In this document: piece after piece, positions 1 through 64,000 of the stretch
Numbering within the stretch: position 1 is the stretch's first letter
Layout of the letters: every line of letters starts with the position of its first letter
DNA from: an uncultured Eubacteriales bacterium
Lineage (GTDB): Bacteria; Acidobacteriota; Aminicenantia; Aminicenantales; UBA4085
Direction of reading: 5' to 3'
NCBI GenBank assembly: GCA_964537875.1
Contig: CAZIDN010000006.1
Location: 30,874 to 94,873 of the forward strand
Length of the DNA stretch: 64,000 nucleotides
Program-made: the position numbers and the translations under genes
Notes under the pieces: generated by a model
Databases searched by the model: none
What the model saw: the letters and a program-made list of their open reading frames with translations, nothing else
What the model was told of the DNA's origin: nothing

Positions 1-1028
1 GCCACACCACCGACGGCGCTTATCATGAGCAAACCGTGACCTATTCCTGGCCGCTCAACCCGAACGGCGACGCGGCCCTGATCGAATTCCAGCGCTCGAA
101 AATGCTCCCGGCGATAAATAAAATCATGAAGGACAAGTACAGTACGCTCGGCCTCCCCTACGGCGGTTTCCGGGATTCCAGGGCGCCGGAAAAAGGCTGG
201 GAGACTTTCGAACCCCAGCCGCGCTATGTCACGAACTATATTGGGCTGCGGAACCGGCTGGCCATTCTGGACGAAAATTATGTCCATGCGGATTTCAAGA
301 CGCGCGTCCTGAGCAATTATGGCTTCCTCCTGGCCACGCTGGATTACTGCGCCGCCCATGCCGATGAACTGATGAAAATGGCGGCCGACGCCGACCTCAG
401 GACTATCGCCCGAGGTGCGGACCCCAAAGCCGCGGACCTGTTCGGGCTCGAATATGACATCAAAGCCCTGCCCGAACCTGTGACCGTCCTCGGCTATGAA
501 ATGGAAGTGATCGAGAGAGAAGGGGCTCGGTTTCCGCAGATGAAAAGAACGGATAAGAAAAAGACCTATATTGTCCCTTATTTCGCGGATTTTTCTTTTA
601 AGAGATCGGTGCCTTTCCCGGCCGGTTACCTCATTCCCGCGGCTTCGACGGAAGTCATCCAAAAGCTCCTTCAGCACGGCCTGCTCGTGGAAAAGCTGAT
701 CCAGCCCGCAACGCTCGAAGTTGAATCGTTCAAGACCAAGGAAATCAAGGGGGCCGAGCGGCTCTACCAGGGCCATCGCACCAACACGATCAAGGGCGAA
801 TACGCCAAGGAACAGAAGGAATTCCCGGCCGGGACGGTGTTTGTCACGACGGCCCAACCTCTCGCCAATGTCGCCGCATACCTCCTGGAGCCGGAAAGCG
901 ACGACGGGCTGCTCGTCTGGAACTATTTTGACCGGGACCTGGCCGGCCAATTCGGCGGCGGCCCGGCTGGCTTTCCTATCTACAAGTTGTCGAAACCGGC
1001 AATCCTAGTCAAAGAGACCGTCCGGTAA
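1..1028 (+). CDS. M14-family zinc carboxypeptidase-like protein, C-terminal part (5'-truncated by window edge)
   Basis: Reading frame is open from nt 3 to the window start, so the gene continues upstream. The C-terminal region reads like the end of an M14 catalytic domain plus a beta-rich C-terminal domain; a paralogous M14-like region occurs in the 1379-aa protein at 40701-44840. Ends at a strong bidirectional hairpin terminator. Confidence 0.4.
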   Translation, partial: HTTDGAYHEQTVTYSWPLNPNGDAALIEFQRSKMLPAINKIMKDKYSTLGLPYGGFRDSRAPEKGWETFEPQPRYVTNYIGLRNRLAILDENYVHADFKTRVLSNYGFLLATLDYCAAHADELMKMAADADLRTIARGADPKAADLFGLEYDIKALPEPVTVLGYEMEVIEREGARFPQMKRTDKKKTYIVPYFADFSFKRSVPFPAGYLIPAASTEVIQKLLQHGLLVEKLIQPATLEVESFKTKEIKGAERLYQGHRTNTIKGEYAKEQKEFPAGTVFVTTAQPLANVAAYLLEPESDDGLLVWNYFDRDLAGQFGGGPAGFPIYKLSKPAILVKETVR

Positions 1029-1033
1029 AAAAA

Positions 1034-1101
1034 CGGGGTCAAAGCTACTCGTTGCGCAAAAAATTCCTTCGAGAATGTGCGTAACGAGTAGGTTTGACCC
1101 C
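1034..1101. terminator. Bidirectional intrinsic terminator between convergent genes
   Basis: 25-bp stem (cggggtcaaagctactcgttgcgca ... tgcgtaacgagtaggtttgaccccg, 1 mismatch + 1 wobble) with an 18-nt loop, flanked by T-runs on both strands (tttctttttctttttt on +; ttttttt on -). Confidence 0.6.
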
Positions 1102-1105
1102 GGGA

Positions 1106-1930
1106 TTATTTCTTTTTCTTTTTTGCGGCGACGAGGTATTTTCCGCAGTTCTCGCAGACGTAGATATCGTTGCTGCCCTCAATCGCCGAGCTCATCTGGG
1201 TCGAGACATTGATGTTACAGCCCTGGCAGGCGCCGTCGTCCACTTCAGCCACGGCAAAGCCGTATCGCTCCATGAGCTTGTCGAACCGGGCCAGCAGGGC
1301 CTGGTCAAGCTCTTCCCGGATGTAGCTGCCCTGCGCCTGGAGCGTCTTGAGCTGGGCTTTCGGCGCTTTTCTTTTTTTCATCTCGATTTCCTGGAGTTTC
1401 TTGAGCAGGCTGGCCCGGCTGACGATTTTATCTTCTTGAGGGAGCCTCAGCTCGATTTCGGAAAGGACGTTGTAAAGGTCGTTCTTGTCCTTGGCTTGAA
1501 AGGCCCTTTGCCGGAATTCCGGTTTCCGCAAGAATTGGGCCAGCCCGGCGAAGAGGTGGTTGAAGAGTCCGGGAAGGGTCGGGTTCCAGACGATCAAGAT
1601 GATCAGTTGGACTTTTTTCTTATCGGCGGCATCAAAATCAATCCCTTTTTCGGACCTCCCAACGGCGACGGCGATCTCCCCGCCCGTATTCACGCGGGCA
1701 TGAGGAACGGCAACGCCTTCGCCGAGAGCCGTCGAATCCAGGCTTTCGCGGTCGATGAGCCGGGTCAGGATGAGCTTTTTGTTCCGGATCAGCTTTTGCT
1801 TGGCCAGGATATCCAGGAGCTCTTCGATGGCCTGGACCTTGTCCTTAGCTTCGAGATCATAAACGATTTGGGAGGGTTTCAGATAATCGGAAAAGTAGGT
1901 AATCCCTAAAATATCCTTCTTTTCCATCAA
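1106..1930 (-). CDS. PTS EIIA(Ntr)-type domain fused to a C-terminal coiled-coil + C4 zinc-ribbon domain
   Basis: N-terminal half has the PTS_EIIA_2 signature with phospho-His context (LGEGVAVPHARV). C-terminal half is a lysine-rich coiled coil followed by CQGC...(17)...CENCGKY, a zinc ribbon as in COG1579-like proteins. 274 aa. Confidence 0.6.
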   Translation of the reverse strand: MMEKKDILGITYFSDYLKPSQIVYDLEAKDKVQAIEELLDILAKQKLIRNKKLILTRLIDRESLDSTALGEGVAVPHARVNTGGEIAVAVGRSEKGIDFDAADKKKVQLIILIVWNPTLPGLFNHLFAGLAQFLRKPEFRQRAFQAKDKNDLYNVLSEIELRLPQEDKIVSRASLLKKLQEIEMKKRKAPKAQLKTLQAQGSYIREELDQALLARFDKLMERYGFAVAEVDDGACQGCNINVSTQMSSAIEGSNDIYVCENCGKYLVAAKKKKK

Positions 1931-2032
1931 GTTGACTTATTCTACCATAAATTTCAAAGAAAACAAAACCCTAGGTGGACGGTACGAGTGCCGTTCCTGA
2001 ACTGCCCCCTGTTTTCTGTCGAGGAGCGCGGC

Positions 2033-2097
2033 GACGTGGCAATCTCATGCCCTTCGCGAAACGAGAGGGGATTCCTCGCTCCGTTCGGAATGTCATA
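2033..2097. repeat. Copy 1 of a ~65-bp intergenic repeat (second copy at 53049-53108)
   Basis: gtggcaatctcatgcccttcgcgaaacgagaggggattcctcgctccgttcggaatgtc versus gtggccatctcatgcctatcgcaccgagaaggggagattcctcgctttgctcggaatgac; contains an ATTCC/GGAAT hairpin. Both copies lie 5' of minus-strand gene starts. Confidence 0.5.
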
Positions 2098-2173
2098 CAA
2101 GATTACCACCTTTTAAAGGAGCTGGTCGGAGCGAAAGAAAACACCCAGGTTGCCTATCCGCTCGGGGATATAC

Positions 2174-3130
2174 TTAAAACCCAGGTTCGGTGCGGTCCGC
2201 CCCCTGTTCAGGAAGGGATGGCAGGAGGGCGAAATCTCGCGCCAGATCATACGTTTGGGCGACCCCGGCCAGGCTGGCCGCTTGCGAGGCCAGACGAATG
2301 CCGAACGACGCGGCCTCGGAAATCGAGGCTCCTTTGGCCAGCCTGTGCATCGTTCCCGCGCAAAAAACGTCTCCGCAGCCCGTCGTATCAACAACCGTCT
2401 TGGCTCGGGGAGCACGCATTTTTCGAGATCCGGCCGGGGTAGAAACCAAGACCCCTTCCTTTCCCATGGTCACAAAAACGGCCTGGACGCCGATCTTAAA
2501 AGCATCTTTCACGAACGCTTCGATCTCACCCTCTTCAGGCCATCGCTGAGGATGTCCCAGCATGCAGGCTACTTCTTGACGGTTAGCCTGGAGGTAGGCA
2601 GCGCCCTTGACCCATTCTCTCCAATCGGCCAGGGAAATATATTCTCTATGCTTATGGAGATGTTTGGCCAAGGCGAGCGAATGGACATCCAGCCAAATGG
2701 GACAGTCTGCGGAGTCGGCGATCTTCCGCCAGTCGCCGAGCGCGATGTCAAAACCCGAGTTGAACACCATCAGGAGCATCTCGATTTGGGCTAGATCGCC
2801 AAGGGCTTTGGCCGGGTCGAGGGACGGGACAGCGGATTCCAGGACCTCTTCGCGTTCTTTGAGATGTTCCGAGTAGCGGAGGAAGACCTTGTTGCCAGGC
2901 CCCGGGACAAACTCCAGGCCGTTCGTGTAGAGGGTCGTCCATGTCCCGATAAGCGGCTGCACCTCGGGCTTCAGCCCCCGGCTGCAGTTCGAGTAAAGGA
3001 AGACTTCCTCGGCCAAGCCGCAGAGTGTGGCCGCCTGATAGAGAATGCCGCCGAGTCCTTTAAGGAGGCGGCCGTCGTCATGGGTGATGATATCGGAAGT
3101 GATGGTGCCGATCAGCCCAAATGTGCTCAT
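2174..3130 (-). CDS. PfkB-family carbohydrate/nucleoside kinase (ribokinase-like)
   Basis: 318 aa; C-terminal PfkB signature DTTGCGDVFCAG and the ribokinase fold pattern. Confidence 0.7.
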   Translation of the reverse strand: MSTFGLIGTITSDIITHDDGRLLKGLGGILYQAATLCGLAEEVFLYSNCSRGLKPEVQPLIGTWTTLYTNGLEFVPGPGNKVFLRYSEHLKEREEVLESAVPSLDPAKALGDLAQIEMLLMVFNSGFDIALGDWRKIADSADCPIWLDVHSLALAKHLHKHREYISLADWREWVKGAAYLQANRQEVACMLGHPQRWPEEGEIEAFVKDAFKIGVQAVFVTMGKEGVLVSTPAGSRKMRAPRAKTVVDTTGCGDVFCAGTMHRLAKGASISEAASFGIRLASQAASLAGVAQTYDLARDFALLPSLPEQGADRTEPGF

Positions 3131-3306
3131 GCCCGCCAGGTCTCATGGTATGCAAGATCGCCGAAAATTTCAAGGAATCCGGCTAAAAGACTGATAATAA
3201 TCTTCTTTTTAGCCGTCTATTTTATTGACCCGAGCTTCAATTCATAAGGCGAACCATTTTGGAAGGATGTTACTTGACAATGAGTCAAGTATAATTTAAA
3301 ATAAGC

Positions 3307-3669
3307 ATGTCGGAAGAAGAATTCATTGAGACTTCTTTCTTGATTCCAATCCATGAGGACAAGGAAATCGGAAATGGCAAACTTCATCCCTCTGACCGCT
3401 GGACGTTTTTTCAAAGAAAGCTTTATATTACGTTCGAGAGATGGACACTTGCGCCGGGTGTATATCAAGGTTGTTACAAAGAGCCTGATACAGATCAGGA
3501 AATCGCCGATTTTTCCTATAAATACATTCTTGCAGTGGCCAAAAAAGATTTGGATAAACTCAAAGAGCTCCTTAGGACCGAATGTGCTGTTTTCAGACAA
3601 AAATTCATTTATTTTGAAGCTGCCGGAAAAGTCGATCTTTTAGAGGTGTGTTATGCAAAGAATTTATGA
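3307..3669 (+). CDS. Hypothetical protein (120 aa), no recognisable domain
   Basis: ORF in the AT-rich islet; its 3' end overlaps the next ORF's start by 17 nt (translational coupling). Confidence 0.4.
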   Translation: MSEEEFIETSFLIPIHEDKEIGNGKLHPSDRWTFFQRKLYITFERWTLAPGVYQGCYKEPDTDQEIADFSYKYILAVAKKDLDKLKELLRTECAVFRQKFIYFEAAGKVDLLEVCYAKNL

Positions 3670-4111
3670 AACTTTAGAAAACGGAAAATATGATCTCAAA
3701 GCCCTTCCCGCGAAAGAGCAGGGATTCCTAAAAAGAGTGTTCGATTATTATCATCAAAAACCAGATAGGAGTTTATTTTCAAATTATTGGCTTAGGGAAG
3801 GGCAGAAAATATGGGCCGGGACTCCGCGAAAAGAAGTCGTCGATCTTCCTATTTTCAATATTTGTCTCGATCTAGAGATGCGCTTGGGCATCGGACAAGG
3901 CTATATGAGACTGCCGGATTATCGAGATAAGCTCCAAGGAATAATCGATGATAAATTTCAATCGAGATACCAATTTTGTAAAAAAACAGGCATCTCCCAG
4001 GATACGTTATCGAGAATTCTCAATAAGCGCCGGGAGCCGTCTTTGCGCCTTTTAAAAACCATTCTTGATGCGTTAGGCTACGAAATAAGCTTTCAGAAAA
4101 AGCAAACTTAG
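3653..4111 (+). CDS. Hypothetical protein with C-terminal XRE-type helix-turn-helix (152 aa)
   Basis: C-terminal segment FCKKTGISQDTLSRILNKRREPSLRLLKTILDALGY matches the XRE/Cro HTH pattern; N-terminal 100 aa are unassignable. Confidence 0.5.
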   Translation: MQRIYETLENGKYDLKALPAKEQGFLKRVFDYYHQKPDRSLFSNYWLREGQKIWAGTPRKEVVDLPIFNICLDLEMRLGIGQGYMRLPDYRDKLQGIIDDKFQSRYQFCKKTGISQDTLSRILNKRREPSLRLLKTILDALGYEISFQKKQT

Positions 4112-4243
4112 GATATCTGCCGGCGCTCCTTCGATAAGCCATTGAAAATCCGTCAGTTTTGGGCTAAATTAATGATGGCAAAAGTAAAATATGGATAGGG
4201 AATTGGTCCGTGGCAAAATTAAATTTATAAAATTCCAAAGGCC

Positions 4244-4957
4244 ATGACCATACACCTAGGGACGTCGGGATGGAGCTATCCGGGATGGAGCAGCCTCTTC
4301 TACCCCGAAGATCTCTCATCCAAAGACTGGCTGGATTTCTATTCCCGACATTTCGCCACGGTCGAGATCAACATGACGTTCTACCGGTTTCCTAAGCCCG
4401 AGACCTTGAGAGGCTGGATGGACAAGACGCCACCCCATTTCGTATTCACCCTCAAAGCCAACCGCCAGATCACGCATCTAAAAAAAATCAAGGATGTCTA
4501 CCACGAAGTCCGGTATTTTTACATTTTGGCTAATTCCTTGAAGGAAAAGCTGGGATGCATTCTTTTTCAGCTCCCGCCTTCGATTCGCTTCGACCTTCCC
4601 CTTCTCGAAGGATTTCTTGCGACGCTGTCTCCGGAATACAAGAATGTCATCGAGTTCCGGCACGAGAGCTGGTATCAGGACAAAGTCTACGAACTGCTTC
4701 GGTCCCATAAGGTCACGTTTTGCGTTGTCTCTTCGGCCAAAGTACCCCGGACTGTTGTCGAAACAGCGGATACGGCTTATTTTCGCTTCCACGGGCTGAC
4801 AGGGGAACACAGGCATAATTACTCCGACGACGAGCTCAAAGAGTGGGCGGAAGCGATCAAAACGGTCCAGGCGAAGGAATGCTTTATTTATTTCAATAAT
4901 GATTACCGCGCTTATGCGGTTGAGAACGCCAAAGTGCTGGAAAATTTGCTTCGCTGA
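4244..4957 (+). CDS. DUF72 (YecE-like) family protein
   Basis: Begins IHLGTSGWSYPGWSSLFYP, typical of the DUF72 N-terminus; 237 aa. Confidence 0.75.
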   Translation: MTIHLGTSGWSYPGWSSLFYPEDLSSKDWLDFYSRHFATVEINMTFYRFPKPETLRGWMDKTPPHFVFTLKANRQITHLKKIKDVYHEVRYFYILANSLKEKLGCILFQLPPSIRFDLPLLEGFLATLSPEYKNVIEFRHESWYQDKVYELLRSHKVTFCVVSSAKVPRTVVETADTAYFRFHGLTGEHRHNYSDDELKEWAEAIKTVQAKECFIYFNNDYRAYAVENAKVLENLLR

Positions 4958-5001
4958 CCAGCAGAACTAATACAAACGCAATAAATAAAGTGACAATGTA
5001 T

Positions 5002-5294
5002 GGGCGGCGCTTAGGCCGTCCTCAAGCCCCCGTAGCGGAGGGGGGCCCCGGACACTCTTGGAGGAGGACCCTTTCACAGGGTCCCCCTCCAACGGGCGGC
5101 GGGAATACCCGCCCGCCCTGCCACCCCTCCAAGGAGCATCCTCCCATGAATTCATCGCCAGATGCTCCTTGGAAAGGAGGCAGAGAGCGAAGCGATCGTT
5201 GGAGGGAAACCCTGAATAAGGGTTTCCCTCCAAGAGTATCCGACGGGACTGGTTCCCCGGGGCCCGGGGGCTGCGGGCGGCCTAAGCGCCGCCC
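5002..5294. repeat. Copy A of a ~290-bp highly self-complementary intergenic element (family of 5 loci)
   Basis: 17-bp terminal inverted repeat gggcggcgcttaggccg / cggcctaagcgccgccc. The interior is a chain of nested hairpins (ggagggaaaccc-loop-gggtttccctcc; ggagcatc...gatgctcc around GAATTC). It is the reverse-complement homologue of 13619-13902 with loop-only differences. The six-frame ORFs inside it are spurious. Confidence 0.8.
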
Positions 5295-5365
5295 GAACGG
5301 GGATGTCATTTTAATTATTACGTTGATATTAGTCCGAACATTCTAGACAACTTCGGAGGTTAACC

Positions 5366-6664
5366 ATGAGTTGGGTCGATGATTACAAAAAAAAGCTGGG
5401 GACGGCCGAGGAGGCCGTGTCCGTCATTAAAAGCGGTGAGCGCGTCTATATCAGCGGCAATGCCGCCACACCCTACGTCCTGATGAAGGCGCTGGCCAAG
5501 AGAAAGGATGAGCTCCAGGACGTCGAGCTGACCCATGTCCTGCTTCTGGGCGACGATCCGCTCTCCAAGCCCGACATGGAAGGGCATTTTCGCCACAACT
5601 CCCTGTTCGTCGGGCCCGCCGACCGTAAGGCCATCAATGAAGGCCGCGCCGACTATGTGCCGATCTTCCTCCATCAGATTCCCGGCCTGTTCAAAAAGGG
5701 GTTGTTGCCGCTCGACGTAGCCCTCCTCCACCTTTCCCCGCCGGATGAGCACGGCTTCATGAGCCTGGGCGTCGAGGTGCTAGCCTCCAAGGCTGCCGCG
5801 GAAACGGCGAAGCTCGTCATCGCCCAAATCAACGATCGGATGCCGCGGGTCCTCGGCGATTCTTTCATCCATGTCTCCCGCGTGAACAAGATCGTCGAAA
5901 TCTCCGAGCCGCTGCCGCAGCTCGAGCAAAGCCCGTCCACAGAAGTGGAGATGAAGATCGGCAAGTACATCGCCGACCTGATCGACGATGGAAGCACCCT
6001 CCAGCTCGGCATCGGAGGCATTCCGGACGCCGTGCTGGCGTCCTTGGGCAACCGCCGCGATCTGGGCATCCACACCGAAATGCTTTCGGATGGCGTCATG
6101 GAGGCCATCGAACGAGGCACCATCACCGGAGTCAAAAAGACATTCCATCCCAATAAAGTCGTCATCACGTTCGCGCTCGGAAGCGCCCGCCTCTATGAGT
6201 TCATCGACAACAATCCGATCATTGAAGCCCACCCGACGGACTATGTCAACCATCCCTTCCTAGTCGCCCAGAACGACAACATGATCGCCATCAACTCGGC
6301 CATCGAGGTGGACATCACCGGCCAGGTCTGCTCGGATTCGATCGGCACCTATATCTACAGCGGATTCGGCGGCCAGGTCGACTTCATCCGCGGCGCCGCC
6401 CATTCCAAAGGCGGGAAACCCATCATCGCCATGCCCTCGACCGCCAAAGACGGCGGGATTACGAGGATCGTCCCGTTCTTGAAGCAGGGGGCGGGCGTCG
6501 TGACGACTCGGGGCGATGTCCATTATATCGTCACCGAATACGGCGTGGCCTATCTCCATGGCAAAAACCTCCAGGAACGGACCAAGGCCCTGATCAACAT
6601 CGCCCATCCGAAATTCCGGGCCGACCTGATCTGGGAAGCCAAGAACCGCAACCTGATCAAGTAA
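5366..6664 (+). CDS. Acetyl-CoA hydrolase/transferase family protein (4-hydroxybutyrate CoA-transferase-like)
   Basis: 432 aa; family-typical length and conserved blocks (GIGGIPDAV, EMLSDG, ...GFGGQVDF). Confidence 0.75.
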   Translation: MSWVDDYKKKLGTAEEAVSVIKSGERVYISGNAATPYVLMKALAKRKDELQDVELTHVLLLGDDPLSKPDMEGHFRHNSLFVGPADRKAINEGRADYVPIFLHQIPGLFKKGLLPLDVALLHLSPPDEHGFMSLGVEVLASKAAAETAKLVIAQINDRMPRVLGDSFIHVSRVNKIVEISEPLPQLEQSPSTEVEMKIGKYIADLIDDGSTLQLGIGGIPDAVLASLGNRRDLGIHTEMLSDGVMEAIERGTITGVKKTFHPNKVVITFALGSARLYEFIDNNPIIEAHPTDYVNHPFLVAQNDNMIAINSAIEVDITGQVCSDSIGTYIYSGFGGQVDFIRGAAHSKGGKPIIAMPSTAKDGGITRIVPFLKQGAGVVTTRGDVHYIVTEYGVAYLHGKNLQERTKALINIAHPKFRADLIWEAKNRNLIK

Positions 6665-6696
6665 AATCGCCTGGGAGACGATCCGGAAACGGCCTC

Positions 6697-6730
6697 GCTC
6701 CCCATCCGGGTTTTTCACGCCGTTCCCGAG
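6697..6730 (+). terminator. Weak hairpin + T-run after the CoA-transferase gene
   Basis: ccgga-N17-tccgg followed by gttttt; the stem is only 5 bp. Confidence 0.2.
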
Positions 6731-7044
6731 CCCTCCTTCTCGGCGGCGAAGAACTCGCTTCCCGGCATCGATTTTACGGATGTCCGCCGGGAAGCTCAGA
6801 CAACTTCGCCGGCCGGCTTCTTCCGAGCCGGCTGTCCTCTAAGGAGGACTCGGGAAGGCTAAACCCTCTATGGTCGCTTCATCCGTCTCCGGATCGTCTC
6901 CCTTCTCAACCCAAACAAAATGGAAGAAAACCTATTGATATATTCGTTCCGGCGAGGCGTTCAGCGACAGCTGGTTTTTTGCATTTTATAGAAGATTGAG
7001 GTAGACTTTTGGCCTTAATAAAATCACGGGAAGGTTAGTGAGTC

Positions 7045-7893
7045 ATGCATGAGATCGTTGCGAAAAAGGAATTGGCGCGGAAGATCAAATTGATCGAGGT
7101 TTCGGCGCCGGCCGTAGCCGAGAAAGCTCAGGCGGGGCAGTTTGTGATCCTGAGGGTGGATGACAAGGCCGAGCGGATTCCTCTGACCCTGGCCGACTGG
7201 AACAGGCAGAAAGGGACGCTGACCCTGATTTTCCAAGAGGTGGGAGCTTCGACCGAAAAGATGGGCCTGCTCAAGGTCGGCGATGGGGTGGCAGACGTGT
7301 GCGGGCCTTTGGGGAATCCCAGTGAAGTCATGAAATATGGGAATGTCTGCGTGGCGGGAGGCGGCGTGGGCGCGGCGCCTGCCCTTCCGATCATCAAGGC
7401 CATGAAGCAGGCGGGGAACAGGGTCGTGGCGATCATAGCGGCCAAGGCGGCCGATATGCTGATTCTCGAGGAGGAGACGAGCCGGGCCGCCGATGAGCTC
7501 TATATATCCACGGACGACGGTTCGAAGGGCCAGAAGTGCTTCGCCTGCGACATGGTCAAGATCCTGGCGGATCAGGGACATCATTTCGATATCATCTATG
7601 CCATCGGCCCGACCATCATGATGCGAACGGTGGCCGATGTGACAAAGCCCTTGAACATCAAGACGATCGTGAGCCTGAATCCGATCATGGTCGACGGCAT
7701 GGGCATGTGCGGGGCCTGCCGGGTGAATGTGGGAGGGAAGACCAAATTTGCCTGCGTGGACGGCCCGGAGTTCGATGCCCATCAAGTCGATTTCCATGAA
7801 CTCCAGGAGCGCCAGGCCGCTTTTCTCAAAGAGGAGAAGCTGGCCGTCGAACACTGGCAGGCGCAGATGTGCGGGCGCCATGAGCAAAGCTGA
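7045..7893 (+). CDS. PyrK/NfnA-like FAD/NAD(P)-binding oxidoreductase subunit with C-terminal 2Fe-2S site
   Basis: FAD-binding RxxT-type motif (ERIPLTLAD), NAD-binding G-rich loop (VAGGGVGAAP) and C-terminal cysteine cluster CGACRVNVGGKTKFAC, as in dihydroorotate dehydrogenase electron-transfer subunit / sulfide dehydrogenase small subunits. No partner subunit is adjacent. Confidence 0.6.
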   Translation: MHEIVAKKELARKIKLIEVSAPAVAEKAQAGQFVILRVDDKAERIPLTLADWNRQKGTLTLIFQEVGASTEKMGLLKVGDGVADVCGPLGNPSEVMKYGNVCVAGGGVGAAPALPIIKAMKQAGNRVVAIIAAKAADMLILEEETSRAADELYISTDDGSKGQKCFACDMVKILADQGHHFDIIYAIGPTIMMRTVADVTKPLNIKTIVSLNPIMVDGMGMCGACRVNVGGKTKFACVDGPEFDAHQVDFHELQERQAAFLKEEKLAVEHWQAQMCGRHEQS

Positions 7894-7901
7894 CCATCGG
7901 C

Positions 7902-8564
7902 ATGCAGCAGTCTGAGCTTTTTCCGCCCATCAAGGGCCATATCGGGACGGATGAATCCGGCAAGGGGGATTATTTCGGGCCTCTCGTGATCGCCGGGGTT
8001 TTCCTGGAGGACTCCCAGCAGGGCGTTCTCAAAGAACTAGGGGTCAAGGACAGCAAGAGCCTTTCCGACAACAGGGCCCGGGACCTTGCGGAGATCATCA
8101 AAAAAGGCTACCCGCATTCCGTGGTTAGCATCGGGCCGGAAAAATACAATGAGCTCTACGAAAAGCTTAGGAATCTGAACCGGATCCTGGCCTGGGGCCA
8201 TGCCAGGGTCATCGAAAATATCCTGGCCGAAGTTCCCTCCTCCCAGGCTATCACCGACCAATTCGGCGACCGCCTCTTCGTCATCAGCGCCCTGATGAAG
8301 AAGGGCCGACGGATCGAGCTCATCCAAAGGCCGAAAGCCGAAGAAGACCTGGCCGTGGCGGCGGCCTCGATCCTGGCCCGGGCGGAGTTCCTCAAGCGGC
8401 TGTATTTTTTGTCGCAAGACTGGGGGCTCGTCCTGCCCAAGGGGTCTTCGCCGCCGGCTGAGGAGGTCGGGCTGAAACTGGTCAAGCTCCATGGGATCGA
8501 GGCCTTGGCCAAGGTCGCCAAGACCCACTTCAAGCTGACGGAAAGAATCCAAAAGCTGGTTTAA
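7902..8564 (+). CDS. rnhB: Ribonuclease HII
   Basis: GTDESGKGDYFGPLVIAGV catalytic-site motif; 220 aa. Confidence 0.8.
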   Translation: MQQSELFPPIKGHIGTDESGKGDYFGPLVIAGVFLEDSQQGVLKELGVKDSKSLSDNRARDLAEIIKKGYPHSVVSIGPEKYNELYEKLRNLNRILAWGHARVIENILAEVPSSQAITDQFGDRLFVISALMKKGRRIELIQRPKAEEDLAVAAASILARAEFLKRLYFLSQDWGLVLPKGSSPPAEEVGLKLVKLHGIEALAKVAKTHFKLTERIQKLV

Positions 8565-8567
8565 GCG

Positions 8568-9785
8568 ATGATCGTCCTGCTCAAGATCGCCGCCATCGTT
8601 TTCGTCCTCCTGTTTCTGATCAAGATCAAATGGGACCTGGGTCTTGTGCTGGTCCTCGATTCGGTTCTGACCGCGGTCCTGTTCGGCCTGGCCATCAAAA
8701 CGTTCTTGACAAATGTCCTGGGGGCCCTTGTCGCCGGCGAGACCCTGAGCCTCCTCGGAATCGTGGTGCTTGTCCTTTACCTGGGCTATTTTCTCCAGGC
8801 CGGCGGGCATTTCCGGCAGATGGTCGAGGCTTTGAAAAACTTGGTGGGCGACCCGCGCCTGATCTTGGCCATCCCCTCGGCCTTTATCGGCCTGCTGCCG
8901 ATGATGGCCGGGGCCATGATGGGGGCTCCGATCGTCGAAGAAGCAGCCCGGCGGTGGAATCTTTCGGCGGCCTGGAAGACGTTTTTTAACTACTGGTTCC
9001 GGCATATTTGGGAGTACAGCTGGCCGATGTATATCAATTTGATCCTGGCCGCGGCCATTTTTCAGACCCCCATCAAAAAGATCTGCCTGCATCAGTTCCC
9101 TTTCACGGTCATTGCGGCGGCCGCCGGGCTCGTCGTTCTTTTTAAGCATGTGCCCTTTCTTCCGCGGGAGAACAACAACGGAAAGAGCTGGAAAGATTAC
9201 TTCAACGTCTTCTTCAGCATCTGGCCGATTTTCCTGACCATCCTCCTGATTTTTGTCTTCAGGCTCAACATGCTGTTGGCCCTCGGCATCTCCAGCCTTT
9301 TGACCCAGGTCTTTTCCAAGATGAAGTTCAGGGAGCGCCTGGATGTGATCGTCAAGAGCGTCTCGCTCAAGATCGTCCTGCTGACGGCTTCGCTCATGGT
9401 CTTTAAAAGGATATTGGAGGTGTCGGGAGCCCTGGATTCCGTGGTCCGGATCTTCCCGCCCCAGGGGCTTTCGGCCTATATTCTGCTCTTCGCCGCGCCC
9501 TTTTTTGTCGGGCTCCTCACGGGCGTCAACCAGGCCTTCGTCGCCATCGCCTTTCCGCTCCTCGTTCCGATCGTCGGCAAGGGCAACCCCGACATGGTCC
9601 TGATGATGTTCGCCTATGTCAGCGGATTTGCCGGCATCCTCCTGTCGCCGGCCCATCTCTGCCTGGCCTTGACCGCCGATTATTTCAAGGCCGACCTCCG
9701 CGAGGTCTATAAGATCCTCATCTGGCCGGTCGGCGCTGTCTTCTCCGCGGCGCTGCTGGCGCTCATCGTCTTCCGCGTTTTATAA
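8568..9785 (+). CDS. Polytopic inner-membrane protein (possibly DUF401-type)
   Basis: 405 aa, about 10-12 hydrophobic helices with a duplicated architecture; family assignment made from memory only. Confidence 0.45.
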   Translation: MIVLLKIAAIVFVLLFLIKIKWDLGLVLVLDSVLTAVLFGLAIKTFLTNVLGALVAGETLSLLGIVVLVLYLGYFLQAGGHFRQMVEALKNLVGDPRLILAIPSAFIGLLPMMAGAMMGAPIVEEAARRWNLSAAWKTFFNYWFRHIWEYSWPMYINLILAAAIFQTPIKKICLHQFPFTVIAAAAGLVVLFKHVPFLPRENNNGKSWKDYFNVFFSIWPIFLTILLIFVFRLNMLLALGISSLLTQVFSKMKFRERLDVIVKSVSLKIVLLTASLMVFKRILEVSGALDSVVRIFPPQGLSAYILLFAAPFFVGLLTGVNQAFVAIAFPLLVPIVGKGNPDMVLMMFAYVSGFAGILLSPAHLCLALTADYFKADLREVYKILIWPVGAVFSAALLALIVFRVL

Positions 9786-9798
9786 GAAGGACGAAGAT

Positions 9799-10998
9799 AT
9801 GGACAAAAGCAAGACCCAAAGGCTTTATTATGAAAATCCCTATCGCCTGGAATTCGATGCCGAAATCGTCGAGCGTCTCGTCTATGAAAACAAGCCCGCC
9901 CTGGTCCTTGACCAAACCTGTTTTTATCCGGAGTCCGGAGGGCAGCCATCGGACCAGGGGACGATCGAGGGCATCGGCGTCATAAAGATCGTCGAAGAGG
10001 GGGAGAAGATCATTCATGTCCTGGAGAGGGAGGTTCCCGCTCAACGGATCAAGGGGGAGGTCGACTGGACGGTCCGCTTTGACAACATGCAGCAGCATTC
10101 GGGCCAGCACATCTTGTCCCAGGCTTTTTATGAGATCCTGAAAGGGGAGACGCTGTCTTTTCACCTCGGCGCCGGGAGTTCGACGGTGGAGATCGGCATC
10201 GCCAAGATCGGGGAGGATAATTTGGCCCGAGTCGAAAGACGGGCCAACGCGATCATCTTCGAGGACCGGGCCATCCTGACGACTTTCATCCCTCAGGAAA
10301 AGATCGGCGATATCCCGCTGCGCAAGCCGCCCAAGAAAGAAGGGCTGATCCGCGTCGTGGAAGTGGACGGCTTTGATTATTCGGCCTGCGGCGGAACCCA
10401 CTGCCGGAGGACGGGCGAGATCGGGCTGATCAAGATCACGAAATGGGAGCGAATCCGGAACAACCTCCGCTTCGAGTTCGTCTGCGGCTGGAGGGCGCTG
10501 GCCGACTTCACCCTGAAGAACGGGATCGTCCGGCAGCTCACCGGTCAGTTCAGCGTGAAGGAAGGAGATGTCCTGGCTTCCGTCGGGAAGCTGGCCGAGG
10601 ATCTCAAGGCCGCGAGAAAGCTGGCCAAGAAGAGCGAAGAAAAACTTGCCTTGTTTGAAGCTCAGGAATTCATGACCCGGGCGGAAGGGAAGATCATCAA
10701 GCAGGTCTTCACGGAAAAAACTCCGGACGGCGCCAAGTTTCTGGCTCTCTGTATCGTCAAGCAGGGCGACTTCATCGTTCTCTTTGCCGCCAAGTCCGAG
10801 GCCCGGAGCCACCTGATCTTGGCCGCATCGGAAAACCTCAAGATCGACATGCGCCGGCTCGTGCCGATCATTTCCCCGGCCATCAACGGCAGAGGGGGAG
10901 GAAGCCCCGTTCTTGTCGAGATCGCCGGCGTCCCTGGGGCGGATTTATCCGCGGCCCTGGCCAAAGCCGAAGATTATATTAAGAACTCGTTAGGATAA
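9799..10998 (+). CDS. alaX: Alanyl-tRNA editing protein AlaX-L type (tRNA_SAD + DHHA1-like C-terminus)
   Basis: HSGQHIL zinc-binding editing motif and CGGTHC motif of the threonyl/alanyl-tRNA synthetase second additional domain; 399 aa. Confidence 0.7.
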   Translation: MDKSKTQRLYYENPYRLEFDAEIVERLVYENKPALVLDQTCFYPESGGQPSDQGTIEGIGVIKIVEEGEKIIHVLEREVPAQRIKGEVDWTVRFDNMQQHSGQHILSQAFYEILKGETLSFHLGAGSSTVEIGIAKIGEDNLARVERRANAIIFEDRAILTTFIPQEKIGDIPLRKPPKKEGLIRVVEVDGFDYSACGGTHCRRTGEIGLIKITKWERIRNNLRFEFVCGWRALADFTLKNGIVRQLTGQFSVKEGDVLASVGKLAEDLKAARKLAKKSEEKLALFEAQEFMTRAEGKIIKQVFTEKTPDGAKFLALCIVKQGDFIVLFAAKSEARSHLILAASENLKIDMRRLVPIISPAINGRGGGSPVLVEIAGVPGADLSAALAKAEDYIKNSLG

Positions 10999-11046
10999 AT
11001 TTGTGTTGAATGTTGAGGGCTTGACCCCAAGGTTTGACCCCAAATT

Positions 11047-12293
11047 TTATTCGTAGCGGAGGGCGACGATCGGGTCGAACTTGGCCGCCTTTTGGGCGGG
11101 AAAGATCCCAAAAAACAGGCCGACCGAGATCGAAACGAACAGGCCTAGAAACACCGACCAGAGACTCACCATGGCCGGCAGGGGAGTCGCCGCCTTGACC
11201 AGGAAGGCTACGGCGAAGCCGAGCAGCGTCCCCAGGATCCCTCCTATTCCGGTCAGGAACATGGATTCTATCAGGAACTGCTTCATGATATCGGTGGCGC
11301 GGGCGCCGAGGGCTTTGCGGATGCCGATCTCCCGCGTCCGTTCCTTGGCCGAGACGAGCATGATGTTCATGACGCCGATACCGCCCACGAGCAGCCCGAT
11401 GGACGAGATGACGATCATGACTATGTAGGCCGCACCCGTGATTTGATTGTAAAGGTCAAGGATCGTGTCCTGGGTGAAGATGGCGAAGTCGTTGGGCTTG
11501 CCGAAGCCGACCTTCCGCCGAACCCGGAGGACATTCGTGATCTGCTCGATCGTCTCCTGGATCGTGCCGGCCTGGCGGGGGATGGCCCCGATGCCGAGAC
11601 TGGAGGGGTCATAAGGATAATATTTCATCAAGGTCTTGATCGGGATGATGACGAAGTTGTCGCGGCTCTGCCCAAAGATCTCTCCTCTCTTTTGGAAAAC
11701 TCCGATGACCGTAAATTGTTCCGGCCCGATCCGGATGTCCTTGCCGAGCAGGCTGATATGGGGGAAGAGGATATCGGCGAGTTCAAACCCGAGAATGCAG
11801 ACGCGGCTGTTATGGTTGATCTCGTATTCCGTGAAGAACCGGCCCCCTTTGAGCAGTTCGATGGCATAGACAATCGGATATTTCTCATTGACTCCGATGA
11901 TAAAGGAACTGTCGCTTTTGTTATTTTGATACTTGATCTCGATCGAGCCGAAAATGCTCGGATTGAGGCTGACGGCGACGGCTTTGACCAGAGAGGCTTC
12001 CCGCTCGACGGCCATGGCGTCGTCATAGGTCAGGTCTTTTCGCTTCCGCTCTTCCTCGGTCCGGTCGCGCATCTGAATGGGCTCGTATTTCTGGACCAGG
12101 ATGAGGTCCGAGCCGGCGGATTCGAGCTCTTGGATGAACGACTTGTTCAATCCCTGAATGATCGAGACCATGCCGATGACGGTCATGACGCCGATCATGA
12201 TCCCGAGGAGCGTCAGGAAGGAGCGGAGCTTATGCGTTCTCAGGGAGTCTAAAGCCATTCCGAAAATCTCTTTGAGGATACCGTGCCTGACGA

Positions 12294-12297
<4 letters not shown>
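11047..12297 (-). CDS. ABC transporter permease, MacB/FtsX family (no fused ATPase)
   Basis: N-terminal TM + MacB-type periplasmic domain + C-terminal FtsX 4-TM bundle. The start ATG overlaps the upstream gene's TGA as ATGA (12294-12297). The 646-aa six-frame ORF is an artefactual 5' extension. Confidence 0.75.
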
Positions 12298-13529
<1,232 letters not shown>

Positions 13530-13618
13530 GTTCCAAGCTCAGTATTTTACACTATGATATACGGATAAGAGAAGAACTAGTTTTCTTGAGCTGGTATCTC
13601 TGTTTGTGTGATTTTCTA

Positions 13619-13902
13619 CCGGTGCCGGAAACGCCCTCTGGCCCCTGGGGAACCAGTCCCGTCGGATACTCTTGGAGGGAAACCCTTTTGTAGGGTTTTC
13701 CTTCCAACGGTCGCTTCGCTCTCTGCCTCCTTTCCAAGGAGCATCTGGCGATGAATTCATGGGAGGATGCTCCTTGGAGGGGTGGCAGGGCCGGCGGGTA
13801 TTCCCGCCGCCCGTTGGAGGGGGAACCTCGAAAAGGGTCCTCCTCCAAGAGTGTCCGGGGCCCCCCTCCGCTATGGGGCCTCGAGGGCGTTTCCGGCACC
13901 GG
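13619..13902. repeat. Copy B of the ~290-bp self-complementary element (opposite orientation to copy A)
   Basis: Perfect 20-bp termini ccggtgccggaaacgccctc / gagggcgtttccggcaccgg. The interior is collinear with the reverse complement of 5002-5294; differences are concentrated in hairpin loops (ttattcagg vs tttgtagg; tgtgaaagg vs tcgaaaagg). Lies 5' of the permease pair. Confidence 0.8.
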
Positions 13903-14013
13903 TAGAATACAACGCATTTGGAGGCGCTTCCTTTTCTTGACAAGAGGAGCGGAAGTGAACACAATGAAAGGGCCTTCAGGATGTTTATCCCTGACGGCGG
14001 AGGAGGAAGAGCG

Positions 14014-14613
14014 ATGCCGATCAAAAAGTCATCCCCGCCTTCCGGAATGCCCGTTGCCTGCACGTATTTTGCCTATCCCGGCCAGGATCATACACGAGCC
14101 ACGCTGGAGATAGCGGCGAAAAGAATCGAAGAACTCAGCATCCGGCACATTCTCGTGGCTTCCACGTCGGGCAAGACGGGCGCCCTGGCCGTCCAATATT
14201 TCCAGGGGAAAAATTTGGTTGTCGTCACCCACTCCACCGGATTTGCCCGGCCGGATTACCAGGAGCTTGATCCGGAGTACCGGAAGGCCATTGAACAGGC
14301 GGGGGCTAAAATTCTGACCTGCCAGCATGCCTTCGGCGGAGTCGGCCGGGCCGTCCGCAAAAAGCTGGCCACCTACGAGCTGGAAGAGATCATCGCCTAT
14401 ACCCTGCGCATCTTCGGGGAGGGGCTGAAGGTGGCCGTGGAAATTTCCCTCATGGCCGCCGACGCGGGGCTCGTCCCGACCGGCCAGGCCTGCATCTCCA
14501 TCGGGGGGACCGACCAGGGCGCCGATACGGCCGTCCTTCTCCGGCCGGCGAACTCGCAAACGTTTTTCGACCTCAGGATTATGGAAATTCTGGCCAAGCC
14601 TCGACTAATCTAA
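14014..14613 (+). CDS. Pyruvate-kinase alpha/beta (C-terminal) domain-like protein
   Basis: GGAGG RBS before the ATG at 14014 (the longer ORF from 13918 would run through the repeat). ILVASTSGKTGALAVQYF...VVVTHSTG resembles the PK_C fold signature. 199 aa. Confidence 0.4.
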   Translation: MPIKKSSPPSGMPVACTYFAYPGQDHTRATLEIAAKRIEELSIRHILVASTSGKTGALAVQYFQGKNLVVVTHSTGFARPDYQELDPEYRKAIEQAGAKILTCQHAFGGVGRAVRKKLATYELEEIIAYTLRIFGEGLKVAVEISLMAADAGLVPTGQACISIGGTDQGADTAVLLRPANSQTFFDLRIMEILAKPRLI

Positions 14614-14644
14614 AGGGGAGAGAATTCCCCAAAAGGAGTATTCC

Positions 14645-15208
14645 ATGAAAAAAATCGCCATTCCCGTGCTTGCTCTGATTTTTTTGGCTGGGCTTTCTTC
14701 GAACGCATATCCCCAGGCCGGGATCTATTTCGGCGGCTACGGCGGCTACTCCGCCCAAACACCCAGTTTTGAAAACGTCCAATTCGATACGAACACGACG
14801 TTCCTCTACGGCCTCCGAGCCGGCATCCGGTTCATGATGTTCGGGGCCGAGCTTAGCTATTTCACGGCCGGCCATAACATCGAAATGCAGGATTATCTCC
14901 GTTTCAACTGGAACGGCCTCGAAAATGACTACAGCTACATCGGCCTCAACCTCAAGATGTTTTTTCCCTTGGCCATCCTGTATCCGTACATCACGGCCGG
15001 CTACGGCTATTACACGGCGGATATTCACAGTATCGACAAAGCCAACGATGGAGGATACAACCTCGGGGCCGGGCTGGAGATCATGCTGGGCCGGAAGTTT
15101 TCCATCCTGGCCGAGGGCAAATACCACCATGTTAAAGTGGACATTTCGGATTTCCGGCTGGAGCTGGGAAATTTCACCCTGACCGCCGGCCTGAACATCT
15201 ATTTTTGA
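14645..15208 (+). CDS. Outer-membrane beta-barrel protein (OmpW/OmpA-like small porin family)
   Basis: Signal peptide, alternating aromatic/glycine beta-strand pattern, C-terminal ...GLNIYF with a terminal Phe. Confidence 0.6.
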   Translation: MKKIAIPVLALIFLAGLSSNAYPQAGIYFGGYGGYSAQTPSFENVQFDTNTTFLYGLRAGIRFMMFGAELSYFTAGHNIEMQDYLRFNWNGLENDYSYIGLNLKMFFPLAILYPYITAGYGYYTADIHSIDKANDGGYNLGAGLEIMLGRKFSILAEGKYHHVKVDISDFRLELGNFTLTAGLNIYF

Positions 15209-15949
15209 ATGCAGATCCGGCTCAATAAATTTTTGGCCCAACGGGGGATCGCATCGCGCCGGAAGGCTGATGAGCTGATCGCCCAGGGTCGCGTCTCGGT
15301 CAACGACCGGCTCGTGGAAAACCTAGGGGTGAAGATCGATGAGGTTAAAGACCGGGTCGCCGTGGACGGGAAAAAAGTCCAGACCGGGCGGACGTTCGTC
15401 TATTACATGCTGAACAAGCCGGCGGGCTACTTGGTGACGCTCTCCGATCCTTTCCAGAGACCGACGATCCGGAAATTGATCCCGAAACTCGAAAAGGGCG
15501 TTTTTCCGGTGGGCAGGCTGGATCAGGACAGCGAAGGGCTGCTCCTTTTGACCAACGATGGAGAGCTGGCCTTCCGCCTGACCCACCCCCGATACGAAGT
15601 CAAGAAAAAGTACCTGGTCCGGGTCGCCGGAGAAGTCGAGTCCTCGGAGATTTCCAGGCTCGCCAAGGGCATTTTTTTGGAAGGCCGAAAAACGGCGCCG
15701 GCCAAGATCGTCGCCCAGGAGCAGACCCCTCACAAAAGCGCCCTCCTGGTCGAAGTCCATGAGGGAAGAAAGCGCGAAGTCCGGAAGATGTTCGAAGCGG
15801 TCGGCCAACGTGTGACGACGCTAAAAAGGGTCGCTTTTGCCGGCCTCCGGCTTGAACACCTGCCGTCCGGCCAATGGAGGTTGTTGGAACATGCCGAGGT
15901 CCAGCATCTGAAGCGCCTTGTCGGACTCGGCGATCGTCATCATCCATGA
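15209..15949 (+). CDS. Pseudouridine synthase, RsuA/RluB family (S4 domain + catalytic domain)
   Basis: N-terminal S4 RNA-binding motif (RLNKFLAQRGIASRRKADELI) and the RsuA-family catalytic block (GRLDQDSEGLLLLTNDG). Confidence 0.8.
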   Translation: MQIRLNKFLAQRGIASRRKADELIAQGRVSVNDRLVENLGVKIDEVKDRVAVDGKKVQTGRTFVYYMLNKPAGYLVTLSDPFQRPTIRKLIPKLEKGVFPVGRLDQDSEGLLLLTNDGELAFRLTHPRYEVKKKYLVRVAGEVESSEISRLAKGIFLEGRKTAPAKIVAQEQTPHKSALLVEVHEGRKREVRKMFEAVGQRVTTLKRVAFAGLRLEHLPSGQWRLLEHAEVQHLKRLVGLGDRHHP

Positions 15950-18336
15950 AACAGACGGGTTTGAAGCTTGCCAAGAAAGACTTGACTGTCTTCTTGCTCT
16001 TGGCGATCCTTTCTTTGGCCATGACCTATCCTCTTCTTTTTCACATGGGCGATCACGTCCCTTCCGACCTCAGGGACCCTCTCTACACGATTTGGGTTCT
16101 GGCCTGGGATGTCCGGGCCGCAGGCTCCGGATTTTCCCAATTTGCCGACGCCAACATCTTTTATCCGCACCGTGACACCCTCTATTATGCCGACAGCCTT
16201 CCTGCCCTGGCCGTCTTAGGGTCTCCGTTCATGGCCCTCGGCCTCAGTCCGGTTCTCGCCTACAATATCCTTTTCCTCCTGTCATTTTTTTTCTGCGGAT
16301 TGGGCATGTACTTGCTGGTGAGACACCTGACGCTGTCGCGAACCGCGGCTTTCATGGCCGGGCTGATCTTTGCCTTTTTCCCTTACCGTTTCGCCCATAT
16401 CAGCCATCTGGAGCTGCTCTATTTCGCCTGGATGCCGCTCTGCTTTTTGTTCATCCACCGCTTTTTTGAGGAGCCTACGGTTCGAAATACGCTGGGCATA
16501 GCCTTCTTTTACCTGCTCCAAGTTACGAGCTGCAGTTATTACGGCGAATACCTTACGCTTTTCGCCGGACTTCTGGTCCTCTATCTTGCCCTGAAGCATG
16601 GATATTGGCGCAAGGGTTTTTTTTGGTCGCGAATGGCCCTGCTGGCGGTCCTATGCTTGGCCGTGCTTTTTCCCTATTTTTATCCTTACTTCAAGCTTCA
16701 CGCCAGGATGCTGTTCTCCCGACCGGTTTGGGAGGTCAAGTTCTATTCTGCGGAGCTCCAGCATTTTCTGGCCGTGCCGGCCTGGAATGTGGCTTGGGGA
16801 TGGCTGACGGGAAAGCTCGGCGCTCAAGAATGGCAGCTCTGTCCGGGCGTTTTTCCCGTTTTGTTGACGCTGGCGTGGTGGCTGGGAATAAAAAAAGCTT
16901 GGCGAGAGACGCCGCCCAAGACCGGCGCAAAAAGAAGATGGTTTTTTGGCTGGGACGTGGTGAACATCCTGCTGTTCATTTTTGTCGCGGTCATCGGCGT
17001 CACGGGCGGATTCGAAGGGAGGCTCGCCGGGATCGGCCTCTCCGTTCATCAGCTGAAGAATCCTGTTCTGATCCTTTTGATTTCGCTGATTTTGAGGATC
17101 CTTCTCGGCAAAAATCTCAGGTCCGGTTGGCTGCGTTTCTTCCGCGCCGCCAGCCCGCCCCAGAAATATTACTTGCTCGTCGCCGTTCTTGCCTGGCTGC
17201 TTTCTCTCGGGCCTGTCGTCAGGCTTCTCGGCCGGGAAATCATCGACGGGCTGTATGGCCTGTTTTACAGCTGGATGCCCGGTTTTCAAAACCTGCGCGT
17301 CCCCAGCCGCTTTGCCGTTCTCATGATGCTGGGCCTGGCCGTTTTGAGCGGTTGGGGCGTTCTGTTTTTAATGGAAAAATGGAAGCGGTCCCGATTGCGA
17401 ACGATCGGGCCGGGAATTCTGGCCCTGCTCGTCTTGGCCGACTATGCGTCCGTGCCCATGCCTCTGGCCAAAGTGAATGTCGGAAGCCAAATCCCAAAAA
17501 TCTATGCGGCCGTCCGGAAGCTGCCCAAGGAGGCATCGCTCGTCGAGCTGCCCATGCCGGCCCATGACTGGGAAGAGTTCGAGGATGCTGCGGCCGTTTA
17601 TTATTCGATTTACCATTGGAGGAATATCGTCAACGGCTACAGCGGGTATGCCCCGCCGGGATACCGCGTCATCCGGGAGGCCATGGACGAGTTCCCCTCG
17701 GAGCCCACATTCGAGCTTTTGAACAACCTGGAAGTTGGATATCTCCTGGTCCATACCCAGGGATTCCGTCCTGAAAAGGGGAGGGACATTGTCCGTCGGC
17801 TCCGGAATTTTATGAGCCGCGTGGAGCTCGTCGTCCAGACCGATGGGGATTTTTTGATCAGGCTGCTTCCGGCCGCGCCTGAGGCCTATGAAGATGAACG
17901 GATGGTGGACGCCGGCGATAAGACGAAATGGAAAGCCGACGCCAGTTTGAACAATCATCGAGCCGGGCTGGCCTTTGACGGCGATTTGGGGACGGGCTGG
18001 TCGACCGGCTATCCCCAGCGCCAGGGCGATTATTTCCGGCTGGACCTTGGCTCACCGGTTCACATGCGGCGAGTGGAGCTCGTTCTGAACAACAATCCCT
18101 TGGATTTTCCCAGGAGCTTTATCGTTGAAGGATCTTTGGACGGAAGGCAATGGACGAAACTCAACGAAAACCCCTCGTTTTTTCCGCCGCTGAACCTTCG
18201 GATGATCGAGGACTTTTCTCAATACAAAGTCGATGTTCGTTTTGAACCGTGTCAGGTCCGTTTCCTGCGGCTCACGCTGACACGCTCGCATGAAGCCCGC
18301 CATTGGTCGATCAACGAGATTGTCTGCAAGAATTAA
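15946..18336 (+). CDS. Polytopic membrane protein (GT-C/PMT-like N-terminal region) with C-terminal F5/8 type C (discoidin) domain
   Basis: ATG at 15946 overlaps the rluB stop as ATGA. About 12 TM helices in the first ~530 aa; C-terminal ~150 aa GDLGTGWSTGYPQRQGDYFRLDLG...VRFLRLTL is discoidin-like. Confidence 0.5.
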   Translation: MKQTGLKLAKKDLTVFLLLAILSLAMTYPLLFHMGDHVPSDLRDPLYTIWVLAWDVRAAGSGFSQFADANIFYPHRDTLYYADSLPALAVLGSPFMALGLSPVLAYNILFLLSFFFCGLGMYLLVRHLTLSRTAAFMAGLIFAFFPYRFAHISHLELLYFAWMPLCFLFIHRFFEEPTVRNTLGIAFFYLLQVTSCSYYGEYLTLFAGLLVLYLALKHGYWRKGFFWSRMALLAVLCLAVLFPYFYPYFKLHARMLFSRPVWEVKFYSAELQHFLAVPAWNVAWGWLTGKLGAQEWQLCPGVFPVLLTLAWWLGIKKAWRETPPKTGAKRRWFFGWDVVNILLFIFVAVIGVTGGFEGRLAGIGLSVHQLKNPVLILLISLILRILLGKNLRSGWLRFFRAASPPQKYYLLVAVLAWLLSLGPVVRLLGREIIDGLYGLFYSWMPGFQNLRVPSRFAVLMMLGLAVLSGWGVLFLMEKWKRSRLRTIGPGILALLVLADYASVPMPLAKVNVGSQIPKIYAAVRKLPKEASLVELPMPAHDWEEFEDAAAVYYSIYHWRNIVNGYSGYAPPGYRVIREAMDEFPSEPTFELLNNLEVGYLLVHTQGFRPEKGRDIVRRLRNFMSRVELVVQTDGDFLIRLLPAAPEAYEDERMVDAGDKTKWKADASLNNHRAGLAFDGDLGTGWSTGYPQRQGDYFRLDLGSPVHMRRVELVLNNNPLDFPRSFIVEGSLDGRQWTKLNENPSFFPPLNLRMIEDFSQYKVDVRFEPCQVRFLRLTLTRSHEARHWSINEIVCKN

Positions 18337-18348
18337 AGGAGAAACCCG

Positions 18349-21300
18349 ATGGGCATTCTGGATGTGAGAAAGACAGCTTTGTTCCCGAGAGCGGTCATCT
18401 TATGGTTAGCCCTGCCGTTTTTATCAATGTTATTTGGCCAGGAGATCCCTTACAGGACAGGGGAGTGGAACGGCGATGAGCTGGGCAATCATCGGGCCGT
18501 TCTCAGGGTCGAGGCCATGGCCGACGCCGTCCGGGCCCATATTTCCTGGCGGAGAAGGGACCTGCAGCCCGAAAAAAAACGGCTGATGGTCTTTGATGCC
18601 AAGTCAGGCGCCCGTCTAAAAAATATATGTGTTGTGGACATAAGCCGGGAGTTTGGAGAGATCGTTTTCGAGCCTGCCGCCGGCCCTGGCGACTATTACG
18701 TCTATTACATGCCCTATAAGCTTACCGGCAGCAGAAATTATCCCAACGCCAGATATCTCGAGCCCGAGGTGACGGCGGACTCGGCTTGGCTGGGCCGCAA
18801 TGGCCTGGCCGTGGCACGGCTTTCCACGAACGACCTCAAGAAATTTCCCGAAGCGAAGCTCGTCGAGTTCCAGTCCGTCGACGAGTTTAGCAACGTCTAT
18901 CCCATGGAAGTCATCGCCACGGCCGGTGAAACACAGTCGCTTCTGGCCAAGGATCCGCAAACGCCGTTCCTTCTTTTTCCGGAGGACCGGAAATATCCCA
19001 TCCGCATGACCGACGACCTGCCTCTTCGATGGGTCCTGACGGGACCGCTCGGCATATTCCGGGGCGAGGCGGCCCGCGGCGAATTCTATGCTTTTCAAAT
19101 CGGCGTCTACGCCGGCCGCCAGCCGATTCCAGATCTCGATGTCCGCTTCAGCGATTTGAAAAACGCGGAGGCGGGCGTTTCGATTCCGGCTTCCGCCCTC
19201 CGATGCCTCAACACCGGCGGCATCAACTGGAACGGCGAGCCGTTCAAAAAAGTCTGCGCCGTTGACAAAGGAAAAATCCAGGCCCTCTGGTGCGGCGTCC
19301 AAGTCCCCGAGGACTGTCGGCCGGGACTTTATGAAGGGATGGTGAGCGTTGCCCCAACGGGGATCCCGGAACGCCACGTCAAAATTTCCCTCAAGGTCGG
19401 AAGTGACGTCCTTCCCGACGCGGGGGATGGCCAGCCCGAGCGACAATCGCGGCTGCGCTGGCTGGATTCGCGAATCGCTTTTGATGACGAGATCGTCGCT
19501 CCCTTCACGGCCCTCGTCGTCAAAGGGACCACCATCCACTGTTTGGGCCGGAGCGTGACACTCGGCCCTTCCGGATTTCCCCTCCGCGTCCAGAGCTTCT
19601 TTGCGCCCGAAGTGACGCATCTTGTCGAGAAAGGCCGCGATGTCCTGGCCGGGCCGGTGAAATTGACGGTCGAAGACGCGGCCGGCGCGCTTTTATCCTG
19701 GAAGGAAGCCGGCCTCAAGTTCACCAAACAGAGGCCCGGGGCTGTGGCCTGGGAATCAAGAAATGTTTCGGACGCTCTCGTTATGGATTGCCGGGCCCAA
19801 ATGGAGATGGATGGATTTATCGAATTTAAAGTCCGGCTGACCGCGGCCAAACCGTTGGACGTCCAGGACATCCGGCTCGAGATTCCTATCGTCAAGGATG
19901 CCGCCAAGTACATGATGGGATTGGGTTTCAAAGGCGGCGTTCGTCCCTCGGAATTCCAATGGGCATGGGACCAAAAGAAAAACCAGGATGCCCTTTGGAT
20001 CGGCGACGTCAACGCGGGGGTCCAGTGCTCGCTGCGGGCGGAAAATTATTCCCGGCCGCTGAACACGAATTTTTATCTCAGCAAGCCGCTCAACATGCCG
20101 CCTTCCTGGTTCAACGAGGGCAAGGGCGGCTGCCGGGTGAAAGAAGCGGGCAGCGGCGTGGTTCTGTTGACGGCCACCAGCGGGCCGCGCACGCTCAGGC
20201 CCGGCGACGAGCTGCATTTTGATTTCAACTTCCTGTTGACGCCGTTCAAGACCATCGATACGAACGCCCAATGGTCGACGCGGTTCATCCATTCGTTCAA
20301 AACTCTGGACGAGGTAGCCCGCACGGGTGCCAACACGATCAATATCCACCACGCCAACGACATCAATCCCTACATCAACTATCCCTTCCTCCGCCCGAAA
20401 GAGATGAAGGCCTACATCGACGAAGCCCACCGGCGCGGGTTCAAGGTCAAGATCTACAACACCATCCGCGAGCTGTCCAACCGGGCGGCCGAGCTCTTCG
20501 GGCTGCGCAGCCTGGGCAGCGAAATTTTCTCTCGGGGCCCCGGCGGCGGATATTCCTGGCTGCAGGAGCATGTCGGGTCCGACTATATCGCCGCCTGGTT
20601 TGTGCCGCAGCTCAAGGACGCGGCCATCATCAACAGCGGCATGTCGCGCTGGCACAACTATTATCTGGAAGGGCTGAACTGGCTGGCCAAGAACGTGGGG
20701 ATCGACGGGCTGTATATCGACGACGTCGCTTTCGACAGGACGACGATGAAGCGGGCGAGGAAAGTCCTGGACCGGACGAGGCCCGGCGCCCTGATCGACC
20801 TCCACTCGGCCAATCAGTACAATCCCAGGGACGGCTTTGCCTCGAGCGCCAACCTGTATCTGGAGCATTTCCCCTATATCAACCGGCTCTGGTTCGGCGA
20901 ATATTTCGATTACTTCAATTCGCCTCCCGATTACTGGCTGATCGAGGTTTCCGGCATCCCGTTTGGCCTGATGGGAGAGATGCTGGAGGATGGAGGAAAC
21001 CCCTGGCGGGGGATGATTTACGGCATGACCAACCGCCTCCCCTGGTCCGGAAACAACCCCGCCCGGCTCTGGAAAGTCTGGGATGATTTCGGGATGCAAG
21101 ATTCCCGGATGATCGGCTACTGGGTCGATTCCTGCCCCGTCAAAACAGATCATAAAGATGTCCTGGCCACGGCGTATGTGAAAAAGGGCAAGGTGCTCGT
21201 CTCCGTCGCCAGCTGGGCCAGAGGCCCTGTCCTGTCCAGGCTGAAGATCGACTGGAAAGCTCTGGGATTGGATCCTTCGAAAGCGAAACTCCGGGCGCCC

Positions 21301-21393
21301 GCGGTCCCGGATTTTCAATTCGAAGCCGCGTTCGCGCCCGATGATCCGATCCCCTTCGAGCCGGGCAAAGGCTGGCTGCTCATCTTAGAATAA
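18349..21393 (+). CDS. Secreted putative glycoside hydrolase (TIM-barrel, DUF4091/GH123-like)
   Basis: Signal peptide; 1014 aa; central region with NTINIHHAN...YIDDVAFD blocks typical of DUF4091 glycosidase-like proteins. Confidence 0.45.
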   Translation: MGILDVRKTALFPRAVILWLALPFLSMLFGQEIPYRTGEWNGDELGNHRAVLRVEAMADAVRAHISWRRRDLQPEKKRLMVFDAKSGARLKNICVVDISREFGEIVFEPAAGPGDYYVYYMPYKLTGSRNYPNARYLEPEVTADSAWLGRNGLAVARLSTNDLKKFPEAKLVEFQSVDEFSNVYPMEVIATAGETQSLLAKDPQTPFLLFPEDRKYPIRMTDDLPLRWVLTGPLGIFRGEAARGEFYAFQIGVYAGRQPIPDLDVRFSDLKNAEAGVSIPASALRCLNTGGINWNGEPFKKVCAVDKGKIQALWCGVQVPEDCRPGLYEGMVSVAPTGIPERHVKISLKVGSDVLPDAGDGQPERQSRLRWLDSRIAFDDEIVAPFTALVVKGTTIHCLGRSVTLGPSGFPLRVQSFFAPEVTHLVEKGRDVLAGPVKLTVEDAAGALLSWKEAGLKFTKQRPGAVAWESRNVSDALVMDCRAQMEMDGFIEFKVRLTAAKPLDVQDIRLEIPIVKDAAKYMMGLGFKGGVRPSEFQWAWDQKKNQDALWIGDVNAGVQCSLRAENYSRPLNTNFYLSKPLNMPPSWFNEGKGGCRVKEAGSGVVLLTATSGPRTLRPGDELHFDFNFLLTPFKTIDTNAQWSTRFIHSFKTLDEVARTGANTINIHHANDINPYINYPFLRPKEMKAYIDEAHRRGFKVKIYNTIRELSNRAAELFGLRSLGSEIFSRGPGGGYSWLQEHVGSDYIAAWFVPQLKDAAIINSGMSRWHNYYLEGLNWLAKNVGIDGLYIDDVAFDRTTMKRARKVLDRTRPGALIDLHSANQYNPRDGFASSANLYLEHFPYINRLWFGEYFDYFNSPPDYWLIEVSGIPFGLMGEMLEDGGNPWRGMIYGMTNRLPWSGNNPARLWKVWDDFGMQDSRMIGYWVDSCPVKTDHKDVLATAYVKKGKVLVSVASWARGPVLSRLKIDWKALGLDPSKAKLRAPAVPDFQFEAAFAPDDPIPFEPGKGWLLILE

Positions 21394-21404
21394 TTCGGTG
21401 TGTG

Positions 21405-23837
21405 TCACCGAATTTCTTCTTTCTTCTCGCCCTCATAAAAGTCTTTTGAGGCGCAGGCCAGCCTCTGAAGCTCCTTGTCCACCAAGGCGTTGACCGTTCC
21501 TTCGTCAAACGATCCGTCGTCTTTCCGGGCTCCGGCCGGGACGCCGGTGAGAATCTCGATGCCTTCATCGATCGATTTGACCGGGTAGATGTGGAAGAAG
21601 CCCTTGGCCGCCGCCTCGACGACATCCGTCCGGAGCATGAGGTTCTGGACGTTCTGATGGGGAATGAGCACGCCCTGAGTTCCCCTGAGTCCTTTGGCTT
21701 TGCAGACATCAAAGAACCCCTCGATTTTCTCGTTGACCCCGCCGATGGGCTGGATCTCGCCCTTTTGATTGACCGATCCCGTCACGGCAATGTCCTGTCT
21801 CAGCGGCAGTTGGGACAGGCTTGACAGAATGGCATAGACCTCGGTCGATGAGGCGCTGTCTCCGTCGACCCCCGAATAGGACTGCTCGAAGGCGATGCTG
21901 GCGGAAAATGCGAACGGCTTGTTCTGGGCATATTTCCCGCGCAGATACCCGCCGAGGATCAGGACGCCCTTGTTGTGGGTGCTGCCGCTCATATCCGCTT
22001 CCCGTTCGATATTGATGACGCCGGCCCGGCCGATGGAGGTCCTGGCCGTGATCCGCGACGGCTTGCCGAAGGAAAACTGCCCCATGCTGTAGACAGCCAG
22101 GCCGTTGACCTGGCCGACGACTTCGCCTTCGGTATCGATCATGATCGTGCCCTCTTCGATCATCTCCTGGATCTTGTCTTCGATGAGGCTGACCCGTTCG
22201 AAGCGCTCTCGAATGGCCTGCTCGACATAAGGGGCGCTGACCATTTTCTGCCCCTCTTTCTGGGCCCAGTAGCTGGCTTCCCGGGTGACGTCGGCGATCA
22301 CGTGAAAACGGGTGGAGAGCTTTTTGTGCCGCCCGGCGATCCGCGTCCCGTATTCGACGATGGCGGCCATGCCCGATTTATCGAACGACAGAAGCTTGTC
22401 GTCGTCGCAGATCTTCTTGATAAACCGGACATAATCCCGGATGGTATAGCTCGTCTTGTCCATCTCGGAGTCGAATTCAGCCTTGATCTTGAAGATCTTC
22501 TTGAAGTCCTGGTCGGCAAAATAGAGGAGGTTATAGATCTCCTCATCGCCGATCATGACCACCTTGACGTTGGCCTTGATCGGCTGAGGCTTGAGGCGCG
22601 TCGTGGAGAACAGAAACAGCGAGGCATAGTTCTGGATCTCGAAGATCTGGTTGCGGAGAGTCCGCTTCAGGGTCGTCCAGACGCCGGGCTCGATGAGGGC
22701 GTCCAGGGCGTTGATGACCAAAAAACCGTCGTTGGCTTTGAGGAAGGAGCCGGCCTTGATCTTGGTAAAATCCGTCTGCAAAACTCCGAACCGGCTGACC
22801 GTCGATTCGATCGAGCCGAAGAGGTTGATATAGGTCGGGTTGGTTTCCATGACGACCGGCGCATGCTTCAGGTCGGAGTTGTCGACAAGGAGGTTGGCGC
22901 GATACTCCAAGAACGGGTCGACGGCCTCTTTTTCCTTCTCTTCCTTCTTCTGGTTTTTGAAGAGGTCGATGCTCTGGATCAGGTGGTCCTCGATGTCCTT
23001 GAGATATTCGGGGATCTTGGGGAAGGGGAATTTGGCGCTGACCTCCGAGATCGCCCCTTTGATCATGGGCGTGATGGATTCGGCGTCCCAGTTCTTGAGC
23101 TGGGTCCGGGTCTCTTCTTCGATTTCCCTCAGCTGTTCGAAGATCTCCTCGAGCTTGGCGGACAGCTCTTCGTAATTCTTCCTGAGCGCGTCCAGCGACT
23201 TCTGGGGGAATTTTTTCTCCTTGACCATGGCTTCCAGCTTGTTGAAAGGGACGGGCTGATCGTCGATGACGGGGATCAGGTCCGGCTTGACGAACAGTCC
23301 CATCTGGACCTGGATGACGGAAAACCCTTGCTTGGCGACCTCCTCCTCAAAGCCCTGGAGGAGCTCTTTCTGTTTCCGCTGCTGGCTTTCGATGATGGAA
23401 TCGCGCTTCTCGGAGTAGTACTTGCTCTTGAGCAGCTCGGGAATGTTGTGCTTGAGCATTTCGATGAGGTTCTCCATGGCCGCCGAAAACAGCTTTCCCT
23501 TTCCCGGAGGCATGGTGATCAGCGTCGGCTCGTCGGGGTATTTGAAATTGTTGACGTAGAGGATATCGTCGGGCGGCTGGTCGCCCTTTTCCAGCCGCTC
23601 CAGCAGCTGTTTGATGGTCGTTGTCCGGCCCGTGCCGACCATGCCCGTGATGAAGATGTTGTAGCCGAGGCTCTTGATGTCCAAACCGGTCTGGAGGGCC
23701 TTGAGGGCCCGGTCCTGGCCGATGATCTCGTCGCACGCTTCGCATTCGCTGGTCGTGGAGAACGGAATCGAATCTGGGTCGCATTTCCAGCGCATCTTTT
23801 CTACGGGCAGTTCAGCGAAGTCCGTTTTTTTGATCAT
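21405..23837 (-). CDS. Lon-related ATP-dependent protease (LonB/COG1067-type: AAA+ ATPase + S16 protease domain)
   Basis: Walker A ITGMVGTGRTT; C-terminal Lon proteolytic domain with the Ser-Lys dyad context (...DGDSASSTEVYAILSSLS...); 810 aa. Confidence 0.7.
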   Translation of the reverse strand: MIKKTDFAELPVEKMRWKCDPDSIPFSTTSECEACDEIIGQDRALKALQTGLDIKSLGYNIFITGMVGTGRTTTIKQLLERLEKGDQPPDDILYVNNFKYPDEPTLITMPPGKGKLFSAAMENLIEMLKHNIPELLKSKYYSEKRDSIIESQQRKQKELLQGFEEEVAKQGFSVIQVQMGLFVKPDLIPVIDDQPVPFNKLEAMVKEKKFPQKSLDALRKNYEELSAKLEEIFEQLREIEEETRTQLKNWDAESITPMIKGAISEVSAKFPFPKIPEYLKDIEDHLIQSIDLFKNQKKEEKEKEAVDPFLEYRANLLVDNSDLKHAPVVMETNPTYINLFGSIESTVSRFGVLQTDFTKIKAGSFLKANDGFLVINALDALIEPGVWTTLKRTLRNQIFEIQNYASLFLFSTTRLKPQPIKANVKVVMIGDEEIYNLLYFADQDFKKIFKIKAEFDSEMDKTSYTIRDYVRFIKKICDDDKLLSFDKSGMAAIVEYGTRIAGRHKKLSTRFHVIADVTREASYWAQKEGQKMVSAPYVEQAIRERFERVSLIEDKIQEMIEEGTIMIDTEGEVVGQVNGLAVYSMGQFSFGKPSRITARTSIGRAGVINIEREADMSGSTHNKGVLILGGYLRGKYAQNKPFAFSASIAFEQSYSGVDGDSASSTEVYAILSSLSQLPLRQDIAVTGSVNQKGEIQPIGGVNEKIEGFFDVCKAKGLRGTQGVLIPHQNVQNLMLRTDVVEAAAKGFFHIYPVKSIDEGIEILTGVPAGARKDDGSFDEGTVNALVDKELQRLACASKDFYEGEKKEEIR

Positions 23838-23977
23838 GGCCGTCTCCTTTGAAGCTGAGGGATGTCATGAATGTTATTAACATAAACACCGTCCGAAAAA
23901 CAAGATATCCGTTTAGCCAATTTTTTTAGTGCAAAAAACAGGGCAATTTGTTAGAATAAAAAAACTTGGAGGCAAAA

Positions 23978-25096
23978 GTGAATGCCGTTCGCCTCGAAAA
24001 AGTGAAGACGAAAAAGGATTTTCGCGATTTCCTCCGGTTTCCTTGGAAGGTCTACCGGAAAGATCCCAACTGGGTGCCTCCTCTAATCGTGGACGTCAAA
24101 GACAAGCTGGACGTCAAAAAGAACCCCTTTTTTGAGCACGCCGAGCGGGAGCTGTTCTTGGCCCGCAGGGGCGACGAGGTCGCCGGACGGATCGTCGGCA
24201 TCGTCGATCATAATCACAACTCCTTCCACAACGAGAAGATCGTCTTCTTCGGCCTCTATGAAAGCCTGAACGATGTCGAAACGGCCCGGGCCTTGCTCGA
24301 TGCGGTGGCTGCCTGGGGCCGAGAGCGGGGCATGAACACCTTGAGGGGCACGGTCAACATCTCCATGAACGATGAATGCGCCTTTCTTCTCGAAGGCTTC
24401 GATTCCCCGCCGGTGGTGATGATGCCCTACAACCCGCCCTATTATTTGGAACTCATGGATCAGTGCGGCCTGGGCAAGGCCAAAGACCTCTTTGCGTTTG
24501 CCATGAGCAGTGACCATGACACGGCAGAAAAGGTTAAGGCGATCATCGACAAGATCAAGAAAGAGACGACCATCACCTGCCGCACCTTTAATAAGAAGAA
24601 TCTGAAAGAGGAAGCGGAAATCATCAAATATATTTACAATCATGCCTGGGAGAGGAACTGGGGCTTTGTGCCATGGACGGAGAATGAGATGAACCATATG
24701 GCCAAAAAGCTCACTCAGTTAGCGGATCTAGATCTGGTGATCATTGCCGAAGACCGGGGGAAGCCGATCGGCTTTGCCTTCGGATTTCCCGACTACAATC
24801 AAATCCTGATCAAGCTCAACGGGCGGCTCTTCCCGACTGGGATTTTTAAGCTCCTGCTCGGCCGGAAAAAGATTAAAGGCATACGCGCCCTGGTGTTTGG
24901 GATCCTGAAGGAATACCGCCAGACGGGCGCGAGCTACCTCCTGTATTCCAAGCTGGAGGAAAACGCCAAAGCCAATGGTTATCAATGGTGCGAGATATCC
25001 TGGCAGCTCGAGGACAATGAGCCGATCAACAGGTTCGTCGCTTCGATCGGCGGGAACATCCATAAAAAATATCGGATCTACGAGAAAAAAATCTGA
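23978..25096 (+). CDS. GNAT-fold acyltransferase (FemAB/Acetyltransf_6-like)
   Basis: GTG start 5 nt after a GGAGG RBS (the ORF-track start at 23966 is a TTG). About 370 aa with two GNAT-like halves. Confidence 0.4.
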   Translation: MNAVRLEKVKTKKDFRDFLRFPWKVYRKDPNWVPPLIVDVKDKLDVKKNPFFEHAERELFLARRGDEVAGRIVGIVDHNHNSFHNEKIVFFGLYESLNDVETARALLDAVAAWGRERGMNTLRGTVNISMNDECAFLLEGFDSPPVVMMPYNPPYYLELMDQCGLGKAKDLFAFAMSSDHDTAEKVKAIIDKIKKETTITCRTFNKKNLKEEAEIIKYIYNHAWERNWGFVPWTENEMNHMAKKLTQLADLDLVIIAEDRGKPIGFAFGFPDYNQILIKLNGRLFPTGIFKLLLGRKKIKGIRALVFGILKEYRQTGASYLLYSKLEENAKANGYQWCEISWQLEDNEPINRFVASIGGNIHKKYRIYEKKI

Positions 25097-25120
25097 CGAG
25101 GCTTTCAAACGGAGGGAGAT

Positions 25121-25903
25121 ATGGAATACAAAAACCTGCTGATAAAAAAAGGGGACGGGATCGGCTGGATCACCATCCACCGTCCCGAGAAACTCAATGC
25201 TCTGAACGTCGAAACCGTGCTTGAGCTCCGCTCGGCCTTCCTGGAATTCCAGGATGATTCCGAGGTCAGAGTGGTCATCTTAACCGGGTCAGGGGAAAAG
25301 GCTTTCATCGCCGGCGCGGATATCAGCCAGTTCCTCGGCCTGAATGAAGCCGGGGCTAAAGAATATGCCCAGCGAGGACAGGACGTGACGGCGTTGATCG
25401 AAAATTCAAAGAAGCCGGTCATCGCCGCCATCAACGGCTATGCCCTGGGCGGCGGCACGGAATTTGCGCTCGCCTGCCACATCCGGATCGCCTCCGAAAA
25501 CGCGAAGATGGGTCAGCCCGAGGTTAAATTGGGTCTCATTCCCGGCTACGGCGGAACCCAAAGACTGGCCCGCCTCGTCGGAAAAGGCAAAGCCCTGGAG
25601 CTTATCCTGTCGGGACGGACCATCGATGCCAAGGAAGCCTTTGAGATCGGCCTCGTCAACCGGGTCGTTCCGTTGGCCGAGCTGGCCGCTGCCTGCGGGA
25701 AACTCGCCCAAGAGATCATTGCCAACGCTCCCTTGGCCCTGCAATATTCCATCCAGGCGGTCAACGAGGGCTTGGACCAGTCTCTCCAAGACGGATTGCA
25801 GACGGAGGCCTCCCTGTTTGGGAGAACGTTCGCCTCGGAGGACAGCCAGGAAGGGACAAAGGCATTTCTCGAGAAACGAAAAGCCGACTTTAAAGGAAAA
25901 TAA
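25121..25903 (+). CDS. Enoyl-CoA hydratase/isomerase (crotonase family)
   Basis: [13 protein letters not shown]...AFIAGADI...[13 protein letters not shown] crotonase signature; 260 aa. Confidence 0.8.
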
Positions 25904-25916
25904 AGAGGAGAAGGCC

Positions 25917-26387
25917 ATGAAAACATTCGAAGGAAAACTCCAAGCTAAAGGCTTCAAGATCGGCATCGTCGTCAGCCGGTTCAACGAATTCATCACGGGG
26001 AAGCTTTTGGACGGCGCCCTGGATGCCTTGAAAAAGCTCGGCGCCGAGGACAGCGATGTCGCGATCTATAAAGTTCCCGGCTCTTTTGAGATCCCGCTGA
26101 TCACCAAAAAAATAGCCCTGTCCAAGAAGGTCGACGGGATCGTCTGCTTGGGCGCCTTGATCAGAGGCGACACGCCCCATTTTGATTTTCTGAGCGCCGA
26201 AGTGACCAAGGGGTTGGCCCAAATCGCCATGGAAGACGGGATCCCGGTGTCCTTCGGCATCCTGACCGTGGAAACCATCGAGCAGGGGATCGAGCGAGCC
26301 GGGACGAAAGCCGGCAATAAGGGTTGGGACGCGGTCTTGTCGCTGATCGAAACGCTCAACCTCATCAAAGAATCCAAGCTGGGCTGA
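25917..26387 (+). CDS. ribH: 6,7-dimethyl-8-ribityllumazine synthase
   Basis: 156 aa; [15 protein letters not shown]...VPGSFEIP...[13 protein letters not shown] are RibH hallmarks. AGGAG RBS precedes the ATG at 25917 (the 315-aa ORF from 25440 is an artefactual extension). Confidence 0.85.
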
Positions 26388-26402
26388 CGGACGGCCGCCT
26401 GT

Positions 26403-26912
26403 ATGGGCAAAAGAAGGACCTCCCGGGAAAACGCTCTCCAGATTCTTTTTGAGCTAGAATTCAATGACGCCGATCTCGACAGGGTCTTGGCCGGCTATTG
26501 GAATTCAAAAAAATCGGAAGGTCAGGTCCAAGAGTACGCCAACTGGCTGGTGCGGGGGATTGTCGCGCGGAAAGACGAGGTCGATGCCCTTATCCAGGGA
26601 AATTCCAAGCACTGGCGGATTTCACGGATGGCCTTCGTCGACCGCAATATCCTGCGGATCGCCGTGTTCGAGCTCCTCGAGGAAAAGCTGATAGCGCCGG
26701 CGATCGTCATCAACGAGGCCATTGAAATCGCTAAGCGATACAGCAGCGACGAGGCCGCCGTCTTTGTCAACGGTGTCCTTGACGCGGTCCGCAAAAAGCT
26801 CGCAAAAACCGAGCCTCAACAGGAGAGCAGAGAAGCCAACGCCAATGAACGATCAAAACAAACCTCCAAAAAAAGAACCGTCCGGTCCACAGGACGAGCT
26901 AAAAAAAAGTGA
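26403..26912 (+). CDS. nusB: Transcription antitermination factor NusB (with unusual basic C-terminal tail)
   Basis: N-terminal RENALQILFELEF...; ribH-nusB synteny. 169 aa, about 30 aa longer than a typical NusB because of a K/R-rich tail. Confidence 0.8.
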   Translation: MGKRRTSRENALQILFELEFNDADLDRVLAGYWNSKKSEGQVQEYANWLVRGIVARKDEVDALIQGNSKHWRISRMAFVDRNILRIAVFELLEEKLIAPAIVINEAIEIAKRYSSDEAAVFVNGVLDAVRKKLAKTEPQQESREANANERSKQTSKKRTVRSTGRAKKK

Positions 26913-28374
26913 CCAGGAGATCGCCCGGAAGGAGAAGTTCCAAAGGCTGATCCAGGGGGGCGTGGACCCTTTTCCCCACAAGGTCGAGAAAACCCACACC
27001 GTCACCGAGATCGTCGCCCAGTTCCCGCCGTTGACCAAGGAGGAGCTGGAGGCCAACAAGATCCAGGTCCGGGTGCCGGGCCGGATCGTCTCGGTCCGCC
27101 AGATGGGACGGGCCACGTTTTTTCATATCTCCGACGGCCGGGCCAAGCTCCAGGTCTATCTGCGTGAAGACGTGGCCGGTCCGAAAGCCTACGAGCTCTT
27201 TTCCCTGTTCGACATCGGCGACTGGATCGACGTCGAAGGGGTCCTGTTCAAGACGCGGACCGGGGAATTGACCGTTCTCTGCGACGCCTTTACCTTCCTG
27301 GCCAAGTGTTTCCATCCGCTGCCGGAAAAATGGCATGGACTCCAGGATGTGGAGCTCCGCTACCGAAGACGATATCTGGACCTGATCATGAATCCCGAGG
27401 TCGGCGAAGTCTTCCGGGTGCGCAGCGCGATCGTCTCCTTCATCCGGAGGTTCTTCGACCAGAGAGGGTACGTCGAGGTCGAGACGCCGATGATGCAAGC
27501 CATTCCCGGCGGGGCCTTGGCCAGGCCGTTCAGCACCCATCACAACGCCCTGGACATCGACCTGTATCTCCGGATCGCTCCGGAGCTGTACCTGAAGAGG
27601 CTGGTCGTGGGCGGAATGGACAAGGTCTATGAAATCAACAGGAATTTCCGCAATGAGGGGATCGACTCGGAACATAACCCCGAGTTCACCATGCTCGAAT
27701 TCTACGAGGCCTATTGCGATTACAACGACATGATGAACCTGACCGAGGAGCTCCTCTGCCAGCTCAGCCGGGCGCTTTTCGGAAAAGAGGAATTTCCCTA
27801 CGGCGAGCAGACGATCTCGCTCAAGCGGCCGTTCCGGCGCATCAAGTTCATGGAGGCGCTCTCTCATTACAGCGGGCTGGCCCCGGGCCGTTTCGACGAC
27901 CGGAAGGGGATCATCGAGTTCGCCGCGGCGCTCGCTCCGGAGAAAAAGCCCTCGACCTTCGGGAAAGCGATCGATATCATCTTTGACAAGCACGTCAAAC
28001 CGCAGATCGTCCAGCCGACGTTCATCATCAACCCGCCCAAGGAAGTCTCTCCGCTGGCCAAGGCCGCCAAAGACAACCCGGACGAGGCGGCGCGTTTTGA
28101 GCTGATGGTCGCCGGGATGGAGATCGCCAACGCCTTCTCGGAGCTGACCGACCCGGCCGAGCAGAGAAAAAGGTTCGAGGAGCAGGCCGAGGAGCGGAAA
28201 AAGGGGGACGAAGAGTCGCACCCGGTCGACATGGATTATGTCCAAGCCCTGGAATACGGGCTCCCGCCGACGGGCGGTGAAGGGATCGGCATCGACCGCC
28301 TGGCTATGCTTTTCGCCAACCGGAAATCCATCCGCGAGGTGATCCTCTTCCCGCTCCTGAGGCCGAAAGAGTAA
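26845..28374 (+). CDS. lysS: Lysine--tRNA ligase (class II)
   Basis: Anticodon-binding OB fold, class II motifs (FRNEGID...; ELxNAFSEL; GGxGIGIDRL). The only ATG ahead of the conserved N-terminus (26845) overlaps the nusB 3' end by 68 nt, so the start is uncertain. Confidence 0.8.
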   Translation: MNDQNKPPKKEPSGPQDELKKSDQEIARKEKFQRLIQGGVDPFPHKVEKTHTVTEIVAQFPPLTKEELEANKIQVRVPGRIVSVRQMGRATFFHISDGRAKLQVYLREDVAGPKAYELFSLFDIGDWIDVEGVLFKTRTGELTVLCDAFTFLAKCFHPLPEKWHGLQDVELRYRRRYLDLIMNPEVGEVFRVRSAIVSFIRRFFDQRGYVEVETPMMQAIPGGALARPFSTHHNALDIDLYLRIAPELYLKRLVVGGMDKVYEINRNFRNEGIDSEHNPEFTMLEFYEAYCDYNDMMNLTEELLCQLSRALFGKEEFPYGEQTISLKRPFRRIKFMEALSHYSGLAPGRFDDRKGIIEFAAALAPEKKPSTFGKAIDIIFDKHVKPQIVQPTFIINPPKEVSPLAKAAKDNPDEAARFELMVAGMEIANAFSELTDPAEQRKRFEEQAEERKKGDEESHPVDMDYVQALEYGLPPTGGEGIGIDRLAMLFANRKSIREVILFPLLRPKE

Positions 28375-28375
28375 A

Positions 28376-29593
28376 ATGAGTTTTGAATCTTTCATCGCCA
28401 GGCGGTATTTAACCGCGAAGAGGAAGCAGGCCTTCATCTCGGTCATCACCTTTATTTCCATCCTGGGCATCGCCATCGGCGTCATGGCCCTCATCATCGC
28501 CATCTCCTTGATCACGGGCTTCCAGAGAGACGTCCAGGCCAAAATCCTCGGAGCGACGTCGCACCTCATGGTCCAGGATCTCGTCGATGACGGGCTGCCG
28601 GATTATGCCAAGATCATGGAAAGAATCCATGGGCTCAAAGGGGTCAAGTCCGTCTCTCCCATCGTCCTGAGTTGGACCTTGATCACCGGACCTTCGAAAA
28701 CCCAGCCGGCCATGCTCAAGGGCATGGATTTTGCCCTGGAAAAAAGGCAATCGCCATGGATCCGCGAGTTGGAAAGCGGGCAAATCCCGCCGGAGACGGG
28801 TAGGGAGGGCATCCTTCTCGGACATGACCTGTCCTTGAGCCTCGGCGCAGGCATCGGGGATGTGGTGACTGTTGTCGCGGCTTCGACGAGCCTATCGCCC
28901 ATGGGCCTCATGACCAAACGGAAGCGTTTTCTGGTCACGGGGATCTTTGCCACCGGCCTCTTTGAGTTTGATAACTCCACGGCGCTCATGGCGCTTCCAT
29001 CCGCCCAGAAATTTTTCGGGCTCGAAGACCGGGTGAGCTATCTCCAAGTCATGATCGAAAAGATCTTCGCGGCGCCGAAATTCAAAGAAGATTTGAGATC
29101 CGTCCTGCCGCCGACGGTCCATGTCACGACGTGGATGGAGCTCAACAGGCCCCTCTTCTCGGCCCTCAAGCTCGAAAAAAACCTCCTCTTCCTGACCATC
29201 GCCCTGATCGTCTTCGTGGCTTCGCTCAATATCATCGCCACCTTGATCCTCATGGTCATGGAGAAAACCAGGGATATCGGCATCCTGATCGCCATGGGAG
29301 CGACATCCCGGAACATCAGAAAGATTTTCTTCCTCCAGGGATCCTTGATCGGAGTGATCGGAACGGCCGCGGGGACCGCCCTCGGCCTGCTCTGGTGCGT
29401 TCTGGCCAACGCCTTCAAGCTGATCAAGGTCCCCGTCGACATCTACCAGATCTCCTATGTCCCTTTTCATATCAACCTCCTGGATCTCGTCCTGATCATC
29501 GGCGTCTCGCTCCTGATCAGCTTTCTCTCGACCCTATTCCCTTCGCACCGGGCCTCCAAGGTCGACCCGGTCGTGGCCTTGAAATATGAGTAA
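28376..29593 (+). CDS. Lipoprotein-releasing system transmembrane subunit, LolC/LolE family
   Basis: FtsX-type permease beginning MSFESFIARRYL (LolC/E N-terminus) with a periplasmic domain between TM1 and TM2; immediately upstream of lolD. Confidence 0.75.
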   Translation: MSFESFIARRYLTAKRKQAFISVITFISILGIAIGVMALIIAISLITGFQRDVQAKILGATSHLMVQDLVDDGLPDYAKIMERIHGLKGVKSVSPIVLSWTLITGPSKTQPAMLKGMDFALEKRQSPWIRELESGQIPPETGREGILLGHDLSLSLGAGIGDVVTVVAASTSLSPMGLMTKRKRFLVTGIFATGLFEFDNSTALMALPSAQKFFGLEDRVSYLQVMIEKIFAAPKFKEDLRSVLPPTVHVTTWMELNRPLFSALKLEKNLLFLTIALIVFVASLNIIATLILMVMEKTRDIGILIAMGATSRNIRKIFFLQGSLIGVIGTAAGTALGLLWCVLANAFKLIKVPVDIYQISYVPFHINLLDLVLIIGVSLLISFLSTLFPSHRASKVDPVVALKYE

Positions 29594-30266
29594 CCTTCTG
29601 CGCGCCGCCAACCTCGGCAAGGAATATCCTTTGCCCAACGGCGTCCTCCAGGTTTTTCGGGGCTTGAATTTTGAGCTCGAGGCGGGCGACGCCGTGGCCA
29701 TCATGGGCGCTTCCGGCGTCGGGAAGACGACCCTGCTGAACTTGCTGGGGGCGCTGGACCGGCCGTCCGAGGGAACGGTCTTTCTCGATGAGGAAGACCT
29801 TTTCGCCAGGGATGAGAAAGAGCTGGCCCGGATCCGCAACCGGAAAATCGGGTTTGTTTTTCAGTTTTACCATCTTCTTCCGGAATTCACGACTCTGGAA
29901 AACGTCGGGCTTCCGCTCATGATCAGGGGCGTCGATAAGCGCGAAGCCTTGGCCCGGAGCTCAAAAATCCTGAAAGAGGTGTTACTGGAGGACAAAGCCC
30001 AGCTCAGGCCGTCCCAGCTTTCCGGAGGAGAACAGCAGAGGATTGCCGTAGCCCGGGCCTTGGTCAATGAGCCGAAGCTGCTGCTGGCCGACGAGCCCAC
30101 CGGGAACCTGGACTGGAAAACGGGCGAGCATATCCTCGAGCTCCTCCTGGACCTGCACGACAAGCGGGGCTTGTCTTCGATCATCGTCACCCACAACGAT
30201 AAAGTGGCCCGTTTCTGCCGGAGACGCTACGTCATGGAACGCGGCGAATTGAAACTTTTCCCCTGA
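29586..30266 (+). CDS. lolD: Lipoprotein-releasing system ATP-binding protein
   Basis: Walker A GASGVGKTT, signature LSGGEQQRIAVARAL, Walker B LLLADEPTGNLD; overlaps lolC/E by 8 nt. Confidence 0.8.
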   Translation: MSNLLRAANLGKEYPLPNGVLQVFRGLNFELEAGDAVAIMGASGVGKTTLLNLLGALDRPSEGTVFLDEEDLFARDEKELARIRNRKIGFVFQFYHLLPEFTTLENVGLPLMIRGVDKREALARSSKILKEVLLEDKAQLRPSQLSGGEQQRIAVARALVNEPKLLLADEPTGNLDWKTGEHILELLLDLHDKRGLSSIIVTHNDKVARFCRRRYVMERGELKLFP

Positions 30267-30363
30267 TTTCCAAGTTAGAACAATTGGCGAGCGACCAGGA
30301 GAGCTCCGGATATGCATCCCTGCAAGTGATTTCAAAGAGGCCTTGGCATTGCCCCTGAAGCCT

Positions 30364-30424
30364 CCATAGCGGAGGGGGGCCCCGTCGAATTCTCGACGGG
30401 GGGAACCGACGGGACTGGTTCCCC
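30364..30424. repeat. Copy D: about 60-bp miniature derivative of the self-complementary element
   Basis: atagcggaggggggcccc ... gacgggactggttcccc are the two ends of copy A joined by a perfect ccccgtcga-ATTC-tcgacgggg hairpin (GAATTC core). Confidence 0.6.
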
Positions 30425-30536
30425 AGGAGGCGCAGGGGCAATGCCAAGGCCGATTGGAAATCACGTGACCGGAAATGCTTTCCAGGCCCCCGAAGTCTTT
30501 GAAAAAAAATGCCCGTTATGGTATAAGGAAAAAGAC

Positions 30537-32873
30537 ATGAAAAAATGGATTTTAAGCCTTTTCTTGCTTTTAGTCCCCAGCCTCGGCTTTGGCCAGGAGC
30601 TTGTCGATAAGATCGAGATCATCGGGATCGACAGGGTGAGCCGGGAGACCGTGTTGTATTACCTGACCACCAGGGAGGGCGATTATTTCAGCGACGAGCT
30701 GTTGAAAAAAGATTTCCAGGTTCTCTGGTCGACGGGCTTTTTCTCCAATATTAAAATAGAGCAGCAGGAGGGGGCCAAGGGAAAGACCATCAGGATCATT
30801 CTCGAGGAAAACCCGGTGGTCAAGACGATCGCCTATAAGACCGGAAAAAAGGTCAAGGAAGACGACATCGTCAACAAGCTGAAGGAGAAAGACGAATACA
30901 TCCTGCCCTATTCCTACTACAGCCCCTACAAGATCCAGAAAGTCAAACGGACCATCGAGGATCTTCTGACCGAGAAGGGCCTTGTCGCGGCCAAAGTCGA
31001 GGTTGATACGGCCAAGAAGGCCAAGAACGAGCTCGACGTCCTGTTCAGGATCGATGAGGGTCCGAAGGTGAGGGTCGGGGACGTGGAGTTTGTCGGCAGG
31101 CCCAAGCTCCCCCAGGGCCTCCTCCGGGAAGCCCTGAAGGACAATAAGCCCCACAGCCTCTTCTCCTGGGTGTCCGGCAAGGATGTTTACAAGCAGCCCA
31201 AGCTCGCCGATGACCTGACCGCGGTCAAGAAGAGATACCAGGAAAAGGGCTATATGGAGGCCGTGATCGGCGAGCCGAAGGTCGAGATGATCTCCAGGCG
31301 GTCGTTTTTGCCGTTCTGGAAAAAGCAGACGATGATGAAGATCACCGTCCCGGTCAACTCCGGCTACCTCTATAAAGTCGGAGAGGTCAAGGTCGAGGGG
31401 AACAAGGCCTTTGCCACGCAGGGCATTTTGAACCTCATCAAGCTGAAAAAAGGCGAGATCTACAGCACCAAGGTCCGGGAAAAGAGCGTCGAGGACATCG
31501 GCGAGCTGCTGAGAAACTTCAGCTTCTGGTACGGCCAGGTCATCCCCGTGGAAAACCTGGACCCGAAGAACAAAGTCGTCAACGTCACCTACAATATCGA
31601 CGAAGGGGAGCCGACCTATCTCCATAGGCTGGAATTCAAGGGGAACATTTTCACCAAAGACAAGGTCATCCGGAGGGAAATGCTCATCCAGGAGGGATCC
31701 CGGTTCAGCCTGGCCCTGTTCAAGGACAGTATCCTGCGGATCAAGCAGCTGGGGCTCGTCGACGTGGAAAAGGACCCCGACATCAAGCCCTCGCCGACGG
31801 ATCGGACCCAGTTCGACGTCACCGTGAACGTCAAAGAGCTGCAGCGGAACAACATCCAGTTCACGGCCGGATACTCCGGCTACGAGGGGACGTTCGTCGC
31901 CGTCAGCTATTCGACGGTCAATTTCCTGGGGGCGGGGGAGACCCTGGAGCTCTCGGCCCAGTACGGGAAGCGCATCCGAAACTATTCCTTCGGTTTTTCC
32001 GAGCCCTATTTCCTGGATTATCCCATCAGCCTGGGTTTCAACCTCTATGACCGGTTCCAGGTCTATCCCTACATCTATGACCGAAAAGACCGGGGAATCG
32101 ATCTCACGACGGGGGCGAGGATCATCGGGAATTGGCGCGGCAGCTTAACCTACAGCTTCCAGTTCATCGATATCAGCCTGCCTTCCATCCAAGAGGGCGA
32201 CGAGTCCGGCTATCTCTCTTCTTATTATAGCGCGATGTATTACGGCTCGATGGGGATTGGCAGATATAACATGAGCTCTCTCAATCCGTCGATCTACCGG
32301 TCGACGATCGACAGTCCCCTGACGCCGACCCGAGGGACCTTGTATTTGGCTTCTCTCAGGTATGCCGGGACATTCCTGGGCGGCGAGATCCATCTCTACA
32401 AGCCGCGTCTTGAATTTACCCACTTCCAACCGATCGCCAAAAACCACACGCTCGGTTTTCATATCGAATATAGCTTCATCAAGCCTCTCCGAAACTCTCA
32501 AGTCCCTTTTTGGGAAAAGTTCTTCCTCGGCGGGGAGCGGAATATCCGCGGCTATGAGATCTACACCATCGGTCCGCGGGATTCCGATGGGCAGCTCACC
32601 GGCGGCGAGAAGCAGGTCGTCATCAATGCCGAATATATCCTGCAGGTCGGCGGTCCGCTTTACCTGATCGCCTTCTATGACCGGGGCAATGCCTATGACC
32701 GGGGCCAGGCCGTGAGCCTCAAGAACATGTACTCCTCGGCGGGTCTGGAGGCCCGGATCTTCGTCCCCGCCCTGCGAGTTCCTTTCCGGTTGATTTTCTC
32801 GTATAATAACAGGCGGATCTATAGCGATGATTCCAATTTTGCATTTCGGTTTGCTATTGGAACCACGTTTTAG
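30537..32873 (+). CDS. bamA: Outer membrane protein assembly factor BamA
   Basis: Signal peptide, five POTRA-like repeats, C-terminal 16-strand barrel ending ...FRFAIGTTF. Start at the ATG 30537 (the 810-aa ORF from 30441 runs through repeat copy D). Confidence 0.85.
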   Translation: MKKWILSLFLLLVPSLGFGQELVDKIEIIGIDRVSRETVLYYLTTREGDYFSDELLKKDFQVLWSTGFFSNIKIEQQEGAKGKTIRIILEENPVVKTIAYKTGKKVKEDDIVNKLKEKDEYILPYSYYSPYKIQKVKRTIEDLLTEKGLVAAKVEVDTAKKAKNELDVLFRIDEGPKVRVGDVEFVGRPKLPQGLLREALKDNKPHSLFSWVSGKDVYKQPKLADDLTAVKKRYQEKGYMEAVIGEPKVEMISRRSFLPFWKKQTMMKITVPVNSGYLYKVGEVKVEGNKAFATQGILNLIKLKKGEIYSTKVREKSVEDIGELLRNFSFWYGQVIPVENLDPKNKVVNVTYNIDEGEPTYLHRLEFKGNIFTKDKVIRREMLIQEGSRFSLALFKDSILRIKQLGLVDVEKDPDIKPSPTDRTQFDVTVNVKELQRNNIQFTAGYSGYEGTFVAVSYSTVNFLGAGETLELSAQYGKRIRNYSFGFSEPYFLDYPISLGFNLYDRFQVYPYIYDRKDRGIDLTTGARIIGNWRGSLTYSFQFIDISLPSIQEGDESGYLSSYYSAMYYGSMGIGRYNMSSLNPSIYRSTIDSPLTPTRGTLYLASLRYAGTFLGGEIHLYKPRLEFTHFQPIAKNHTLGFHIEYSFIKPLRNSQVPFWEKFFLGGERNIRGYEIYTIGPRDSDGQLTGGEKQVVINAEYILQVGGPLYLIAFYDRGNAYDRGQAVSLKNMYSSAGLEARIFVPALRVPFRLIFSYNNRRIYSDDSNFAFRFAIGTTF

Positions 32874-32917
32874 AGCATAAAGGCACACATTCCAAATCAA
32901 ACATAGGAGGTCAAACG

Positions 32918-33454
32918 ATGAGGAAGACATTCACGCAGGCCGCCGGCTTGCTCATTCTCGGTTTGGGAGTCCTGGCATCTTTGGGCTATGCCCAGCAACT
33001 GAAGATCGGCGTCGTCAATTCCCAGGAAATCCTGGATCGATCGGCCGAGGGAAAAAAGGTCCTTGCCAGGCTTCAGGATTTGGACAAGCAGAACCAGGCC
33101 AGAATCACCAAGCTGGATAGCGAAATCCAACAGCTCCAAGCCCAGATCAACACCCAGCGGTTGACCCTGACCCAGGAAGCGCTCAGCCAGAAGGCGGCCG
33201 ATCTCGACAGAAAGCAGACGCAGAGGAAGCGGGATGCCGAGGACGCCTATGCCAACATGCAGGAAACGAGCAACCGTCTTCTCGGGAGAATTCAAGAGGA
33301 ACTCATTCCCATCGTCACCCAGCTCGGCAAAGAAAAGGGGCTGGATATCATTTTTGACCTGGGCAAGAGCGGAGCCGTCTATTTCAACCCGACCATCGAT
33401 GTGACCGCAGACGTCATCAAGCGCTTCGACGCTTCCAAGGCCGCCGGCAAATAG
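32918..33454 (+). CDS. skp: Periplasmic chaperone OmpH/Skp
   Basis: Signal peptide followed by a coiled-coil Q/K-rich 160-aa body; conserved position after bamA. Confidence 0.65.
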   Translation: MRKTFTQAAGLLILGLGVLASLGYAQQLKIGVVNSQEILDRSAEGKKVLARLQDLDKQNQARITKLDSEIQQLQAQINTQRLTLTQEALSQKAADLDRKQTQRKRDAEDAYANMQETSNRLLGRIQEELIPIVTQLGKEKGLDIIFDLGKSGAVYFNPTIDVTADVIKRFDASKAAGK

Positions 33455-33466
33455 CGGGACGGTTCC

Positions 33467-33919
33467 TTGATCAACATCGAAGGGATCCTCCAGGTTCTTC
33501 CCCACCGCTATCCCTTTCTTCTCGTCGACCGCGTTCTGAGCATGGAGCCGGGAAAGTCGATCGCCGCCCTGAAAAATGTCACCTACAATGAGCCTTTTTT
33601 CCAGGGACATTTCCCGGGAATGCGGATCATGCCCGGCGTGCTCATCGTCGAAGCCATCGCTCAGGCCGGCGGCATCCTTATCTATCATACCGTCCCGAAT
33701 CCCGAGACCAAATTCGTGCTTTTGGCCAAAATCGAAAACGCGAGGTTTCGAAAGCCCGTTATCCCCGGCGATCAGCTCAGGCTCGAGGCCGAGCTTGTCA
33801 AGCTCAAGGGCAAATTTTTGCAGCTTCATGGCAGAGCTCTGGTCGAGGGCGAGATCGTCGTCGAGGGAGATCTCATGGCCTCTCTCCTGGAAAAAGGGGA
33901 AATGAATGGGCGGAGTTGA
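33467..33919 (+). CDS. fabZ: 3-hydroxyacyl-ACP dehydratase FabZ
   Basis: LPHRYPFLLVDRV...EPFFQGHFPG...PGVLIVEAIAQ hot-dog fold signature; 150 aa. Confidence 0.85.
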   Translation: MINIEGILQVLPHRYPFLLVDRVLSMEPGKSIAALKNVTYNEPFFQGHFPGMRIMPGVLIVEAIAQAGGILIYHTVPNPETKFVLLAKIENARFRKPVIPGDQLRLEAELVKLKGKFLQLHGRALVEGEIVVEGDLMASLLEKGEMNGRS

Positions 33920-34730
33920 GGTCTCGATCCACCCTTCCTCAGCCGTCCATCCCAAGGCCGGGCTGGATTCGGGCGTGTGGATCGGCCCCTCGTGCGTCAT
34001 CGGAGAACATGTCACGATCCATAAAAACACCCGCCTGGATTCCCATGTCGTGATCGACGGCCGGACGGAAATCGGCGCCGACTGCCATTTTTCTCCGTTT
34101 TCGACGATCGGAAGCGAGCCGCAGGATGTCGGGTATCGGAACGAGGAAACGCAGGTCAAGATCGGAGACCGCAATTTTTTCCGGGAATACATCACCGTCC
34201 ACCGCGGGACGGCCAAAGGAGGGGGGCTGACCGAAATCGGCAGCGATAATTATTTCATGGCGTATGCCCATATCGGCCACGACTGCCGGGTTGGGAGCCA
34301 GACCGTTTTCACCAACGCCGCCACGCTGGGAGGGCATGTCGTCGTCGAGGACCACGCCTACCTCAGCGCTTTCTGCGGCGTCCACCAGTTCTGCCGGATC
34401 GGCAAACACGCCTTCATCGGCGGCTTCTCGGTGATCACCCAGGACGTCCTGCCGTTCTGCCGCGTGGCGGGCATGCGGCCGATCCATATCTATGGATTGA
34501 ATGTCATCGGCCTGCGTCGCAAAGGATATTCCAACGCAAGAATCGCGGCCTTGAAGGAAATGTTCAGGCTGATCTTCTATGTGGACTTGAACACGACCCA
34601 GGCCCTGGAAAAAATCCAATCGCAGTTTCCCCCCGGGGAAGACCGCGATGAAATCATTAAATTCATACAATCTTCCAAAAGAGGCATCATCAAAAAGACG
34701 ACGGACCAATGGGAACTCGAATTGGCATGA
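33906..34730 (+). CDS. lpxA: Acyl-ACP--UDP-N-acetylglucosamine O-acyltransferase LpxA
   Basis: Left-handed beta-helix hexapeptide repeats and the LpxA C-terminal helical domain; 274 aa. Confidence 0.8.
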   Translation: MGGVEVSIHPSSAVHPKAGLDSGVWIGPSCVIGEHVTIHKNTRLDSHVVIDGRTEIGADCHFSPFSTIGSEPQDVGYRNEETQVKIGDRNFFREYITVHRGTAKGGGLTEIGSDNYFMAYAHIGHDCRVGSQTVFTNAATLGGHVVVEDHAYLSAFCGVHQFCRIGKHAFIGGFSVITQDVLPFCRVAGMRPIHIYGLNVIGLRRKGYSNARIAALKEMFRLIFYVDLNTTQALEKIQSQFPPGEDRDEIIKFIQSSKRGIIKKTTDQWELELA

Positions 34731-35515
34731 TTGCGGGATCAGGGGGATTTCCCCTGGAGGCGCTCGAGGAAGCGACGCGGCTGGGCTATGCCTGCGTTGT
34801 CGCCGGACTCCGGGGCGAGGCTGTCCCTGACCTGGAAGCCAAAGCGGAGACCTTCGCTTGGTTCGAGCTGGGGGACATCCAGAAGCTCGTGTCATTTTTT
34901 AAAAAGCAAGACGTCCGGGACGTGGTGATGCTCGGCAAGGTCGATCCTCGGGCCATCTACACCAAGCCGGGCTTGGACGATGCGGCCGGGCTGGTCCTGG
35001 CCTGGGTGAGGGACAAGACTCCGACATCGCTGTTCAAAGCGCTCATTGAATTCCTCGAGGGGCAGGGAATTTCCGTCAAGGATCCCTCGTTTCTCCTCCA
35101 AGCGTATTTTTATCCGGAGGGCGTGCTCACCGGTGGCCCACCGGCGCCGGATGTCCTGGGGGACATTGATTTCGGATGGAAGATCGCCAAGACCATTGCC
35201 GACCTGGATCTCGGGCAGACGGTCGTCATCAAGGACCGGGTCGTCGTGGCCGTGGAAGGCATGGAGGGCACGGACGAGACGATCAAAAGGGGAGGACGGC
35301 TGGCCGGAAAGGGCATCGTCGTGGTCAAAGTCGGCCGTTCCGCCCAGGATATGAGGATCGATGTCCCGGCCGCCGGGATTGAAACCCTGAGGAATCTGGT
35401 CAGAGTGAAAGCTGCGGCCCTCTGTATCGAAGCCGGCAAAGTGCCTCTTTTCCAGAAGGACGAAGTCATCACCTTGGCCAAGGCCAACGGCATCGCCGTG
35501 ATCGTAAAGAAATAA
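34727..35515 (+). CDS. lpxI: UDP-2,3-diacylglucosamine hydrolase LpxI-like (DUF1009)
   Basis: ATGA overlap with the lpxA stop; N-terminus MIAGSGGFPLE... and the DUF1009 pattern; 262 aa. Confidence 0.55.
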   Translation: MIAGSGGFPLEALEEATRLGYACVVAGLRGEAVPDLEAKAETFAWFELGDIQKLVSFFKKQDVRDVVMLGKVDPRAIYTKPGLDDAAGLVLAWVRDKTPTSLFKALIEFLEGQGISVKDPSFLLQAYFYPEGVLTGGPPAPDVLGDIDFGWKIAKTIADLDLGQTVVIKDRVVVAVEGMEGTDETIKRGGRLAGKGIVVVKVGRSAQDMRIDVPAAGIETLRNLVRVKAAALCIEAGKVPLFQKDEVITLAKANGIAVIVKK

Positions 35516-35520
35516 CGAGC

Positions 35521-35705
35521 GGTTCCCCGTGGCAAGCCACGGGGAACCGCTCGAGAGGGATCCAAGGGGGAGTCGCCCCCTTGGTCGCAGGGCGCGGGTT
35601 CATGCCTCGCCCGAGAAGGGGAGGCAGGGCCGCCGGGTGTTCCCGGCGCCCGTTGGAAGGAGTCTTCCCCTCCAAATTGGCGCTTCGGCCCAGGCCGGTT
35701 GTAGA
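35521..35705. repeat. Copy E: divergent hairpin-chain element related to the repeat family
   Basis: Perfect hairpins ggttccccgtgg-caag-ccacggggaacc and ccaaggggg-agtcg-cccccttgg. Shares a 40-nt block with the family (ggcagggccgccgggtgttcccggcgcccgttggaagg). The inner stem carries a compensatory CG/GC swap relative to copies B/A (GGCGGG...CCGCC vs GCCGGG...CCGGC). Confidence 0.55.
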
Positions 35706-35711
35706 AAAATC

Positions 35712-36635
35712 ATGGACATGGACAAAGTCAAGGTCGGAATCATCGGCGTCGGATATCTGGGCATGCAGCATGCCCGGATCATCTCCTATTTGGAAGAGGC
35801 TGAGCTCAGAGCCGTGGCCGATATCGATTTCAAGAAAGCTTTGGAGATCGGGAACCGCCACGGCGTGAAGTACTTCCAGAATTATGAGGACATGCTGGAC
35901 GAGATCGATGCCGGGATCGTCTCTACACCGACCTCCGAGCATTTCCAAATCTCCATGAACCTGCTCAAAAACGGCAAGCATGTCCTCGTTGAAAAACCGA
36001 TTACGGAAACGATCGAACAGGCCGAGCAGCTCGTCGACCTGGCCAAGAAGAACGGTCTTATCCTTCAGGTCGGGCACCTGGAGCGCTTCAACCCGGCCGT
36101 CGAAGCGGTCGAGAACATGATCTCGGAGCCCAAGTTCATCGAGGTCCAGAGGCTGGGCTCGTTCTCGGCCCGTTCGCTCGACGTCGACGTCGTCCTGGAC
36201 CTCATGATCCATGACCTGGACATCATCCTGGCCTTGATCAAGGATGAGGTCGGCGTCATCCGGTCGTCGGGCATCCACGTCCTTTCTGAGAAGATCGACA
36301 TCGCCAACGCCCGCCTGGAGTTCAAATCGGGCTGCGTGGCCACCCTGACGGCCAGTCGGGTTCATCAGGGCAAGGTCCGCAAACTGAGAATCTTTGAGCC
36401 CACTTCCTATTATTCCATCGATTACATCGACCAGGAAGTCAAGGTGTTCCCGCTGAGCGGACGGCAGACCGATATCAAGACGCTGAAGATCAAGAAGGAA
36501 GAGCCGCTGAAGAAGGAGCTCGAGAATTTCCTGCGCTGCCAGGCCGAGGGTAGACCGGGAAAGGTCAGCGGCGAGGAAGGCCTCCGCGCCCTCCGACTGG
36601 CCTATGATGTCTTGAAGGAAATCGAAACTACTTGA
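35712..36635 (+). CDS. Gfo/Idh/MocA-family NAD(P)-dependent oxidoreductase
   Basis: N-terminal Rossmann GIIGVGYLGMQH..., EKP motif (HVLVEKPITE); 307 aa. Confidence 0.75.
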   Translation: MDMDKVKVGIIGVGYLGMQHARIISYLEEAELRAVADIDFKKALEIGNRHGVKYFQNYEDMLDEIDAGIVSTPTSEHFQISMNLLKNGKHVLVEKPITETIEQAEQLVDLAKKNGLILQVGHLERFNPAVEAVENMISEPKFIEVQRLGSFSARSLDVDVVLDLMIHDLDIILALIKDEVGVIRSSGIHVLSEKIDIANARLEFKSGCVATLTASRVHQGKVRKLRIFEPTSYYSIDYIDQEVKVFPLSGRQTDIKTLKIKKEEPLKKELENFLRCQAEGRPGKVSGEEGLRALRLAYDVLKEIETT

Positions 36636-36636
36636 C

Positions 36637-36660
36637 CAGCTTGATCAGCTGATTTTTCTC
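36637..36660 (+). terminator. Short hairpin + T-run after the oxidoreductase gene
   Basis: cagct-tgatc-agctg followed by atttttctc; the stem is only 5-6 bp. Confidence 0.25.
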
Positions 36661-36772
36661 AGGGATCCCGTTCACATCCATTCCGTTGGCCACGGCCAAG
36701 GTCGGCCAAAGCTCTTTTTTCACGAAGAAGAAGGATCAGGACGGCGGCAAGAAAGCCCGTCTTTCTCATGGC

Positions 36773-37504
36773 CTATTTCGACATCTTAAAAAGGGAATCC
36801 TCGATGCCCGCGTTGAACGTGATCTTGTTGAAGGTCATTTTCACGGCTTCCGCGCCGTTCTGGAAAACGGTCATGGTGTGGGCCGCCACCGTATCGCCCT
36901 CTTTTCTGTAGTCTCCAAAAATCGTTTCCTGGTCGATCTCCATGCCCATCTGGTTGACCTTGGCTTTGGCTTTATAGATCAGGTACGTGACGGGATCGAG
37001 ATACATCGCGACTTTCTGGCCGTCGGCATAGGACTGCTCAAGAACCAGATATTCCTTGTCCTGGATTTTTTCTTTCCCCTTAAAGGCGAAAGTGATGCCG
37101 TATTTCTCGGGATTCAGAAGTGAATCATTTCCCATCGCCTGCTTTTTAAAGTCCCGGGCTTCGCTTTCGGACATCTCTGCCGCGGCCCCTCCCGCCATAG
37201 GATTGATCTGCCAGCCCTTGACTCCGTCAAAGGCCTGGGTGATGACCATGTTCTGGATTTCGATGTCCATCCTCATCTTGTCAGGCTCTTTCTGGTAGAT
37301 AGTCAGGTTTCCGCTCATACCCTGTTGGGCCAGTTCTATGTTTGCCGCGATCGTCGTGTCCTTAATGGCTGCCAGGGCTTTTCTTCCGCCCTGGGCATCG
37401 ATCATCTTGTCGAGAATCTCTTTGGTCGTCTGGCCGTAGCCCACCGCGACGGAAAGGCTGACCAGGAATAGGCCTAAAAGGCAGATCGTGAGAGTTTTTT
37501 TCAT
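36773..37504 (-). CDS. Secreted LolA-fold protein (outer-membrane lipoprotein-sorting-like)
   Basis: Signal peptide MKKTLTICLLGLFLVSLSVAVG; about 240 aa beta-rich body with the LolA-like pattern. Confidence 0.45.
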   Translation of the reverse strand: MKKTLTICLLGLFLVSLSVAVGYGQTTKEILDKMIDAQGGRKALAAIKDTTIAANIELAQQGMSGNLTIYQKEPDKMRMDIEIQNMVITQAFDGVKGWQINPMAGGAAAEMSESEARDFKKQAMGNDSLLNPEKYGITFAFKGKEKIQDKEYLVLEQSYADGQKVAMYLDPVTYLIYKAKAKVNQMGMEIDQETIFGDYRKEGDTVAAHTMTVFQNGAEAVKMTFNKITFNAGIEDSLFKMSK

Positions 37505-37610
37505 TCTGACCTCCTGTTTCATCCTAACATTCTACGGAAAAATCGGCGGATTGCCAAATAGTTTTTTGTTGAATTGATTTTGCGCCGGCAATTGTGTATT
37601 AGATAGAAAA

Positions 37611-38936
37611 ATGGATGACAAAAAGTCTTCCCTGAGGAAGCTCAGCCTGTTTGATGCGGCCATGATTTCGAGCGGGGCGATGATCGGGGCCGGCATCTTC
37701 ATGAATTCCTCGGAGAGCGCTAAATTCCTGCAGTCGTCCTCCCAGCTGCTTTTCGTCTGGATCATCGGCGGCGTCATCGCCTTTCTCGGCGGGCTGTGTT
37801 TTGCCGAGCTGGGGGCCATGTTTCCCCAGTCCGGAGGGCAGGTCGTCTACCTGGACCGCGCTTTTTCCCCCTGGCTCGGGTTTCTCTTCGGGTGGACGCT
37901 CTTCAGCACGATCCAGACAGGGGCGATCGCCGCCGTCTCCTACACCTGCGCCCGCTTTATAAGCCGATTCGTGCCGATGAAGAATCTCTGGATCAGCCTG
38001 CTTGCCGCGGGCATCATCTGGCTTCTCTCGTTCGTAAACTTTTTGGGGATTAAGCCCGGAAGTCTCGTCCAAAATGTCTTTACGACGCTGAAAATCCTGG
38101 CCCTCATGGCCTTGATCGGCGTAGGAATTCTCTGGTTCAAGGCTCCCCACTTGTCCCTCGGCCCTCTGTTTCCCGACGGGGTTCATTTGAAAATATTGAG
38201 CGCCATGGGGCTGGCCCTGATGCCGGCCTTGTTTTCCTACGGCGGCTGGCAGAATCTCAATTTTGTGGCCGGCGAAGTGAAGAATCCCTCCCGCACCATG
38301 CCCCTGGCCATCATCTCGGGGGTCGGCCTCGTCGTAGCCGTCTATGTCCTGTCCAATGTCGTCTATGTCAAAGCCCTTCCGCTGGCCGAGATCAGCGGCT
38401 CGACAAAGCTGGCCTCGGATGCCTTCGAAGCCATGGTCGGTCCATGGGGAGCGAAGTTCGTCTCGGCGGCCATCATCGTTTCCACCTTCGGGATCACGAA
38501 TGTGTTCATCCTGACGGGGGCGCGGGTCTATCAAGTCATGGCCCAGTCCGGGGCATTCCTGCCGGTGGCCGCCCGGCTCCATCCCCGCACCGAGACTCCC
38601 TATGTGGCCATTTTTCTCCAGGCGGCTTGGGCTTCTTGTCTTCTCGGGACCAACACCTACGGCCAGCTCCTCCAATATGTGACCTTCGGCGACTGGATCT
38701 TCTTCGGCCTGACGGCGCTGGCTTTGATCGTGCTCCGGAAAAAGATGCCGGATGCGACGCGGCCCTATCGGGCCTGGGGATATCCGGTGGTCCCGCTTGC
38801 CTTCTTTCTCATATCGGCGGCGGTCGTCATCAACGTCTTTGCCAGCTCGTTCGTCAAATCCCTGATCGGGACGGCGATCATCCTGGCCGGGCTGCCCTTG
38901 TATTATATTTCCTGGAAGAAGAAAAACGCTCATTGA
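37611..38936 (+). CDS. Amino acid permease (APC superfamily)
   Basis: 12 TM; N-terminal LSLFDAAMISSGAMIGAGIF APC signature. Confidence 0.8.
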   Translation: MDDKKSSLRKLSLFDAAMISSGAMIGAGIFMNSSESAKFLQSSSQLLFVWIIGGVIAFLGGLCFAELGAMFPQSGGQVVYLDRAFSPWLGFLFGWTLFSTIQTGAIAAVSYTCARFISRFVPMKNLWISLLAAGIIWLLSFVNFLGIKPGSLVQNVFTTLKILALMALIGVGILWFKAPHLSLGPLFPDGVHLKILSAMGLALMPALFSYGGWQNLNFVAGEVKNPSRTMPLAIISGVGLVVAVYVLSNVVYVKALPLAEISGSTKLASDAFEAMVGPWGAKFVSAAIIVSTFGITNVFILTGARVYQVMAQSGAFLPVAARLHPRTETPYVAIFLQAAWASCLLGTNTYGQLLQYVTFGDWIFFGLTALALIVLRKKMPDATRPYRAWGYPVVPLAFFLISAAVVINVFASSFVKSLIGTAIILAGLPLYYISWKKKNAH

Positions 38937-38951
38937 TTATGGGCCGATCCC

Positions 38952-40316
38952 TTATTCTAGGTGGTATTTGCCGAGCTTGTTGTAGAGCGTCGTTCGCGAG
39001 ATGTTCAGGATCTTCGCCGTTTTTTTCAGGTTGTGATTCGTCACCTTGAGCAGATAGGCGATATATTCTTTTTCCAGGTCGTCGAGCGTCGACAAATTTT
39101 CTTTGTCGATGAAGGGCATCCGGCTCCGCGCGGGCAGAAAATCCCTTAGGTTTTTAGGCAGGTCGGCCAAATCGATGAAGTCTTTTTTCGAAACGAGCAC
39201 GGCGCTCTGGATGACGTTTTCCAGCTCGCGGATATTTCCCGGCCAGGGATACCGGAGAAACAGCTTCTGGACATCCCGGCAGACGCCTTTGACGGATTTG
39301 CCATACGCCTTGTTGGAGTTGTGGAGAAAATGCCGGACGAGTAGGGGAATGTCTTCCGACCTCTCTCGGAGCGGAGGGAGATGGATCTCCACGCGGTTCA
39401 GCCGGTGATAGAGGTCTTCCCGGAAAGCGTTCTGTTTGATGGCCGCGGCCAGGTTTCGGTTGGAGGCGGCCATGATCCGGACATGGACGTATTTCACTTC
39501 GTTCGAGCCGAGCGGCCGGAACTGGCGCGTTTCGAGCACGCGGAGGAGCTTAGCCTGGACGGGCATCGGAACATCCCCGATTTCGTCCAAGAAGATCGTA
39601 CCCTCATGGGCGTCGTCGAACAGGCCGCGCTTGTTCCGGTCGGCTCCGGTAAAAGCGCCGCGGACATAGCCGAAGAGCTCGGATTCAAAGAGGCTTTCCG
39701 GGATCGAGGCGCAGTCGCATATGACGAGCTTACGGTTTTCGACTCCGCTTAGGTCGTGAATAGCGCGGGCCACCATCTCTTTCCCCGTGCCGGTCTCGCC
39801 CGTGATCAGGACGCTCGTGAAATATCGGGCGATGTTTTCGATCAGGCCGAAGATCTCGAGCATATATGGATTTTTGCTGGTCATGCCCTGAAAGACGTAT
39901 TTTTTTTCCAGCCTTTTTTCGAGAAGAAAGGTCTCGCGCCGCAGCTCCCGTTTTTCGAAGGCTTTTTTGAGGGCTTCGTGGATCGTTTCGATTTCGAGCG
40001 GCTTGACCAGGTAGTCTGTCGCGCCCTGATGGATCCAGTCCAGGACCTCTTCGGGGTGGAGGGGGCCGCCGATCATGACGACGTGAAGGAGGGGATCGAA
40101 CTGCTTGAGTTTTCGGAGAAGGCTCGAGGCGTCCTTCCGAATCTCTTCAAAATCCAAGATGGCAATCCGGATCGAGCGATCTTTGATGAAATCCAGGATG
40201 TCCTGGCCGACCCGGCAAAAATGAATCCGGAAATCCGCGGCCACGGGCGAGGCCTTGAGCATTTCGGCCAGGGACGGCTCTTTTCCGATGATCAGGAGAT
40301 TTCCGGCCGGTTCCAT
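38952..40316 (-). CDS. Sigma-54-dependent Fis-family transcriptional activator with N-terminal receiver-like domain
   Basis: Receiver-like N-terminus, AAA+ sigma-54 interaction domain (GETGTGKE Walker A; GAFTGA motif), C-terminal Fis HTH; likely start MEPAGNLLIIG at 40316. Confidence 0.8.
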   Translation of the reverse strand: MEPAGNLLIIGKEPSLAEMLKASPVAADFRIHFCRVGQDILDFIKDRSIRIAILDFEEIRKDASSLLRKLKQFDPLLHVVMIGGPLHPEEVLDWIHQGATDYLVKPLEIETIHEALKKAFEKRELRRETFLLEKRLEKKYVFQGMTSKNPYMLEIFGLIENIARYFTSVLITGETGTGKEMVARAIHDLSGVENRKLVICDCASIPESLFESELFGYVRGAFTGADRNKRGLFDDAHEGTIFLDEIGDVPMPVQAKLLRVLETRQFRPLGSNEVKYVHVRIMAASNRNLAAAIKQNAFREDLYHRLNRVEIHLPPLRERSEDIPLLVRHFLHNSNKAYGKSVKGVCRDVQKLFLRYPWPGNIRELENVIQSAVLVSKKDFIDLADLPKNLRDFLPARSRMPFIDKENLSTLDDLEKEYIAYLLKVTNHNLKKTAKILNISRTTLYNKLGKYHLE

Positions 40317-40494
40317 GGTTCCTGCTAATGTCCTATCGCGGAGTCTATCAATTTTGTCGCGCATTTGCAATCGGCATAAAACAGCCTGTTTTCACCGGCG
40401 GGCTTCGTTTCTACGGCAAAACACGGCTTCCGATCGACGGTCTCCAGAAAATCCATTTCCTACTTATCCACATCCCTCAGGAAAGATCGGAATC

Positions 40495-40557
40495 AAGAAT
40501 TTTTGCCTGTAGGAAAAATTATTAGCTAATTTTTTTGCCTGTCAGCAAATTTATTTT
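40495..40557. promoter_or_regulatory. Two direct repeats TTTTTGCCTGT(A/C)(G/A)G(A/C)AAAWTTATT in the 5' region of the sigma-54 activator gene
   Basis: aatttttgcctgtaggaaaaattatt and aatttttttgcctgtcagcaaatttatttt about 30 bp apart in an AT-rich 330-bp spacer; candidate operator or UAS. Confidence 0.3.
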
Positions 40558-40700
40558 GTAAAACATCCAATAACTTCTCCTGCTCTATTACAGCGATTCC
40601 TCAGATTCGATATTTTTTGGTTTACATAAAAAAGGCTGGATCCACGGAAGGAAATTGCCGATTATGTCGGCAGAAAAATAGCTGCCTGAAATTATTCCTG

Positions 40701-43700
40701 CTAATCTTTGCTAGTCTTTTTAACGGTTCCCGGCCTGCCCCTGACAAACTGGATGCGGACCCGATCCTGGACCTCTTCTTCGAAGCGGACGGTTTCGTAC
40801 TTTGCTTGGGACAGGTACTTAAGGTGGGCGCGGAGATAGCTCAATCCCTGCATGGATAGGAAATCGAGCCAGGCACCCCGGGCCGTTTCGTCCATGGCTT
40901 CCACCGTCTCGTCGACGAACGTGACTTGGGTCCTGGCCGAGAGACGGCTTTCGGTCGAAGAGCGCCTCTTGGCGTAAAGGTTGACGCCGTCGTAGAGCTC
41001 GAGATAGTCGAGATGGGGCTGCCAGCGGGCGGCCCAGCGGATGTAGCGATCGGCGAATCTTTTATTGGACTCCTTGAGCTTTTCGTTCGACTGCATTTCG
41101 GCGATGATGAAACTCTTCAATTCGTCGCCGGCGTCTTTGTATTTTTGGTAGAGGGGAAGGCTGAGGGCTCTGTAAAAGACATACCAGCCCCTGGGGATCC
41201 AGTAATCGCGGAAGAGATACGGCGAGTAATTGGAAAACTGCTGGACCCACTCGTGGGAGGGATATCCGTGGAGGTTGAGGTAGATGTCCGGCTGCCATTT
41301 GCTGTTCAGGCTCCTCCTCACCAGGGCTTCCGGAAGGATCGGCCGCGCGCTGCCGCCCATGGAGCCGACATCGATTCCTAGAGAGCTGTAGCGGCCGGCG
41401 TGGAGGCTGTGGAACGGCGTCAATTTCTGAAGGTCATAGGCCATGGCGGCGCCGTCGGGATTTTCCATCGGATGAAACACGAAGTTAATCTTGTTGATAT
41501 AATCCTGGTAGGTCTTGTCCGTCGCCAGGAGCTCGGCCAGCTTGAGAATATAGCTCGTCGAGGACACCTCGTTGGCGTGCTGACGCCCGCTGAGATAGAT
41601 CGTCGGCTTGGCTGCGATCAGGCGCGGCAGCGAGACATACTTGCCGAGCGGCTTGTAGACTTCGATCACGGGAACATCCCGGCCTTCATAGGATTTTCCC
41701 CCGATATATGTCCTTACGGCCGCGAATTGGGCCAAACGGTCGACGGTTTCCTGGACCATTTCCGGGGATAAGATTTTTGTCGTATCGACGATAGCTTCGC
41801 CCGGTTTAAGAGGCCTGGGGGCCGGCTTTTCCGCGGATTCGGCGGCCGTGATGGGAAGGATTTCCTCTTTTTCCATCTCCTTGCATTTCATCTTGAGCGT
41901 AAGGCTGTTGAGATTCGGAAAGCTCAAGGCCGTCGGCAGCAGGCCTTTATCCTGTAGATCTCTGTAAGAAGCCAGGATATCCAGCAGGGCCAGGTACTCG
42001 GCGTCCTTCTCGAACTCGAGCTCTATGACCAGACTCTCGATTTTTTCTTCAAGCCCGTTGTAGATGAGCGCCGGAACCTGGAGCGGTTTCGGCTTGAGCG
42101 AAGGGAAGGCGATCTTACGGCTGAATTCTTCACGGCCCTTTTCTTTCCATTTGATGATCATCTGGGGCGAAGAGGCCGTCCAGTCCTCGAATGATACTTT
42201 GACCTTGGGCCGTTCTCCTTCCGTGGAAGGGTGGATCAAGGGAAAGATATTGCCGGGCGCGGAAACGCGCGACGTGTCTTCAGGCAGCTCCTGGTCCTCG
42301 ATGTCGAGCTCCGTGATGCCCCTGAGAAAATCAAGCGTGTCGAAATAGAGCTCGTCATGGATGGCCTCCAGCGAGCTGATGATCTCTTCATCCAGCCCGA
42401 TCCGGAAATCCGGCTCGCTGGACCACAGCTCGACGAGCAGCCGCTTGAAATATGGTTGTTTGGAGTAGGTCGGCTCGCTGTTTGTTTTTTTGAGGATGTG
42501 GGAATAGACGGGAGCGAGAACTTCATCCTGGTAATATTCCCAGATTTTTTCGAGGTCGGATTTGAGCGAAACATCGGAGAGGACCTCTTTTCCCGCCTCG
42601 ATCTTCAGCCAGCCAGTGGTCAACTTCACCTTTCCCCATTCGGGGACGGGCTTGAGGTAGGAGATTTCGCGGATGCGCGGCGAAAAGCTCTGCTGGAGCA
42701 AGAGTGCGTTTTTCGCGTCATGGGCCGAAACTTCGTAAGTGGCGCCGCCCGGAGGCTTGAGCTCAAAATGGATCTTGTCCAGGGGGATGTTGAGGTCTCT
42801 GGCCATGATCTCGTCCACGGGATAGAGCTCCTGCAGCCAGCGCGCCGGCTCGGCATAGAACCTCTTAGGCTGACTCAGGTTTTCCTTCTCCTCGGCGAAT
42901 TTGATGACGATCTGGCCGACGGGCTTGCCTCTGAGCTGCGGCAGAATTCTTTCCTGCAGCCAGAAAAAGCCCTGCTTGTAGGCAGAGAGGACTTCGACTT
43001 CGGCCCGCGTTTTTTGGCTTTCCGGAAATAGGGCTTCGACCTGTTTTTTGACTTTCTGCCGGATGTCCGGGGATTCGCTGAGCCCCAGGCTGATCTTGAG
43101 TGGCCCGGCCGGGCTTTCCAGGGCTTTCAATTTTTCCTCGATGAGCTTCAGGGCGTCCTCGGCTTCCCAGGAAAAAGTCTGCTCTTTTTCAAAGATTTTC
43201 TTGCCGTCATTCAAGAGAAAGCTCTTGACCTCGAGCGATTCAGTTTTGACGGCGGCCGCCAGGCTCTTCTTCACATCCTCCTCGAATTTCGGGTTCGGTC
43301 GCGGCAGATAGATCTCGGCCTTGAACGATTCCATGTCTTTGTCCTTGAAATCTTCCAGGACCTTTTTCAAGCCCTGGGCGAGAAAAGCTTCCGCGCTGCC
43401 GTGCTCGCCTTTGAAAAACTTTTCCAGGGCCGCCGCGGCATCGCCGATCTGCGGGCGGCCGTCCTTGTATTCGTCGAGATAGGGAAAAGTCTGGTTGAAA
43501 TAGGCCAGGATTTTTTCCATCCCGATATTGTCTGCTGCCAGGAAGGCCAGGGCGCTGGACTTGTTGAAAGCTTTGGGAATCACCTTGGCCATCCCCCAGG
43601 CGTTCTCCAGGGATGGCGCCTTCAATTTTCCGATCCTCTGCAGCTCCTGGGTGAGAATATTGGAGCCGATCAGGATGGGTGCGACCAAGGCTTTTTTGTG

Positions 43701-44840
43701 CTCGATCTCTTTATCGAGATAGACGACGGGAAAAGAGGCTCCGGCCGTTCCGAGCATGAGCCTCGAAGAGATTTGGGCGATTCCTTTGATGTTCGAGCCC
43801 TGGGGAATGATCACCTGAGAGTCCAGGGAGTCGATCGTTCCGTCTCGATCGATATCGCCATAGACGCCCTTGGTCGTCAAAAGGCTGAGAAGGTCGAATT
43901 CTTTGCCGGCCCCGTCCGCTCTCGGCGTGTCTTTGAAGGACGGTGTCAGCATCCGTCTTGGAGCGCCCATGCGGGGGATGACAACCTGCATGTTCTTTTT
44001 CCCGTAGCGGAGCGAGAAGGTCAATTGGGCGCAGCCCGGGTAGGAAAGAAAATCTGTCCTCTGGCCTTTTTCGTGCTGCCGGCCAAGCGCATCGAAGGCC
44101 TTGAAAGTTTTTTGCTGGTCCTCCTCGTCCGTGAAATAGATCTCCACAGTCAGGTCCCTGATCTCGCCCGAGTGGAAGGAGAGTTTTTTGAGCGGGGCCG
44201 GGCTTTTTTTGGGAGGCGGAAATTCATAGAGGGCGGATTTGATGATGGTTTTTTGGAGACTCACGCCCTCGGCGGTCAGGAACTGGGTGATGTCTTTTTC
44301 GAGCGAGAGGAATGTCGCCCCTTCTTCTCGTCCCCAGATTTCCCAGAAGTACGGCCAGCGGAGGAAAAAGGCGCGGCCGGTCTGAAGCAAGGCGTCCTCG
44401 CTGCTGGCGACGAGAAGGATGCCGTTCTGGTCCTTGAGGGAAAAGGCGGCGACGAGTCCCTGGTTCGGCCCGAGCGAGGGCACGAGGATGTCCTCATCCT
44501 TGATGGCTTCCCTGAGCCATTTCACGTTCGTCCCGATGAAAATGGGATTTTCCAGGCGTTCGATGCGGGAAATATCGGACTCCCTTCTGACGAGGGCAAA
44601 ATCCTGGACCAGGCTTTCCAGGTTGGCCCGGGCGGCAATGTCGGAGGCCACGGCCAGCTCGGCGGCGTTGGCATTGTCGGGGATGACGATGCAAAGCGTG
44701 ATCTTATCGACCAGCAAATCGCCGTCGAGGTCCTTGAGGGCCTTGCCGAGCAGGAACATCTGGGAAAGGCTGGCTACCTGGGCCGGGAGCGCATGGACAA
44801 ACAGCAGCATGATGCAGAGCGCCACAAAGGTTTTTTTCAT
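40701..44840 (-). CDS. Very large secreted protein (1379 aa) with M14 zinc-carboxypeptidase-like domain
   Basis: Signal peptide MKKTFVALCIMLLFVHALPAQ. C-terminal quarter carries M14 motifs HANE (HxxE), NPDG and NLHGYPSHEW; the N-terminal ~1000 aa are unassignable. Confidence 0.6.
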   Translation of the reverse strand: MKKTFVALCIMLLFVHALPAQVASLSQMFLLGKALKDLDGDLLVDKITLCIVIPDNANAAELAVASDIAARANLESLVQDFALVRRESDISRIERLENPIFIGTNVKWLREAIKDEDILVPSLGPNQGLVAAFSLKDQNGILLVASSEDALLQTGRAFFLRWPYFWEIWGREEGATFLSLEKDITQFLTAEGVSLQKTIIKSALYEFPPPKKSPAPLKKLSFHSGEIRDLTVEIYFTDEEDQQKTFKAFDALGRQHEKGQRTDFLSYPGCAQLTFSLRYGKKNMQVVIPRMGAPRRMLTPSFKDTPRADGAGKEFDLLSLLTTKGVYGDIDRDGTIDSLDSQVIIPQGSNIKGIAQISSRLMLGTAGASFPVVYLDKEIEHKKALVAPILIGSNILTQELQRIGKLKAPSLENAWGMAKVIPKAFNKSSALAFLAADNIGMEKILAYFNQTFPYLDEYKDGRPQIGDAAAALEKFFKGEHGSAEAFLAQGLKKVLEDFKDKDMESFKAEIYLPRPNPKFEEDVKKSLAAAVKTESLEVKSFLLNDGKKIFEKEQTFSWEAEDALKLIEEKLKALESPAGPLKISLGLSESPDIRQKVKKQVEALFPESQKTRAEVEVLSAYKQGFFWLQERILPQLRGKPVGQIVIKFAEEKENLSQPKRFYAEPARWLQELYPVDEIMARDLNIPLDKIHFELKPPGGATYEVSAHDAKNALLLQQSFSPRIREISYLKPVPEWGKVKLTTGWLKIEAGKEVLSDVSLKSDLEKIWEYYQDEVLAPVYSHILKKTNSEPTYSKQPYFKRLLVELWSSEPDFRIGLDEEIISSLEAIHDELYFDTLDFLRGITELDIEDQELPEDTSRVSAPGNIFPLIHPSTEGERPKVKVSFEDWTASSPQMIIKWKEKGREEFSRKIAFPSLKPKPLQVPALIYNGLEEKIESLVIELEFEKDAEYLALLDILASYRDLQDKGLLPTALSFPNLNSLTLKMKCKEMEKEEILPITAAESAEKPAPRPLKPGEAIVDTTKILSPEMVQETVDRLAQFAAVRTYIGGKSYEGRDVPVIEVYKPLGKYVSLPRLIAAKPTIYLSGRQHANEVSSTSYILKLAELLATDKTYQDYINKINFVFHPMENPDGAAMAYDLQKLTPFHSLHAGRYSSLGIDVGSMGGSARPILPEALVRRSLNSKWQPDIYLNLHGYPSHEWVQQFSNYSPYLFRDYWIPRGWYVFYRALSLPLYQKYKDAGDELKSFIIAEMQSNEKLKESNKRFADRYIRWAARWQPHLDYLELYDGVNLYAKRRSSTESRLSARTQVTFVDETVEAMDETARGAWLDFLSMQGLSYLRAHLKYLSQAKYETVRFEEEVQDRVRIQFVRGRPGTVKKTSKD

Positions 44841-44960
44841 CCCTTTATCTCCTCGTCGTCGATCTCCTGTTCAGCCGCGTTCATTTTATAATAAAAACGC
44901 CGGGAATTGTAGATTAAATGGGGAAACCTCTCGACAATCATAAAAGTCTGGATGGGACCT

Positions 44961-45092
44961 GTCAGACACTCTTGGAGGGAACCCCTTTATTTGGGTTTCC
45001 CTCCAACGATCGCTTCGCTCTCTGCCTCCTTTCCATGGAGCATTTGGCGATGAATTCATCGGGGTATGCTCCTTGGAGGGGAGAGTGTCTGC
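44961..45092. repeat. Copy C: about 130-bp derivative of the self-complementary element, in the 5' region of the M14 giant gene
   Basis: Own closing stem gtcagacactct / agagtgtctgc enclosing the central hairpins (ggagggaaccc...gggtttccctcc; ggagcat...atgctcc around GAATTC). Confidence 0.7.
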
Positions 45093-45163
45093 GGGGCAGC
45101 ATCCGCGCCACCCATCCAGGTTTTTAGCACGAAATCGAGATGCTTAGCTCGGCTAGCTTCCTA

Positions 45164-45192
45164 TTGACGAGACTCGGCAGACGTTTTATAGT
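45164..45192 (+). promoter_or_regulatory. Sigma-70-like promoter for mscL
   Basis: TTGACG - 17 nt - TATAGT; AGGAGG RBS before the ATG at 45241. Confidence 0.4.
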
Positions 45193-45240
45193 CTTGGCAA
45201 AAGAGCGATAAGGATTTCATCGATCTGGAAAGGAGGTCGG

Positions 45241-45681
45241 ATGTTTAAGGAATTTAAAGAATTCGCCATGAAGGGGAGCCTGCTCGACCTGGCCATCGGC
45301 TTCATCATGGGCGGCGCTTTTGGCAAGATCGTCTCGTCCCTGGTCAATGACATCATCATGCCGCCGATCGGGCTTTTGCTCGGCAAGGTCGATTTTGCCA
45401 GCCTTTACATAAACCTGTCCGGGAAGCCCTATGCCTCGCTGGCCGAGGCCAAAGCGGCCGGCGCGGCGACGATCAACTACGGGCTTTTTCTGAACGTGTT
45501 TATCGACTTTCTGATCGTCGCGCTGGTGATGTTTCTCTTGATCAAGCAGGTCAACAAGCTCAGACGCAAACCGGCCGAAGCGCCCACCGTCTCGACAACC
45601 AAGGAATGCCCCTTCTGCTTCTCCGTCATCCCCATCAGGGCCGTCCGCTGCCCCGCCTGCACCTCACAGCTCAAGCCCTAA
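45241..45681 (+). CDS. mscL: Large-conductance mechanosensitive channel MscL with C-terminal CxxC-x13-CxxC tail
   Basis: [31 protein letters not shown]... is the canonical MscL N-terminus plus TM1; extra [19 protein letters not shown] at the C-terminus. Confidence 0.85.
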
Positions 45682-45728
45682 ACAGGAAATCTTCGCCGCG
45701 CTTGCGCTTTTGGAATATTTTTCTGTCG

Positions 45729-47558
45729 TTATTCAGACAGGAGCGCGACGGCGACCGCCCCGATGCCGCTGTGGACGCCGATGACAGGGGCGACATCCAT
45801 GATATAGGCGGGTTTCTTCTGCAGCATCTCGGTGAGCTTTTGTTCGTACAGCCTGGCTCGCTCGGGGTTCTGGACATGGACGATGGCATAGCCCCAGATC
45901 TTCTCTTTCAGGGCGAACTCATTAGTTTTCTTGAGAATTTTCGCCATATTGCCTTTGCGGCTGAAGGATTTTCCGGCCGCCGATGTTTTGCCTTCTTCAT
46001 CCAAGGTGATGATCGGCTTCACATTCAGGATTTTCGCGATCAGGCCCTTGGTCGGGCTGACCCGACCGCCGCGGACCATGTATTTGAGCGTCTGAACATC
46101 GACGAGAATCCTAGTTTTCGGGATCCAGGCCTCGACGTCCTTCACGACTTCGTCGTGGGGAACGCCGGCCAGAATTTTTTCCGAGGCCCGGGCGACAAGC
46201 AGACCCAACGTGGCCGAGATGTGACGAGAATTGATCACGCTGATTTTCTTGCCGGGCATCTTTTCGGCGATTTTCAGGCACATATTATAAAAGCCCGTCA
46301 GCTTATCGGAGATGGTCAGGACGATGATGGACTCGTAGTGGCTGGCCAGGAAGGCCAGGAAATTTTGAACACCCCCCACCGGCGGCTGGGCGGTGGTTGG
46401 GACAACTTCGGCCGTTTTCATGAGCCCGTAGAATTGATCGGGCGTGATCGTGACCTTGTCCAAAAACTGGGTCTGGCCGAATACCAGAAGGAAAGGAACG
46501 ACATGGATCTGGCGTTCGTCCAGGATGGACTGGGGCAAGTCGCAGGAAGAGTCGGTGACGAGCGCGATTTTCGCTTTGGGAGCATAGGCCGCTTCATGCT
46601 GCTTCCGCATGTCCTCCGCTTTGATCTGGGCGATCGCGCCGTAGTCCTTGAGCGTGAAAAACAGACTGGCCGGATCGTTGGTGTGGACATGGATCCGGAC
46701 TTTCTCATCCGTGCCGGCGACGACGGCCGATCCGCCGTAACCCTGGACGACGCCCCGGATCGCGTCGGCGTCGAGCGACTGGCCGGCCAGGAGGGCTTCG
46801 GAGCAGTAGCGGTATTCCAGGGATTCCTTAGCCGAGGGAATGTGGATTTCTTCGCGGCTGGGGGGGCCGTCTATAATGGAGACCTTGGACAGCTTGCCTT
46901 TTTTGATGAAATGGACGATGCCCTCCAGGAAATCAACAAACCCTTTGGCTCCGGCGTCAACCACACCGGCCCGGGCCAGGACCTGGAGCTTGTAGGTCGT
47001 CTCTTTCAAGGATTTCTGGGCGGCATGCAGGGAATCCGATAGGAGCTCGGCGAAATCCGAGGTCTGGGTTCGTTTCTGATAGACGGCTTCGGCCCAGTCC
47101 CTGATGACCGTGATCATCGTGCCTTCGACGGGAGTGACGATGGCTTTATGGACGTAATGAACGGCCCGTTTGACGGCTTCGCCGAAGGCCGTTGTCGAGA
47201 GCTTGAAATCGTGCTCGGTCTCCTTGCTGACGCCGTGGATGAATTGGGCGAAGATGATCCCGGAGTTGCCCTGGGCGCCGCTGAGGGCGGCATTGGCGAT
47301 CGACTTCAAGGTAGCCTTGATCGAGCGGTTGACGATCGAGCCTTCGGCGATGGCCCTCATCGTCGAGGCCAGGTTTGTCCCCGTGTCTGAATCAGCGACG
47401 GGGAAAACGTTGATTTTATTCAAATAAGCCTGGTCTTGGATGACCGCATTCCCGCCGGCGAGAAAGGCATAGTACAGCCTGTTTCCGTTGAGGTAGTGGA
47501 TTTTCGTTTTCAAACCAACCTCAGTATAAACAATCTCTTTCCAAGAATCAAATGACAA
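45729..47558 (-). CDS. DAK2-domain fusion protein (YloV/FakA-like: Dak2 N-domain + DegV-like C-domain)
   Basis: N-terminal Dak2 motif (VADSDTGTNLA); C-terminal region with the full DegV pattern (LVTDSSCDLP...TAQPP...LKYMVRGGRVS...KPIITL). 609 aa. No separate fakB/degV gene adjacent. Confidence 0.6.
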   Translation of the reverse strand: MSFDSWKEIVYTEVGLKTKIHYLNGNRLYYAFLAGGNAVIQDQAYLNKINVFPVADSDTGTNLASTMRAIAEGSIVNRSIKATLKSIANAALSGAQGNSGIIFAQFIHGVSKETEHDFKLSTTAFGEAVKRAVHYVHKAIVTPVEGTMITVIRDWAEAVYQKRTQTSDFAELLSDSLHAAQKSLKETTYKLQVLARAGVVDAGAKGFVDFLEGIVHFIKKGKLSKVSIIDGPPSREEIHIPSAKESLEYRYCSEALLAGQSLDADAIRGVVQGYGGSAVVAGTDEKVRIHVHTNDPASLFFTLKDYGAIAQIKAEDMRKQHEAAYAPKAKIALVTDSSCDLPQSILDERQIHVVPFLLVFGQTQFLDKVTITPDQFYGLMKTAEVVPTTAQPPVGGVQNFLAFLASHYESIIVLTISDKLTGFYNMCLKIAEKMPGKKISVINSRHISATLGLLVARASEKILAGVPHDEVVKDVEAWIPKTRILVDVQTLKYMVRGGRVSPTKGLIAKILNVKPIITLDEEGKTSAAGKSFSRKGNMAKILKKTNEFALKEKIWGYAIVHVQNPERARLYEQKLTEMLQKKPAYIMDVAPVIGVHSGIGAVAVALLSE

Positions 47559-48306
47559 TAAATTTGCGGCCGTCGTACCGGATGATGCTCATTTTGATCT
47601 CATAGACGCTTTCCAGCAGGGCCTCGTCGAGAATGTCATCCGGCTTTCCGGAGACGACCACTTGTCCCTGCTTCATGAAGACCATGGCGTCGGAATATTT
47701 TACCGCCATGTCCAGGTTGTGAAGCGTCACCAGAACGGTTTTTTGTTTCTCCGCGGCCAGCTTTTTGGCCAGCTCCAAGATCTCCGTCTCATGCTTGGGA
47801 TCGAGAAACGATGTGGGCTCGTCGAGGATGAGGATGTCCGATTTCTGAGCCAGGGCCCGGGCGATCAGAACAAGGCGCCGCTCGCCGCTGCTGAGCTGGA
47901 AATAGGGCCGAGAAGCATAATGTCCCAGAGCGACAAAATCGAGGGCCTCCTGGGCGATCTCGACGTCCCTGGCCGAAGGAGTGGAAAACATCGGCAGATA
48001 GGCCGCCCGCCCCATCAAGATGAAGTCCAGGACGGTATAGTTGAAGATCGAGCTGTGCTCCTGGGGAACATAGGCCAGGAGCCTGGCCCGTTCATCCTCC
48101 CGCATGGCGCCGATATCCCGTCCATCGATGAAGAGTGAGCCCTTGGCCACGGGAAGGATAGCGCAGATACATTTCAAGAAGGTCGTCTTGCCTGCCCCGT
48201 TGGGGCCGACGATGGAGGTCATCTTGGCGCTTTCGAATTGGAGGTGTTCGATGTGGAGCGCGAAATTCCGGTAGCGAAAGGAGAGATTCTGAACAAGGAC
48301 GCTCAT
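47548..48306 (-). CDS. ABC transporter ATP-binding protein (FepC/FecE iron-chelate type)
   Basis: Walker A GPNGAGKTT, signature LSSGERRLVLIARAL, Walker B ILILDEPTSFLD. Confidence 0.8.
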   Translation of the reverse strand: MSVLVQNLSFRYRNFALHIEHLQFESAKMTSIVGPNGAGKTTFLKCICAILPVAKGSLFIDGRDIGAMREDERARLLAYVPQEHSSIFNYTVLDFILMGRAAYLPMFSTPSARDVEIAQEALDFVALGHYASRPYFQLSSGERRLVLIARALAQKSDILILDEPTSFLDPKHETEILELAKKLAAEKQKTVLVTLHNLDMAVKYSDAMVFMKQGQVVVSGKPDDILDEALLESVYEIKMSIIRYDGRKFIVI

Positions 48307-49313
48307 AGCCAGACCTTCTTGGACCTTTTCAGGAGGACGATAAAGAACGGAATGCCGATGAGGCTCGTGAAAATCCCCACGGGCACTTCGAACGAGGCAA
48401 TGCTCCGGGTGATGTTGTCGGCGATCATCAGGAAGCTGGCGCCGAGGGCCGCCGACATCGGGATGACTTTTCGGTTGTCAACGCCCACCATCATCCGGAC
48501 AAGATGGGGAATGATGAGTCCGACCCAGCCGATGATCCCGGCGATAGCCGTGGCGGCGGCGGTGATGACGGCCGTCATCAGGATCACCAGCAGCTTTTCC
48601 TTGCGGATGTTGATGCCCAGCGTTTTGGCTTCCTCATCGCTCATGGACAGGACGTTCATTCTCCACCGCATCAGGATGAGAATGAGGATGCCGGCTCCCA
48701 TCAGGGGCAGTGAGATGGCCAGGTCTCCCCAGCTGGCCCGCCACAGATTCCCCATCAGCCAATAAAACAGGGCTTGGAGGGCATACGGGCTGGCGAAAAA
48801 TTCGATGAGCGACAGCAGGGCCGAGAAAAAAGCCGAGACGATGACGCCGGTCAGGAGAAGGGCAATCATGGGGGAGTCCGATCTTCTGGCGATGACCAGG
48901 ACGATGACCATAGCGGCGATGGCAAAAACAAAGGCAGAGATCTGGGGCGGAAAGCTCCTGCCCAGGAAAACCATCGACAGCGATGCGCCAAAAGCGGCCC
49001 CGGAGGAAATGCCGAGGATGAATTCATTGACAAGGGGATTCTTGAAAAGAGCTTGAAGAGACGCCCCCGAAACCGAAAGAGAGGCCCCGACGGCCAAGCC
49101 GAGGAGAAGCCTGGGAATCCGGACGCTGAAGACGATGATGAGGGAGTTCGCGGGGAGGCCTTGTTTTAAGGAGGGGAAGAGAGGGGAGATCAGTGTTTTT
49201 AGCAGGTCTTTGACGGGAATATGGACGGTCCCGAAGAGAAGGGACAAAAGAAAAACAAGCAGGGGAAGGAGGCAGATCAATACGCCGAGAGCCCGCCTTC
49301 GACGATTATTCAT
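48303..49313 (-). CDS. FecCD-family iron-chelate/cobalamin ABC permease
   Basis: Start ATG at 49313 is 2 nt after the binding-protein gene stop; about 336 aa; 9-10 TM; the FecCD conserved G-rich block is near the C-terminus. The long six-frame ORF to 49571 is an artefactual extension. Confidence 0.8.
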   Translation of the reverse strand: MNNRRRRALGVLICLLPLLVFLLSLLFGTVHIPVKDLLKTLISPLFPSLKQGLPANSLIIVFSVRIPRLLLGLAVGASLSVSGASLQALFKNPLVNEFILGISSGAAFGASLSMVFLGRSFPPQISAFVFAIAAMVIVLVIARRSDSPMIALLLTGVIVSAFFSALLSLIEFFASPYALQALFYWLMGNLWRASWGDLAISLPLMGAGILILILMRWRMNVLSMSDEEAKTLGINIRKEKLLVILMTAVITAAATAIAGIIGWVGLIIPHLVRMMVGVDNRKVIPMSAALGASFLMIADNITRSIASFEVPVGIFTSLIGIPFFIVLLKRSKKVWL

Positions 49314-50385
49314 GGGCCCATTCATCGCATTTGAGGAACTTCGAGAGCGAGGAATACAGGGAATCGACGCCGTAGATTTTTTTGAAGATCTTGTTTCCTT
49401 CCCTTGCGATCTGCGCGCTGGCGAACTTATCCGGATAGAACAGCTTGGCCAGATAGAGGGTTTCGACAAGGACTTGGCCCATGTCCCACCAATTCCAGAA
49501 ACCGAAGGTATAAAAAACCTTTTTGTTCTTGACGGCGGCGACGGCTGCCAATCTCGGGTCGCGGAGGACATTCTCCACGGTGACGATCCTCTCCCGGGGC
49601 GGATAATTGCCGTGGATCAGGATGATGTCGGGATTCCACTTGATGATCTGCTCGACATCGACGACCGTCTTGTCCACGCCGAGAGAGGAGGGGAGAAGAT
49701 TTTGGGCCAGGTTGATTCCGCCGGCGGCATTGACCGGTTCGTAGAAGACCGGGGTCCGGTTCAATCCGCCGTAAAACGTCAGGTAGACGCGCGGCTTTTT
49801 GGCCCCGGGTTCGTCCAAGACGATGTTCTGGATGCCGGCGATGATTTCCTTGAAATACGTCGCGAGCTCGGCGGCTTTCTCTTTGCGGTTGAGGATGTCT
49901 CCGAGAAGCTTGGTTTCTTCGAGAAGCCTGTCGAAGCGGCCCATCGAGGCCAGGGCGACGACAGGGACCTTGATTTTCGCTTGAAGAGATTCGCAGACTT
50001 GCCTGTCCTCAGGAGCGCCGAAGATGATATCCGGGTTCAAGCGGGTCAGAGTTTCCATGTTGACGTTATAATCGGCCATGGAGGTGAGGGGAAGCTGAAC
50101 TTGAAGAGGATAAACGATCCTGAACAAACGATCGTTGGTGCGAAGAAAATAGTCGATTCCGACCAGACTGTCCGCGGCGCCGAGGGCAACGATCAGCCGC
50201 GTGATTTCAGACTGAAGGGAAAGCACACGCTTCACGTTGGCCGGAATGGTCAAGGTCCTGGACAGGCTGTCAGTGATGGCCCTTTGATCCTGGCTGGCCG
50301 AGCGGGCAGGCAGAAGGCTGCAGAAACATGCGCCCAGCAGGCCGATAGCGGCAAAAGATATGATTTTTTTTGTGAATCTCTTCAT
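49306..50385 (-). CDS. ABC transporter periplasmic substrate-binding protein (TroA/FecB-like, siderophore/cobalamin class)
   Basis: Signal peptide with lipobox-like LLGAC; two-lobed binding protein of class III; operon with the permease and ATPase. Confidence 0.7.
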   Translation of the reverse strand: MKRFTKKIISFAAIGLLGACFCSLLPARSASQDQRAITDSLSRTLTIPANVKRVLSLQSEITRLIVALGAADSLVGIDYFLRTNDRLFRIVYPLQVQLPLTSMADYNVNMETLTRLNPDIIFGAPEDRQVCESLQAKIKVPVVALASMGRFDRLLEETKLLGDILNRKEKAAELATYFKEIIAGIQNIVLDEPGAKKPRVYLTFYGGLNRTPVFYEPVNAAGGINLAQNLLPSSLGVDKTVVDVEQIIKWNPDIILIHGNYPPRERIVTVENVLRDPRLAAVAAVKNKKVFYTFGFWNWWDMGQVLVETLYLAKLFYPDKFASAQIAREGNKIFKKIYGVDSLYSSLSKFLKCDEWAHE

Positions 50386-50515
50386 GGCGGCAGGCTCTAT
50401 TATAGAAAATTTTCGGCGTTCTTTCCAGAGAAAGGACGCAGTCCATTGATTTTAAGAGACATCGGGGATATACTCGGCCCGATTTGAAGCCCTGAAATAG
50501 ATCCTGGACCTCACC

Positions 50516-51712
50516 ATGAATAAATCCGGCCGGGCCTTGCTCCTCGTTTCTCTGGCGGTCTTCCTAGCCTCTTCCACCTGGTTTTCAGGCACGGCGGCGG
50601 CTCCCGTTTTAAAGGGGATCTGGAACTTGGGAGAAGTCCGGTCCTCGTGGCTGACGATCTCCGTCCAGCTCGGTTTTATTTTTGGGACGTTTTTCTATGC
50701 GCTCCTGAACCTCGCGGATATTTTTAGAACGCGGAAGGTCTTTTTCGTCTCGGCTCTGCTTGGCGCCTTATTCAATGCTGGTTTTGCCGTGTCTTCGGAA
50801 AGCTTCGACATGGCCTTGGCCCTCAGGTTTCTCACGGGCGCAACCCTGGCCGGCGTGTATCCGGTGGGAATGAAGATCGTCGCCCAATGGTTCCGGACGA
50901 GTTTAGGATGGAGGTTGGGTATCATGGTCGGGGCCCTGACTCTGGGAACAGCCGTCCCTTTTCTTTTTTTTGCCGCCGGCAGCCGTTTGGATTGGAGGAT
51001 TTTAATATTCACGTCCTCGGTCTGCGCCCTTGCCGGCGGCCTGCTTGTGCTGCTCGGCGTTCCCGACGGCCCCTATTTGAAAGAGACGCCTCCGTTCGAC
51101 GCGCGAGCGGCATTCCGGATCTTCCGGTTCCGGACGTTTCGCCTCCAGGCTTTCGGCTACTTCGGCCACATGTGGGAGCTCTATGCTTTCTGGTCTCTCG
51201 TCTCCTCTTATCTTGCGGCGAGCTTCGCCAAAAATGCCCGGCAACTTGTGGGCTCCGTTCCTTTGATTGCTTTTCTGGTTGTCGGCATTGGTATTGTCGG
51301 CTGCGTTCTGGGCGGATGGATGTCCCGATTTGCGGGTGAGCGCAAGGTCGCTCTGGCTTCACTCATCGCTTCGACAATATTCTGCAGCCTGTCCGGATTT
51401 CTCTTCGAGCTTCCCCCGGGCTTGCTCATTCCGGCTGTTTTGTTTTGGGGCATTGTCGTCGTTTCCGACTCGCCGCAATTTTCCGCCTTGGCGGCCGTTT
51501 CTTGTCCGCCGGAATATACGGGAACGGCCTTGACCATCCAGAACGGCATCGGCTTCGGAATTACCGTCATCTCCATCCAGTTCATAGCCTGGTTGAGCCA
51601 GCGCGTCGGCTGGCAGTGGGCCTTTGTCTTCCTTGCGGCCGGCCCCTTGTTGGGAGCCGTGTCCATGGTGAAACTAAAAAATTCTTCCCCAATCCCTACA
51701 TCCATCCGTTGA
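50516..51712 (+). CDS. MFS transporter
   Basis: 12 TM, two 6-TM halves; 398 aa. Confidence 0.75.
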   Translation: MNKSGRALLLVSLAVFLASSTWFSGTAAAPVLKGIWNLGEVRSSWLTISVQLGFIFGTFFYALLNLADIFRTRKVFFVSALLGALFNAGFAVSSESFDMALALRFLTGATLAGVYPVGMKIVAQWFRTSLGWRLGIMVGALTLGTAVPFLFFAAGSRLDWRILIFTSSVCALAGGLLVLLGVPDGPYLKETPPFDARAAFRIFRFRTFRLQAFGYFGHMWELYAFWSLVSSYLAASFAKNARQLVGSVPLIAFLVVGIGIVGCVLGGWMSRFAGERKVALASLIASTIFCSLSGFLFELPPGLLIPAVLFWGIVVVSDSPQFSALAAVSCPPEYTGTALTIQNGIGFGITVISIQFIAWLSQRVGWQWAFVFLAAGPLLGAVSMVKLKNSSPIPTSIR

Positions 51713-51737
51713 AATACAGAGCAACCGGCCCCGGGCC

Positions 51738-52985
51738 CTACATCCCGTACATGTCGATGATTTCTTGTTTCGTCTTGCCCAGGATGTTGAATTTCCTGCC
51801 GACCTTGGTGAAGGCCTCGAGCGCCTTGTCCAAATGATGGATTTCGTGGGCGGCCGAGATCTGTGTCCGGATTCTCGCCTGCCCTTGGGGCACGACGGGG
51901 AAGAAAAAGCCGATGGCATAGACGCCCTCATCATAGAGCGCCCGCGAGAAATCCTGGGATAGCTTGGCGTTGAACAGCATGACGGGCACGATCGGCGTGT
52001 CGCCTTCTCTCAAGACAAAGCCGGCCTCCGTCAGTCCTTTTCTCCAGTAGGCCGCGTTCTTTTCCAGCTTGTCTCTCCGCTCCGTCGTCATGGACAGGAT
52101 GTCGAGGACTTTGAGAACGCCCGCCACGACTACCGGCGCGATGGTGTTGGAGAAAAGATAAGGCCGGGCTCTCTGGCGGCACATCTCGACGAGCTCCTTG
52201 CGGCCGGACACGCATCCGCCAGACGCCCCGCCGAGGGCCTTGCCGAACGTAGTCGTGATGAGATCGATCTTGCCCATGACTCCGCACTTTTCATGGGTGC
52301 CGCGCCCGGTCTTGCCGATGAACCCGGACGAATGCGAATCGTCCACGAGCAACAGGGCCTCGTATTTTTCGCACAGGGCGACCATCTCATCCAGCTTGGC
52401 CGTGTCGCCGTCCATCGAAAAAACGCCGTCCGTGATGACCAGCTTCAAGCGTTTGTCAGCATGGAGCTGGAGCTTTGATTCGAGGTGGGCCATATCGGAA
52501 TGTTTGAACGTGTCGTGCATGGCGCTGCAGAGGCGGATGCCGTCGATCAACGAGGCATGGACCAGCCGGTCGGAGATCATGACATCGTCCTTGGTCAGGA
52601 CGGCCTCGAAGACGCCGGCATTGGCGTCCATGCAGGAAGGAAAAAGGATCGTGGCCTCCGTGCCCAAGAACTTGGTCAACCGATCTTCCAACTCACGGTG
52701 GATATCTTGGGTGCCACAGATGAAGCGGACCGAGGACATGCCGTAGCCGCGCGAGTCCAGCCCTTCGTGGGCCGCCTTGATCACGTCGGGGTGACTGGAC
52801 AGCCCGAGGTAGTTGTTGGCGCACATGTTGATGACTTTTTTGAGCGAAGAGCCAGCCGGAAATTCGACGTCGATATCGGCGGCCTGCGGCGAATGGATGT
52901 ACCGTTCCATTTTGAAGATGCCGGCATCCTGGATCGCCTTCAATTGATCCTGGTACATAGCTCGAACTTTATCGCTATAGGCCAT
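51738..52985 (-). CDS. kbl: 2-amino-3-ketobutyrate CoA ligase (glycine C-acetyltransferase), alpha-oxoamine synthase family
   Basis: Very close collinear match to enterobacterial Kbl, including NFCANNYLGL, SVRFICGTQD, TDGVFSMDG, VDDSH, the PLP-lysine block GTLGKALGGASGG and YPVVPxGQARIRTQxSAAH. Confidence 0.85.
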   Translation of the reverse strand: MAYSDKVRAMYQDQLKAIQDAGIFKMERYIHSPQAADIDVEFPAGSSLKKVINMCANNYLGLSSHPDVIKAAHEGLDSRGYGMSSVRFICGTQDIHRELEDRLTKFLGTEATILFPSCMDANAGVFEAVLTKDDVMISDRLVHASLIDGIRLCSAMHDTFKHSDMAHLESKLQLHADKRLKLVITDGVFSMDGDTAKLDEMVALCEKYEALLLVDDSHSSGFIGKTGRGTHEKCGVMGKIDLITTTFGKALGGASGGCVSGRKELVEMCRQRARPYLFSNTIAPVVVAGVLKVLDILSMTTERRDKLEKNAAYWRKGLTEAGFVLREGDTPIVPVMLFNAKLSQDFSRALYDEGVYAIGFFFPVVPQGQARIRTQISAAHEIHHLDKALEAFTKVGRKFNILGKTKQEIIDMYGM

Positions 52986-53048
52986 TGGTGTTCTCCTTGT
53001 CTATTCTGTCATGGCGAGGCGCTTTGCGCCGTGGCCATCTCATGCCTA

Positions 53049-53108
53049 TCGCACCGAGAAGGGGAGATTCCTCGCTTTGCTCGGAATGACCCTCTGGATG
53101 GGATGGCA
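53049..53108. repeat. Copy 2 of the ~65-bp intergenic repeat (see 2033-2097)
   Basis: See copy 1; lies 45 bp 5' of the kbl start. The 178-aa six-frame ORF covering it is spurious. Confidence 0.5.
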
Positions 53109-53148
53109 CGCGTCGCTCGCGTTGACAGGGCAAAGCCATGATCCTTTT

Positions 53149-53394
53149 TTATTTCACGAATCTTTTGACGAGGGCCGCGATCTTGTTCACGGAATCGAAC
53201 GCTTCGGGCGTGGCATCGCCATCGGGGATGGAGATTTTATACCTGTTTTCCAGGAATCTCTTGAGCGAGACCATCGAAAACGAATCCACGATCCCGCCCG
53301 AGATCAGGGGCGTGTCATAGGTGAGGGGATCGCTTCCCTCTTCCAGATACTCTTCGGACACATATTTGAGGACGACGTCCTTCAGGTCTTCCAT
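53149..53394 (-). CDS. Acyl-carrier-protein-like small protein
   Basis: 81 aa; ...GGIVDSFSMVSLKRFLENRYKISIPD... matches the ACP/PCP phosphopantetheine attachment context (DSx followed by an amphipathic helix). Confidence 0.6.
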   Translation of the reverse strand: MEDLKDVVLKYVSEEYLEEGSDPLTYDTPLISGGIVDSFSMVSLKRFLENRYKISIPDGDATPEAFDSVNKIAALVKRFVK

Positions 53395-53488
53395 GATATG
53401 ACTCCTTTTAGTAAAAATCCGGGGACATGGACCAAATTTCTAAATTCGGTACGTGTCCCCATTTTTTCTTCCCCTTTTTTCTTCCAGA

Positions 53489-55192
53489 TCAATCGTTCTC
53501 CAGCGTCGAAGTATCGCCGATCTCTTCGCCCCATTCCTTGGCCTTGAGGATGCGGCGCATGATCTTTCCGCTCCGGGTCTTGGGGAGCGAATCGATATAT
53601 TCGATCTCCTGGGGCATGGCCAGCGGCGAGAGCTTTTTCCGGATGAAGTTCATGATTTCAAGCTCCAAATCCGAGCTGGCCGCAAAACCGGGCTTAAGCG
53701 TGACAAAGGCCTTGACGACCTCCATGTTGAGCGGGTCGGGCTTGCTGACGACCGCGGATTCCGCGACGGCGGGATGCTCGAGCAGGGCGGATTCGACCTC
53801 GAACGGACTGACCAGGTGTCCGGCCGTATTGATGACGTCGTCATCGCGGCCGACGAACCAGAAGTAGCCTTCTTTATCGATGCTGGCCCTGTCTCCCGTG
53901 AGGTACCAGCCGTTTTTAAACTTATTTTTATAGGCCTCTTCATTGTTCCAATAGGTCCGCATCATCGACGGCCAGCCGGGCTTGATGGCGATCAAGCCGA
54001 TCTTTCCCGGCTCGCCGTAGGGCTCATAGGTTTTCGGGTCGACGACCGTGGCCGTGATCCCGGGGAATGGTTTTCCCATGGAGCCCGGCTTGATCTTCAT
54101 CCCGGGATAGTTGCTGATCATGATCGAGCCGGTCTCGGTCTGCCAGAAGCTGTCATGAAAGGGCTTGCCGAAGACTTTTTCCGACCAGATGACCGCTTCC
54201 GGGTTGAGGGGCTCGCCGACGCTGGCCAGATAGCGGAGGGAGGAATGGTCGTATTTTTTCACGAGCTCATGGCTGGCCTTCATGAGAGAGCGGATCGCCG
54301 TCGGCGCCGAATACCACATGGTCACCTTGTATTTTTCGATGAATCGGTACCAGGCCTCGGCCGAAAATCCGCTGTCCAGGACGGCCTGGGTGATGCCCGT
54401 GCTCCAAGGACCGATGATCCCGTAGGAGGTGCCGGTGACCCAGCCGGGGTCGGCCGTGCACCAATAGATATCATTCTCCCGAAGGTCGAGGACCCATTTG
54501 GTCGTCAGGTATTGAGAGATGAGCGAGTAATGGACATGCTTGACCCCCTTGGGCTGGCCGGTCGTTCCCGATGTATAGTGTAGAAGGGAGGGGGATTCGG
54601 CCGTGGTCGGGAAAATATCAAAGGAATCGACCGGATCGGCTTTTTCCAACGAGAAAGCGACTTCCCTTTCTTTGAGAGGGGTCTTTCCGTCGTAGTCGAC
54701 GATGATGATATGCTTCAAACTGGGAAGCTTGTCCAGGATCTTGCGGACCTTGGGGGCGTGTTTTTTCTGAGTGAAGACAGCGGACGTTTTGGCGTTATCC
54801 AGCCTGACAAAGAGCGACTCATCGCCGAATGCGGAAAAGAGAGGCTGGGCGATAGCCCCCGTTTTCAGGATTCCCAGCAGACCGATGTAGAGCTCGGGGA
54901 CCCTGTCCATAAAGAGGCAGACGCGCTCTTCATTCTTGATGCCCAGTCCGCGCAGGAAGGCTCCGATCGTATTGCTCGCCCGGCGGATGTCATGATAAGT
55001 GTATTTCTTCTCGATCCCGCCCAGGCCTTCCCAGAGGAGCGCGAGCTTTTCGCCCTTGCCCTGTTGGCAGATGCGGTCCGAACAGTACCAGCCGATGTTG
55101 ATGACCTGGCCCGGTTTGTAGTCAAGTTCCTTCTCGGAGATGGACCAGCTGAAGTTTTTGAGCCGTTCTTCGTAGGAGCCGATATTTGACAT
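53489..55192 (-). CDS. AMP-forming acyl-CoA synthetase, acetyl-CoA-synthetase-like family
   Basis: AMP-binding motif YTSGTTGQPKG, the ...WYLTGDRA...GRDDDVINTAGHLV block, C-terminal SGKIMRR lysine; 567 aa. Confidence 0.8.
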   Translation of the reverse strand: MSNIGSYEERLKNFSWSISEKELDYKPGQVINIGWYCSDRICQQGKGEKLALLWEGLGGIEKKYTYHDIRRASNTIGAFLRGLGIKNEERVCLFMDRVPELYIGLLGILKTGAIAQPLFSAFGDESLFVRLDNAKTSAVFTQKKHAPKVRKILDKLPSLKHIIIVDYDGKTPLKEREVAFSLEKADPVDSFDIFPTTAESPSLLHYTSGTTGQPKGVKHVHYSLISQYLTTKWVLDLRENDIYWCTADPGWVTGTSYGIIGPWSTGITQAVLDSGFSAEAWYRFIEKYKVTMWYSAPTAIRSLMKASHELVKKYDHSSLRYLASVGEPLNPEAVIWSEKVFGKPFHDSFWQTETGSIMISNYPGMKIKPGSMGKPFPGITATVVDPKTYEPYGEPGKIGLIAIKPGWPSMMRTYWNNEEAYKNKFKNGWYLTGDRASIDKEGYFWFVGRDDDVINTAGHLVSPFEVESALLEHPAVAESAVVSKPDPLNMEVVKAFVTLKPGFAASSDLELEIMNFIRKKLSPLAMPQEIEYIDSLPKTRSGKIMRRILKAKEWGEEIGDTSTLEND

Positions 55193-55294
55193 GGAGTATC
55201 CTTTAGGATTGGATTTTAAAGGGATAAAATTATACCGTATTCTCTCGAAAAATCAAAACGGCCGCGCTCGAGAGGATGCCAATCCCTTTGAGCA

Positions 55295-55323
55295 TTGACA
55301 TTTCTCCATAACTGCAATAAATA
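55295..55323 (+). promoter_or_regulatory. Sigma-70-like promoter at the island's 5' edge
   Basis: TTGACA - 17 nt - TAAATA upstream of the ATG at 55354. Confidence 0.3.
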
Positions 55324-55353
55324 ATAAGCATAATGTATAAGGAAGGAAGGGGC

Positions 55354-56700
55354 ATGTCCAAAAGACAGCTGTCTATATCAATCCTGGCGATTTCCTTAGG
55401 GATGTTTTTTCTGGAAATCCCTTGGTTAATTTCCCAGGAAACTTCTGCCAACAAAGCCGCCAAGCTCAAGATCGGTGAGATGAAATTTGAGACAGATCTC
55501 GCCGGCCGGAAAGCGCCCGCAGGAAAACTTTTTTTGGTGCTTGAAACGGAGTGGGAAAATATCCACCCCAAGCAGAAAATCGAAAAGAGCAGGCTGGAGG
55601 GCAAGCAAGACCGGACGATGGGGGTGGGCGGGCTCACCGGGGGAGGGCAAAAAGGAAAAGAGGAGTATGTAGATGCGGATGTCGCCTATCAAGTCCCGAA
55701 TTTTTTTGACCATGCTTACTGCCTGGCCGACGGAAAAAGCTACCCATTGGACAGGCTGACTGAGCAAACTCAGGGCGGCATAGGATTGAAAAAAACATTC
55801 TCCATAGCAAAATTCGGAGAAAAGAAACAGGTCACTTTCGTCTACGTTGTTCCCAAGGACGCTAAAAATCTGGCATTTCAGTTCTTCGATTATTCCAACG
55901 GCCATCTCCTGGTCCCGATCAAAGGCGACTTAGCATTGGCTCGCGGAGCAGGGGGAGGCGCCGGAAAGGTCTTGGATCAGTTTAAGGATGATTTTATCGA
56001 TATTTCGGCTAACAAAATGGATTTCCAAGCCGAGTTTAAAGGCGAAAAAGCGCCCGCAGGTTGGCAATACACCGTCGTCGAGCTCGGGGGGAAGAGCCTT
56101 TCTGAGGGAAATATCATTCAGATTAGGCCAAAAGATTATCTCTGGCTGAGCACGAACGATGGTTATCTCTACTATTGCGGCGGCGCGACGACAACAGAGG
56201 GAGGGCTTATCCGTTTTACCCCTGAGGTATACCAAAATCAAGAAGTCGCCTTTCTCGTGCCAGCGGCCGTGAAGGACTTTACCCTCGGAGTGCGGATTAA
56301 GAACAAGGTCTATAATCTCAAGCTTAATCCAAGATTTCAGCCGGAAATCCCCAAGGCCCTGGCCTCGCATCGCGATGGGAAGACGATGGAGATTTTTGTT
56401 TACGGCCTGCGTCAGGAGGGCGACAAAACCATCCTCGACCTCGGCATCCAGTCGCTCGTGAACAGCGGGATCGAGATCCAGACCAGCCGGCAATTTATCC
56501 TCAAGACCGGCGAGGAGAGCGTCAATTTTGATGAGGAGTCCACAGGGGCGCTCTTTCATCGTCCGCCCGACCCCTTCACGATCCCGCCGCAGACATTCAT
56601 CCGGTTTGAGCTGGCTTATAAAAGCGGCAAGGTGCCAACCGCACTCTACTACCGCGGTTACGAAAGCGAAAAGACGTTTGAGCTTAGTAAAATCAGGTAA
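55354..56700 (+). CDS. Secreted hypothetical protein with two DUF4352-like beta-sandwich repeats
   Basis: Signal peptide; internal duplication (AGRKAPAGKLFLVLETEWEN... / KGEKAPAGWQYTVVELGG...) resembling the DUF4352 pattern; 448 aa. Confidence 0.45.
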   Translation: MSKRQLSISILAISLGMFFLEIPWLISQETSANKAAKLKIGEMKFETDLAGRKAPAGKLFLVLETEWENIHPKQKIEKSRLEGKQDRTMGVGGLTGGGQKGKEEYVDADVAYQVPNFFDHAYCLADGKSYPLDRLTEQTQGGIGLKKTFSIAKFGEKKQVTFVYVVPKDAKNLAFQFFDYSNGHLLVPIKGDLALARGAGGGAGKVLDQFKDDFIDISANKMDFQAEFKGEKAPAGWQYTVVELGGKSLSEGNIIQIRPKDYLWLSTNDGYLYYCGGATTTEGGLIRFTPEVYQNQEVAFLVPAAVKDFTLGVRIKNKVYNLKLNPRFQPEIPKALASHRDGKTMEIFVYGLRQEGDKTILDLGIQSLVNSGIEIQTSRQFILKTGEESVNFDEESTGALFHRPPDPFTIPPQTFIRFELAYKSGKVPTALYYRGYESEKTFELSKIR

Positions 56701-56750
56701 TCATAGATATTTATTCATGACTTAATATGCGATTCAAAAAGGAGGGTCGG

Positions 56751-59294
56751 ATGGCTGACTTTAACCGTCATTTAAAGAAAAGCAAGATCTTGGTTTTTTT
56801 CACCATTTTCGCATTTCTCTATATGTCGTGTTTCACCTCCTGTTCCAAATCCGGCAAAAAGGAAAAGGAGGAAGTGGCGAGGGGAGCCGATGATGCCGCA
56901 AAAGCCGCAGCGACAGCGGGAGAGGGACAAGCGATTGCAGAGCTGCAATCAGCTGAAGAATCTGGAAAAGAAAGGCCTGTCTCCCAAGAGGATTTAAAAA
57001 GGGCGACTGAAAAACTAGAAGCCTATTTTCAAGCGCTTGAGGAAGCTGCGAAGGCAATGCCCAGAGATACGTTCGATCCCCAAGCTATTTTAGAAAAGAT
57101 TGGCAAAGATTATACAGCTCTTTTTCTATGGGTCCAGAGAAATACATCTTTTATTCCCTATCAAGGAGTGCTTCGGGGTCCAGTGGGAGTCCTGATGGAG
57201 AGGCGAGGGAACAGTCTGGATCGCGCTCTATTGCTGTACGAGATACTGCGACTTGCCGGCTATGAGGTCAAGTTAGCGCGCGGAAAATTATCTGAAGACC
57301 AAGCGAAAAATATCCTTGCCAAACGACGTGAGCTGATTGAGGAAGAAATTCTTCCCCAAACCAAAATGAGCGCGAATGAAATGGGCGAGATAATTCAGCC
57401 CTATGTAGATAAATATCAGCTTGATAAAAATAGGATTCTCCAGGCCGTTAATAAGAACCGGGTTGGCAAGGACGATCTCTTCGAAAAAGTCAGAACTCGC
57501 GTTTCTGACCAAACTCGGCGAATAACTCAATTTCTCGAAGATTCCGACATTAAATCCGGGACGGGCAAGGACCGTGGCCGATATTCCTTAATTCAAGATC
57601 ATTGGTGGGTTCAGATGAAACAGGATGAAGGTTGGCTTGACCTGGACGTCAGCGTCGATCAACCAACTCCAGGGAAAAAGCTGGTCGCCGCTGACGAAAC
57701 GGTCGCTTTCCAGGATCTGCCGGAGGATCTTTATCATCGCATAATAATCCGGCTTATGGTTGAGCAGTCGACGGAGAGCGGACTCCAAGAAAGCGTTGTT
57801 TTAGAAATCCCGCTGAAAGCTGTAGATTTAATCGGCAAACAGATAATCCTTCGACACATTCCGATGAATTGGCCCCAGGAAGGCAGCCTTTTTAATGAAG
57901 ATGACCCGATTGGCAAGATCAAGAATCTTGCTGCCAACGAAAAAGAATGGCTTCCGGTCTTTGTTATTGGTTCTGAAGAGATCGCCCAAAGCAGCTTTCT
58001 GGATACGGGAGAGGTCAATAAAAATCCAGGAAGAAAGAGACGAGCCGCCGGCCCGGGTGGATTGGTCGGCGGCATGTTTAATGCCCTTGCAGGAGGGGAG
58101 GGCGAAAAGAAGCCTGAGAAGTTATCGTGCCTTACGGCAGAATGGATTGAGTACGAGATAGTATCCCCTGACTTTCCGGCCAACAGAATTCGTCGTCAGG
58201 TATTCGATCTTATTGGCCCTAACGCGCGCTTGGGGCATCGAAGGGCTGATCCAGAAGCTATTGAATCAAGGAGGTTAGAGAGAGCCTTGGCTTTGCTCGG
58301 AGAGACCGAAATCGCCGCTATTGTCGGTCGTTTGTCGCCTGATTTTCTTGCTCGGATGTTAGCCGACAAACTCATTGTCAATAAAGAGATACTGATTAGT
58401 TTACTTTGTTCTAAGAATCTCTATTCCCCGTCTCAAATCAACGAAGCGATTGAAAAGATTGTCCCTTTCCCCGGATTAGAGTACAGCCTCGCCATGGTCA
58501 GGGATATGGGGAGTCGTCATCGATCCGCTATTTTCCTCAGCCAGCCAAATATATTGGCGTTTCACAAATATCCACGGCTCGATCCCAACGGCGAAATCAG
58601 TTTTTGTCAGGCGCTTGATATAGTCAACAACGAAATTTCCCTTGTTCCGGAAACAAAGAATCCTCTCTTAGTCGCTCTGGAACAGGGAGTCTTGGATACA
58701 AATTGGGAGGCATTTTTATTGGATCCCTGCGGAAAAGCTGAAAACACGGCGCAGATTTTCGCCGAACTAGATTCCAGGAAGGTTGAATGGCGCCTGCTCA
58801 GAGACATAAATGACCCTGGATTGAAAAACTTGGGATTATCGCCCGACGCGCTTGCGCTAATAGGACAAGAATTGTCTGAAGGCTATATTGTTTTTGTTCC
58901 TAAGATAAGCAGGGCAGCTGGTGGTTATCCTCCGGTCGGCTGGTGGAGAATGAACCCTTTAACGGGCAACATTTTGGGCATAGGAGAGCGCGGGTGGGGC
59001 CAAGGAACCACTGAGTATGTCAAAATTATCAGAGCTGTCCTTAAGTTTATAATGCCCGCGTTAGTGTGCGGGATCATCAAAGGACATCAAGCAGGAAAAC
59101 CAGGAGCCACGACCGGCCAACAGGTAGAGGCCGTTGTCATAATAATATCATGCATCGCAGGAGGCGGCTTGTCTATGGTCGGAATGGTCCTTCCGAATCT
59201 TGCTGTCGGCCAAGTCCTGCAGCTCATCGGAGATATTATCAGCTATTCTTTATCCGGTTATAGCGTCATAAGTTATTTTGTTGGTGAACACTAA
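56751..59294 (+). CDS. Lipoprotein with divergent transglutaminase-like domain (Cys replaced by Ser) and C-terminal hydrophobic anchor
   Basis: AAGGAGGG RBS then the ATG at 56751. Lipobox-like ...FLYMSC/FTSC. TGase-like core GNSLDRALLLYEILRLAGYEVKLARG (canonical G-x-C-x-D-F-A...) and downstream DHWWVQMKQDEGWLDLD (canonical H-x-W-x-E-x-y...GW-x-x-D). C-terminal 70 aa are strongly hydrophobic. Confidence 0.55.
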   Translation: MADFNRHLKKSKILVFFTIFAFLYMSCFTSCSKSGKKEKEEVARGADDAAKAAATAGEGQAIAELQSAEESGKERPVSQEDLKRATEKLEAYFQALEEAAKAMPRDTFDPQAILEKIGKDYTALFLWVQRNTSFIPYQGVLRGPVGVLMERRGNSLDRALLLYEILRLAGYEVKLARGKLSEDQAKNILAKRRELIEEEILPQTKMSANEMGEIIQPYVDKYQLDKNRILQAVNKNRVGKDDLFEKVRTRVSDQTRRITQFLEDSDIKSGTGKDRGRYSLIQDHWWVQMKQDEGWLDLDVSVDQPTPGKKLVAADETVAFQDLPEDLYHRIIIRLMVEQSTESGLQESVVLEIPLKAVDLIGKQIILRHIPMNWPQEGSLFNEDDPIGKIKNLAANEKEWLPVFVIGSEEIAQSSFLDTGEVNKNPGRKRRAAGPGGLVGGMFNALAGGEGEKKPEKLSCLTAEWIEYEIVSPDFPANRIRRQVFDLIGPNARLGHRRADPEAIESRRLERALALLGETEIAAIVGRLSPDFLARMLADKLIVNKEILISLLCSKNLYSPSQINEAIEKIVPFPGLEYSLAMVRDMGSRHRSAIFLSQPNILAFHKYPRLDPNGEISFCQALDIVNNEISLVPETKNPLLVALEQGVLDTNWEAFLLDPCGKAENTAQIFAELDSRKVEWRLLRDINDPGLKNLGLSPDALALIGQELSEGYIVFVPKISRAAGGYPPVGWWRMNPLTGNILGIGERGWGQGTTEYVKIIRAVLKFIMPALVCGIIKGHQAGKPGATTGQQVEAVVIIISCIAGGGLSMVGMVLPNLAVGQVLQLIGDIISYSLSGYSVISYFVGEH

Positions 59295-59452
59295 GATGAA
59301 GAGAAGGCAAGAAAGAACGGCAACGCGGAAGACCACCAACATAAGAGCTGGCTGTAACCTTTGAAAATATCTGTTTTCTTCTTTTTTATTTAATTAAGAG
59401 GGTACCGGGCAAAAAGTTAATATAAACACACGGAAAAGAGAAGGAGGCGGAA

Positions 59453-62400
59453 ATGCAAGAATACCTATCCATCAGACGCTTTATTCCAGGGTTATTGCCG
59501 ATTTTTTTATTCGTGCTTCTATTTATCCCATCCTCCGCCCAGGTCAAATCCGAAACCGAGCCGAATGACGCAATGGAGCAGGCCAATGAATTCCGGGTCG
59601 GCGAGAGCATCGAAGGCTATTTACAAGATCGTGACTATGATTGGTATAAGCTCATTGTGAATAAGCCGGGCAAGAACTATATCAGGATCGATCTCTCAGG
59701 AGTCCCCGGCATAAATGCGGAACTCCGACTTTGCGATGAGAAGGGCAATAGGATATGGGAAGTGAATGACGCCGAAGCCGGCGGTGCCGAACAGATTGTC
59801 CATTTCCCAGTCAATCCAGGAATTTATTACATCCGGATCTATGGGGGCGGCAAAGCCACAAAGGAAAAATATATTTTAAGCTCACGGATCATGGATCCCT
59901 GGCAAGAGGGCGAGGAATCCGAGCCGAACGACCGTCAAGAATCGGCCAATGAGCTGAAGTTGGGACAAGTTGTCGGAGGATTCTTTGCCAAACGATACGA
60001 TGAGGACTGGTTTAAGCTGATCGTTGACAAGCCCGGCAAAAGCCTTGTCCTAATCGATATCACGGCTGTCCCGGGAGTCAATAGTTCGCTCACCTTGCGC
60101 GACGCAAACGGTCGAAGCATTTGGGATGTCAATGAAGCAGAAGCGGGTGGTCCGGAATCCATCTTCAATCTTGCCTTGGCTCAAGGCATGTATTTTATCC
60201 AACTTTATGCTCGGGAATTCAACTATAACAACCATTATGTGCTTCATACGCGCATCCTCGGCCCATGGCAGGAAGGCCTGGAGGCTGAACCGAATAATCG
60301 AATGGAGGATGCCACGGAGCTCAGGCTCGGCCAGAGTGTGGAAGGCTATGTTCAATATAATAGCGATGACGATTATTACAAGCTGATTATCGACAAACCC
60401 GGCAAGAACGATATCCAGGTTGACCTTAGCGCGGTTCCGGGAGTGGATATGAGGTTTGGAATTACTGATAAAGACAGCAAAGAGCTTTGGCGCGCTAACG
60501 ATGGCTCAAAAGGCGAGCCGGAATCCGTCTCGCATTTAACCCTCGGAGAAGGCACCTATTATATCTGGGTGGAAGGCTATCAGAAGAATATCACTGACAA
60601 GTATGTCTTAAGCACGCGCTTACTTGGAGCCTGGCAAGAAGGCACTGAGGCCGAACCCAACGGTGATATTAAGCGGGCTAATGAAATCAAGCTGAACACG
60701 CCGCTGACCGGCCGGATCAATGAAAATAGCGACTATGACTATTATGTTCTGAACGTCCCTGAGCCTGGGATTGAGACGATTGACATGCAGATCTCCGGCG
60801 TTCCTGACGTGAGATGGAATTTTGAGCTGTTCGACCAAAAAGAAAACCGGTTGGATGAATCAAGGTGGCATGAGGCCGGACAGGGCGAAGAGATCGTCAA
60901 GATGAAATTCAAGCCTGGCACCTATTATCTAAGCGTGCGAGTCTATAACGGAAAAAATCCGGGTAGCGTATACACCCTTTATGCCGGGAAACCCCAAAAG
61001 CCGCCAGCGACGCCGGAGGAAGTCCGGCAAGCGCTGGTCAAGGCCCTCGATTATCTAGCTTCAGGACAGCAAAAAGACGGCTCATGGCTTCCAAATTCTT
61101 ATGCGCAAGCATTCACGGGTCTTTCTCTCATGGCTTTTATCGGCGGCAAATGTGCCCAGAAAGATTATTCAGCCAATATCAAGGGAGCGATCAACTACTT
61201 AAAATCACAGTATAAGCCCAGCTCAAAGTATCCCGAAGGCTCTGAAAATGCGGCGTATTATGGAGGAACGCTCGGGACAGAAAATATGTATCAACATGCG
61301 ATCGCCACCCTGGCTGTGATCGAAGCCCTTGCCGATTTAGATGATCCGAGCCTCGAACCCATCGCCCAAGACGCGCTCAGCTTAATCATCCGCGCTCAGA
61401 ATACGGAACACAAGCCCGAGACGCTCGGAGGGCCTATCAAGCCCGACTCCCGCGCCTACGGCGGCTGGCGGTACAATCCGAACAGCACTGGCAGCGACAT
61501 CTCGGTCACGGGCTGGCAGGTTCTCGCCCTTAAGGGCGCCGTCAATGCAGGATTTTCTATTCCCGAATATGTCTTTCCCTCGGCAGCTCGGTTCGTCAGG
61601 TCTCTTCAAGGCAAAGAGGACGGCTCGTTCAGGTACGAATCTCCCGGAGACACAGGCAATTCCTGCGCTCGGGCCGGAATGGGAGCTCTCTCCTTACAAC
61701 TCAGCGGTTTTCCTCAAGATCCTGCGATTCCTCCCGCTTTGCGATTTATGCAGGATTACGCGCCGCGTTGGAATATCGAAACGCGGGGAGACGGCTATCC
61801 ATTCTATTATTGGTACTATGGCACGCGGGCGATGTATCTTGCGGGCGGCGACGACTGGCGCATCTGGAAAGACTGGATATGTCGCTTCCTCGTTGACCAT
61901 CAGAACAAGGACGGAAGCTGGGATGGCGTAAACAACGAAGATAGACTTGACACTTATAGAGTTGCGCTTGGCGCTTTAATGCTCGAATTCTGCTGTGGGC
62001 ATGTGCCGATCTATATGTCGCCGGTGAAGCGGCTGGGGCCGGCGTCTATCAGGGTGAATTTTGAGAAAGGCGCTGAGAAGGAAATCGCTAAGAATGTCGA
62101 GATCATCATGGACGCCTCAAATTCCATGACCGGGCTGATCGGAAAGGAGACAAAGATGACCGTGGCCCGGCGGGTCCTGACCCAGATCATCAACGGATTG
62201 CCGGAGACGATGAATGTAGGCTTCCGGGTCTACGGCCATCGCTATCCGACGGACGCCTACCAGCAGGCCTGTCAAGATACGGAGCTTCTGCTGCCCATCG
62301 GGCCGGTCCAGAAGGCCAAGCTCGTGGAGCTGGTGAACAAGATCCAAACAAAAGGCCGGACGCCGCTTGTCCTCTCTGTGCTTCAAGCGATTAAAGACTT

Positions 62401-62854
62401 TGAAAAGCTGCCGAACGGGAGCGTCGTTTTGGTGACGGACGGGATCGAGAGCTGCAACGGAGACATCAAATCGATCGCTCCGGCGATCAAAAAGTCGGGC
62501 CTTGATCTCAAAGTTCATATTGTGGGATTCGACATCAAGGAGAAGGAATCCCGGGAGCAGCTGGAAGCGATCGCCAAATCCACGGAAGGGATGTATCTGG
62601 ATGCCAAGGATGCCAAAGGGCTGCTATCAGCCCTCGAGCAGGCGTTGAAGATCGAGTATATGGTCCTTGACGAGAAAGGCGAGGTCAAGGCTAAGGGTTT
62701 CGTGGGCGGGGAAGCGGTCAAGATTCCGGAAGGCACCTATACGCTTCGGGTCATGCTGGCGCCGCAGCCTTTAGAGACAAAAGTAAACTTAGCCTCGGGC
62801 GAAAGGCCAATTTTTATCCTGAAAAAAGAGGCCGGGAAGTGGGCCCTGAAATAG
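59453..62854 (+). CDS. Secreted multidomain protein: 4 x PPC (pre-peptidase C-terminal) domains + QW-repeat alpha/alpha toroid (prenyltransferase/squalene-cyclase-like) + vWA + C-terminal beta domain
   Basis: Signal peptide; four ~115-aa repeats each starting E(A/S)EPN(D/N/G)...A(N/T)E and containing D(Y/W)(D/Y)(W/Y)YKL..(N/D)KPGK (nt 59555-60988). QxxDGSW repeats (QQKDGSW, GGWRYNPNSTGSDISVTGWQVLAL, HQNKDGSW; nt 61010-62017). vWA with MIDAS DASNS...T...D (nt 62090-62647). Confidence 0.6.
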   Translation: MQEYLSIRRFIPGLLPIFLFVLLFIPSSAQVKSETEPNDAMEQANEFRVGESIEGYLQDRDYDWYKLIVNKPGKNYIRIDLSGVPGINAELRLCDEKGNRIWEVNDAEAGGAEQIVHFPVNPGIYYIRIYGGGKATKEKYILSSRIMDPWQEGEESEPNDRQESANELKLGQVVGGFFAKRYDEDWFKLIVDKPGKSLVLIDITAVPGVNSSLTLRDANGRSIWDVNEAEAGGPESIFNLALAQGMYFIQLYAREFNYNNHYVLHTRILGPWQEGLEAEPNNRMEDATELRLGQSVEGYVQYNSDDDYYKLIIDKPGKNDIQVDLSAVPGVDMRFGITDKDSKELWRANDGSKGEPESVSHLTLGEGTYYIWVEGYQKNITDKYVLSTRLLGAWQEGTEAEPNGDIKRANEIKLNTPLTGRINENSDYDYYVLNVPEPGIETIDMQISGVPDVRWNFELFDQKENRLDESRWHEAGQGEEIVKMKFKPGTYYLSVRVYNGKNPGSVYTLYAGKPQKPPATPEEVRQALVKALDYLASGQQKDGSWLPNSYAQAFTGLSLMAFIGGKCAQKDYSANIKGAINYLKSQYKPSSKYPEGSENAAYYGGTLGTENMYQHAIATLAVIEALADLDDPSLEPIAQDALSLIIRAQNTEHKPETLGGPIKPDSRAYGGWRYNPNSTGSDISVTGWQVLALKGAVNAGFSIPEYVFPSAARFVRSLQGKEDGSFRYESPGDTGNSCARAGMGALSLQLSGFPQDPAIPPALRFMQDYAPRWNIETRGDGYPFYYWYYGTRAMYLAGGDDWRIWKDWICRFLVDHQNKDGSWDGVNNEDRLDTYRVALGALMLEFCCGHVPIYMSPVKRLGPASIRVNFEKGAEKEIAKNVEIIMDASNSMTGLIGKETKMTVARRVLTQIINGLPETMNVGFRVYGHRYPTDAYQQACQDTELLLPIGPVQKAKLVELVNKIQTKGRTPLVLSVLQAIKDFEKLPNGSVVLVTDGIESCNGDIKSIAPAIKKSGLDLKVHIVGFDIKEKESREQLEAIAKSTEGMYLDAKDAKGLLSALEQALKIEYMVLDEKGEVKAKGFVGGEAVKIPEGTYTLRVMLAPQPLETKVNLASGERPIFILKKEAGKWALK

Positions 62855-62909
62855 AAAACTTAAAACTATTCATCTATTGAATTAAGCTGTTTTTAAAAGC
62901 AAATTGAAT

Positions 62910-63896
62910 TTATTGCGGCTTCACGGCCGAGGCAAGCCAGTGGGGCATCGGCGGCGGAAGGGGACGCCGCTCAAAACTTTGAAATCCGGCTTCGGCCAGC
63001 CAGGCTTCAAGCTCGTCCTCTGAAAATACCCAGCCGTGCGGTGTCGTCAACGCCATGTTCAAGGCGAAGAGCGCCGAGAACTTCGGCTGAGTGTGGGTCG
63101 AATCGGTCATCATGTCAAGAACGTAGAGTGTGCCGCCTGCGACCATGGCCGCATGGGCTCGCCGGAGAAGGTCGCGAATGTCGGCTGGTTCTTCTTGGTG
63201 TAAAACGCCGAAAAAGATGACGACGTCGTTTTCGCCCGGAAACCTTACTTTATGATAATCACCGGCTAGGGTTTGGACGCAACTTTGCATCCCGGATTGT
63301 GCAATCAACTCATCAGCGATCCGAACGATTTCAGGAAGGTCGAGCACAGTGCATTTGACCGTGGGGAAAGCTTTGGCAATTAACATCGAATAAGTCCCGG
63401 GCCCGCCGCCAACGTCGAGAAGCCTGCGCCGGCCATTTAAGTCGAGTTGGGGGATGACTGCCTGACCTATGGCTAAAGCCCGGCCGTGCATGGCCAGGAC
63501 GAACGTGCGCGTGCGTTCCGGATCTTCGCCAAGGTGGAGCTCCGGGCGCTCGACCGGCCGGCCGCTCCTCACCATCTCGGCGAGCTTACCCCAAGCGTTA
63601 TAGACATCGCGATTATATCGGATCGCGCCGCTTAGGTCGGCCGGCGAGCCGGGGACGAGGAAAGCGGCCGCTTCAGGCGTGTTGCGGTAGATGTTCCCGG
63701 CTTTGGACAGAAGCCCTACGGCTACGCATGCGTCAAGAAGAAGGCGCGCGCCCCGGAGGTTGAGGCTGCAGGCGGCGGCGACCGTGGGCGCGTCGGCTTC
63801 ACCAAGCTCTGCCAGCGTTCGAAAAATACCCAGGTCGGAAGAAGTAAAAAGCAGGCATGATTCGTAGAAGGCGCTGGCCATGTCCAGGATACGCAT
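62910..63896 (-). CDS. Class I SAM-dependent O-methyltransferase (Methyltransf_2 with N-terminal dimerisation/winged-helix domain)
   Basis: SAM motif I LLDVGGGPGTY; plant-type OMT / CrtF-like architecture; 328 aa. Confidence 0.75.
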   Translation of the reverse strand: MRILDMASAFYESCLLFTSSDLGIFRTLAELGEADAPTVAAACSLNLRGARLLLDACVAVGLLSKAGNIYRNTPEAAAFLVPGSPADLSGAIRYNRDVYNAWGKLAEMVRSGRPVERPELHLGEDPERTRTFVLAMHGRALAIGQAVIPQLDLNGRRRLLDVGGGPGTYSMLIAKAFPTVKCTVLDLPEIVRIADELIAQSGMQSCVQTLAGDYHKVRFPGENDVVIFFGVLHQEEPADIRDLLRRAHAAMVAGGTLYVLDMMTDSTHTQPKFSALFALNMALTTPHGWVFSEDELEAWLAEAGFQSFERRPLPPPMPHWLASAVKPQ

Positions 63897-64000
63897 CGGC
63901 GTGCTACCTTTCTGGCTTGATACTTACGACAGAGCGAGTCCGCGGTCAGTTATATCACCGGCTCTTGATGGGGGTCAAGGGCACATCTCTTCCCAGCCGA

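Follow-up and report, generated by a model that had tools for sequence, protein, structure and literature searches.

Five intergenic loci in the 64,000-nt stretch of DNA analyzed in this study (the window) carry copies or pieces of a strongly self-complementary repeat, and the genes bordering all five encode ordinary housekeeping proteins. Copy A lies between two co-directional genes at 4966-5333 (+) and forms a 368-bp complete composite, in which an inner core is enclosed by a second layer (layer 2) and an outer shell (shell A). Its left shell arm (4966-5019, +), conserved at 88-98% among 14 loci with or without the core, holds one half of an outer pair, gggcggcgcttaggccg (5002-5018), and its right shell arm (5272-5333, +) holds the other, cggcctaagcgccgccc (5278-5294). 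The left part of layer 2 (5020-5050, +; CCTCAAGCCCCCGTAGCGGAGGGGGGCCCCG) is common to shell-A elements, to elements with a second shell (shell B) and to core-less short forms. It is followed by the inner core (5051-5239, +), which comprises two TTGGAGG..CCTCCAA hairpins, a GGCGGCGGG/CCCGCCCGCC hairpin and a central GAATTC palindrome, and then by the right part of layer 2 (5240-5271, +), which starts with CCGACGGGACTGGTTCCCC. The 14 shell-A copies agree up to TAATACAAACG...CGTTGATATTA and diverge outside, and on the left side the homology of 95%-identical relatives (L148-L151) to the window ends exactly between 4965 and 4966. Element ends given here are accurate to 1-2 nt.

Copy B (13590-13931, −) is a 342-bp complete shell-B element with its core in the orientation opposite to that of A and an outer pair formed by ccggtgccggaaacgccctc (13619-13638) and gagggcgtttccggcaccgg (13883-13902). 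Its 9-bp target-site duplication could be read directly as TTTTCTTGA on both sides, at 13581-13589 and at 13932-13940, the right-hand copy overlapping a -35-like TTGACA at 13937-13942. Copy C (30308-30483, +) is a 176-bp short form made of shell B and layer 2 without the inner core; its left target, AGAGCTCC (30300-30307), has a right counterpart (30484-30491) that has decayed to AGGCCCCC. Copy D (44948-45119, −; 172 bp) contains a partial core only, equivalent to positions 93-246 of A, inside a wrapper (GGGTGGCG.../...GACAGGTCCC) with its own closing repeat, CTGGAT/ATCCAG. The remaining locus is a 44-nt core fragment (35617-35660; 86% match to A 5085-5128) within a hairpin-rich spacer (35516-35680, −), which is flanked by a stop codon at 35515 and then by a GFO_IDH_MocA gene whose domain starts well downstream.

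When the window was compared with itself, A (5017-5271) aligned with B (13633-13889, reverse complement) at 93% identity along 257 nt, in agreement with the first-pass annotation, which had described the two as collinear for about 250 bp in opposite orientations. The two different outer pairs that it reported are likewise present in the sequence as perfect inverted repeats. It had also taken 5002-5294 and 13619-13902 to be full-length copies, which they are not: conserved sequence runs 36-39 bp past these ends in A and 29 bp past them in B, and the true elements occupy 4966-5333 and 13590-13931. Copy A is self-complementary over its whole span (4966-5333), as judged against its own reverse complement, and is predicted to fold into a rod on both strands (-231.9 and -247.5 kcal/mol; z = -18 and -16 relative to shuffles); a long rod is likewise predicted for copy B on either strand. 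Together, the sequence comparison and the fold z-scores indicate that the original observation of a multi-copy, strongly self-complementary intergenic element is genuine and well outside what chance would give. Open frames inside the elements are limited to ORFs of 88-118 aa, which traverse the GC-rich palindrome on both strands.

Further copies are plentiful outside the window. A 23-nt core word was found at 27 loci in two Candidatus Aminicenantes MAGs, an 18-nt word was found at at least 120 metagenome loci, mostly in freshwater and sediment samples, and a blastn search with A, the kind of wider search that had been proposed at the outset, had hits at 159 places, distributed over 122 of 148 sources. 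The comparison drew on about 150 copies from genomes and metagenomes of Candidatus Aminicenantes. Since the loci were retrieved with core words, core-less shells are under-sampled in this collection, and many of the loci come from related populations and were de-replicated by their flanks only. As far as our literature search reached, no such repeats were found described for this uncultured phylum. Nearly all copies are intergenic (126/128), and 5 of 68 lie between convergent genes as compared with 103 of 561 gene pairs in the background, as scored by a crude ORF caller with the elements masked. It was also observed that the insertions sit just upstream of -35 boxes and mostly adjoin promoters.

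Lining up the flanks of all copies revealed a layered architecture. The core, approximately 190 bp long, has a mean pairwise identity of 94.8% among 40 copies, and one and the same core recurs within at least three unrelated shells that differ in their terminal repeats as well as in duplication length (8 bp; 5 bp; none or TA). Layer 2 adds approximately 30 nt on each side of the core and also occurs core-less, closing on a small hairpin, in copy C of the window, in L023 and in five shell-A short forms; the short form has 21-23 nt that are absent from the long form. Shell A was found at 14 loci at 88-98% identity, nine of them long and five short. It ends in TAATACAAACG/CGTTGATATTA, and the GGGCGGCGCTTAGGCCG pair that had been regarded as its terminus lies inside it. 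The termini of shell B have the consensus G(T/G)AAGCATCTCC ... GGAGATGCTT(A/C)C among 40 aligned copies, and its full consensus is G(T/G)AAGCATCTCC-aaatatGTGATTTCAAAGAGG-[NNNNGGN]ATCGCC ... GGCGAT[NCCNNNN]-CCTCTTTGAAATCAC-...GGAGATGCTT(A/C)C. A third shell has 17-bp ends, CCCAAAATTGCCGATAG/CTATCGGCAATTTTGGG, and copy D and its relatives carry a further wrapper with closing repeats specific to each copy. Because the interior is shared while the outsides differ and are separately conserved, the outer pairs of A and B, previously interpreted as termini that covary between copies, are simply parts of two separate shells, represented by 14 and 40 aligned copies, respectively.

The flanks of the elements bear the marks of transposition. 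Among 29 de-replicated shell-B copies, 18 carry direct repeats right next to the termini that agree at 7 or 8 of 8 bases, where 0.75 would be expected (random re-pairing of left and right flanks, 200 trials, maximum 4); the duplication is 8 bp long and sometimes 9 bp. Perfect 5-mer repeats flank 7 of 16 copies of the third shell vs. 0.47 expected, and for shell A no long duplication was seen, only a possible TA. Presence and absence of an element could be compared directly at the site of copy C. In L159-L162 (85-96% protein identity), 18-77 nt separate the ABC-ATPase gene from bamA, and the site is empty, with a single target copy, AGAGCTC(T/C)G. The site is filled in the window by the 176-bp short element and in L158, a 98% relative, by a long core-containing element flanked on both sides by AGAGCTCC(G). 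In the case of copy A, the DUF72 gene was traced to homologs on ten contigs, and no clean empty site was found among them; on all ten, homology is lost precisely where the element begins on its left side, and different genes follow downstream, which places copy A at a synteny breakpoint. The elements are thus small (170-370 bp), multi-copy and bounded by conserved terminal inverted repeats, with no internal transposase gene; shell B and the third shell have target-site duplications, and the B/C type has filled and empty sites with a single target copy in the latter. The earlier view that the ends are not transposase-recognized terminal inverted repeats is contradicted for the B/C type by these conserved terminal repeats and duplications.

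The IS66 family is characterized by terminal repeats starting GTAAGCG and by 8-bp direct repeats (PMC11946415; PMC12888890). With its GTAAGCATCTCC-type consensus ends and 8-bp duplication, shell B could be an IS66-family derivative; because no full-length partner was found, we only infer this link. No autonomous partner with matching ends was found in 1.2 Mb of retrieved loci, and no transposase domains were detected among 20 window proteins. A fuzzy search for shell-B ends returned only pairs 150-550 bp apart, and nothing credible was seen among GTAAGC...GCTTAC pairs 0.9-4.5 kb apart with matching ends.

Conservation of the elements increases from the outside inward. Among 40 copies, pairwise identity was 56% at the tips, 76% in the inner arms, 88% in layer 2 and 95% in the core. 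The tips are diverse while many target duplications are still perfect, which argues for many shell lineages carrying one core as opposed to decay in place. Variants also differ at fixed sites. The site of copy B is occupied in L106, L033 and L134 as well; in L106, a 92-98% relative, the core is inverted, the inner arms are different and an additional third-shell insertion is present, and in L134, an 80% relative, the ends and target are the same and the interior is D-like. At the C site, the short form of the window and the long form of L158 differ in their arms too. At the D site, the ortholog L014 has the same form as the window, and in L066, whose flanks are 82-89% identical, the place is taken by a full third-shell element. 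Shell A of L055 encloses layer 2 in inverted orientation, and the core was found in either orientation within one shell or site. One possibility is that homology-directed repair or gene conversion transfers interiors from copy to copy, the inverted arms permitting either orientation. Alternatively, sites may be shared because integration is so precise that one site is hit repeatedly.

Keeping these observations in mind, we consider it very probable that the feature originally noted corresponds to the inner 290 bp of a non-autonomous DNA transposon (a MITE) 368 bp long, one of a superfamily of palindromic MITEs with a nested, rod-forming structure, which is abundant in Candidatus Aminicenantes. 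This reading accommodates the layering, the terminal repeats, the target duplications, the filled and empty sites and the intergenic location. It is weakened by the negative search for an autonomous partner in the 1.2 Mb of retrieved loci and the 20 window proteins, by shell A, for which no long duplication or clean empty site was found, and by the bias of the sampled loci. DDE transposases encoded at other places in the genome would mobilize the elements in trans, and homology-directed repair or gene conversion would swap and flip the core and inner arms among copies. Such an exchange of interiors would account both for a core that is more uniform than the tips and for the differences between variants at orthologous sites. 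The arm complementarity of shell B, described below, would be maintained in the DNA itself, through hairpin-templated or arm-to-arm correction or because a foldable element is selected for, as in REPINs, and selection on a functional RNA would not be needed to explain it.

The original interpretation was that conserved pairing with non-conserved sequence reflects selection on a folded RNA, and some features of the elements do lend themselves to a structured non-coding RNA or a cis-acting RNA rod whose pairing is selected for. The predicted folds are extremely stable, hairpin loops are variable and stems conserved, and copy A, located between co-directional genes, would be co-transcribed. Pairing is in fact kept without sequence in the inner arms of shell B, where changes on both sides were seen in 13 of 17 pairs, giving 84 both-side-change cells vs. 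23.6 ± 3.9 after shuffling (0/500 shuffles as high). All five measures of these arms exceeded all 500 shuffles, slid controls collapsed, and the signal was concentrated in a 6-7-nt patch between constant blocks, with at least 14 different perfect pairs. This hypervariable complementary patch counts against the MITE reading, in that no demonstrated DNA-level mechanism explains it in detail. However, compensatory changes in hairpin arms are documented in a DNA mobile element, the REPIN (PMC3116915), and with this precedent the covariation of shell-B arms does not by itself imply RNA. The larger alignment recommended earlier as a check of covariation left the core unsupported: in 46 diverse copies (77-98% identical to A) the score was 0.064 vs. 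0.060 ± 0.003, and 51 of 500 shuffles were as high, so that pairing without sequence does not hold there. The core hardly varies in the 40 shell-B copies; in the central hairpin, pairing breaks where the left arm varies (76% of cells paired).

Nor do the elements show the asymmetries expected of an RNA. Over the arms, G·T mismatches numbered 93 and A·C mismatches 98. An apparent G·T excess (49 vs. 25) among RNAalifold-chosen pairs was traced to two recurrent one-state columns and to the program's acceptance of G·U; with the three paired columns dominated by one recurring state removed, the counts were 17 and 13. Orientation relative to co-directional genes was also unbiased (16 same vs. 18 opposite), and both strands fold equally well. 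A search of the whole window against Rfam 15 gave no match at gathering score, in accordance with the earlier remark that no named ncRNA family could be matched, and at E ≤ 1 only sub-threshold microRNA-hairpin noise was seen around A. Neither a terminator-like site nor a promoter-like consensus site was found in A or B. Moreover, many truncated copies in the blastn set start at the palindrome center, which fits breakage of a DNA palindrome better than selection on RNA, and terminal repeats, target duplications and empty sites are those of a DNA transposon. Taken together, these results make a selected RNA fold very unlikely. The interpretation first offered is therefore mostly not supported; what stands of it is a multi-copy, intergenic and strongly self-complementary element, together with the pairing kept without sequence in the inner arms of shell B.

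A different possibility, which we regard as rather unlikely, is that the core, together with layer 2, is a separate mobile hairpin module that invades the centers of unrelated MITEs by a non-DDE mechanism, candidates being insertion into the tips of hairpins in single-stranded DNA or copy-in during gap repair. The occurrence of the same core in at least three shells with differing ends and duplication lengths, the existence of shells without it, its presence in either orientation within a shell or site, and its uniformity (95% vs. 56-76% in the shells) would all be in keeping with such a module, as would the C site, core-less in the window and core-containing in the 98% relative. However, the long and short forms do not differ by a clean insertion, given the 21-23 extra nt of the short form. 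The arms at the C site differ too, and replacement of the whole element or independent insertion explains that site equally well. Finally, no target duplication or enzyme specific to the core was found. In an extended and equally tentative version of this idea, the core of approximately 190-250 bp might be a hyper-parasitic hairpin cassette that spreads among MITE centers, or might be kept because a rigid rod draws the ends of the MITEs together and boosts mobilization. The composites would be delivered approximately 8-10 bp upstream of -35 boxes, so that the same site would be repeatedly hit or re-filled, and the arm patch would be a by-product or a specificity element of a hairpin-dependent process.

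Two other alternatives were considered. In the first, a REP-associated tyrosine (HUH/Y1) transposase working on single-stranded hairpins would move REPIN-like units; such units would share with the present elements their long hairpin-forming doublets, compensatory arm changes (PMC3116915), intergenic location and persistence of variants at orthologous sites across 80%-identical lineages. Nevertheless, the elements are nested modules of 170-370 bp and not doublets of ~20-nt REPs. Furthermore, target duplications of 8 bp and 5 bp accompany shell B and the third shell, respectively, and Y1 transposition of the IS200/IS605 type is not known to produce these; a REPIN-like origin is accordingly highly improbable. 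It is scarcely plausible that the elements are invertible regulatory switches (invertons) with the variable arm patch as the crossover region of a recombinase. The occurrence of interiors in both orientations at one site, the proximity of most elements to promoters and a constant-variable-constant arm layout resembling recombinase sites would be in line with this idea. Against it, A and B contain no promoter- or terminator-like signal, no recombinase gene is nearby, and flipped copies differ in their arms as well, which replacement fits better than simple inversion.

The family is therefore one of composite nested MITEs and not an RNA gene, and the apparent signal of a covarying RNA reflects a patchwork of transposon shells built around one common core. 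Elements of this sort should be masked or modeled before searches for structured RNAs in these genomes. They also illustrate with unusual clarity how MITEs evolve by modules in an uncultured phylum, with one core residing in shells that need different transposases. Of particular interest are the shared core, the inside-out gradient of conservation, the way variants replace one another at fixed sites and the location close to promoters, and if the core were independently mobile or enhanced mobility, this would bear on the origin of MITEs and their palindromic form.

Comparison with known systems puts these features in perspective. The terminal repeats of shell B, which begin GTAAGC, and its 8-bp direct target repeats resemble those of IS66. 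Unlike IS66, the shell-B element contains no transposase genes, and no full-length partner was found in the retrieved loci; the seventh base of its ends is A as opposed to G, and the ends vary (GTAAGC or GGAAGC). REPINs are similarly palindromic, intergenic, multi-copy and persistent at their sites, and they set a precedent for arm complementarity that is preserved by compensatory changes in mobile DNA (PMC3116915). In contrast to REPINs, the present elements have terminal repeats and 5- or 8-bp duplications, are several times longer, and are modular and nested. With regard to the exchange of variants at a site, transposon replacement and targeted gap repair are established in the P element of Drosophila, where abortive gap repair gives rise to internally deleted elements. 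The P element offers an analogy in that a resident copy is swapped for a member of the same family at the same site, with the same duplication and in either orientation, and in that internally shortened derivatives arise; as it is a eukaryotic cut-and-paste system, the analogy is for mechanism only.

Close parallels are the hairpin-folding bacterial MITEs, such as the Correia elements of Neisseria, ERIC/IRU of enterobacteria, RUP, Nezha and Chunjie. Such MITEs are 100-400 bp long, non-coding, multi-copy and intergenic, and they bear terminal inverted repeats as well as target-site duplications; each is predicted to fold over its full length into a stem-loop and is often co-transcribed with neighboring genes. 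The elements described in this study are alike in size, multi-copy intergenic setting, terminal repeats, duplications and stem-loop fold. In a typical active MITE family, however, the terminal repeats would not be the least conserved part, as they are here (56%), and this reversal counts against the MITE reading. What further distinguishes the present elements from these hairpin-folding MITEs is that they are most conserved at the center and least at the tips, and that they share one core over at least three shells with different ends and duplications.

The left end of copy A, the palindromic element at 4966-5333 that adjoins the DUF72 gene, coincides with a change in gene context. When the window was compared with the loci of DUF72-gene homologs (L148-L157), homology to a 95%-identical relative was found to stop exactly at 4965|4966, and the gene downstream is an acetyl-CoA hydrolase in the window vs. 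DUF6305 or an aldo-keto reductase in relatives. Since homology ends at the element's tip and the downstream genes differ, copy A marks a rearrangement breakpoint. Past the DUF72 stop codon, the relatives carry a different short repeat (2223-2400 in L148), which comprises two similar units, gccacggcgcaacgcgccccgcaatgacaggg and gcggcgcaaagcgccttgcatgacaggg, next to partly palindromic sequence (gaattcggggaca...tgtccccgaattc). It appears to represent a further family of small repeats in these genomes.

At the ortholog of copy B in L106, a close relative, a third-shell element (4353-4579) occupies the left end of the copy and has taken the place of its left tip; the interior of this third-shell element differs and contains no core match. 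This is an example of insertion of one element into another. In the window, a 127-nt direct repeat with 79% identity (11302-11428 and 12552-12678) lies within or between two adjacent minus-strand ORFs, 11047-12987 and 12294-13529, the latter encoding MacB/FtsX permease domains. The repeat probably reflects paralogous tandem genes and has no relation to the element. The spacer at 35516-35680 begins immediately past a stop codon with a perfect 18-bp hairpin, CGAGCGGTTCCCCGTGGC aa GCCACGGGGAACCGCTCG (35516-35553). A second hairpin comes next, ahead of the core fragment, a 44-nt match to part of copy A. This arrangement may be what is left of a composite element after decay, or a palindrome in its own right.

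Within the core, the TTGGAGGGAAACCC...GGGTTTCCCTCCAA hairpin was examined in alignment A2, where its 7-nt loop (window 5213-5219; columns 109-115) is nearly random among copies, whereas its 14-bp stem is almost invariant, with 97% of cells paired. Both sides have changed in only one of the 14 stem pairs, and the contrast between stem and loop in this alignment yields no evidence of covariation. Evidently, either the hairpin is important or its stem undergoes correction, whether as DNA or as RNA.

The distribution of copies among genes is uneven: divergent gene pairs are enriched for them (29/68 vs. 92/561 gene pairs), and convergent pairs are depleted (5/68). A further tendency, seen in the flanks of shell-B and third-shell elements in loci L001-L147 and the window (13932-13942 and 30484-30503), is for elements to lie immediately upstream of outward-facing, −35-like TTGAC hexamers. 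An outward-facing hexamer occurs within 60 nt of 14 of the 60 shell-B ends and 15 of the 32 third-shell ends, and an inward-facing one at only 2 of the 60 and 1 of the 32, respectively; the background is 6%. Distances from element end to hexamer cluster at 13-16 nt, equivalent to the target duplication plus ~8 nt. In the window, TTGACA at 13937 overlaps the target duplication of copy B, and a promoter-like TTGAAA-17-TATAAG of bamA starts 14 nt past copy C.

Follow-up and report, generated by a model that had tools for sequence, protein, structure and literature searches.

The window analysed here, a DNA stretch of 64,000 nucleotides, belongs to an Aminicenantes bacterium, a diderm host encoding BamA and LolCE. 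Three genes, designated A, B and C, were confirmed by the ORF listing to lie co-oriented on the plus strand, as the earlier note had described, with acs, kbl and an O-methyltransferase gene as flanks. The features of the locus were the following:

55193–55353, plus strand: acs–A intergenic region, with TTGACA at 55295–55300 and the Shine-Dalgarno sequence AAGGAAGGAAGGGG ahead of the ATG at 55354
55354–56700, plus strand: gene A, ORF of 448 aa, alternative start at 55333
56727–59294, plus strand: gene B, ORF of 855 aa, likely start at 56751 (847 aa)
57078–57656, plus strand: transglutaminase-fold core of B, residues about 118–310
57213–57215, 57600–57602 and 57645–57647, plus strand: former triad of B, Ser163, His292 and Asp307, respectively
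59295–59452, plus strand: B–C intergenic region, AT-rich, with the strong Shine-Dalgarno sequence GAGAAGGAGG upstream of C
59453–62854, plus strand: gene C, ORF of 1133 aa
59549–60967, plus strand: four PPC repeats of C (pre-peptidase C-terminal/collagenase collagen-binding-domain-like), each starting E-x-E-P-N-D/N
60998–62062, plus strand: alpha/alpha toroid of C, squalene-hopene-cyclase/prenyltransferase-like, with a QW-type motif
62090–62602, plus strand: vWA domain of C, with a complete MIDAS (D887-x-S889-x-S891, T970, D996) and the pair Cys940/Cys1001
62603–62851, plus strand: C-terminal domain of C, about 85 aa, with Gly/Tyr positions conserved in 52/52 vWA-region sequences

The start of B was probably at 56751 (MADFN...), because its homologues begin at MADFN. 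Strong Shine-Dalgarno sequences were read in the region, in agreement with the strong ribosome binding sites that had been claimed. The promoter attributed to the genes was overstated: the TTGACA at 55295–55300 is perfect but the −10 element is poor, and a promoter consensus scan did not rise above shuffled sequences (11 sites vs 7.8 ± 2.4). No Rfam family was found in the B–C intergenic region.

The neighbourhood of the genes was compared across 47 species-representative loci. A, B and C occurred together in 36 of the 47, six more being interrupted by contig ends, in the orders A-B-C, A-C-B, B-A-C and C-A-B and with one to three tandem copies of C per locus. No further conserved partner was found around them, no other family being present in more than about 12 loci. 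This co-location identified a genuine conserved module: the three genes of the stretch make up a self-contained copy of this A-B-C module, which is endemic to the Aminicenantes, the phylum of the host, and spread across it. No description of the module was found in the literature, Pfam, NCBIfam or PADLOC, so that the earlier note was right to call the combination undescribed, and the anti-phage defence models of PADLOC matched neither A, B nor C. Additionally, in-frame fusions of A and C were observed at L050 (an ORF of 2000 aa) and L051 (1805 aa), and in at least 10 more representative clusters (1785–1979 aa); some Proteobacteria carry A and C fused. Giant fusions, 2762 and 3028 aa long, gain PDZ and PG_binding_1 domains, in which they end. 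A is placed N-terminal to C in the fusions, and from them we infer that A may be physically coupled to C.

A was predicted to be an exported protein of 448 aa with an N-terminal signal peptide. It comprises three beta-sandwiches (about residues 30–190, 205–325 and 335–445), and residues 85–101 form a conserved flexible loop. The fold is a beta-sandwich of the MPT63/YjhA type, matching the sandwiches of YjhA, YcdA and MPT63. No Pfam family was found in A at E-values up to 0.1, DUF4352 (PF11611) included, and no sequence repeats were detectable within it. Hence, of the two DUF4352-like repeats that had been proposed, the likeness held by fold only, and the repeats were replaced by three sandwiches. 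The conservation floor of A was very high, with about 90 invariant columns. An N-K-A-[A/V/T] motif was conserved directly after the signal peptide, and its di-alanine was lost in fused forms (e.g., NRAV, NQAV and NSGA). A PF11611 match was seen in the giant fusion P0243, but over another region.

B consisted, in this order, of a lipoprotein-type N-terminus (FTSC|SKS), a disordered linker, the transglutaminase-fold core, beta and helical domains and hydrophobic C-terminal helices. A lipobox-like Cys was present in many B alleles. The C-terminal helices, which vary and are not conserved among alleles, suggest the inner membrane. The core had the papain-like transglutaminase fold, with PeiW (a cell-wall endo-isopeptidase) and LapG as best structural matches, and PF01841 (Transglut_core) scored 18.8 bits (E 2e-3), under its gathering cut-off of 23. 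A precomputed PF01841 match was carried by six of the 120 homologues listed, and neither DUF3488 nor DUF4129 of Pfam matched B. No Cys-His-Asp catalytic triad was found, the Cys position being occupied by Ser163; the Cys-to-Ser transglutaminase-like domain of the earlier note was thus recovered. Ser163 caps helix 163–176, His292 and Asp307 lie on neighbouring strands, and conservation in B peaked at residues 151–175. In the long-type homologues, Ser163 was found in 45/46 (never Cys) and His292 and Asp307 each in 46/46. Short-type B carried Ser, Pro or Ala at the nucleophile position, mostly Pro or Ala, and kept His and Asp; in otherwise complete A-B-C loci, Pro (SANPLEKA) was seen at 8 loci and Ala (GNA.EQ) at at least 5. 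Since the nucleophile position is Ser here and Ala or Pro in the related subtype, B is probably not a conventional enzyme. Nevertheless, the conservation of Ser163 in long-type B could reflect genuine catalysis instead of docking.

C was also predicted to be exported, with a hydrophobic N-terminus at residues 5–32 and a signal peptide, followed by the four PPC repeats, the toroid, the vWA domain and a C-terminal beta domain. The PPC, toroid and vWA assignments of the earlier note broadly held, with a PPC match and weak squalene-cyclase and vWA matches. PF04151 scored 68.9 bits against a gathering score of 25.9, the repeats matched the collagen-binding domains of ColH and ColG in the PDB (1.4e-7 to 3e-3), and direct repeats with a period of 363–366 nt were present in the region. 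In other lineages, discoidin, SUN or thrombospondin-type (TSP_C) lectin modules take the place of the PPC repeats and the toroid. A role as type IX secretion cargo was considered for a TIGR04183 match (43.2 bits) and rejected: the match is internal, at residues 201–253 of 1133 in PPC repeat 2, and the extreme C-terminus is a vWA-associated domain, not a sorting domain.

The toroid displayed invariant aromatic clusters and the invariant residues C52, C295, C332 and C333 (domain numbering). It matched TIGR01787 at 1.3e-6, and 19 of 30 toroid members matched SQHop_cyclase_C, all squalene-cyclase matches staying under the curated cut-offs. A profile of 30 orthologues matched squalene-hopene cyclase (SHC) at 2.5e-5, the match spanning no more than about 100 residues, and the TED region of TEP1 at 5e-3. 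No thioester motif (CxEQ, C.EQ or C..Q) was found anywhere in C. The five MIDAS residues of the vWA domain and its two Cys were each conserved in 95% or more of 52 aligned sequences; VWA_3 scored 22.9 bits in C, under its cut-off of 27, and VWA and VWA_2 exceeded theirs in orthologous variants. The C-terminal domain, without a family match in Pfam or NCBIfam, is probably a beta-sandwich.

The drop in GC reported for this region was real, but smaller than the fall from 62% to 42–50% that had been claimed: GC was 49.5% in 55200–62905 and 56.0% in the rest of the window, and the 2-kb blocks of the whole window reached at most 58.9%. Nor did it cover the three genes exactly, GC being host-like (0.54–0.57) from about 61,000, in the second half of C. 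The island alone was a tetranucleotide outlier among windows of 7.7 kb (r = 0.78 vs 0.90–0.975 for non-overlapping windows). GC3 was 0.48–0.61 in the island and 0.66–0.81 outside, with the same GC1 and GC2. As the offset lay almost wholly in GC3, amino-acid composition does not explain it. The module GC followed that of the host in 37 other genomes (mean difference −0.001), and the close relative L001 showed the same offset as here. Neither integrase, transposase, tRNA nor flanking direct repeats were found at the island borders, as had been noted for mobility genes.

The history of the region became apparent from the sister genomes L007 and L056, in which a different allele of the module occupies the same site between the same flanking genes, with an extra ORF of 270–275 aa in the acs–A interval. 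The acs and kbl proteins were 95–98% identical to those of L056, L007 and L001, and the O-methyltransferase was 92% identical to that of L007. Despite these near-identical flanks, identities to the sister genomes were 65–67% for A, 37–38% for B and 81% for C. At the nucleotide level, identity to L056 and L007 was 92–94% up to 55270 and then 71% over A; B was unalignable, and C showed 0.69–0.86, returning to at least 0.83 from about 61700. The replaced segment was delimited as follows:

55271–61700, plus strand: hypervariable low-GC3 cassette, comprising A, B and the 5' two-thirds of C, replaced with respect to the sister genomes

Furthermore, L003 and L055 shared 96.2% identity along 2234 nt that extend through A, with a sharp break at the A/B junction, beyond which their B proteins were 44% identical. 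The divergent A and B between near-identical flanks and this sharp break indicated that the low-GC region is a recombining hypervariable cassette, swapped between lineages through homologous recombination at a site that is fixed in this lineage: acs/kbl, then A-B-C, then the O-methyltransferase. Such exchange accounts for the low-GC3 "island" and for a series of B alleles only about 40% identical to each other. Relative to L001, dN/dS was 0.18–0.27 in A, B and C and 0.05–0.06 in the flanks, and dS was discordant among neighbouring genes. With dN/dS below 1, relaxed constraint together with recombination could also have caused the variability.

The earlier note had instead proposed that a foreign three-gene module was acquired, long ago or non-canonically, by a site formerly without it. 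The GC3 and tetranucleotide outlier restricted to the locus, which amino-acid composition does not explain, and the same offset in L001 speak for such an acquisition. Against it stand the phylum-wide distribution of the module in Aminicenantes, to which the host itself belongs, with GC matched to the host, the other allele at the same site in L007 and L056, and island borders lacking integrase, tRNA and flanking repeats. We therefore regard it as very improbable; the item exchanged horizontally was an allele, not a foreign module entering a naive site.

A divergent, swapped cassette is the usual pattern of cell-surface structures under attack. The locus as a whole is best explained, with a probability of roughly 0.45, as an exchanged cassette encoding an envelope-bound A-B-C binding or recognition complex, all three products having hydrophobic N-termini predicted as export signals. 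The roles of the proteins are read from domain logic and fusions only. B, with its lipoprotein-type N-terminus, its membrane tether and a LapG/PeiW-like fold minus the Cys nucleophile, would be the cell-bound docking subunit. Its former active-site cleft, alone strongly conserved while the rest of B is hypervariable, would grip a conserved stretch of A or of C; Ser-bearing alleles, this one included, might also cleave that stretch. A, with its three beta-sandwiches, would be an adaptor joined to C, and C would be the ligand-binding arm, bearing Ca-dependent PPC repeats and the toroid at its distal end, while its constant MIDAS-vWA would bind an acidic residue of the partner through a metal ion. 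The target may be an external or envelope macromolecule, and contact with phages, predators or surrounding cells would keep the cassette polymorphic. A bolder version, possible although doubtful, is that A-B-C serves recognition at the cell surface throughout the Aminicenantes, as a system not recognised before, composed of many deeply divergent nucleophile-less transglutaminase-fold lipoprotein alleles, a strongly constrained beta-sandwich adaptor and MIDAS-vWA receptor arms. If so, the module would set strain-specific interactions, be it evasion of phages or predators, recognition of kin or attachment to given polymers, and the locus would play a part comparable to that which loci for O-antigen or for polymorphic adhesins play in cultured bacteria.

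The conserved triad raises the alternative that B is an active Ser-His-Asp hydrolase or acyl-transferase that processes A or C in a DvhG-like manner, the binding arm being cleaved off or attached. The geometry of Ser163, His292 and Asp307 is correct (a helix cap and two adjacent strands), the triad of long-type B lies inside the most conserved segment, the partner has a vWA domain, and A precedes C in the fusions as does the retention module of LapA/DvhA (PMC10990149). We nevertheless hold it rather unlikely, given the Pro and Ala forms in complete loci that retain His and Asp, a literature in which no Ser-nucleophile member of the fold was found, the loss of the di-alanine in fused A, and the lack of a LapD-like regulator or type I secretion genes near the module. 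The location of the complex is a separate matter: it might be a periplasmic, peptidoglycan-associated complex for envelope maintenance or tethering, not exposed at the cell surface. Only Sec-type signals were present on A and C, with membrane anchors on B, and no outer-membrane or surface sorting signal was seen on A or C. PDZ and PG_binding_1 of the fused relatives point to the periplasm, and the resemblance of B to PeiW and the diderm host fit with this. A periplasmic location would make diversifying selection by external agents harder to explain. However, hypervariable alleles and recombination breakpoints typify exposed structures and not housekeeping periplasmic machinery, and the lectin- or adhesin-type modules of C (PPC, discoidin, SUN, TSP_C) are lineage-variable and tandemly duplicated, so that this is judged unlikely.

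Two further arrangements received little credence. In one, A would polymerise into a surface fibre or a pilus-like structure, C would sit at the tip as its adhesin and B would assemble or anchor it, recalling TapA-SipW-TasA or type V pili, whose vWA protein is Mfa5; this seems highly improbable, as 1:1 A-C fusions in many lineages favour a fixed complex over a polymer with a tip, the roughly 90 invariant columns of A are unlike typical major pilins, and usher, sortase and signal peptidase genes are not present. An even fainter prospect is a trap resembling alpha-2-macroglobulin and thioester proteins, built of beta-sandwiches, a TED-like toroid and vWA. The weak toroid-profile match to mosquito TEP1 and a domain vocabulary like that of C3 plus factor B recall such proteins, but the missing CxEQ motif contradicts a thioester mechanism, the SHC match is the stronger one and MG-domain matches were not obtained.

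The recognition complex favoured here was compared with known systems. In Lap/Dvh, a transglutaminase-like protease (LapG, or the membrane-anchored DvhG) releases the vWA-containing adhesin LapA/DvhA (PMC10990149). The module likewise pairs a transglutaminase-fold protein, predicted to be extracytoplasmic, with a large multidomain protein that bears Ca-binding repeats and a vWA domain. B finds in LapG one of its best structural matches, and the beta-rich A stands N-terminal to the vWA arm in fused relatives, as a retention module does. In contrast, B has 850 aa instead of about 200–250 and Ser (or Ala/Pro) for the catalytic Cys, the LapD/DvhD c-di-GMP receptor and type I secretion genes are absent near the module, and A and C carry N-terminal Sec signals and lack RTX and a C-terminal secretion signal, with a di-alanine site that is at most partly conserved. 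From the DUF4352/MPT63-like proteins (YjhA, YcdA, MPT63 and Lmo1068), A differs in escaping the Pfam DUF4352 model, in having three sandwiches without a detectable sequence repeat and in being accompanied by B and C.

TgpA-MoxR-DUF58 and Bat (BatA-E) are small conserved operons of poorly known function with membrane-anchored transglutaminase-like or vWA proteins. They share with the module the joint encoding of such proteins with extracytoplasmic domains, but the MoxR AAA+ ATPase, DUF58, TPR and BatD-type genes are absent in and near it. Finally, O-antigen and capsule clusters and the allele cassettes of pilins and adhesins are hypervariable surface-structure loci between conserved flanks. The module resembles them in its fixed site, a GC lower than that of the genome, divergent alleles in close relatives and sharp breakpoints at its borders, and differs in that its variable genes encode three proteins predicted to be exported, rather than enzymes of sugar biosynthesis.

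Three open reading frames on the + strand filled 55.3–62.9 kb of the window, as the earlier note had described (genes A, B and C, together the module). Their arrangement, with that of the adjoining gene, is as follows:

55354-56700, +, gene A, open reading frame with a second in-frame ATG at 55333
56727-59294, +, gene B, open reading frame; the MADFN start of its homologues maps to 56751
59453-62854, +, gene C, open reading frame
62910-63896, -, Methyltransf_2-type O-methyltransferase gene

The module lay between genes for acetate-CoA ligase (acs) and glycine C-acetyltransferase (kbl) on one side and the O-methyltransferase gene on the opposite side; these three flanking genes are on the - strand. 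The GC content was 55.2% in the whole window, 49.5% in the island (55200-62905) and 56.0% in the remainder, so that GC fell by about 6.5 points and not from 62% to 42–50%. It did not coincide exactly with the three genes either, since GC returned to 0.54–0.57 from about 61,000 onward, within C. The outlier itself was real: the island was the single clear one in the window, with a tetranucleotide correlation to the rest of 0.78, as against 0.90–0.975 for non-overlapping 7.7-kb windows. GC3 was 0.61, 0.48 and 0.61 in A, B and C, compared with 0.66–0.81 in eleven other window genes, and GC1 and GC2 were unchanged. Hence, the shift was confined to third codon positions and amino-acid composition, the explanation that would have undermined the original claim, was not its cause.

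Neither a tRNA nor a mobility gene nor flanking repeats were found at the island, in agreement with the description of its borders as free of mobility genes. Promoter and terminator scans gave no excess over shuffles, so that a promoter of its own was not borne out, and no Rfam family was found at the locus, the lone twister-sister match (E 0.24) being at chance level. Elsewhere in the window, a second, smaller low-GC block (0.499; 2001-4000) covered a pfkB-family kinase ORF (2174-3130, -). Other large products that look exported were encoded at 15874-21393 (+), namely an 820-aa protein with a discoidin domain (F5/8 type C) at its end and, after it, a GH123 glycoside hydrolase of full length, and at 40701-44840 (-), a protein of 1379 aa containing an M14 carboxypeptidase domain.

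The interpretation of the island as an old or non-canonical foreign acquisition was not sustained. The window's BamA was 62–72% identical to proteins named Candidatus Aminicenantes, and the acs and kbl products were 95–98% identical to those of three other module-bearing loci, L007 (an Aminicenantes chromosome, OY970261.1), L056 and L001; it follows that the module is native to the phylum of its host. Many module contigs were titled “uncultured Eubacteriales” or “Clostridiales”, labels that look wrong, the organisms probably being Aminicenantes; one homologous BamA (P0436) was 68% identical to that of the window. The GC content of the module equalled that of its flanks in 37 other genomes (mean difference -0.001; range 36–68% GC). 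Within the window's clade, the module of related loci, too, was poorer in GC than the flanks, by 5–12 points.

The anomaly in the window's lineage has another origin. The sister genomes L007 and L056 carried divergent alleles of the module at the identical site, between near-identical flanks. Protein identity to the window was 65–67% for A, 37–38% for B and 81% for C (91% in its vWA domain). At the nucleotide level, identity was 92–94% up to 55270, about 71% across A and absent across B; in C it was mosaic and returned to the level of the flanks at about 61,700. This replaced interval coincided with the low-GC segment. In another pair of loci, L003 and L055, 2,234 nt comprising the O-methyltransferase gene and A were 96.2% identical, and the similarity broke exactly at the A/B junction, the B proteins being 44% identical. 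All B pairs within the clade were 36–44% identical irrespective of the identity of A (57–96%). Relative to L001, the one relative with the window's allele type, dN/dS was 0.18–0.27 for A, B and C and 0.05–0.06 for the flanks, and dS was uneven among adjacent genes (B 0.20, flanks 0.33–0.40, A 0.51, 5' part of C 0.60). The same-site divergent alleles, the breakpoints and the discordant dS indicated that the low-GC “island” was no insertion but a hypervariable cassette that recombines at a fixed locus, an evolutionary behaviour more interesting than simple acquisition. An extra ORF of 270–275 aa between acs and A in L007 (9086-9913, -) and L056 (9107-9919, -), without a Pfam match, of very low GC (0.449 in L056) and absent in the window and L001, is a marker of the left edge of the variable region.

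The conservation of the module was analyzed in 47 loci obtained by scanning one genome per species with an A profile, the ORFs of which were then searched with profiles. Nearly all came from Aminicenantes MAGs (three from Proteobacteria). The three genes occurred jointly in 36 of the 47, so that the co-occurrence asked of other genomes was found; six more loci ended at contig edges and five apparently lacked one part. Gene order was variable, and C was present in one to three tandem copies, its PPC/toroid arm being replaced in some lineages by discoidin, SUN or thrombospondin-type modules with the C-terminal vWA kept. Single-ORF fusions of A and C were found in a Mariprofundaceae MAG, a Thiodiazotropha MAG and at least 10 further representative clusters of 1785–1979 aa; two giant A-C fusions (P0243, 3028 aa; P0254, 2762 aa) carried additional PDZ and peptidoglycan-binding domains. 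In these two and in P0244 (1015 aa), all from other metagenomes, the A module was embedded together with two vWA, discoidin, SUN, a recognisable DUF4352, PDZ and PG_binding_1 domains. No further gene family was conserved around the module in the 47 loci, only strand-shadow ORFs and the lineage-specific O-methyltransferase. The latter (66–92% identical) stood immediately beside the module in no fewer than 12 further loci (L007, L003, L054, L055, L014, L015, L016, L017, L019, L022, L023 and L024), placed downstream convergent, upstream divergent or upstream on the same strand, and may reflect lineage synteny or be a loose fourth partner.

Protein A, of 448 aa with a signal peptide, had no match in Pfam, NCBIfam, PADLOC or PDB sequences, a profile search of PDB included. 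Its AlphaFold model (36 homologues, pLDDT 81.6) consisted of three beta-sandwich domains, with a conserved yet disordered loop at residues 85–101, and profile-profile comparison of the three domains detected no internal sequence repeats. The secreted protein of the earlier note was recovered, with three sandwiches in place of its two DUF4352-like repeats. The family is small, with 261 representatives when 1.84 billion proteins are clustered at 50%; at least 392 homologues were found, labelled generically or wrongly where labelled at all. One such case was P0122, the A orthologue on the L001 contig, labelled “CRISPR/Cas system-associated endoribonuclease Cas2” by JGI, an evident mis-annotation with no support in sequence or fold. 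A LapG-type di-alanine site in A was dropped as a candidate because it was absent from the fused A-C forms.

For B, only sub-threshold matches were obtained in PADLOC, NCBIfam and Pfam, Transglut_core among them, and a PDB sequence search with its profile gave nothing useful. LapG was the sole significant Foldseek match in the PDB, and residues ~320–760 were without a solved relative. The lipoprotein-like N-terminus (FTSC|SKS) and Ser163 at the former Cys position agreed with the earlier description, and the C-terminal anchor did so only for the window allele, whose two or three hydrophobic helices were not conserved among alleles. At least 580 homologues were found, again with generic or wrong labels where any. 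In long-type B (n=46), Ser163 was present in 45 sequences, with Cys in none, and His292 and Asp307 in all 46; the geometry of these positions was correct, and the helix around Ser163 was the conservation peak of an otherwise very variable protein. Short-type B, without the helical insert, kept His and Asp; its nucleophile position was occupied by Ser in 5 loci, Pro in 8 and Ala in at least 5. Since these Pro and Ala forms occurred in complete A-B-C loci, the nucleophile is not required across the family. Several loci had unusual B arrangements: short-type (Pro) and long-type (Ser) genes with C between them in L016 (9634-13401 and 15752-18322), a 376-aa coiled-coil-like gene between A and B in L055 (2287-3417, +), and in L007 a ~300-aa N-terminal extension on B (11384-14062, +), which also appeared split into ORFs of 892 and 272 aa.

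In protein C, the series proposed earlier was recovered: four PPC repeats (68.9 bits; kin to the collagen-binding domains of collagenases), a squalene-cyclase-like alpha/alpha toroid (profile match to SHC at 2.5e-5) and a vWA domain, preceded by a signal peptide and followed by a small C-terminal domain. The MIDAS was intact (D887, S889, S891, T970 and D996 conserved across 52 sequences). The toroid (60998-62062) had invariant cysteines (C52, C295 and the pair C332-C333 in “EFCCGH”) and invariant aromatic clusters (FYYWYY), a pattern suggesting that it has a genuine ligand pocket along with disulfides or a metal site. A thioester/alpha-2-macroglobulin reading was rejected because the CxEQ motif was absent, and type IX secretion cargo because the TIGR04183 match was internal to C. 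An exact-sequence look-up of C returned no record.

Taken together, A-B-C is a real, undescribed three-component module of known folds with its function unproven; the original observation was confirmed in part and its interpretation supported in part. We tentatively propose, with a probability of roughly 0.45, that it forms an envelope-bound complex. B would tether the complex to the membrane and grip A and/or C in its cleft, which we read as a conserved docking site; A would be an adaptor coupled to C, a coupling directly evidenced by the A-C fusions alone; C would bind a macromolecular ligand with its PPC/toroid arm and its MIDAS would make a metal-dependent protein contact. A LapG-like version, with B as an active enzyme, would explain the triad positions of long-type B; the Pro or Ala of short-type B led us to downgrade it, and we consider it unlikely. 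Catalysis may occur in Ser-bearing alleles such as that of the window.

The exchange of alleles suggests that the complex is exposed to phages, predators or other cells nearby. On the other hand, no surface-sorting signal was found on the module proteins, and the fusions with peptidoglycan-binding domains are a pointer to the periplasm; a purely periplasmic role, which these fusions favour, seems to us distinctly improbable. The uncultured Aminicenantes abound in sediments and the subsurface, and to our knowledge almost nothing is known of their envelope and their interactions with phages, particles and neighbours. This locus, with a three-protein module present throughout the phylum, offers a concrete handle. 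At the population level it combines a fixed site and low GC3 with allele classes of ~40% identity and sharply defined recombination breakpoints, a signature that marks the main targets of phage and immune pressure in cultured bacteria. In practice, B alleles could be used to type strains in metagenomes. Additionally, A and B are two families without a model in curated libraries, and B provides a natural example of a transglutaminase/papain-like fold with His, Asp and cleft retained and Ser, Ala or Pro at the nucleophile position, bearing on the origin of pseudoenzymes or Ser-using variants.

No description of the module was found in the literature on the domain combination, DUF4352 and the Ser-His-Asp transglutaminase fold, nor among curated models (Pfam, NCBIfam, PADLOC), which upholds the view that the system had not been described. 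Its nearest analogue is Lap/Dvh (PMC10990149), where an adhesin bearing a vWA domain is cut at a di-alanine motif by a transglutaminase-like protease, which in the case of DvhG is anchored in the membrane. Unlike that system, B lacks the catalytic Cys, and the module has no LapD/DvhD-type regulator, type I secretion genes or conserved di-alanine site. The TgpA/Bat operons have MoxR and DUF58 partners, both absent from the module. In its population behaviour, the module resembles O-antigen-type hypervariable loci.

Follow-up and report, generated by a model that had tools for sequence, protein, structure and literature searches.

A modular exported protein joining PPC domains, a terpene cyclase-like toroid and a vWA domain belongs to an unnamed, widespread family encoded in an envelope cassette

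The modules considered here are individually well known. PPC domains (PF04151) normally lie C-terminal to a secreted peptidase; in the Clostridium histolyticum collagenase ColG they form the collagen-binding domains s3a-s3b (PDB 5iku, 1nqd and 4hpk). [quoted passage not shown] ITIH1 (6fpy), anthrax toxin receptor 2 (ANTXR2) and the integrin beta I-like domain combine a vWA fold with a complete DxSxS...T...D MIDAS. LapG and the bacterial transglutaminase-like cysteine proteases have a papain/transglutaminase-like core, and LapG works in a periplasmic context tied to a large exported multidomain protein. vWA and transglutaminase-like domains also co-occur in the MoxR-DUF58-TgpA and Bat operons. 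The fusion of PPC, toroid and vWA modules described below, paired with a transglutaminase-like membrane protein that lacks the catalytic Cys, is without a described counterpart.

The window, i.e. the whole 64,000-nucleotide stretch of DNA that was analysed, contains this fusion protein (C1133) as the last gene of a cassette with the order A455, B855, C1133. The features of the cassette are as follows.

55333..56700, + strand: A455, first cassette gene; exported, beta-rich, 455 aa, with a hydrophobic N-terminal segment at aa 12-35
56727..59294, + strand: B855, second cassette gene; exported, membrane-anchored, transglutaminase/LapG-like without catalytic Cys
59453..62854, + strand: C1133, the protein of the finding; CDS with stop codon, ATG start, 1133 aa
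59453..59539, + strand: predicted Sec-type signal peptide of C1133, aa 1-29, ...IPSSA|QVK
59552..59914, + strand: PPC unit 1, ColG collagen-binding-domain type, aa 34-154
59915..60280, + strand: PPC unit 2, aa 155-276, duplicated or lost among relatives
60281..60646, + strand: PPC unit 3, aa 277-398
60647..60988, + strand: PPC unit 4, aa 399-512
61007..62017, + strand: single-domain alpha/alpha toroid of the terpenoid cyclase/prenyltransferase superfamily, aa ~519-855
62042..62644, + strand: vWA domain, aa ~864-1064, with a complete MIDAS (D887-A-S889-N-S891, T970, D996)
62651..62851, + strand: C-terminal beta-sandwich tail, aa ~1067-1133, seven strands in the model at pLDDT ~88-92

From N- to C-terminus C1133 thus consists of four PPC units, the alpha/alpha toroid, the vWA domain and the C-terminal beta-sandwich. 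The last of these is a fifth module that the preliminary description had overlooked. The host lineage is Ca. Aminicenantes, and the presence of BamA indicates that the organism is diderm. We tentatively favor the reading that C1133 is a modular envelope binding protein in which a constant MIDAS docking module carries an exchangeable ligand-binding head.

C1133 belongs to an unnamed, widespread family, and the cassette is no isolated oddity but an envelope system that has yet to be characterised. More than 110 near-full-length homologues were found (50-89% identity), mostly in Ca. Aminicenantes, along with 376 relatives among species-representative genomes. None of them has a functional name; public databases list them as 'hypothetical', 'VWA domain-containing' or 'prenyltransferase/squalene oxidase repeat-containing'. 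No model in Pfam, NCBIfam or PADLOC covers the PPC-toroid-vWA architecture. The architecture had been called novel, which holds in that no named family covers it, alpha-2-macroglobulin subgroups included, but not in the sense of being unique, as proteins with the same order of PPC, toroid and vWA occur in no fewer than four further phyla. A simpler form (one PPC, toroid, Ig domains, vWA) is encoded directly downstream of a B-like gene in Zixibacteria, Gemmatimonadota and Fermentibacteria. In 39 of the 50 loci with enough flanking sequence, a B-like gene is no more than 6 kb from the C-like gene; for A-like genes the count is 30.

Export of C1133 is predicted from a hydrophobic segment at aa 5-32 and from an ...A(L/Q)AQ(V/I)K junction that is common to its homologues and directly precedes the first EPND motif. 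The protein had been described as secreted. These features indicate Sec export, with the periplasm and the cell surface as candidate final locations. 'Adhesin' would be the wrong word if C1133 stays periplasmic. A check of the C-terminus for a sorting signal, as had been suggested, found no sortase, LPXTG, PEP-CTERM or T9SS signal; the protein ends (...GKWALK) in a folded beta-sandwich without a hydrophobic segment, and the matches to TIGR04183 and PF18962 (Por_Secre_tail) fall at aa 72-253, within the PPC units rather than at the C-terminus. An outer-membrane export signal was likewise not found in C1133. Each of the three cassette proteins has an export signal, and additional membrane helices occur in B855 alone.

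The PPC array was identified by Pfam (PF04151, E=7e-19; score 68.9 bits, cut-off 25.9), and a self-HMM gave four units; these start at aa 34, 155, 277 and 399. The family profile matched the tandem collagen-binding domains of ColG (5iku, E=3e-16; 1nqd was also aligned), with the tandem alignment covering two consecutive units. These results bear out the earlier view that four tandem PPC domains head a protein without a protease domain, as no peptidase family was found in Pfam and NCBIfam scans of C1133. The units share 29-47% amino-acid and 42-58% DNA identity with one another. What had been given as a divergent ~345-bp tandem repeat at 59555-60988 is indeed tandem and divergent, but its period is 121-122 aa (363-366 bp) and the array occupies 59552-60988/61006; TRF detected no DNA-level tandem repeat in the PPC region. 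As in ColG, where an N-terminal ExEPN(D/N) segment and a downstream DxD supply Ca2+ ligands, each of the four units keeps the dual Ca2+-site ligand positions (ExExN(D/N) linker and DxD loop) throughout 35 homologues; in unit 1 they are E34, E36, N38, D39, D61 and D63. Unlike ColG, C1133 carries its PPC units at the N-terminus and lacks a peptidase. Collagen is an unlikely ligand because the host lineage is anaerobic and environmental.

PPC copy number varies from two to six across the family through gain or loss of internal units, and unit 4, which adjoins the toroid, was kept in 19 of 20 relatives examined. Such variation with retention of the toroid-side unit is what a spacer or an avidity array would be expected to show. 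The stepwise change in array length would also fit a molecular ruler, as proposed in an alternative in which the cassette does not capture external ligands but provides a structural scaffold in the periplasm or envelope that tethers or spaces envelope layers or assembles a surface layer. Its PPC units would be rigid rods, and its toroid and vWA domain would serve as hubs for protein-protein interaction. The Sec signal without T9SS, PEP-CTERM or LPXTG, the diderm host and the membrane-anchored B855 with its large exported body are in keeping with this scaffold. However, ColG-type PPC modules are known for substrate binding, and Aminicenantes genomes each contain several divergent cassettes as well as orphan copies, which together with the lectin-like head swaps described below is more typical of diversified ligand recognition than of one structural function. 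We regard the scaffold as improbable.

The AlphaFold model of C1133 (pLDDT 92.2) is all-helical over aa ~519-855, with toroid helices H7-H333 at pLDDT >90. Although single-protein Pfam and NCBIfam scans gave matches under their cut-offs, the toroid-family profile matched SHC (E=1.6e-18) and OSC (E=2e-12), and Foldseek returned AprG, MstE and drimenyl-PP synthase. The domain had been proposed to be a squalene-cyclase-like toroid, and the profile and the model agree with that proposal. The curated full-length cyclase models were not reached (TIGR01787, 27.3 bits against 322.7; TIGR01507, 18.6 against 431.1). Like MstE (Foldseek TMt 0.56), C1133 has a single toroid of ~340 aa, and QW-type motifs are common to this toroid, MstE and the beta domains of SHC, OSC and drimenyl-PP synthase. 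The best structural match was AprG (TMt 0.62-0.64, ~370 aligned columns), which has 15-17% identity to C1133 and differs in being a cytoplasmic, standalone biosynthetic enzyme. AprG has been crystallised with GlcNAc/GalNAc, an observation that speaks for a binding role in that these PDB entries show so small a toroid to be capable of sugar binding. Among the 2736 toroid relatives are standalone toroids with PF13243, PF13249 or PF00432. Those secreted by Planctomycetota (330-380 aa), named 'prenyltransferase/squalene oxidase repeat' or 'terpene cyclase/mutase family', are whole-length homologues of the C1133 toroid (30-35% identity) and have Y613, Q649, GGWRY, D682, S684, Y785, Y789, Q817 and W823 in common with it. 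They lack the PPC, vWA and tail modules and the CC847-848 motif, and no B-like neighbor was found in the four loci examined.

The toroid fold is also common to thioester domains, and weak TEP1 profile matches (E=0.003-0.03 over ~70 residues) would suit an alpha-2-macroglobulin/complement-like thioester protein acting as a protease trap or in covalent tagging. This identity is nevertheless barely credible: as had been noted before, CGEQ is absent, and no CxEQ occurs anywhere in C1133, Pfam and NCBIfam scans found no macroglobulin (MG) domains or A2M families, and the family profile matches cyclases 15 orders of magnitude better than it does TEP1. An alpha-2-macroglobulin identity of C1133 is effectively refuted on these grounds.

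The motifs of the toroid include QQKDGSW (539), GGWRY (670), G-S-D682-I-S, DGSF (723), FYYWYYGTR (784-792), QNKDGSW (817) and EFCCGH (845-850). The QxxDGSW repeats mentioned previously are thus present in two strict copies, at 539 and 817, and in the variant at 723. DxDD had been reported as not visible; a literal DLDD exists at aa 628-631, but it is not conserved (D22/E6/H2, L, N25/D6, D35 across homologues). In the family motif D-S-D682-(L/I)-S the second Asp is invariant, and the first is G680 in the window copy. D682 falls opposite the catalytic Asp455 of lanosterol synthase (OSC) in an alignment that at 5.7 bits is far below significance, and neither MstE nor SHC aligns in register at the sequence level. 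From Aminicenantes through to the standalone Planctomycetota toroids, D682 and S684 do not vary. The pattern GG(F/W)...D.(S/C)..W is a generic repeat of the superfamily that also occurs in the non-cyclase prenyltransferase beta subunits, and its conservation is expected without catalysis because it is generic.

These residues bear on a possible but rather unlikely alternative, in which the toroid is an exported enzyme, either a monodomain class II (protonation-initiated) cyclase-like enzyme using Asp682 within a site of the DxD type or a sugar- or polymer-modifying enzyme like AprG or the PL10 lyases; the PPC array would then target substrate, as in collagenases, and the vWA domain would be anchoring or regulatory. 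In addition to the invariant D682 and S684 and the OSC sub-alignment, the extreme conservation of the toroid, with four to five invariant Cys and His850, is in line with catalysis, as are a weak profile match to PL10 pectate lyase and the fact that AprG is itself an enzyme. Binding modules on a catalytic domain are also the usual logic of secreted enzymes. MstE, which appears among the Foldseek matches, is a monodomain cyclase and relies on DxD (PMC12414744). Against this, the Asp-containing motif is generic, the window copy has Gly at the first Asp, and the OSC, MstE and SHC alignments are insignificant or out of register. Furthermore, the substrates of class II cyclases are cytoplasmic or membrane isoprenoids whereas C1133 is exported, and in paralogous cassettes the toroid is replaced by lectin-like, non-catalytic modules. 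C1133 differs from MstE and from the beta domains of SHC, OSC and drimenyl-PP synthase also in its signal peptide, its PPC and vWA modules, its lack of a conserved DxDD and the absence of isoprenoid-pathway genes from the cassette.

On its sequence C1133 does not appear to be a canonical DxDD cyclase, and the invariant Asp in a DxD-like site leaves room for catalysis. The earlier suggestion that the toroid is likely a binding module stands to the extent that binding is likelier than canonical cyclization. Its argument from the missing DxDD is weaker than stated, because MstE uses DxD and the C1133 family retains an invariant Asp in D-S-D-(L/I)-S. Conservation such as that of FYYWYYGTR and EFCCGH exceeds what a passive binding module would need, and the invariant D682, together with catalysis by MstE with DxD, also speaks against a binding role.

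The vWA domain scored 22.9 bits in a single-sequence Pfam scan, under the cut-off of 27. In the model it consists of alternating beta and alpha elements, and Foldseek matched it to ITIH1 (E=1.9e-8), ANTXR2, TFIIH p44 and integrin beta. The MIDAS residues D887, S889, S891, T970 and D996 are invariant in 35 of 35 homologues, in agreement with the intact MIDAS recognized earlier. At ~278 columns, the match to ITIH1 reaches beyond the vWA core; identity to ITIH1, ANTXR2 and integrin is 11-14%, and C1133 lacks a VIT domain. In paralogous cassettes of the order A-X-B the vWA domain and tail are retained (56% identity to those of C1133), and lectin-like modules take the place of the PPC-toroid head: X comprises discoidin (F5/8-C), Sad1/UNC, ConA-like and PPC modules plus an extra vWA, followed by the vWA domain and tail. 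The same vWA and tail also terminate many proteins of 1300-2000 aa that have other heads.

A455 gave no Pfam or PADLOC match, and its family profile found no match in the PDB. B855, whose true start is probably Met9 (56751), has a lipobox-like F[ST][SG]C and C-terminal hydrophobic segments at 765-827. Its match to Transglut_core is weak (Pfam 18.8 against a cut-off of 23), and the sole PDB match of its model (pLDDT 78) was 4u65_E (probability 0.97, E=0.14, TM <= 0.30), a chain that we take, from its length of 181 residues, to be LapG. N162, H292 and D307 are invariant in the B855 family, so the His and Asp of the LapG triad are present; the periplasmic setting and the link to a large exported multidomain protein are likewise features in common with LapG. 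In contrast to LapG, the nucleophile position 163 is Ser, Ala, Pro or Asp (S16/A6/P3/D2) and never Cys in the members examined, leaving the Cys-His-Asp triad incomplete; proteins of the B855 type are also larger (800-860 aa), with extra domains of no assigned fold and C-terminal membrane helices. The cassette with its transglutaminase-like partner and the head swapping are the most informative facts about the locus, and both were missed in the preliminary description.

The co-occurrence of vWA and transglutaminase-like domains raises the question of a Bat/MoxR-type vWA 'aerotolerance' component or an anti-phage conflict system, which we consider very improbable. BatA matches were marginal (E=0.037; 4jdu, E=0.88), but the cassette contains no MoxR AAA+, DUF58, TPR or BatD gene, C1133 has A455 and B855 as its sole cassette neighbors, the flanking genes are unrelated and differ between loci, and the cassette proteins are all exported and match no PADLOC family.

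Under the favored reading of a modular envelope binding protein, C1133 would be the exported, head-bearing subunit of the three-gene cassette. Following predicted Sec export and signal-peptide cleavage, each ColG-type PPC unit may bind Ca2+ at ExExN(D/N)...DxD, where the ligand residues are seen and their role is putative. The array would then be rigid and of adjustable length, spacing the head off the membrane or adding avidity for a polymeric ligand. The toroid, with its many invariant Tyr, Trp and Gln residues, would engage a ligand, most likely a glycan or another extended or hydrophobic molecule, rather than act as a DxDD cyclase or thioester trap. The MIDAS metal of the vWA domain could hold a partner by an acidic side chain, such that the vWA domain and beta-sandwich tail form a constant docking module coupling any head to the cassette partners. 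B855 would be held in the membrane by its C-terminal helices, its Cys-less core serving as a binding pseudo-enzyme; speaking against that assignment, the retained Asn162 and the invariant His/Asp pair might still allow some chemistry. By analogy, the whole would resemble a MIDAS adhesin of the integrin, ITIH or anthrax-receptor type fused to exchangeable heads. Beyond the folds and the conserved motifs this mechanism is what we infer, with ligand, partner contacts and location putative.

A more far-reaching proposal, which we hold to be clearly improbable, is that the B-like and PPC-toroid-vWA genes form a previously undescribed multi-phylum envelope system with a catalytically active extracytoplasmic toroid. 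Asp682, as a DxD-type acid, and the conserved Cys/His cluster would act on an isoprenoid, lipid or glycan, and the vWA domain and B-like partner would position the toroid at the membrane. If this were true, C1133 would be the first enzymatically active class II cyclase superfamily member outside the cytoplasm; any catalytic toroid here would add an extracytoplasmic role to those of the terpene-cyclase superfamily.

The host lineages (Aminicenantes, Zixibacteria, Gemmatimonadota and Fermentibacteria) are abundant, uncultured inhabitants of sediment and the subsurface whose surface biology is barely known. For the standalone 'prenyltransferase/squalene oxidase repeat' proteins that Planctomycetota secrete, which number in the thousands, the family provides a first point of entry. 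If C1133 is indeed a binding protein, these bacteria would possess a modular platform for environmental polymers, with interchangeable heads on a constant MIDAS docking unit, and this would aid in interpreting many of the 'hypothetical' giant exported proteins of their phyla.

C1133, the exported protein under study, is encoded by the last of three co-directional genes (the A-B-C cassette).

55333-56700, + strand: A455, the first gene, with an N-terminal hydrophobic segment and no Pfam, PDB or PADLOC match
56727-59294, + strand: B855, the second gene, 26 bp from A455 and 158 bp from the C1133 gene
59453-62854, + strand: C1133, a real open reading frame with an ATG start and 1133 aa

In single-sequence Pfam searches of C1133, PF04151 (PPC) scored far over its cut-off (E=7e-19), and VWA_3 (22.9 bits), VWA_2 and SQHop_cyclase_C (16 bits) fell below theirs. 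The NCBIfam squalene-cyclase matches were sub-threshold, and Por_Secre_tail matches were found inside the PPC units. As PPC was the only one of the three named domain classes that single-sequence HMMs made secure, the toroid (aa ~519-855) and the vWA domain (aa ~864-1064) required additional analysis. A phmmer search of the PDB with aa 515-1133 as a single sequence returned chance matches only; sequence-based matches to PDB entries emerged with family profiles.

The N-terminus of C1133 is a typical signal peptide, with a hydrophobic stretch at aa 5-32 and an SSA-QVK junction common to its homologues. The window also encodes a BamA-type Omp85 protein (30441-32873) with three detected POTRA stretches, indicating that the host organism is diderm. 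The preliminary description called the protein secreted. A Sec-type export signal is indeed present, but in a diderm host the Sec signal alone establishes export to the periplasm and not release outside. The C-terminal sorting signals that it suggested looking for are absent, as the C-terminus carries neither a hydrophobic segment nor a sorting motif. C1133 was rejected as T9SS cargo because the Por_Secre_tail matches sit on the N-terminal PPC units and not at the C-terminus. TIGR04183 (43 bits versus a cut-off of 23) and PF18962 match aa 72-253 (window 59600-60250), and automated annotation could wrongly flag the family as T9SS cargo.

Pfam, comparison of the repeats and a profile match to ColG all supported the four tandem PPC units proposed for the N-terminal side of C1133. 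The units start at aa 34, 155, 277 and 399, and each opens with E-x-E-P-N. Their period is 121-122 aa, or 363-366 bp, which corrects the earlier estimate of ~345 bp. Pairwise identity among the units is 29-47% for protein and 42-58% for DNA, a divergence in DNA sequence too great for Tandem Repeats Finder, which, applied to 59000-63000, reported no PPC array. A profile of 35 full-length homologues matched the tandem collagen-binding domains of ColG (5iku) over two consecutive units with E=3e-16, and the single domains 1nqd, 4hpk and 3jqw at 1e-6 to 4e-5. All four units in 35/35 sequences keep every position equivalent to the double Ca2+ site of ColG (E-x-E-x-N-D/N and D-x-D). Complete relatives contain 2 to 6 copies according to a unit HMM, which accounts for length classes of ~890, 1010, 1132, 1251 and 1379 aa. 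Of 20 relatives checked, 19 keep the toroid-adjacent unit. Internal units have been gained by duplication or lost, giving u1-u2-u3-u2-u3-u4 in the six-unit form and mostly u3-u4 in two-unit forms. Giant proteins of 2700-3800 aa (P0373-P0375, P0379, P0387 and P0396) contain 9-12 stretches matching PPC units, showing that long ColG-type arrays also serve by themselves in other exported proteins.

Searching with aa 515-870 alone identified 2736 relatives of the toroid. Many are standalone Planctomycetota proteins of 330-380 aa with 30-35% identity over 94% of the query, which carry PF13243, PF13249 and PF00432 and are named 'prenyltransferase/squalene oxidase repeat-containing' or 'terpene cyclase/mutase family protein'. 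A profile built from the window segment and 45 of its relatives matched squalene-hopene cyclase (E=1.6e-18), lanosterol synthase (2e-12), drimenyl-diphosphate synthase (4e-11), Rab-GGTase beta (5e-7), MstE (6e-4) and, weakly, TEP1 (3e-3). An AlphaFold2 model of aa 515-1133, generated with a 73-row alignment, had a mean pLDDT of 92.2 and a pTM of 0.76, and its residues 7-333, corresponding to the toroid, were all-helical. Foldseek aligned the model with AprG (TMt 0.62-0.64), which was crystallised with GlcNAc/GalNAc, as well as with the monodomain class II cyclase MstE (0.54-0.57), the prenylcyclase 6ij1 and drimenyl-PP synthase. From the cyclase profile matches and the Foldseek matches to single-domain toroids we conclude that the alpha/alpha-toroid fold and superfamily assigned earlier are correct.

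The alpha-2-macroglobulin thioester domain shares this fold. As neither CGEQ nor CxEQ occurs anywhere in C1133, MG domains are lacking and the TEP1 matches are marginal, we consider a thioester or alpha-2-macroglobulin-type protein effectively refuted; C1133 does not belong to a known alpha-2-macroglobulin subgroup. The QxxDGSW repeats comprise two strict copies (539 and 817), with DGSF (723) besides. The statement that no DxDD or CGEQ was visible holds for the second motif but not literally for the first, since DLDD is present at aa 628-631. Its residues differ between family members and most homologues lack it; DLDD628 was therefore rejected as a catalytic DxDD.

A second motif, GGWRY-x7-(D/G)-S-D682-(L/I)-S684-V-T-G-W, is better conserved, with D682 and S684 invariant down to distant standalone toroids. 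D682 lies opposite catalytic Asp455 (SDCTAE) of lanosterol synthase in one sub-alignment of just 5.7 bits, and a short-segment PDB search for the GGWRY...SDISVTGW register against SHC, OSC and MstE gave noise only. MstE protonates its substrate by DxD and not DxDD (PMC12414744), so that the lack of a conserved DxDD is not enough to rule out catalysis. This precedent and the invariant D682 would fit a toroid that is an exported enzyme, a reading we hold to be less likely than a binding role. Against it, the same Asp-containing motif is a generic repeat across the whole superfamily, prenyltransferase beta subunits included, and in the window copy Gly replaces the first Asp.

The toroid of the C family also has an invariant set of cysteines that is absent from the standalone Planctomycetota toroids; C567, C810 and CC847-848 are kept even in a Gemmatimonadota relative. 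In the window these residues are encoded at 61151-61153 (C567), 61880-61882 (C810) and 61991-61996 (C847-C848), with H850 at 62000-62002. The set could represent a metal site or disulfides.

In model residues ~350-550, strands alternate with helices. Foldseek matched this vWA domain to inter-alpha-inhibitor heavy chain 1 (ITIH1; E=1.9e-8, ~278 columns), ANTXR2, TFIIH p44 and integrin beta. The metal site (MIDAS) residues D887, S889, S891, T970 and D996 are invariant in 35/35 homologues; the model, Foldseek and this conservation agree with the vWA domain with an intact MIDAS described previously. The model further contains a seven-stranded beta-sandwich at aa ~1068-1132, a last domain, or tail, that had been overlooked.

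The A-B-C trio surrounds homologues on long contigs, sometimes with an extra toroid-vWA gene or in permuted order. We scored neighbours within 6 kb at 50 loci whose upstream flank of the C-like gene measured 3 kb or more. A B-like gene was present in 39/50 loci and an A-like gene in 30/50. The exceptions comprise four toroids of the standalone Planctomycetota type, orphan second copies whose MAGs have a complete cassette at another place, and the loci L006 and L029, where only the A-like gene is kept. A scan of 54900-64000 stayed at background (13 promoters versus 7.6±2.9 and 14 terminators versus 11.7±3.0) and did not identify operon boundaries, and no Rfam family was found in the window.

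Searched against the PDB as profiles, neither A455 nor B855 had a significant match. B855 contains a transglutaminase-core signature (G-N-[S]...D-H-W-W-V-Q...W-x-D-L-D-P) in which N162, H292 and D307 are invariant and the nucleophile position is Ser, Ala, Pro or Asp, never Cys. The sole PDB match of its model (pLDDT 78, pTM 0.81) in a Foldseek search was 4u65 chain E (probability 0.97, E=0.14, 105 columns); 4u65 is the LapD-LapG complex, and judging by its length we take chain E to be LapG. A lipobox-like F[ST][SG]C is present in close relatives of B855 and a signal peptide in others; hydrophobic helices at the C-terminus are common to all. As homologues begin MADFNRHLKK, the true start of B855 is probably Met9, and the start of the open reading frame (56727-56750) would then precede it by 8 codons. 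The public collection contains the A and C sequences but no exact copy of the 855-aa sequence.

Aminicenantes genomes also contain A-X-B cassettes, where X is a protein of 1328-1417 aa. In X, discoidin (F5/8-C), Sad1/UNC, ConA-like, one PPC and an extra vWA domain replace the PPC-toroid head, and the protein ends with a vWA and tail of the C type (56% identity over aa 865-1133). Thus, heads are exchangeable and the vWA and tail are constant across the two types of cassette. The variants, in coordinates of their own loci, were as follows.

5502-7805, L001: extra 767-aa toroid and vWA gene without PPC, between B and C
~5700-9830, L058 and L062-L072: A-X-B order, with X carrying lectin-like heads and two vWA domains

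A Bat/MoxR or defence system would be very improbable; in the search for defence families, A, B and C had no PADLOC match. That the cassette is a periplasmic structural scaffold also appears quite unlikely.

More than 110 near-full-length homologues of C1133 (50-89% identity) were found in metagenomes and MAGs. Those with names come mostly from Ca. Aminicenantes, under the labels 'hypothetical', 'VWA domain-containing' or 'prenyltransferase/squalene oxidase repeat-containing'; the identical sequence (P0001) is public and unnamed, in a cluster whose members lack an informative name. A one-genome-per-species scan yielded 376 relatives, with two or more copies in many MAGs. An exhaustive search of representatives gave 795 clusters at E<=1e-30, in which the top matches were mostly to the vWA and tail only (C-terminus of 1300-2000-aa proteins) or to PPC arrays only (giant proteins); few of the 50%-identity clusters have the whole domain order. 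Proteins of 944-973 aa from Zixibacteria, Gemmatimonadota and Fermentibacteria consist of one PPC, a toroid (39% identity, with C567, C810 and CC847-848 kept), between one and three Ig domains of the Big_7 family and a canonical PF00092 vWA, and a B-like gene lies directly upstream. In one further unclassified MAG, a 1119-aa counterpart adjoins a divergently oriented B-like gene. The PPC-toroid-vWA order with its B-like partner is therefore ancient and multi-phylum, and the architecture is not the one-off novelty it was first taken for. No curated family (Pfam, NCBIfam or PADLOC) and no retrievable paper describes the architecture or cassette, and literature searches on the domain combination, on Aminicenantes with vWA and on AprG found nothing relevant. 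The parts of C1133 all belong to known domain families, with no hint of a new fold. Many MAGs with 50-70%-identity homologues (L006-L072) are titled 'uncultured Eubacteriales' or 'Clostridiales', others whose genes are no less similar bear the title Ca. Aminicenantes, and a 1.6-kb contig with a homologue (L050) was binned as an ANME-2 archaeon; these discordant titles probably reflect mislabelling or mis-binning.

Several other features of the window were recorded. The G+C content is 0.48 at 56001-60000, covering B855 and the 5' part of the C1133 gene, versus 0.53-0.59 in most of the window, which could stem from a composition rich in Lys and Glu or from the cassette having a different evolutionary origin. 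Within 15874-21393, the gene for an 820-aa protein whose C-terminal domain is of F5/8 type C (discoidin) precedes that for a GH123-family glycoside hydrolase of full length (1014 aa, PF19543, 1447 bits), a gene pair that indicates a glycan-degrading lifestyle. A 1379-aa open reading frame at 40701-44840 on the - strand has as its sole Pfam match a partial M14 zinc carboxypeptidase (aa 1041-1135), with ~1000 unassigned residues N-terminal of it.

21405-23837: LonB/LonC-like AAA protease

We tentatively favour a reading of C1133 as a modular envelope binding protein whose vWA and tail dock on a cassette partner, with B855 anchoring the system to the membrane. The analysis showed the folds, the conserved motifs, the signals for export, the gene linkage and the swapping of heads on which this reading is based. 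The PPC array would be rigidified by Ca2+ and adjustable in length, and the toroid, presumably non-catalytic, would be the head that binds a ligand. The MIDAS vWA and beta-sandwich would form a constant module docking onto a presumed partner from the cassette. B855, also presumably non-catalytic, would be the membrane anchor, and the final location of C1133 would be the envelope. C1133 is best filed with MIDAS-based multidomain exported binding proteins. The cassette is a solid, widespread and uncharacterised system.
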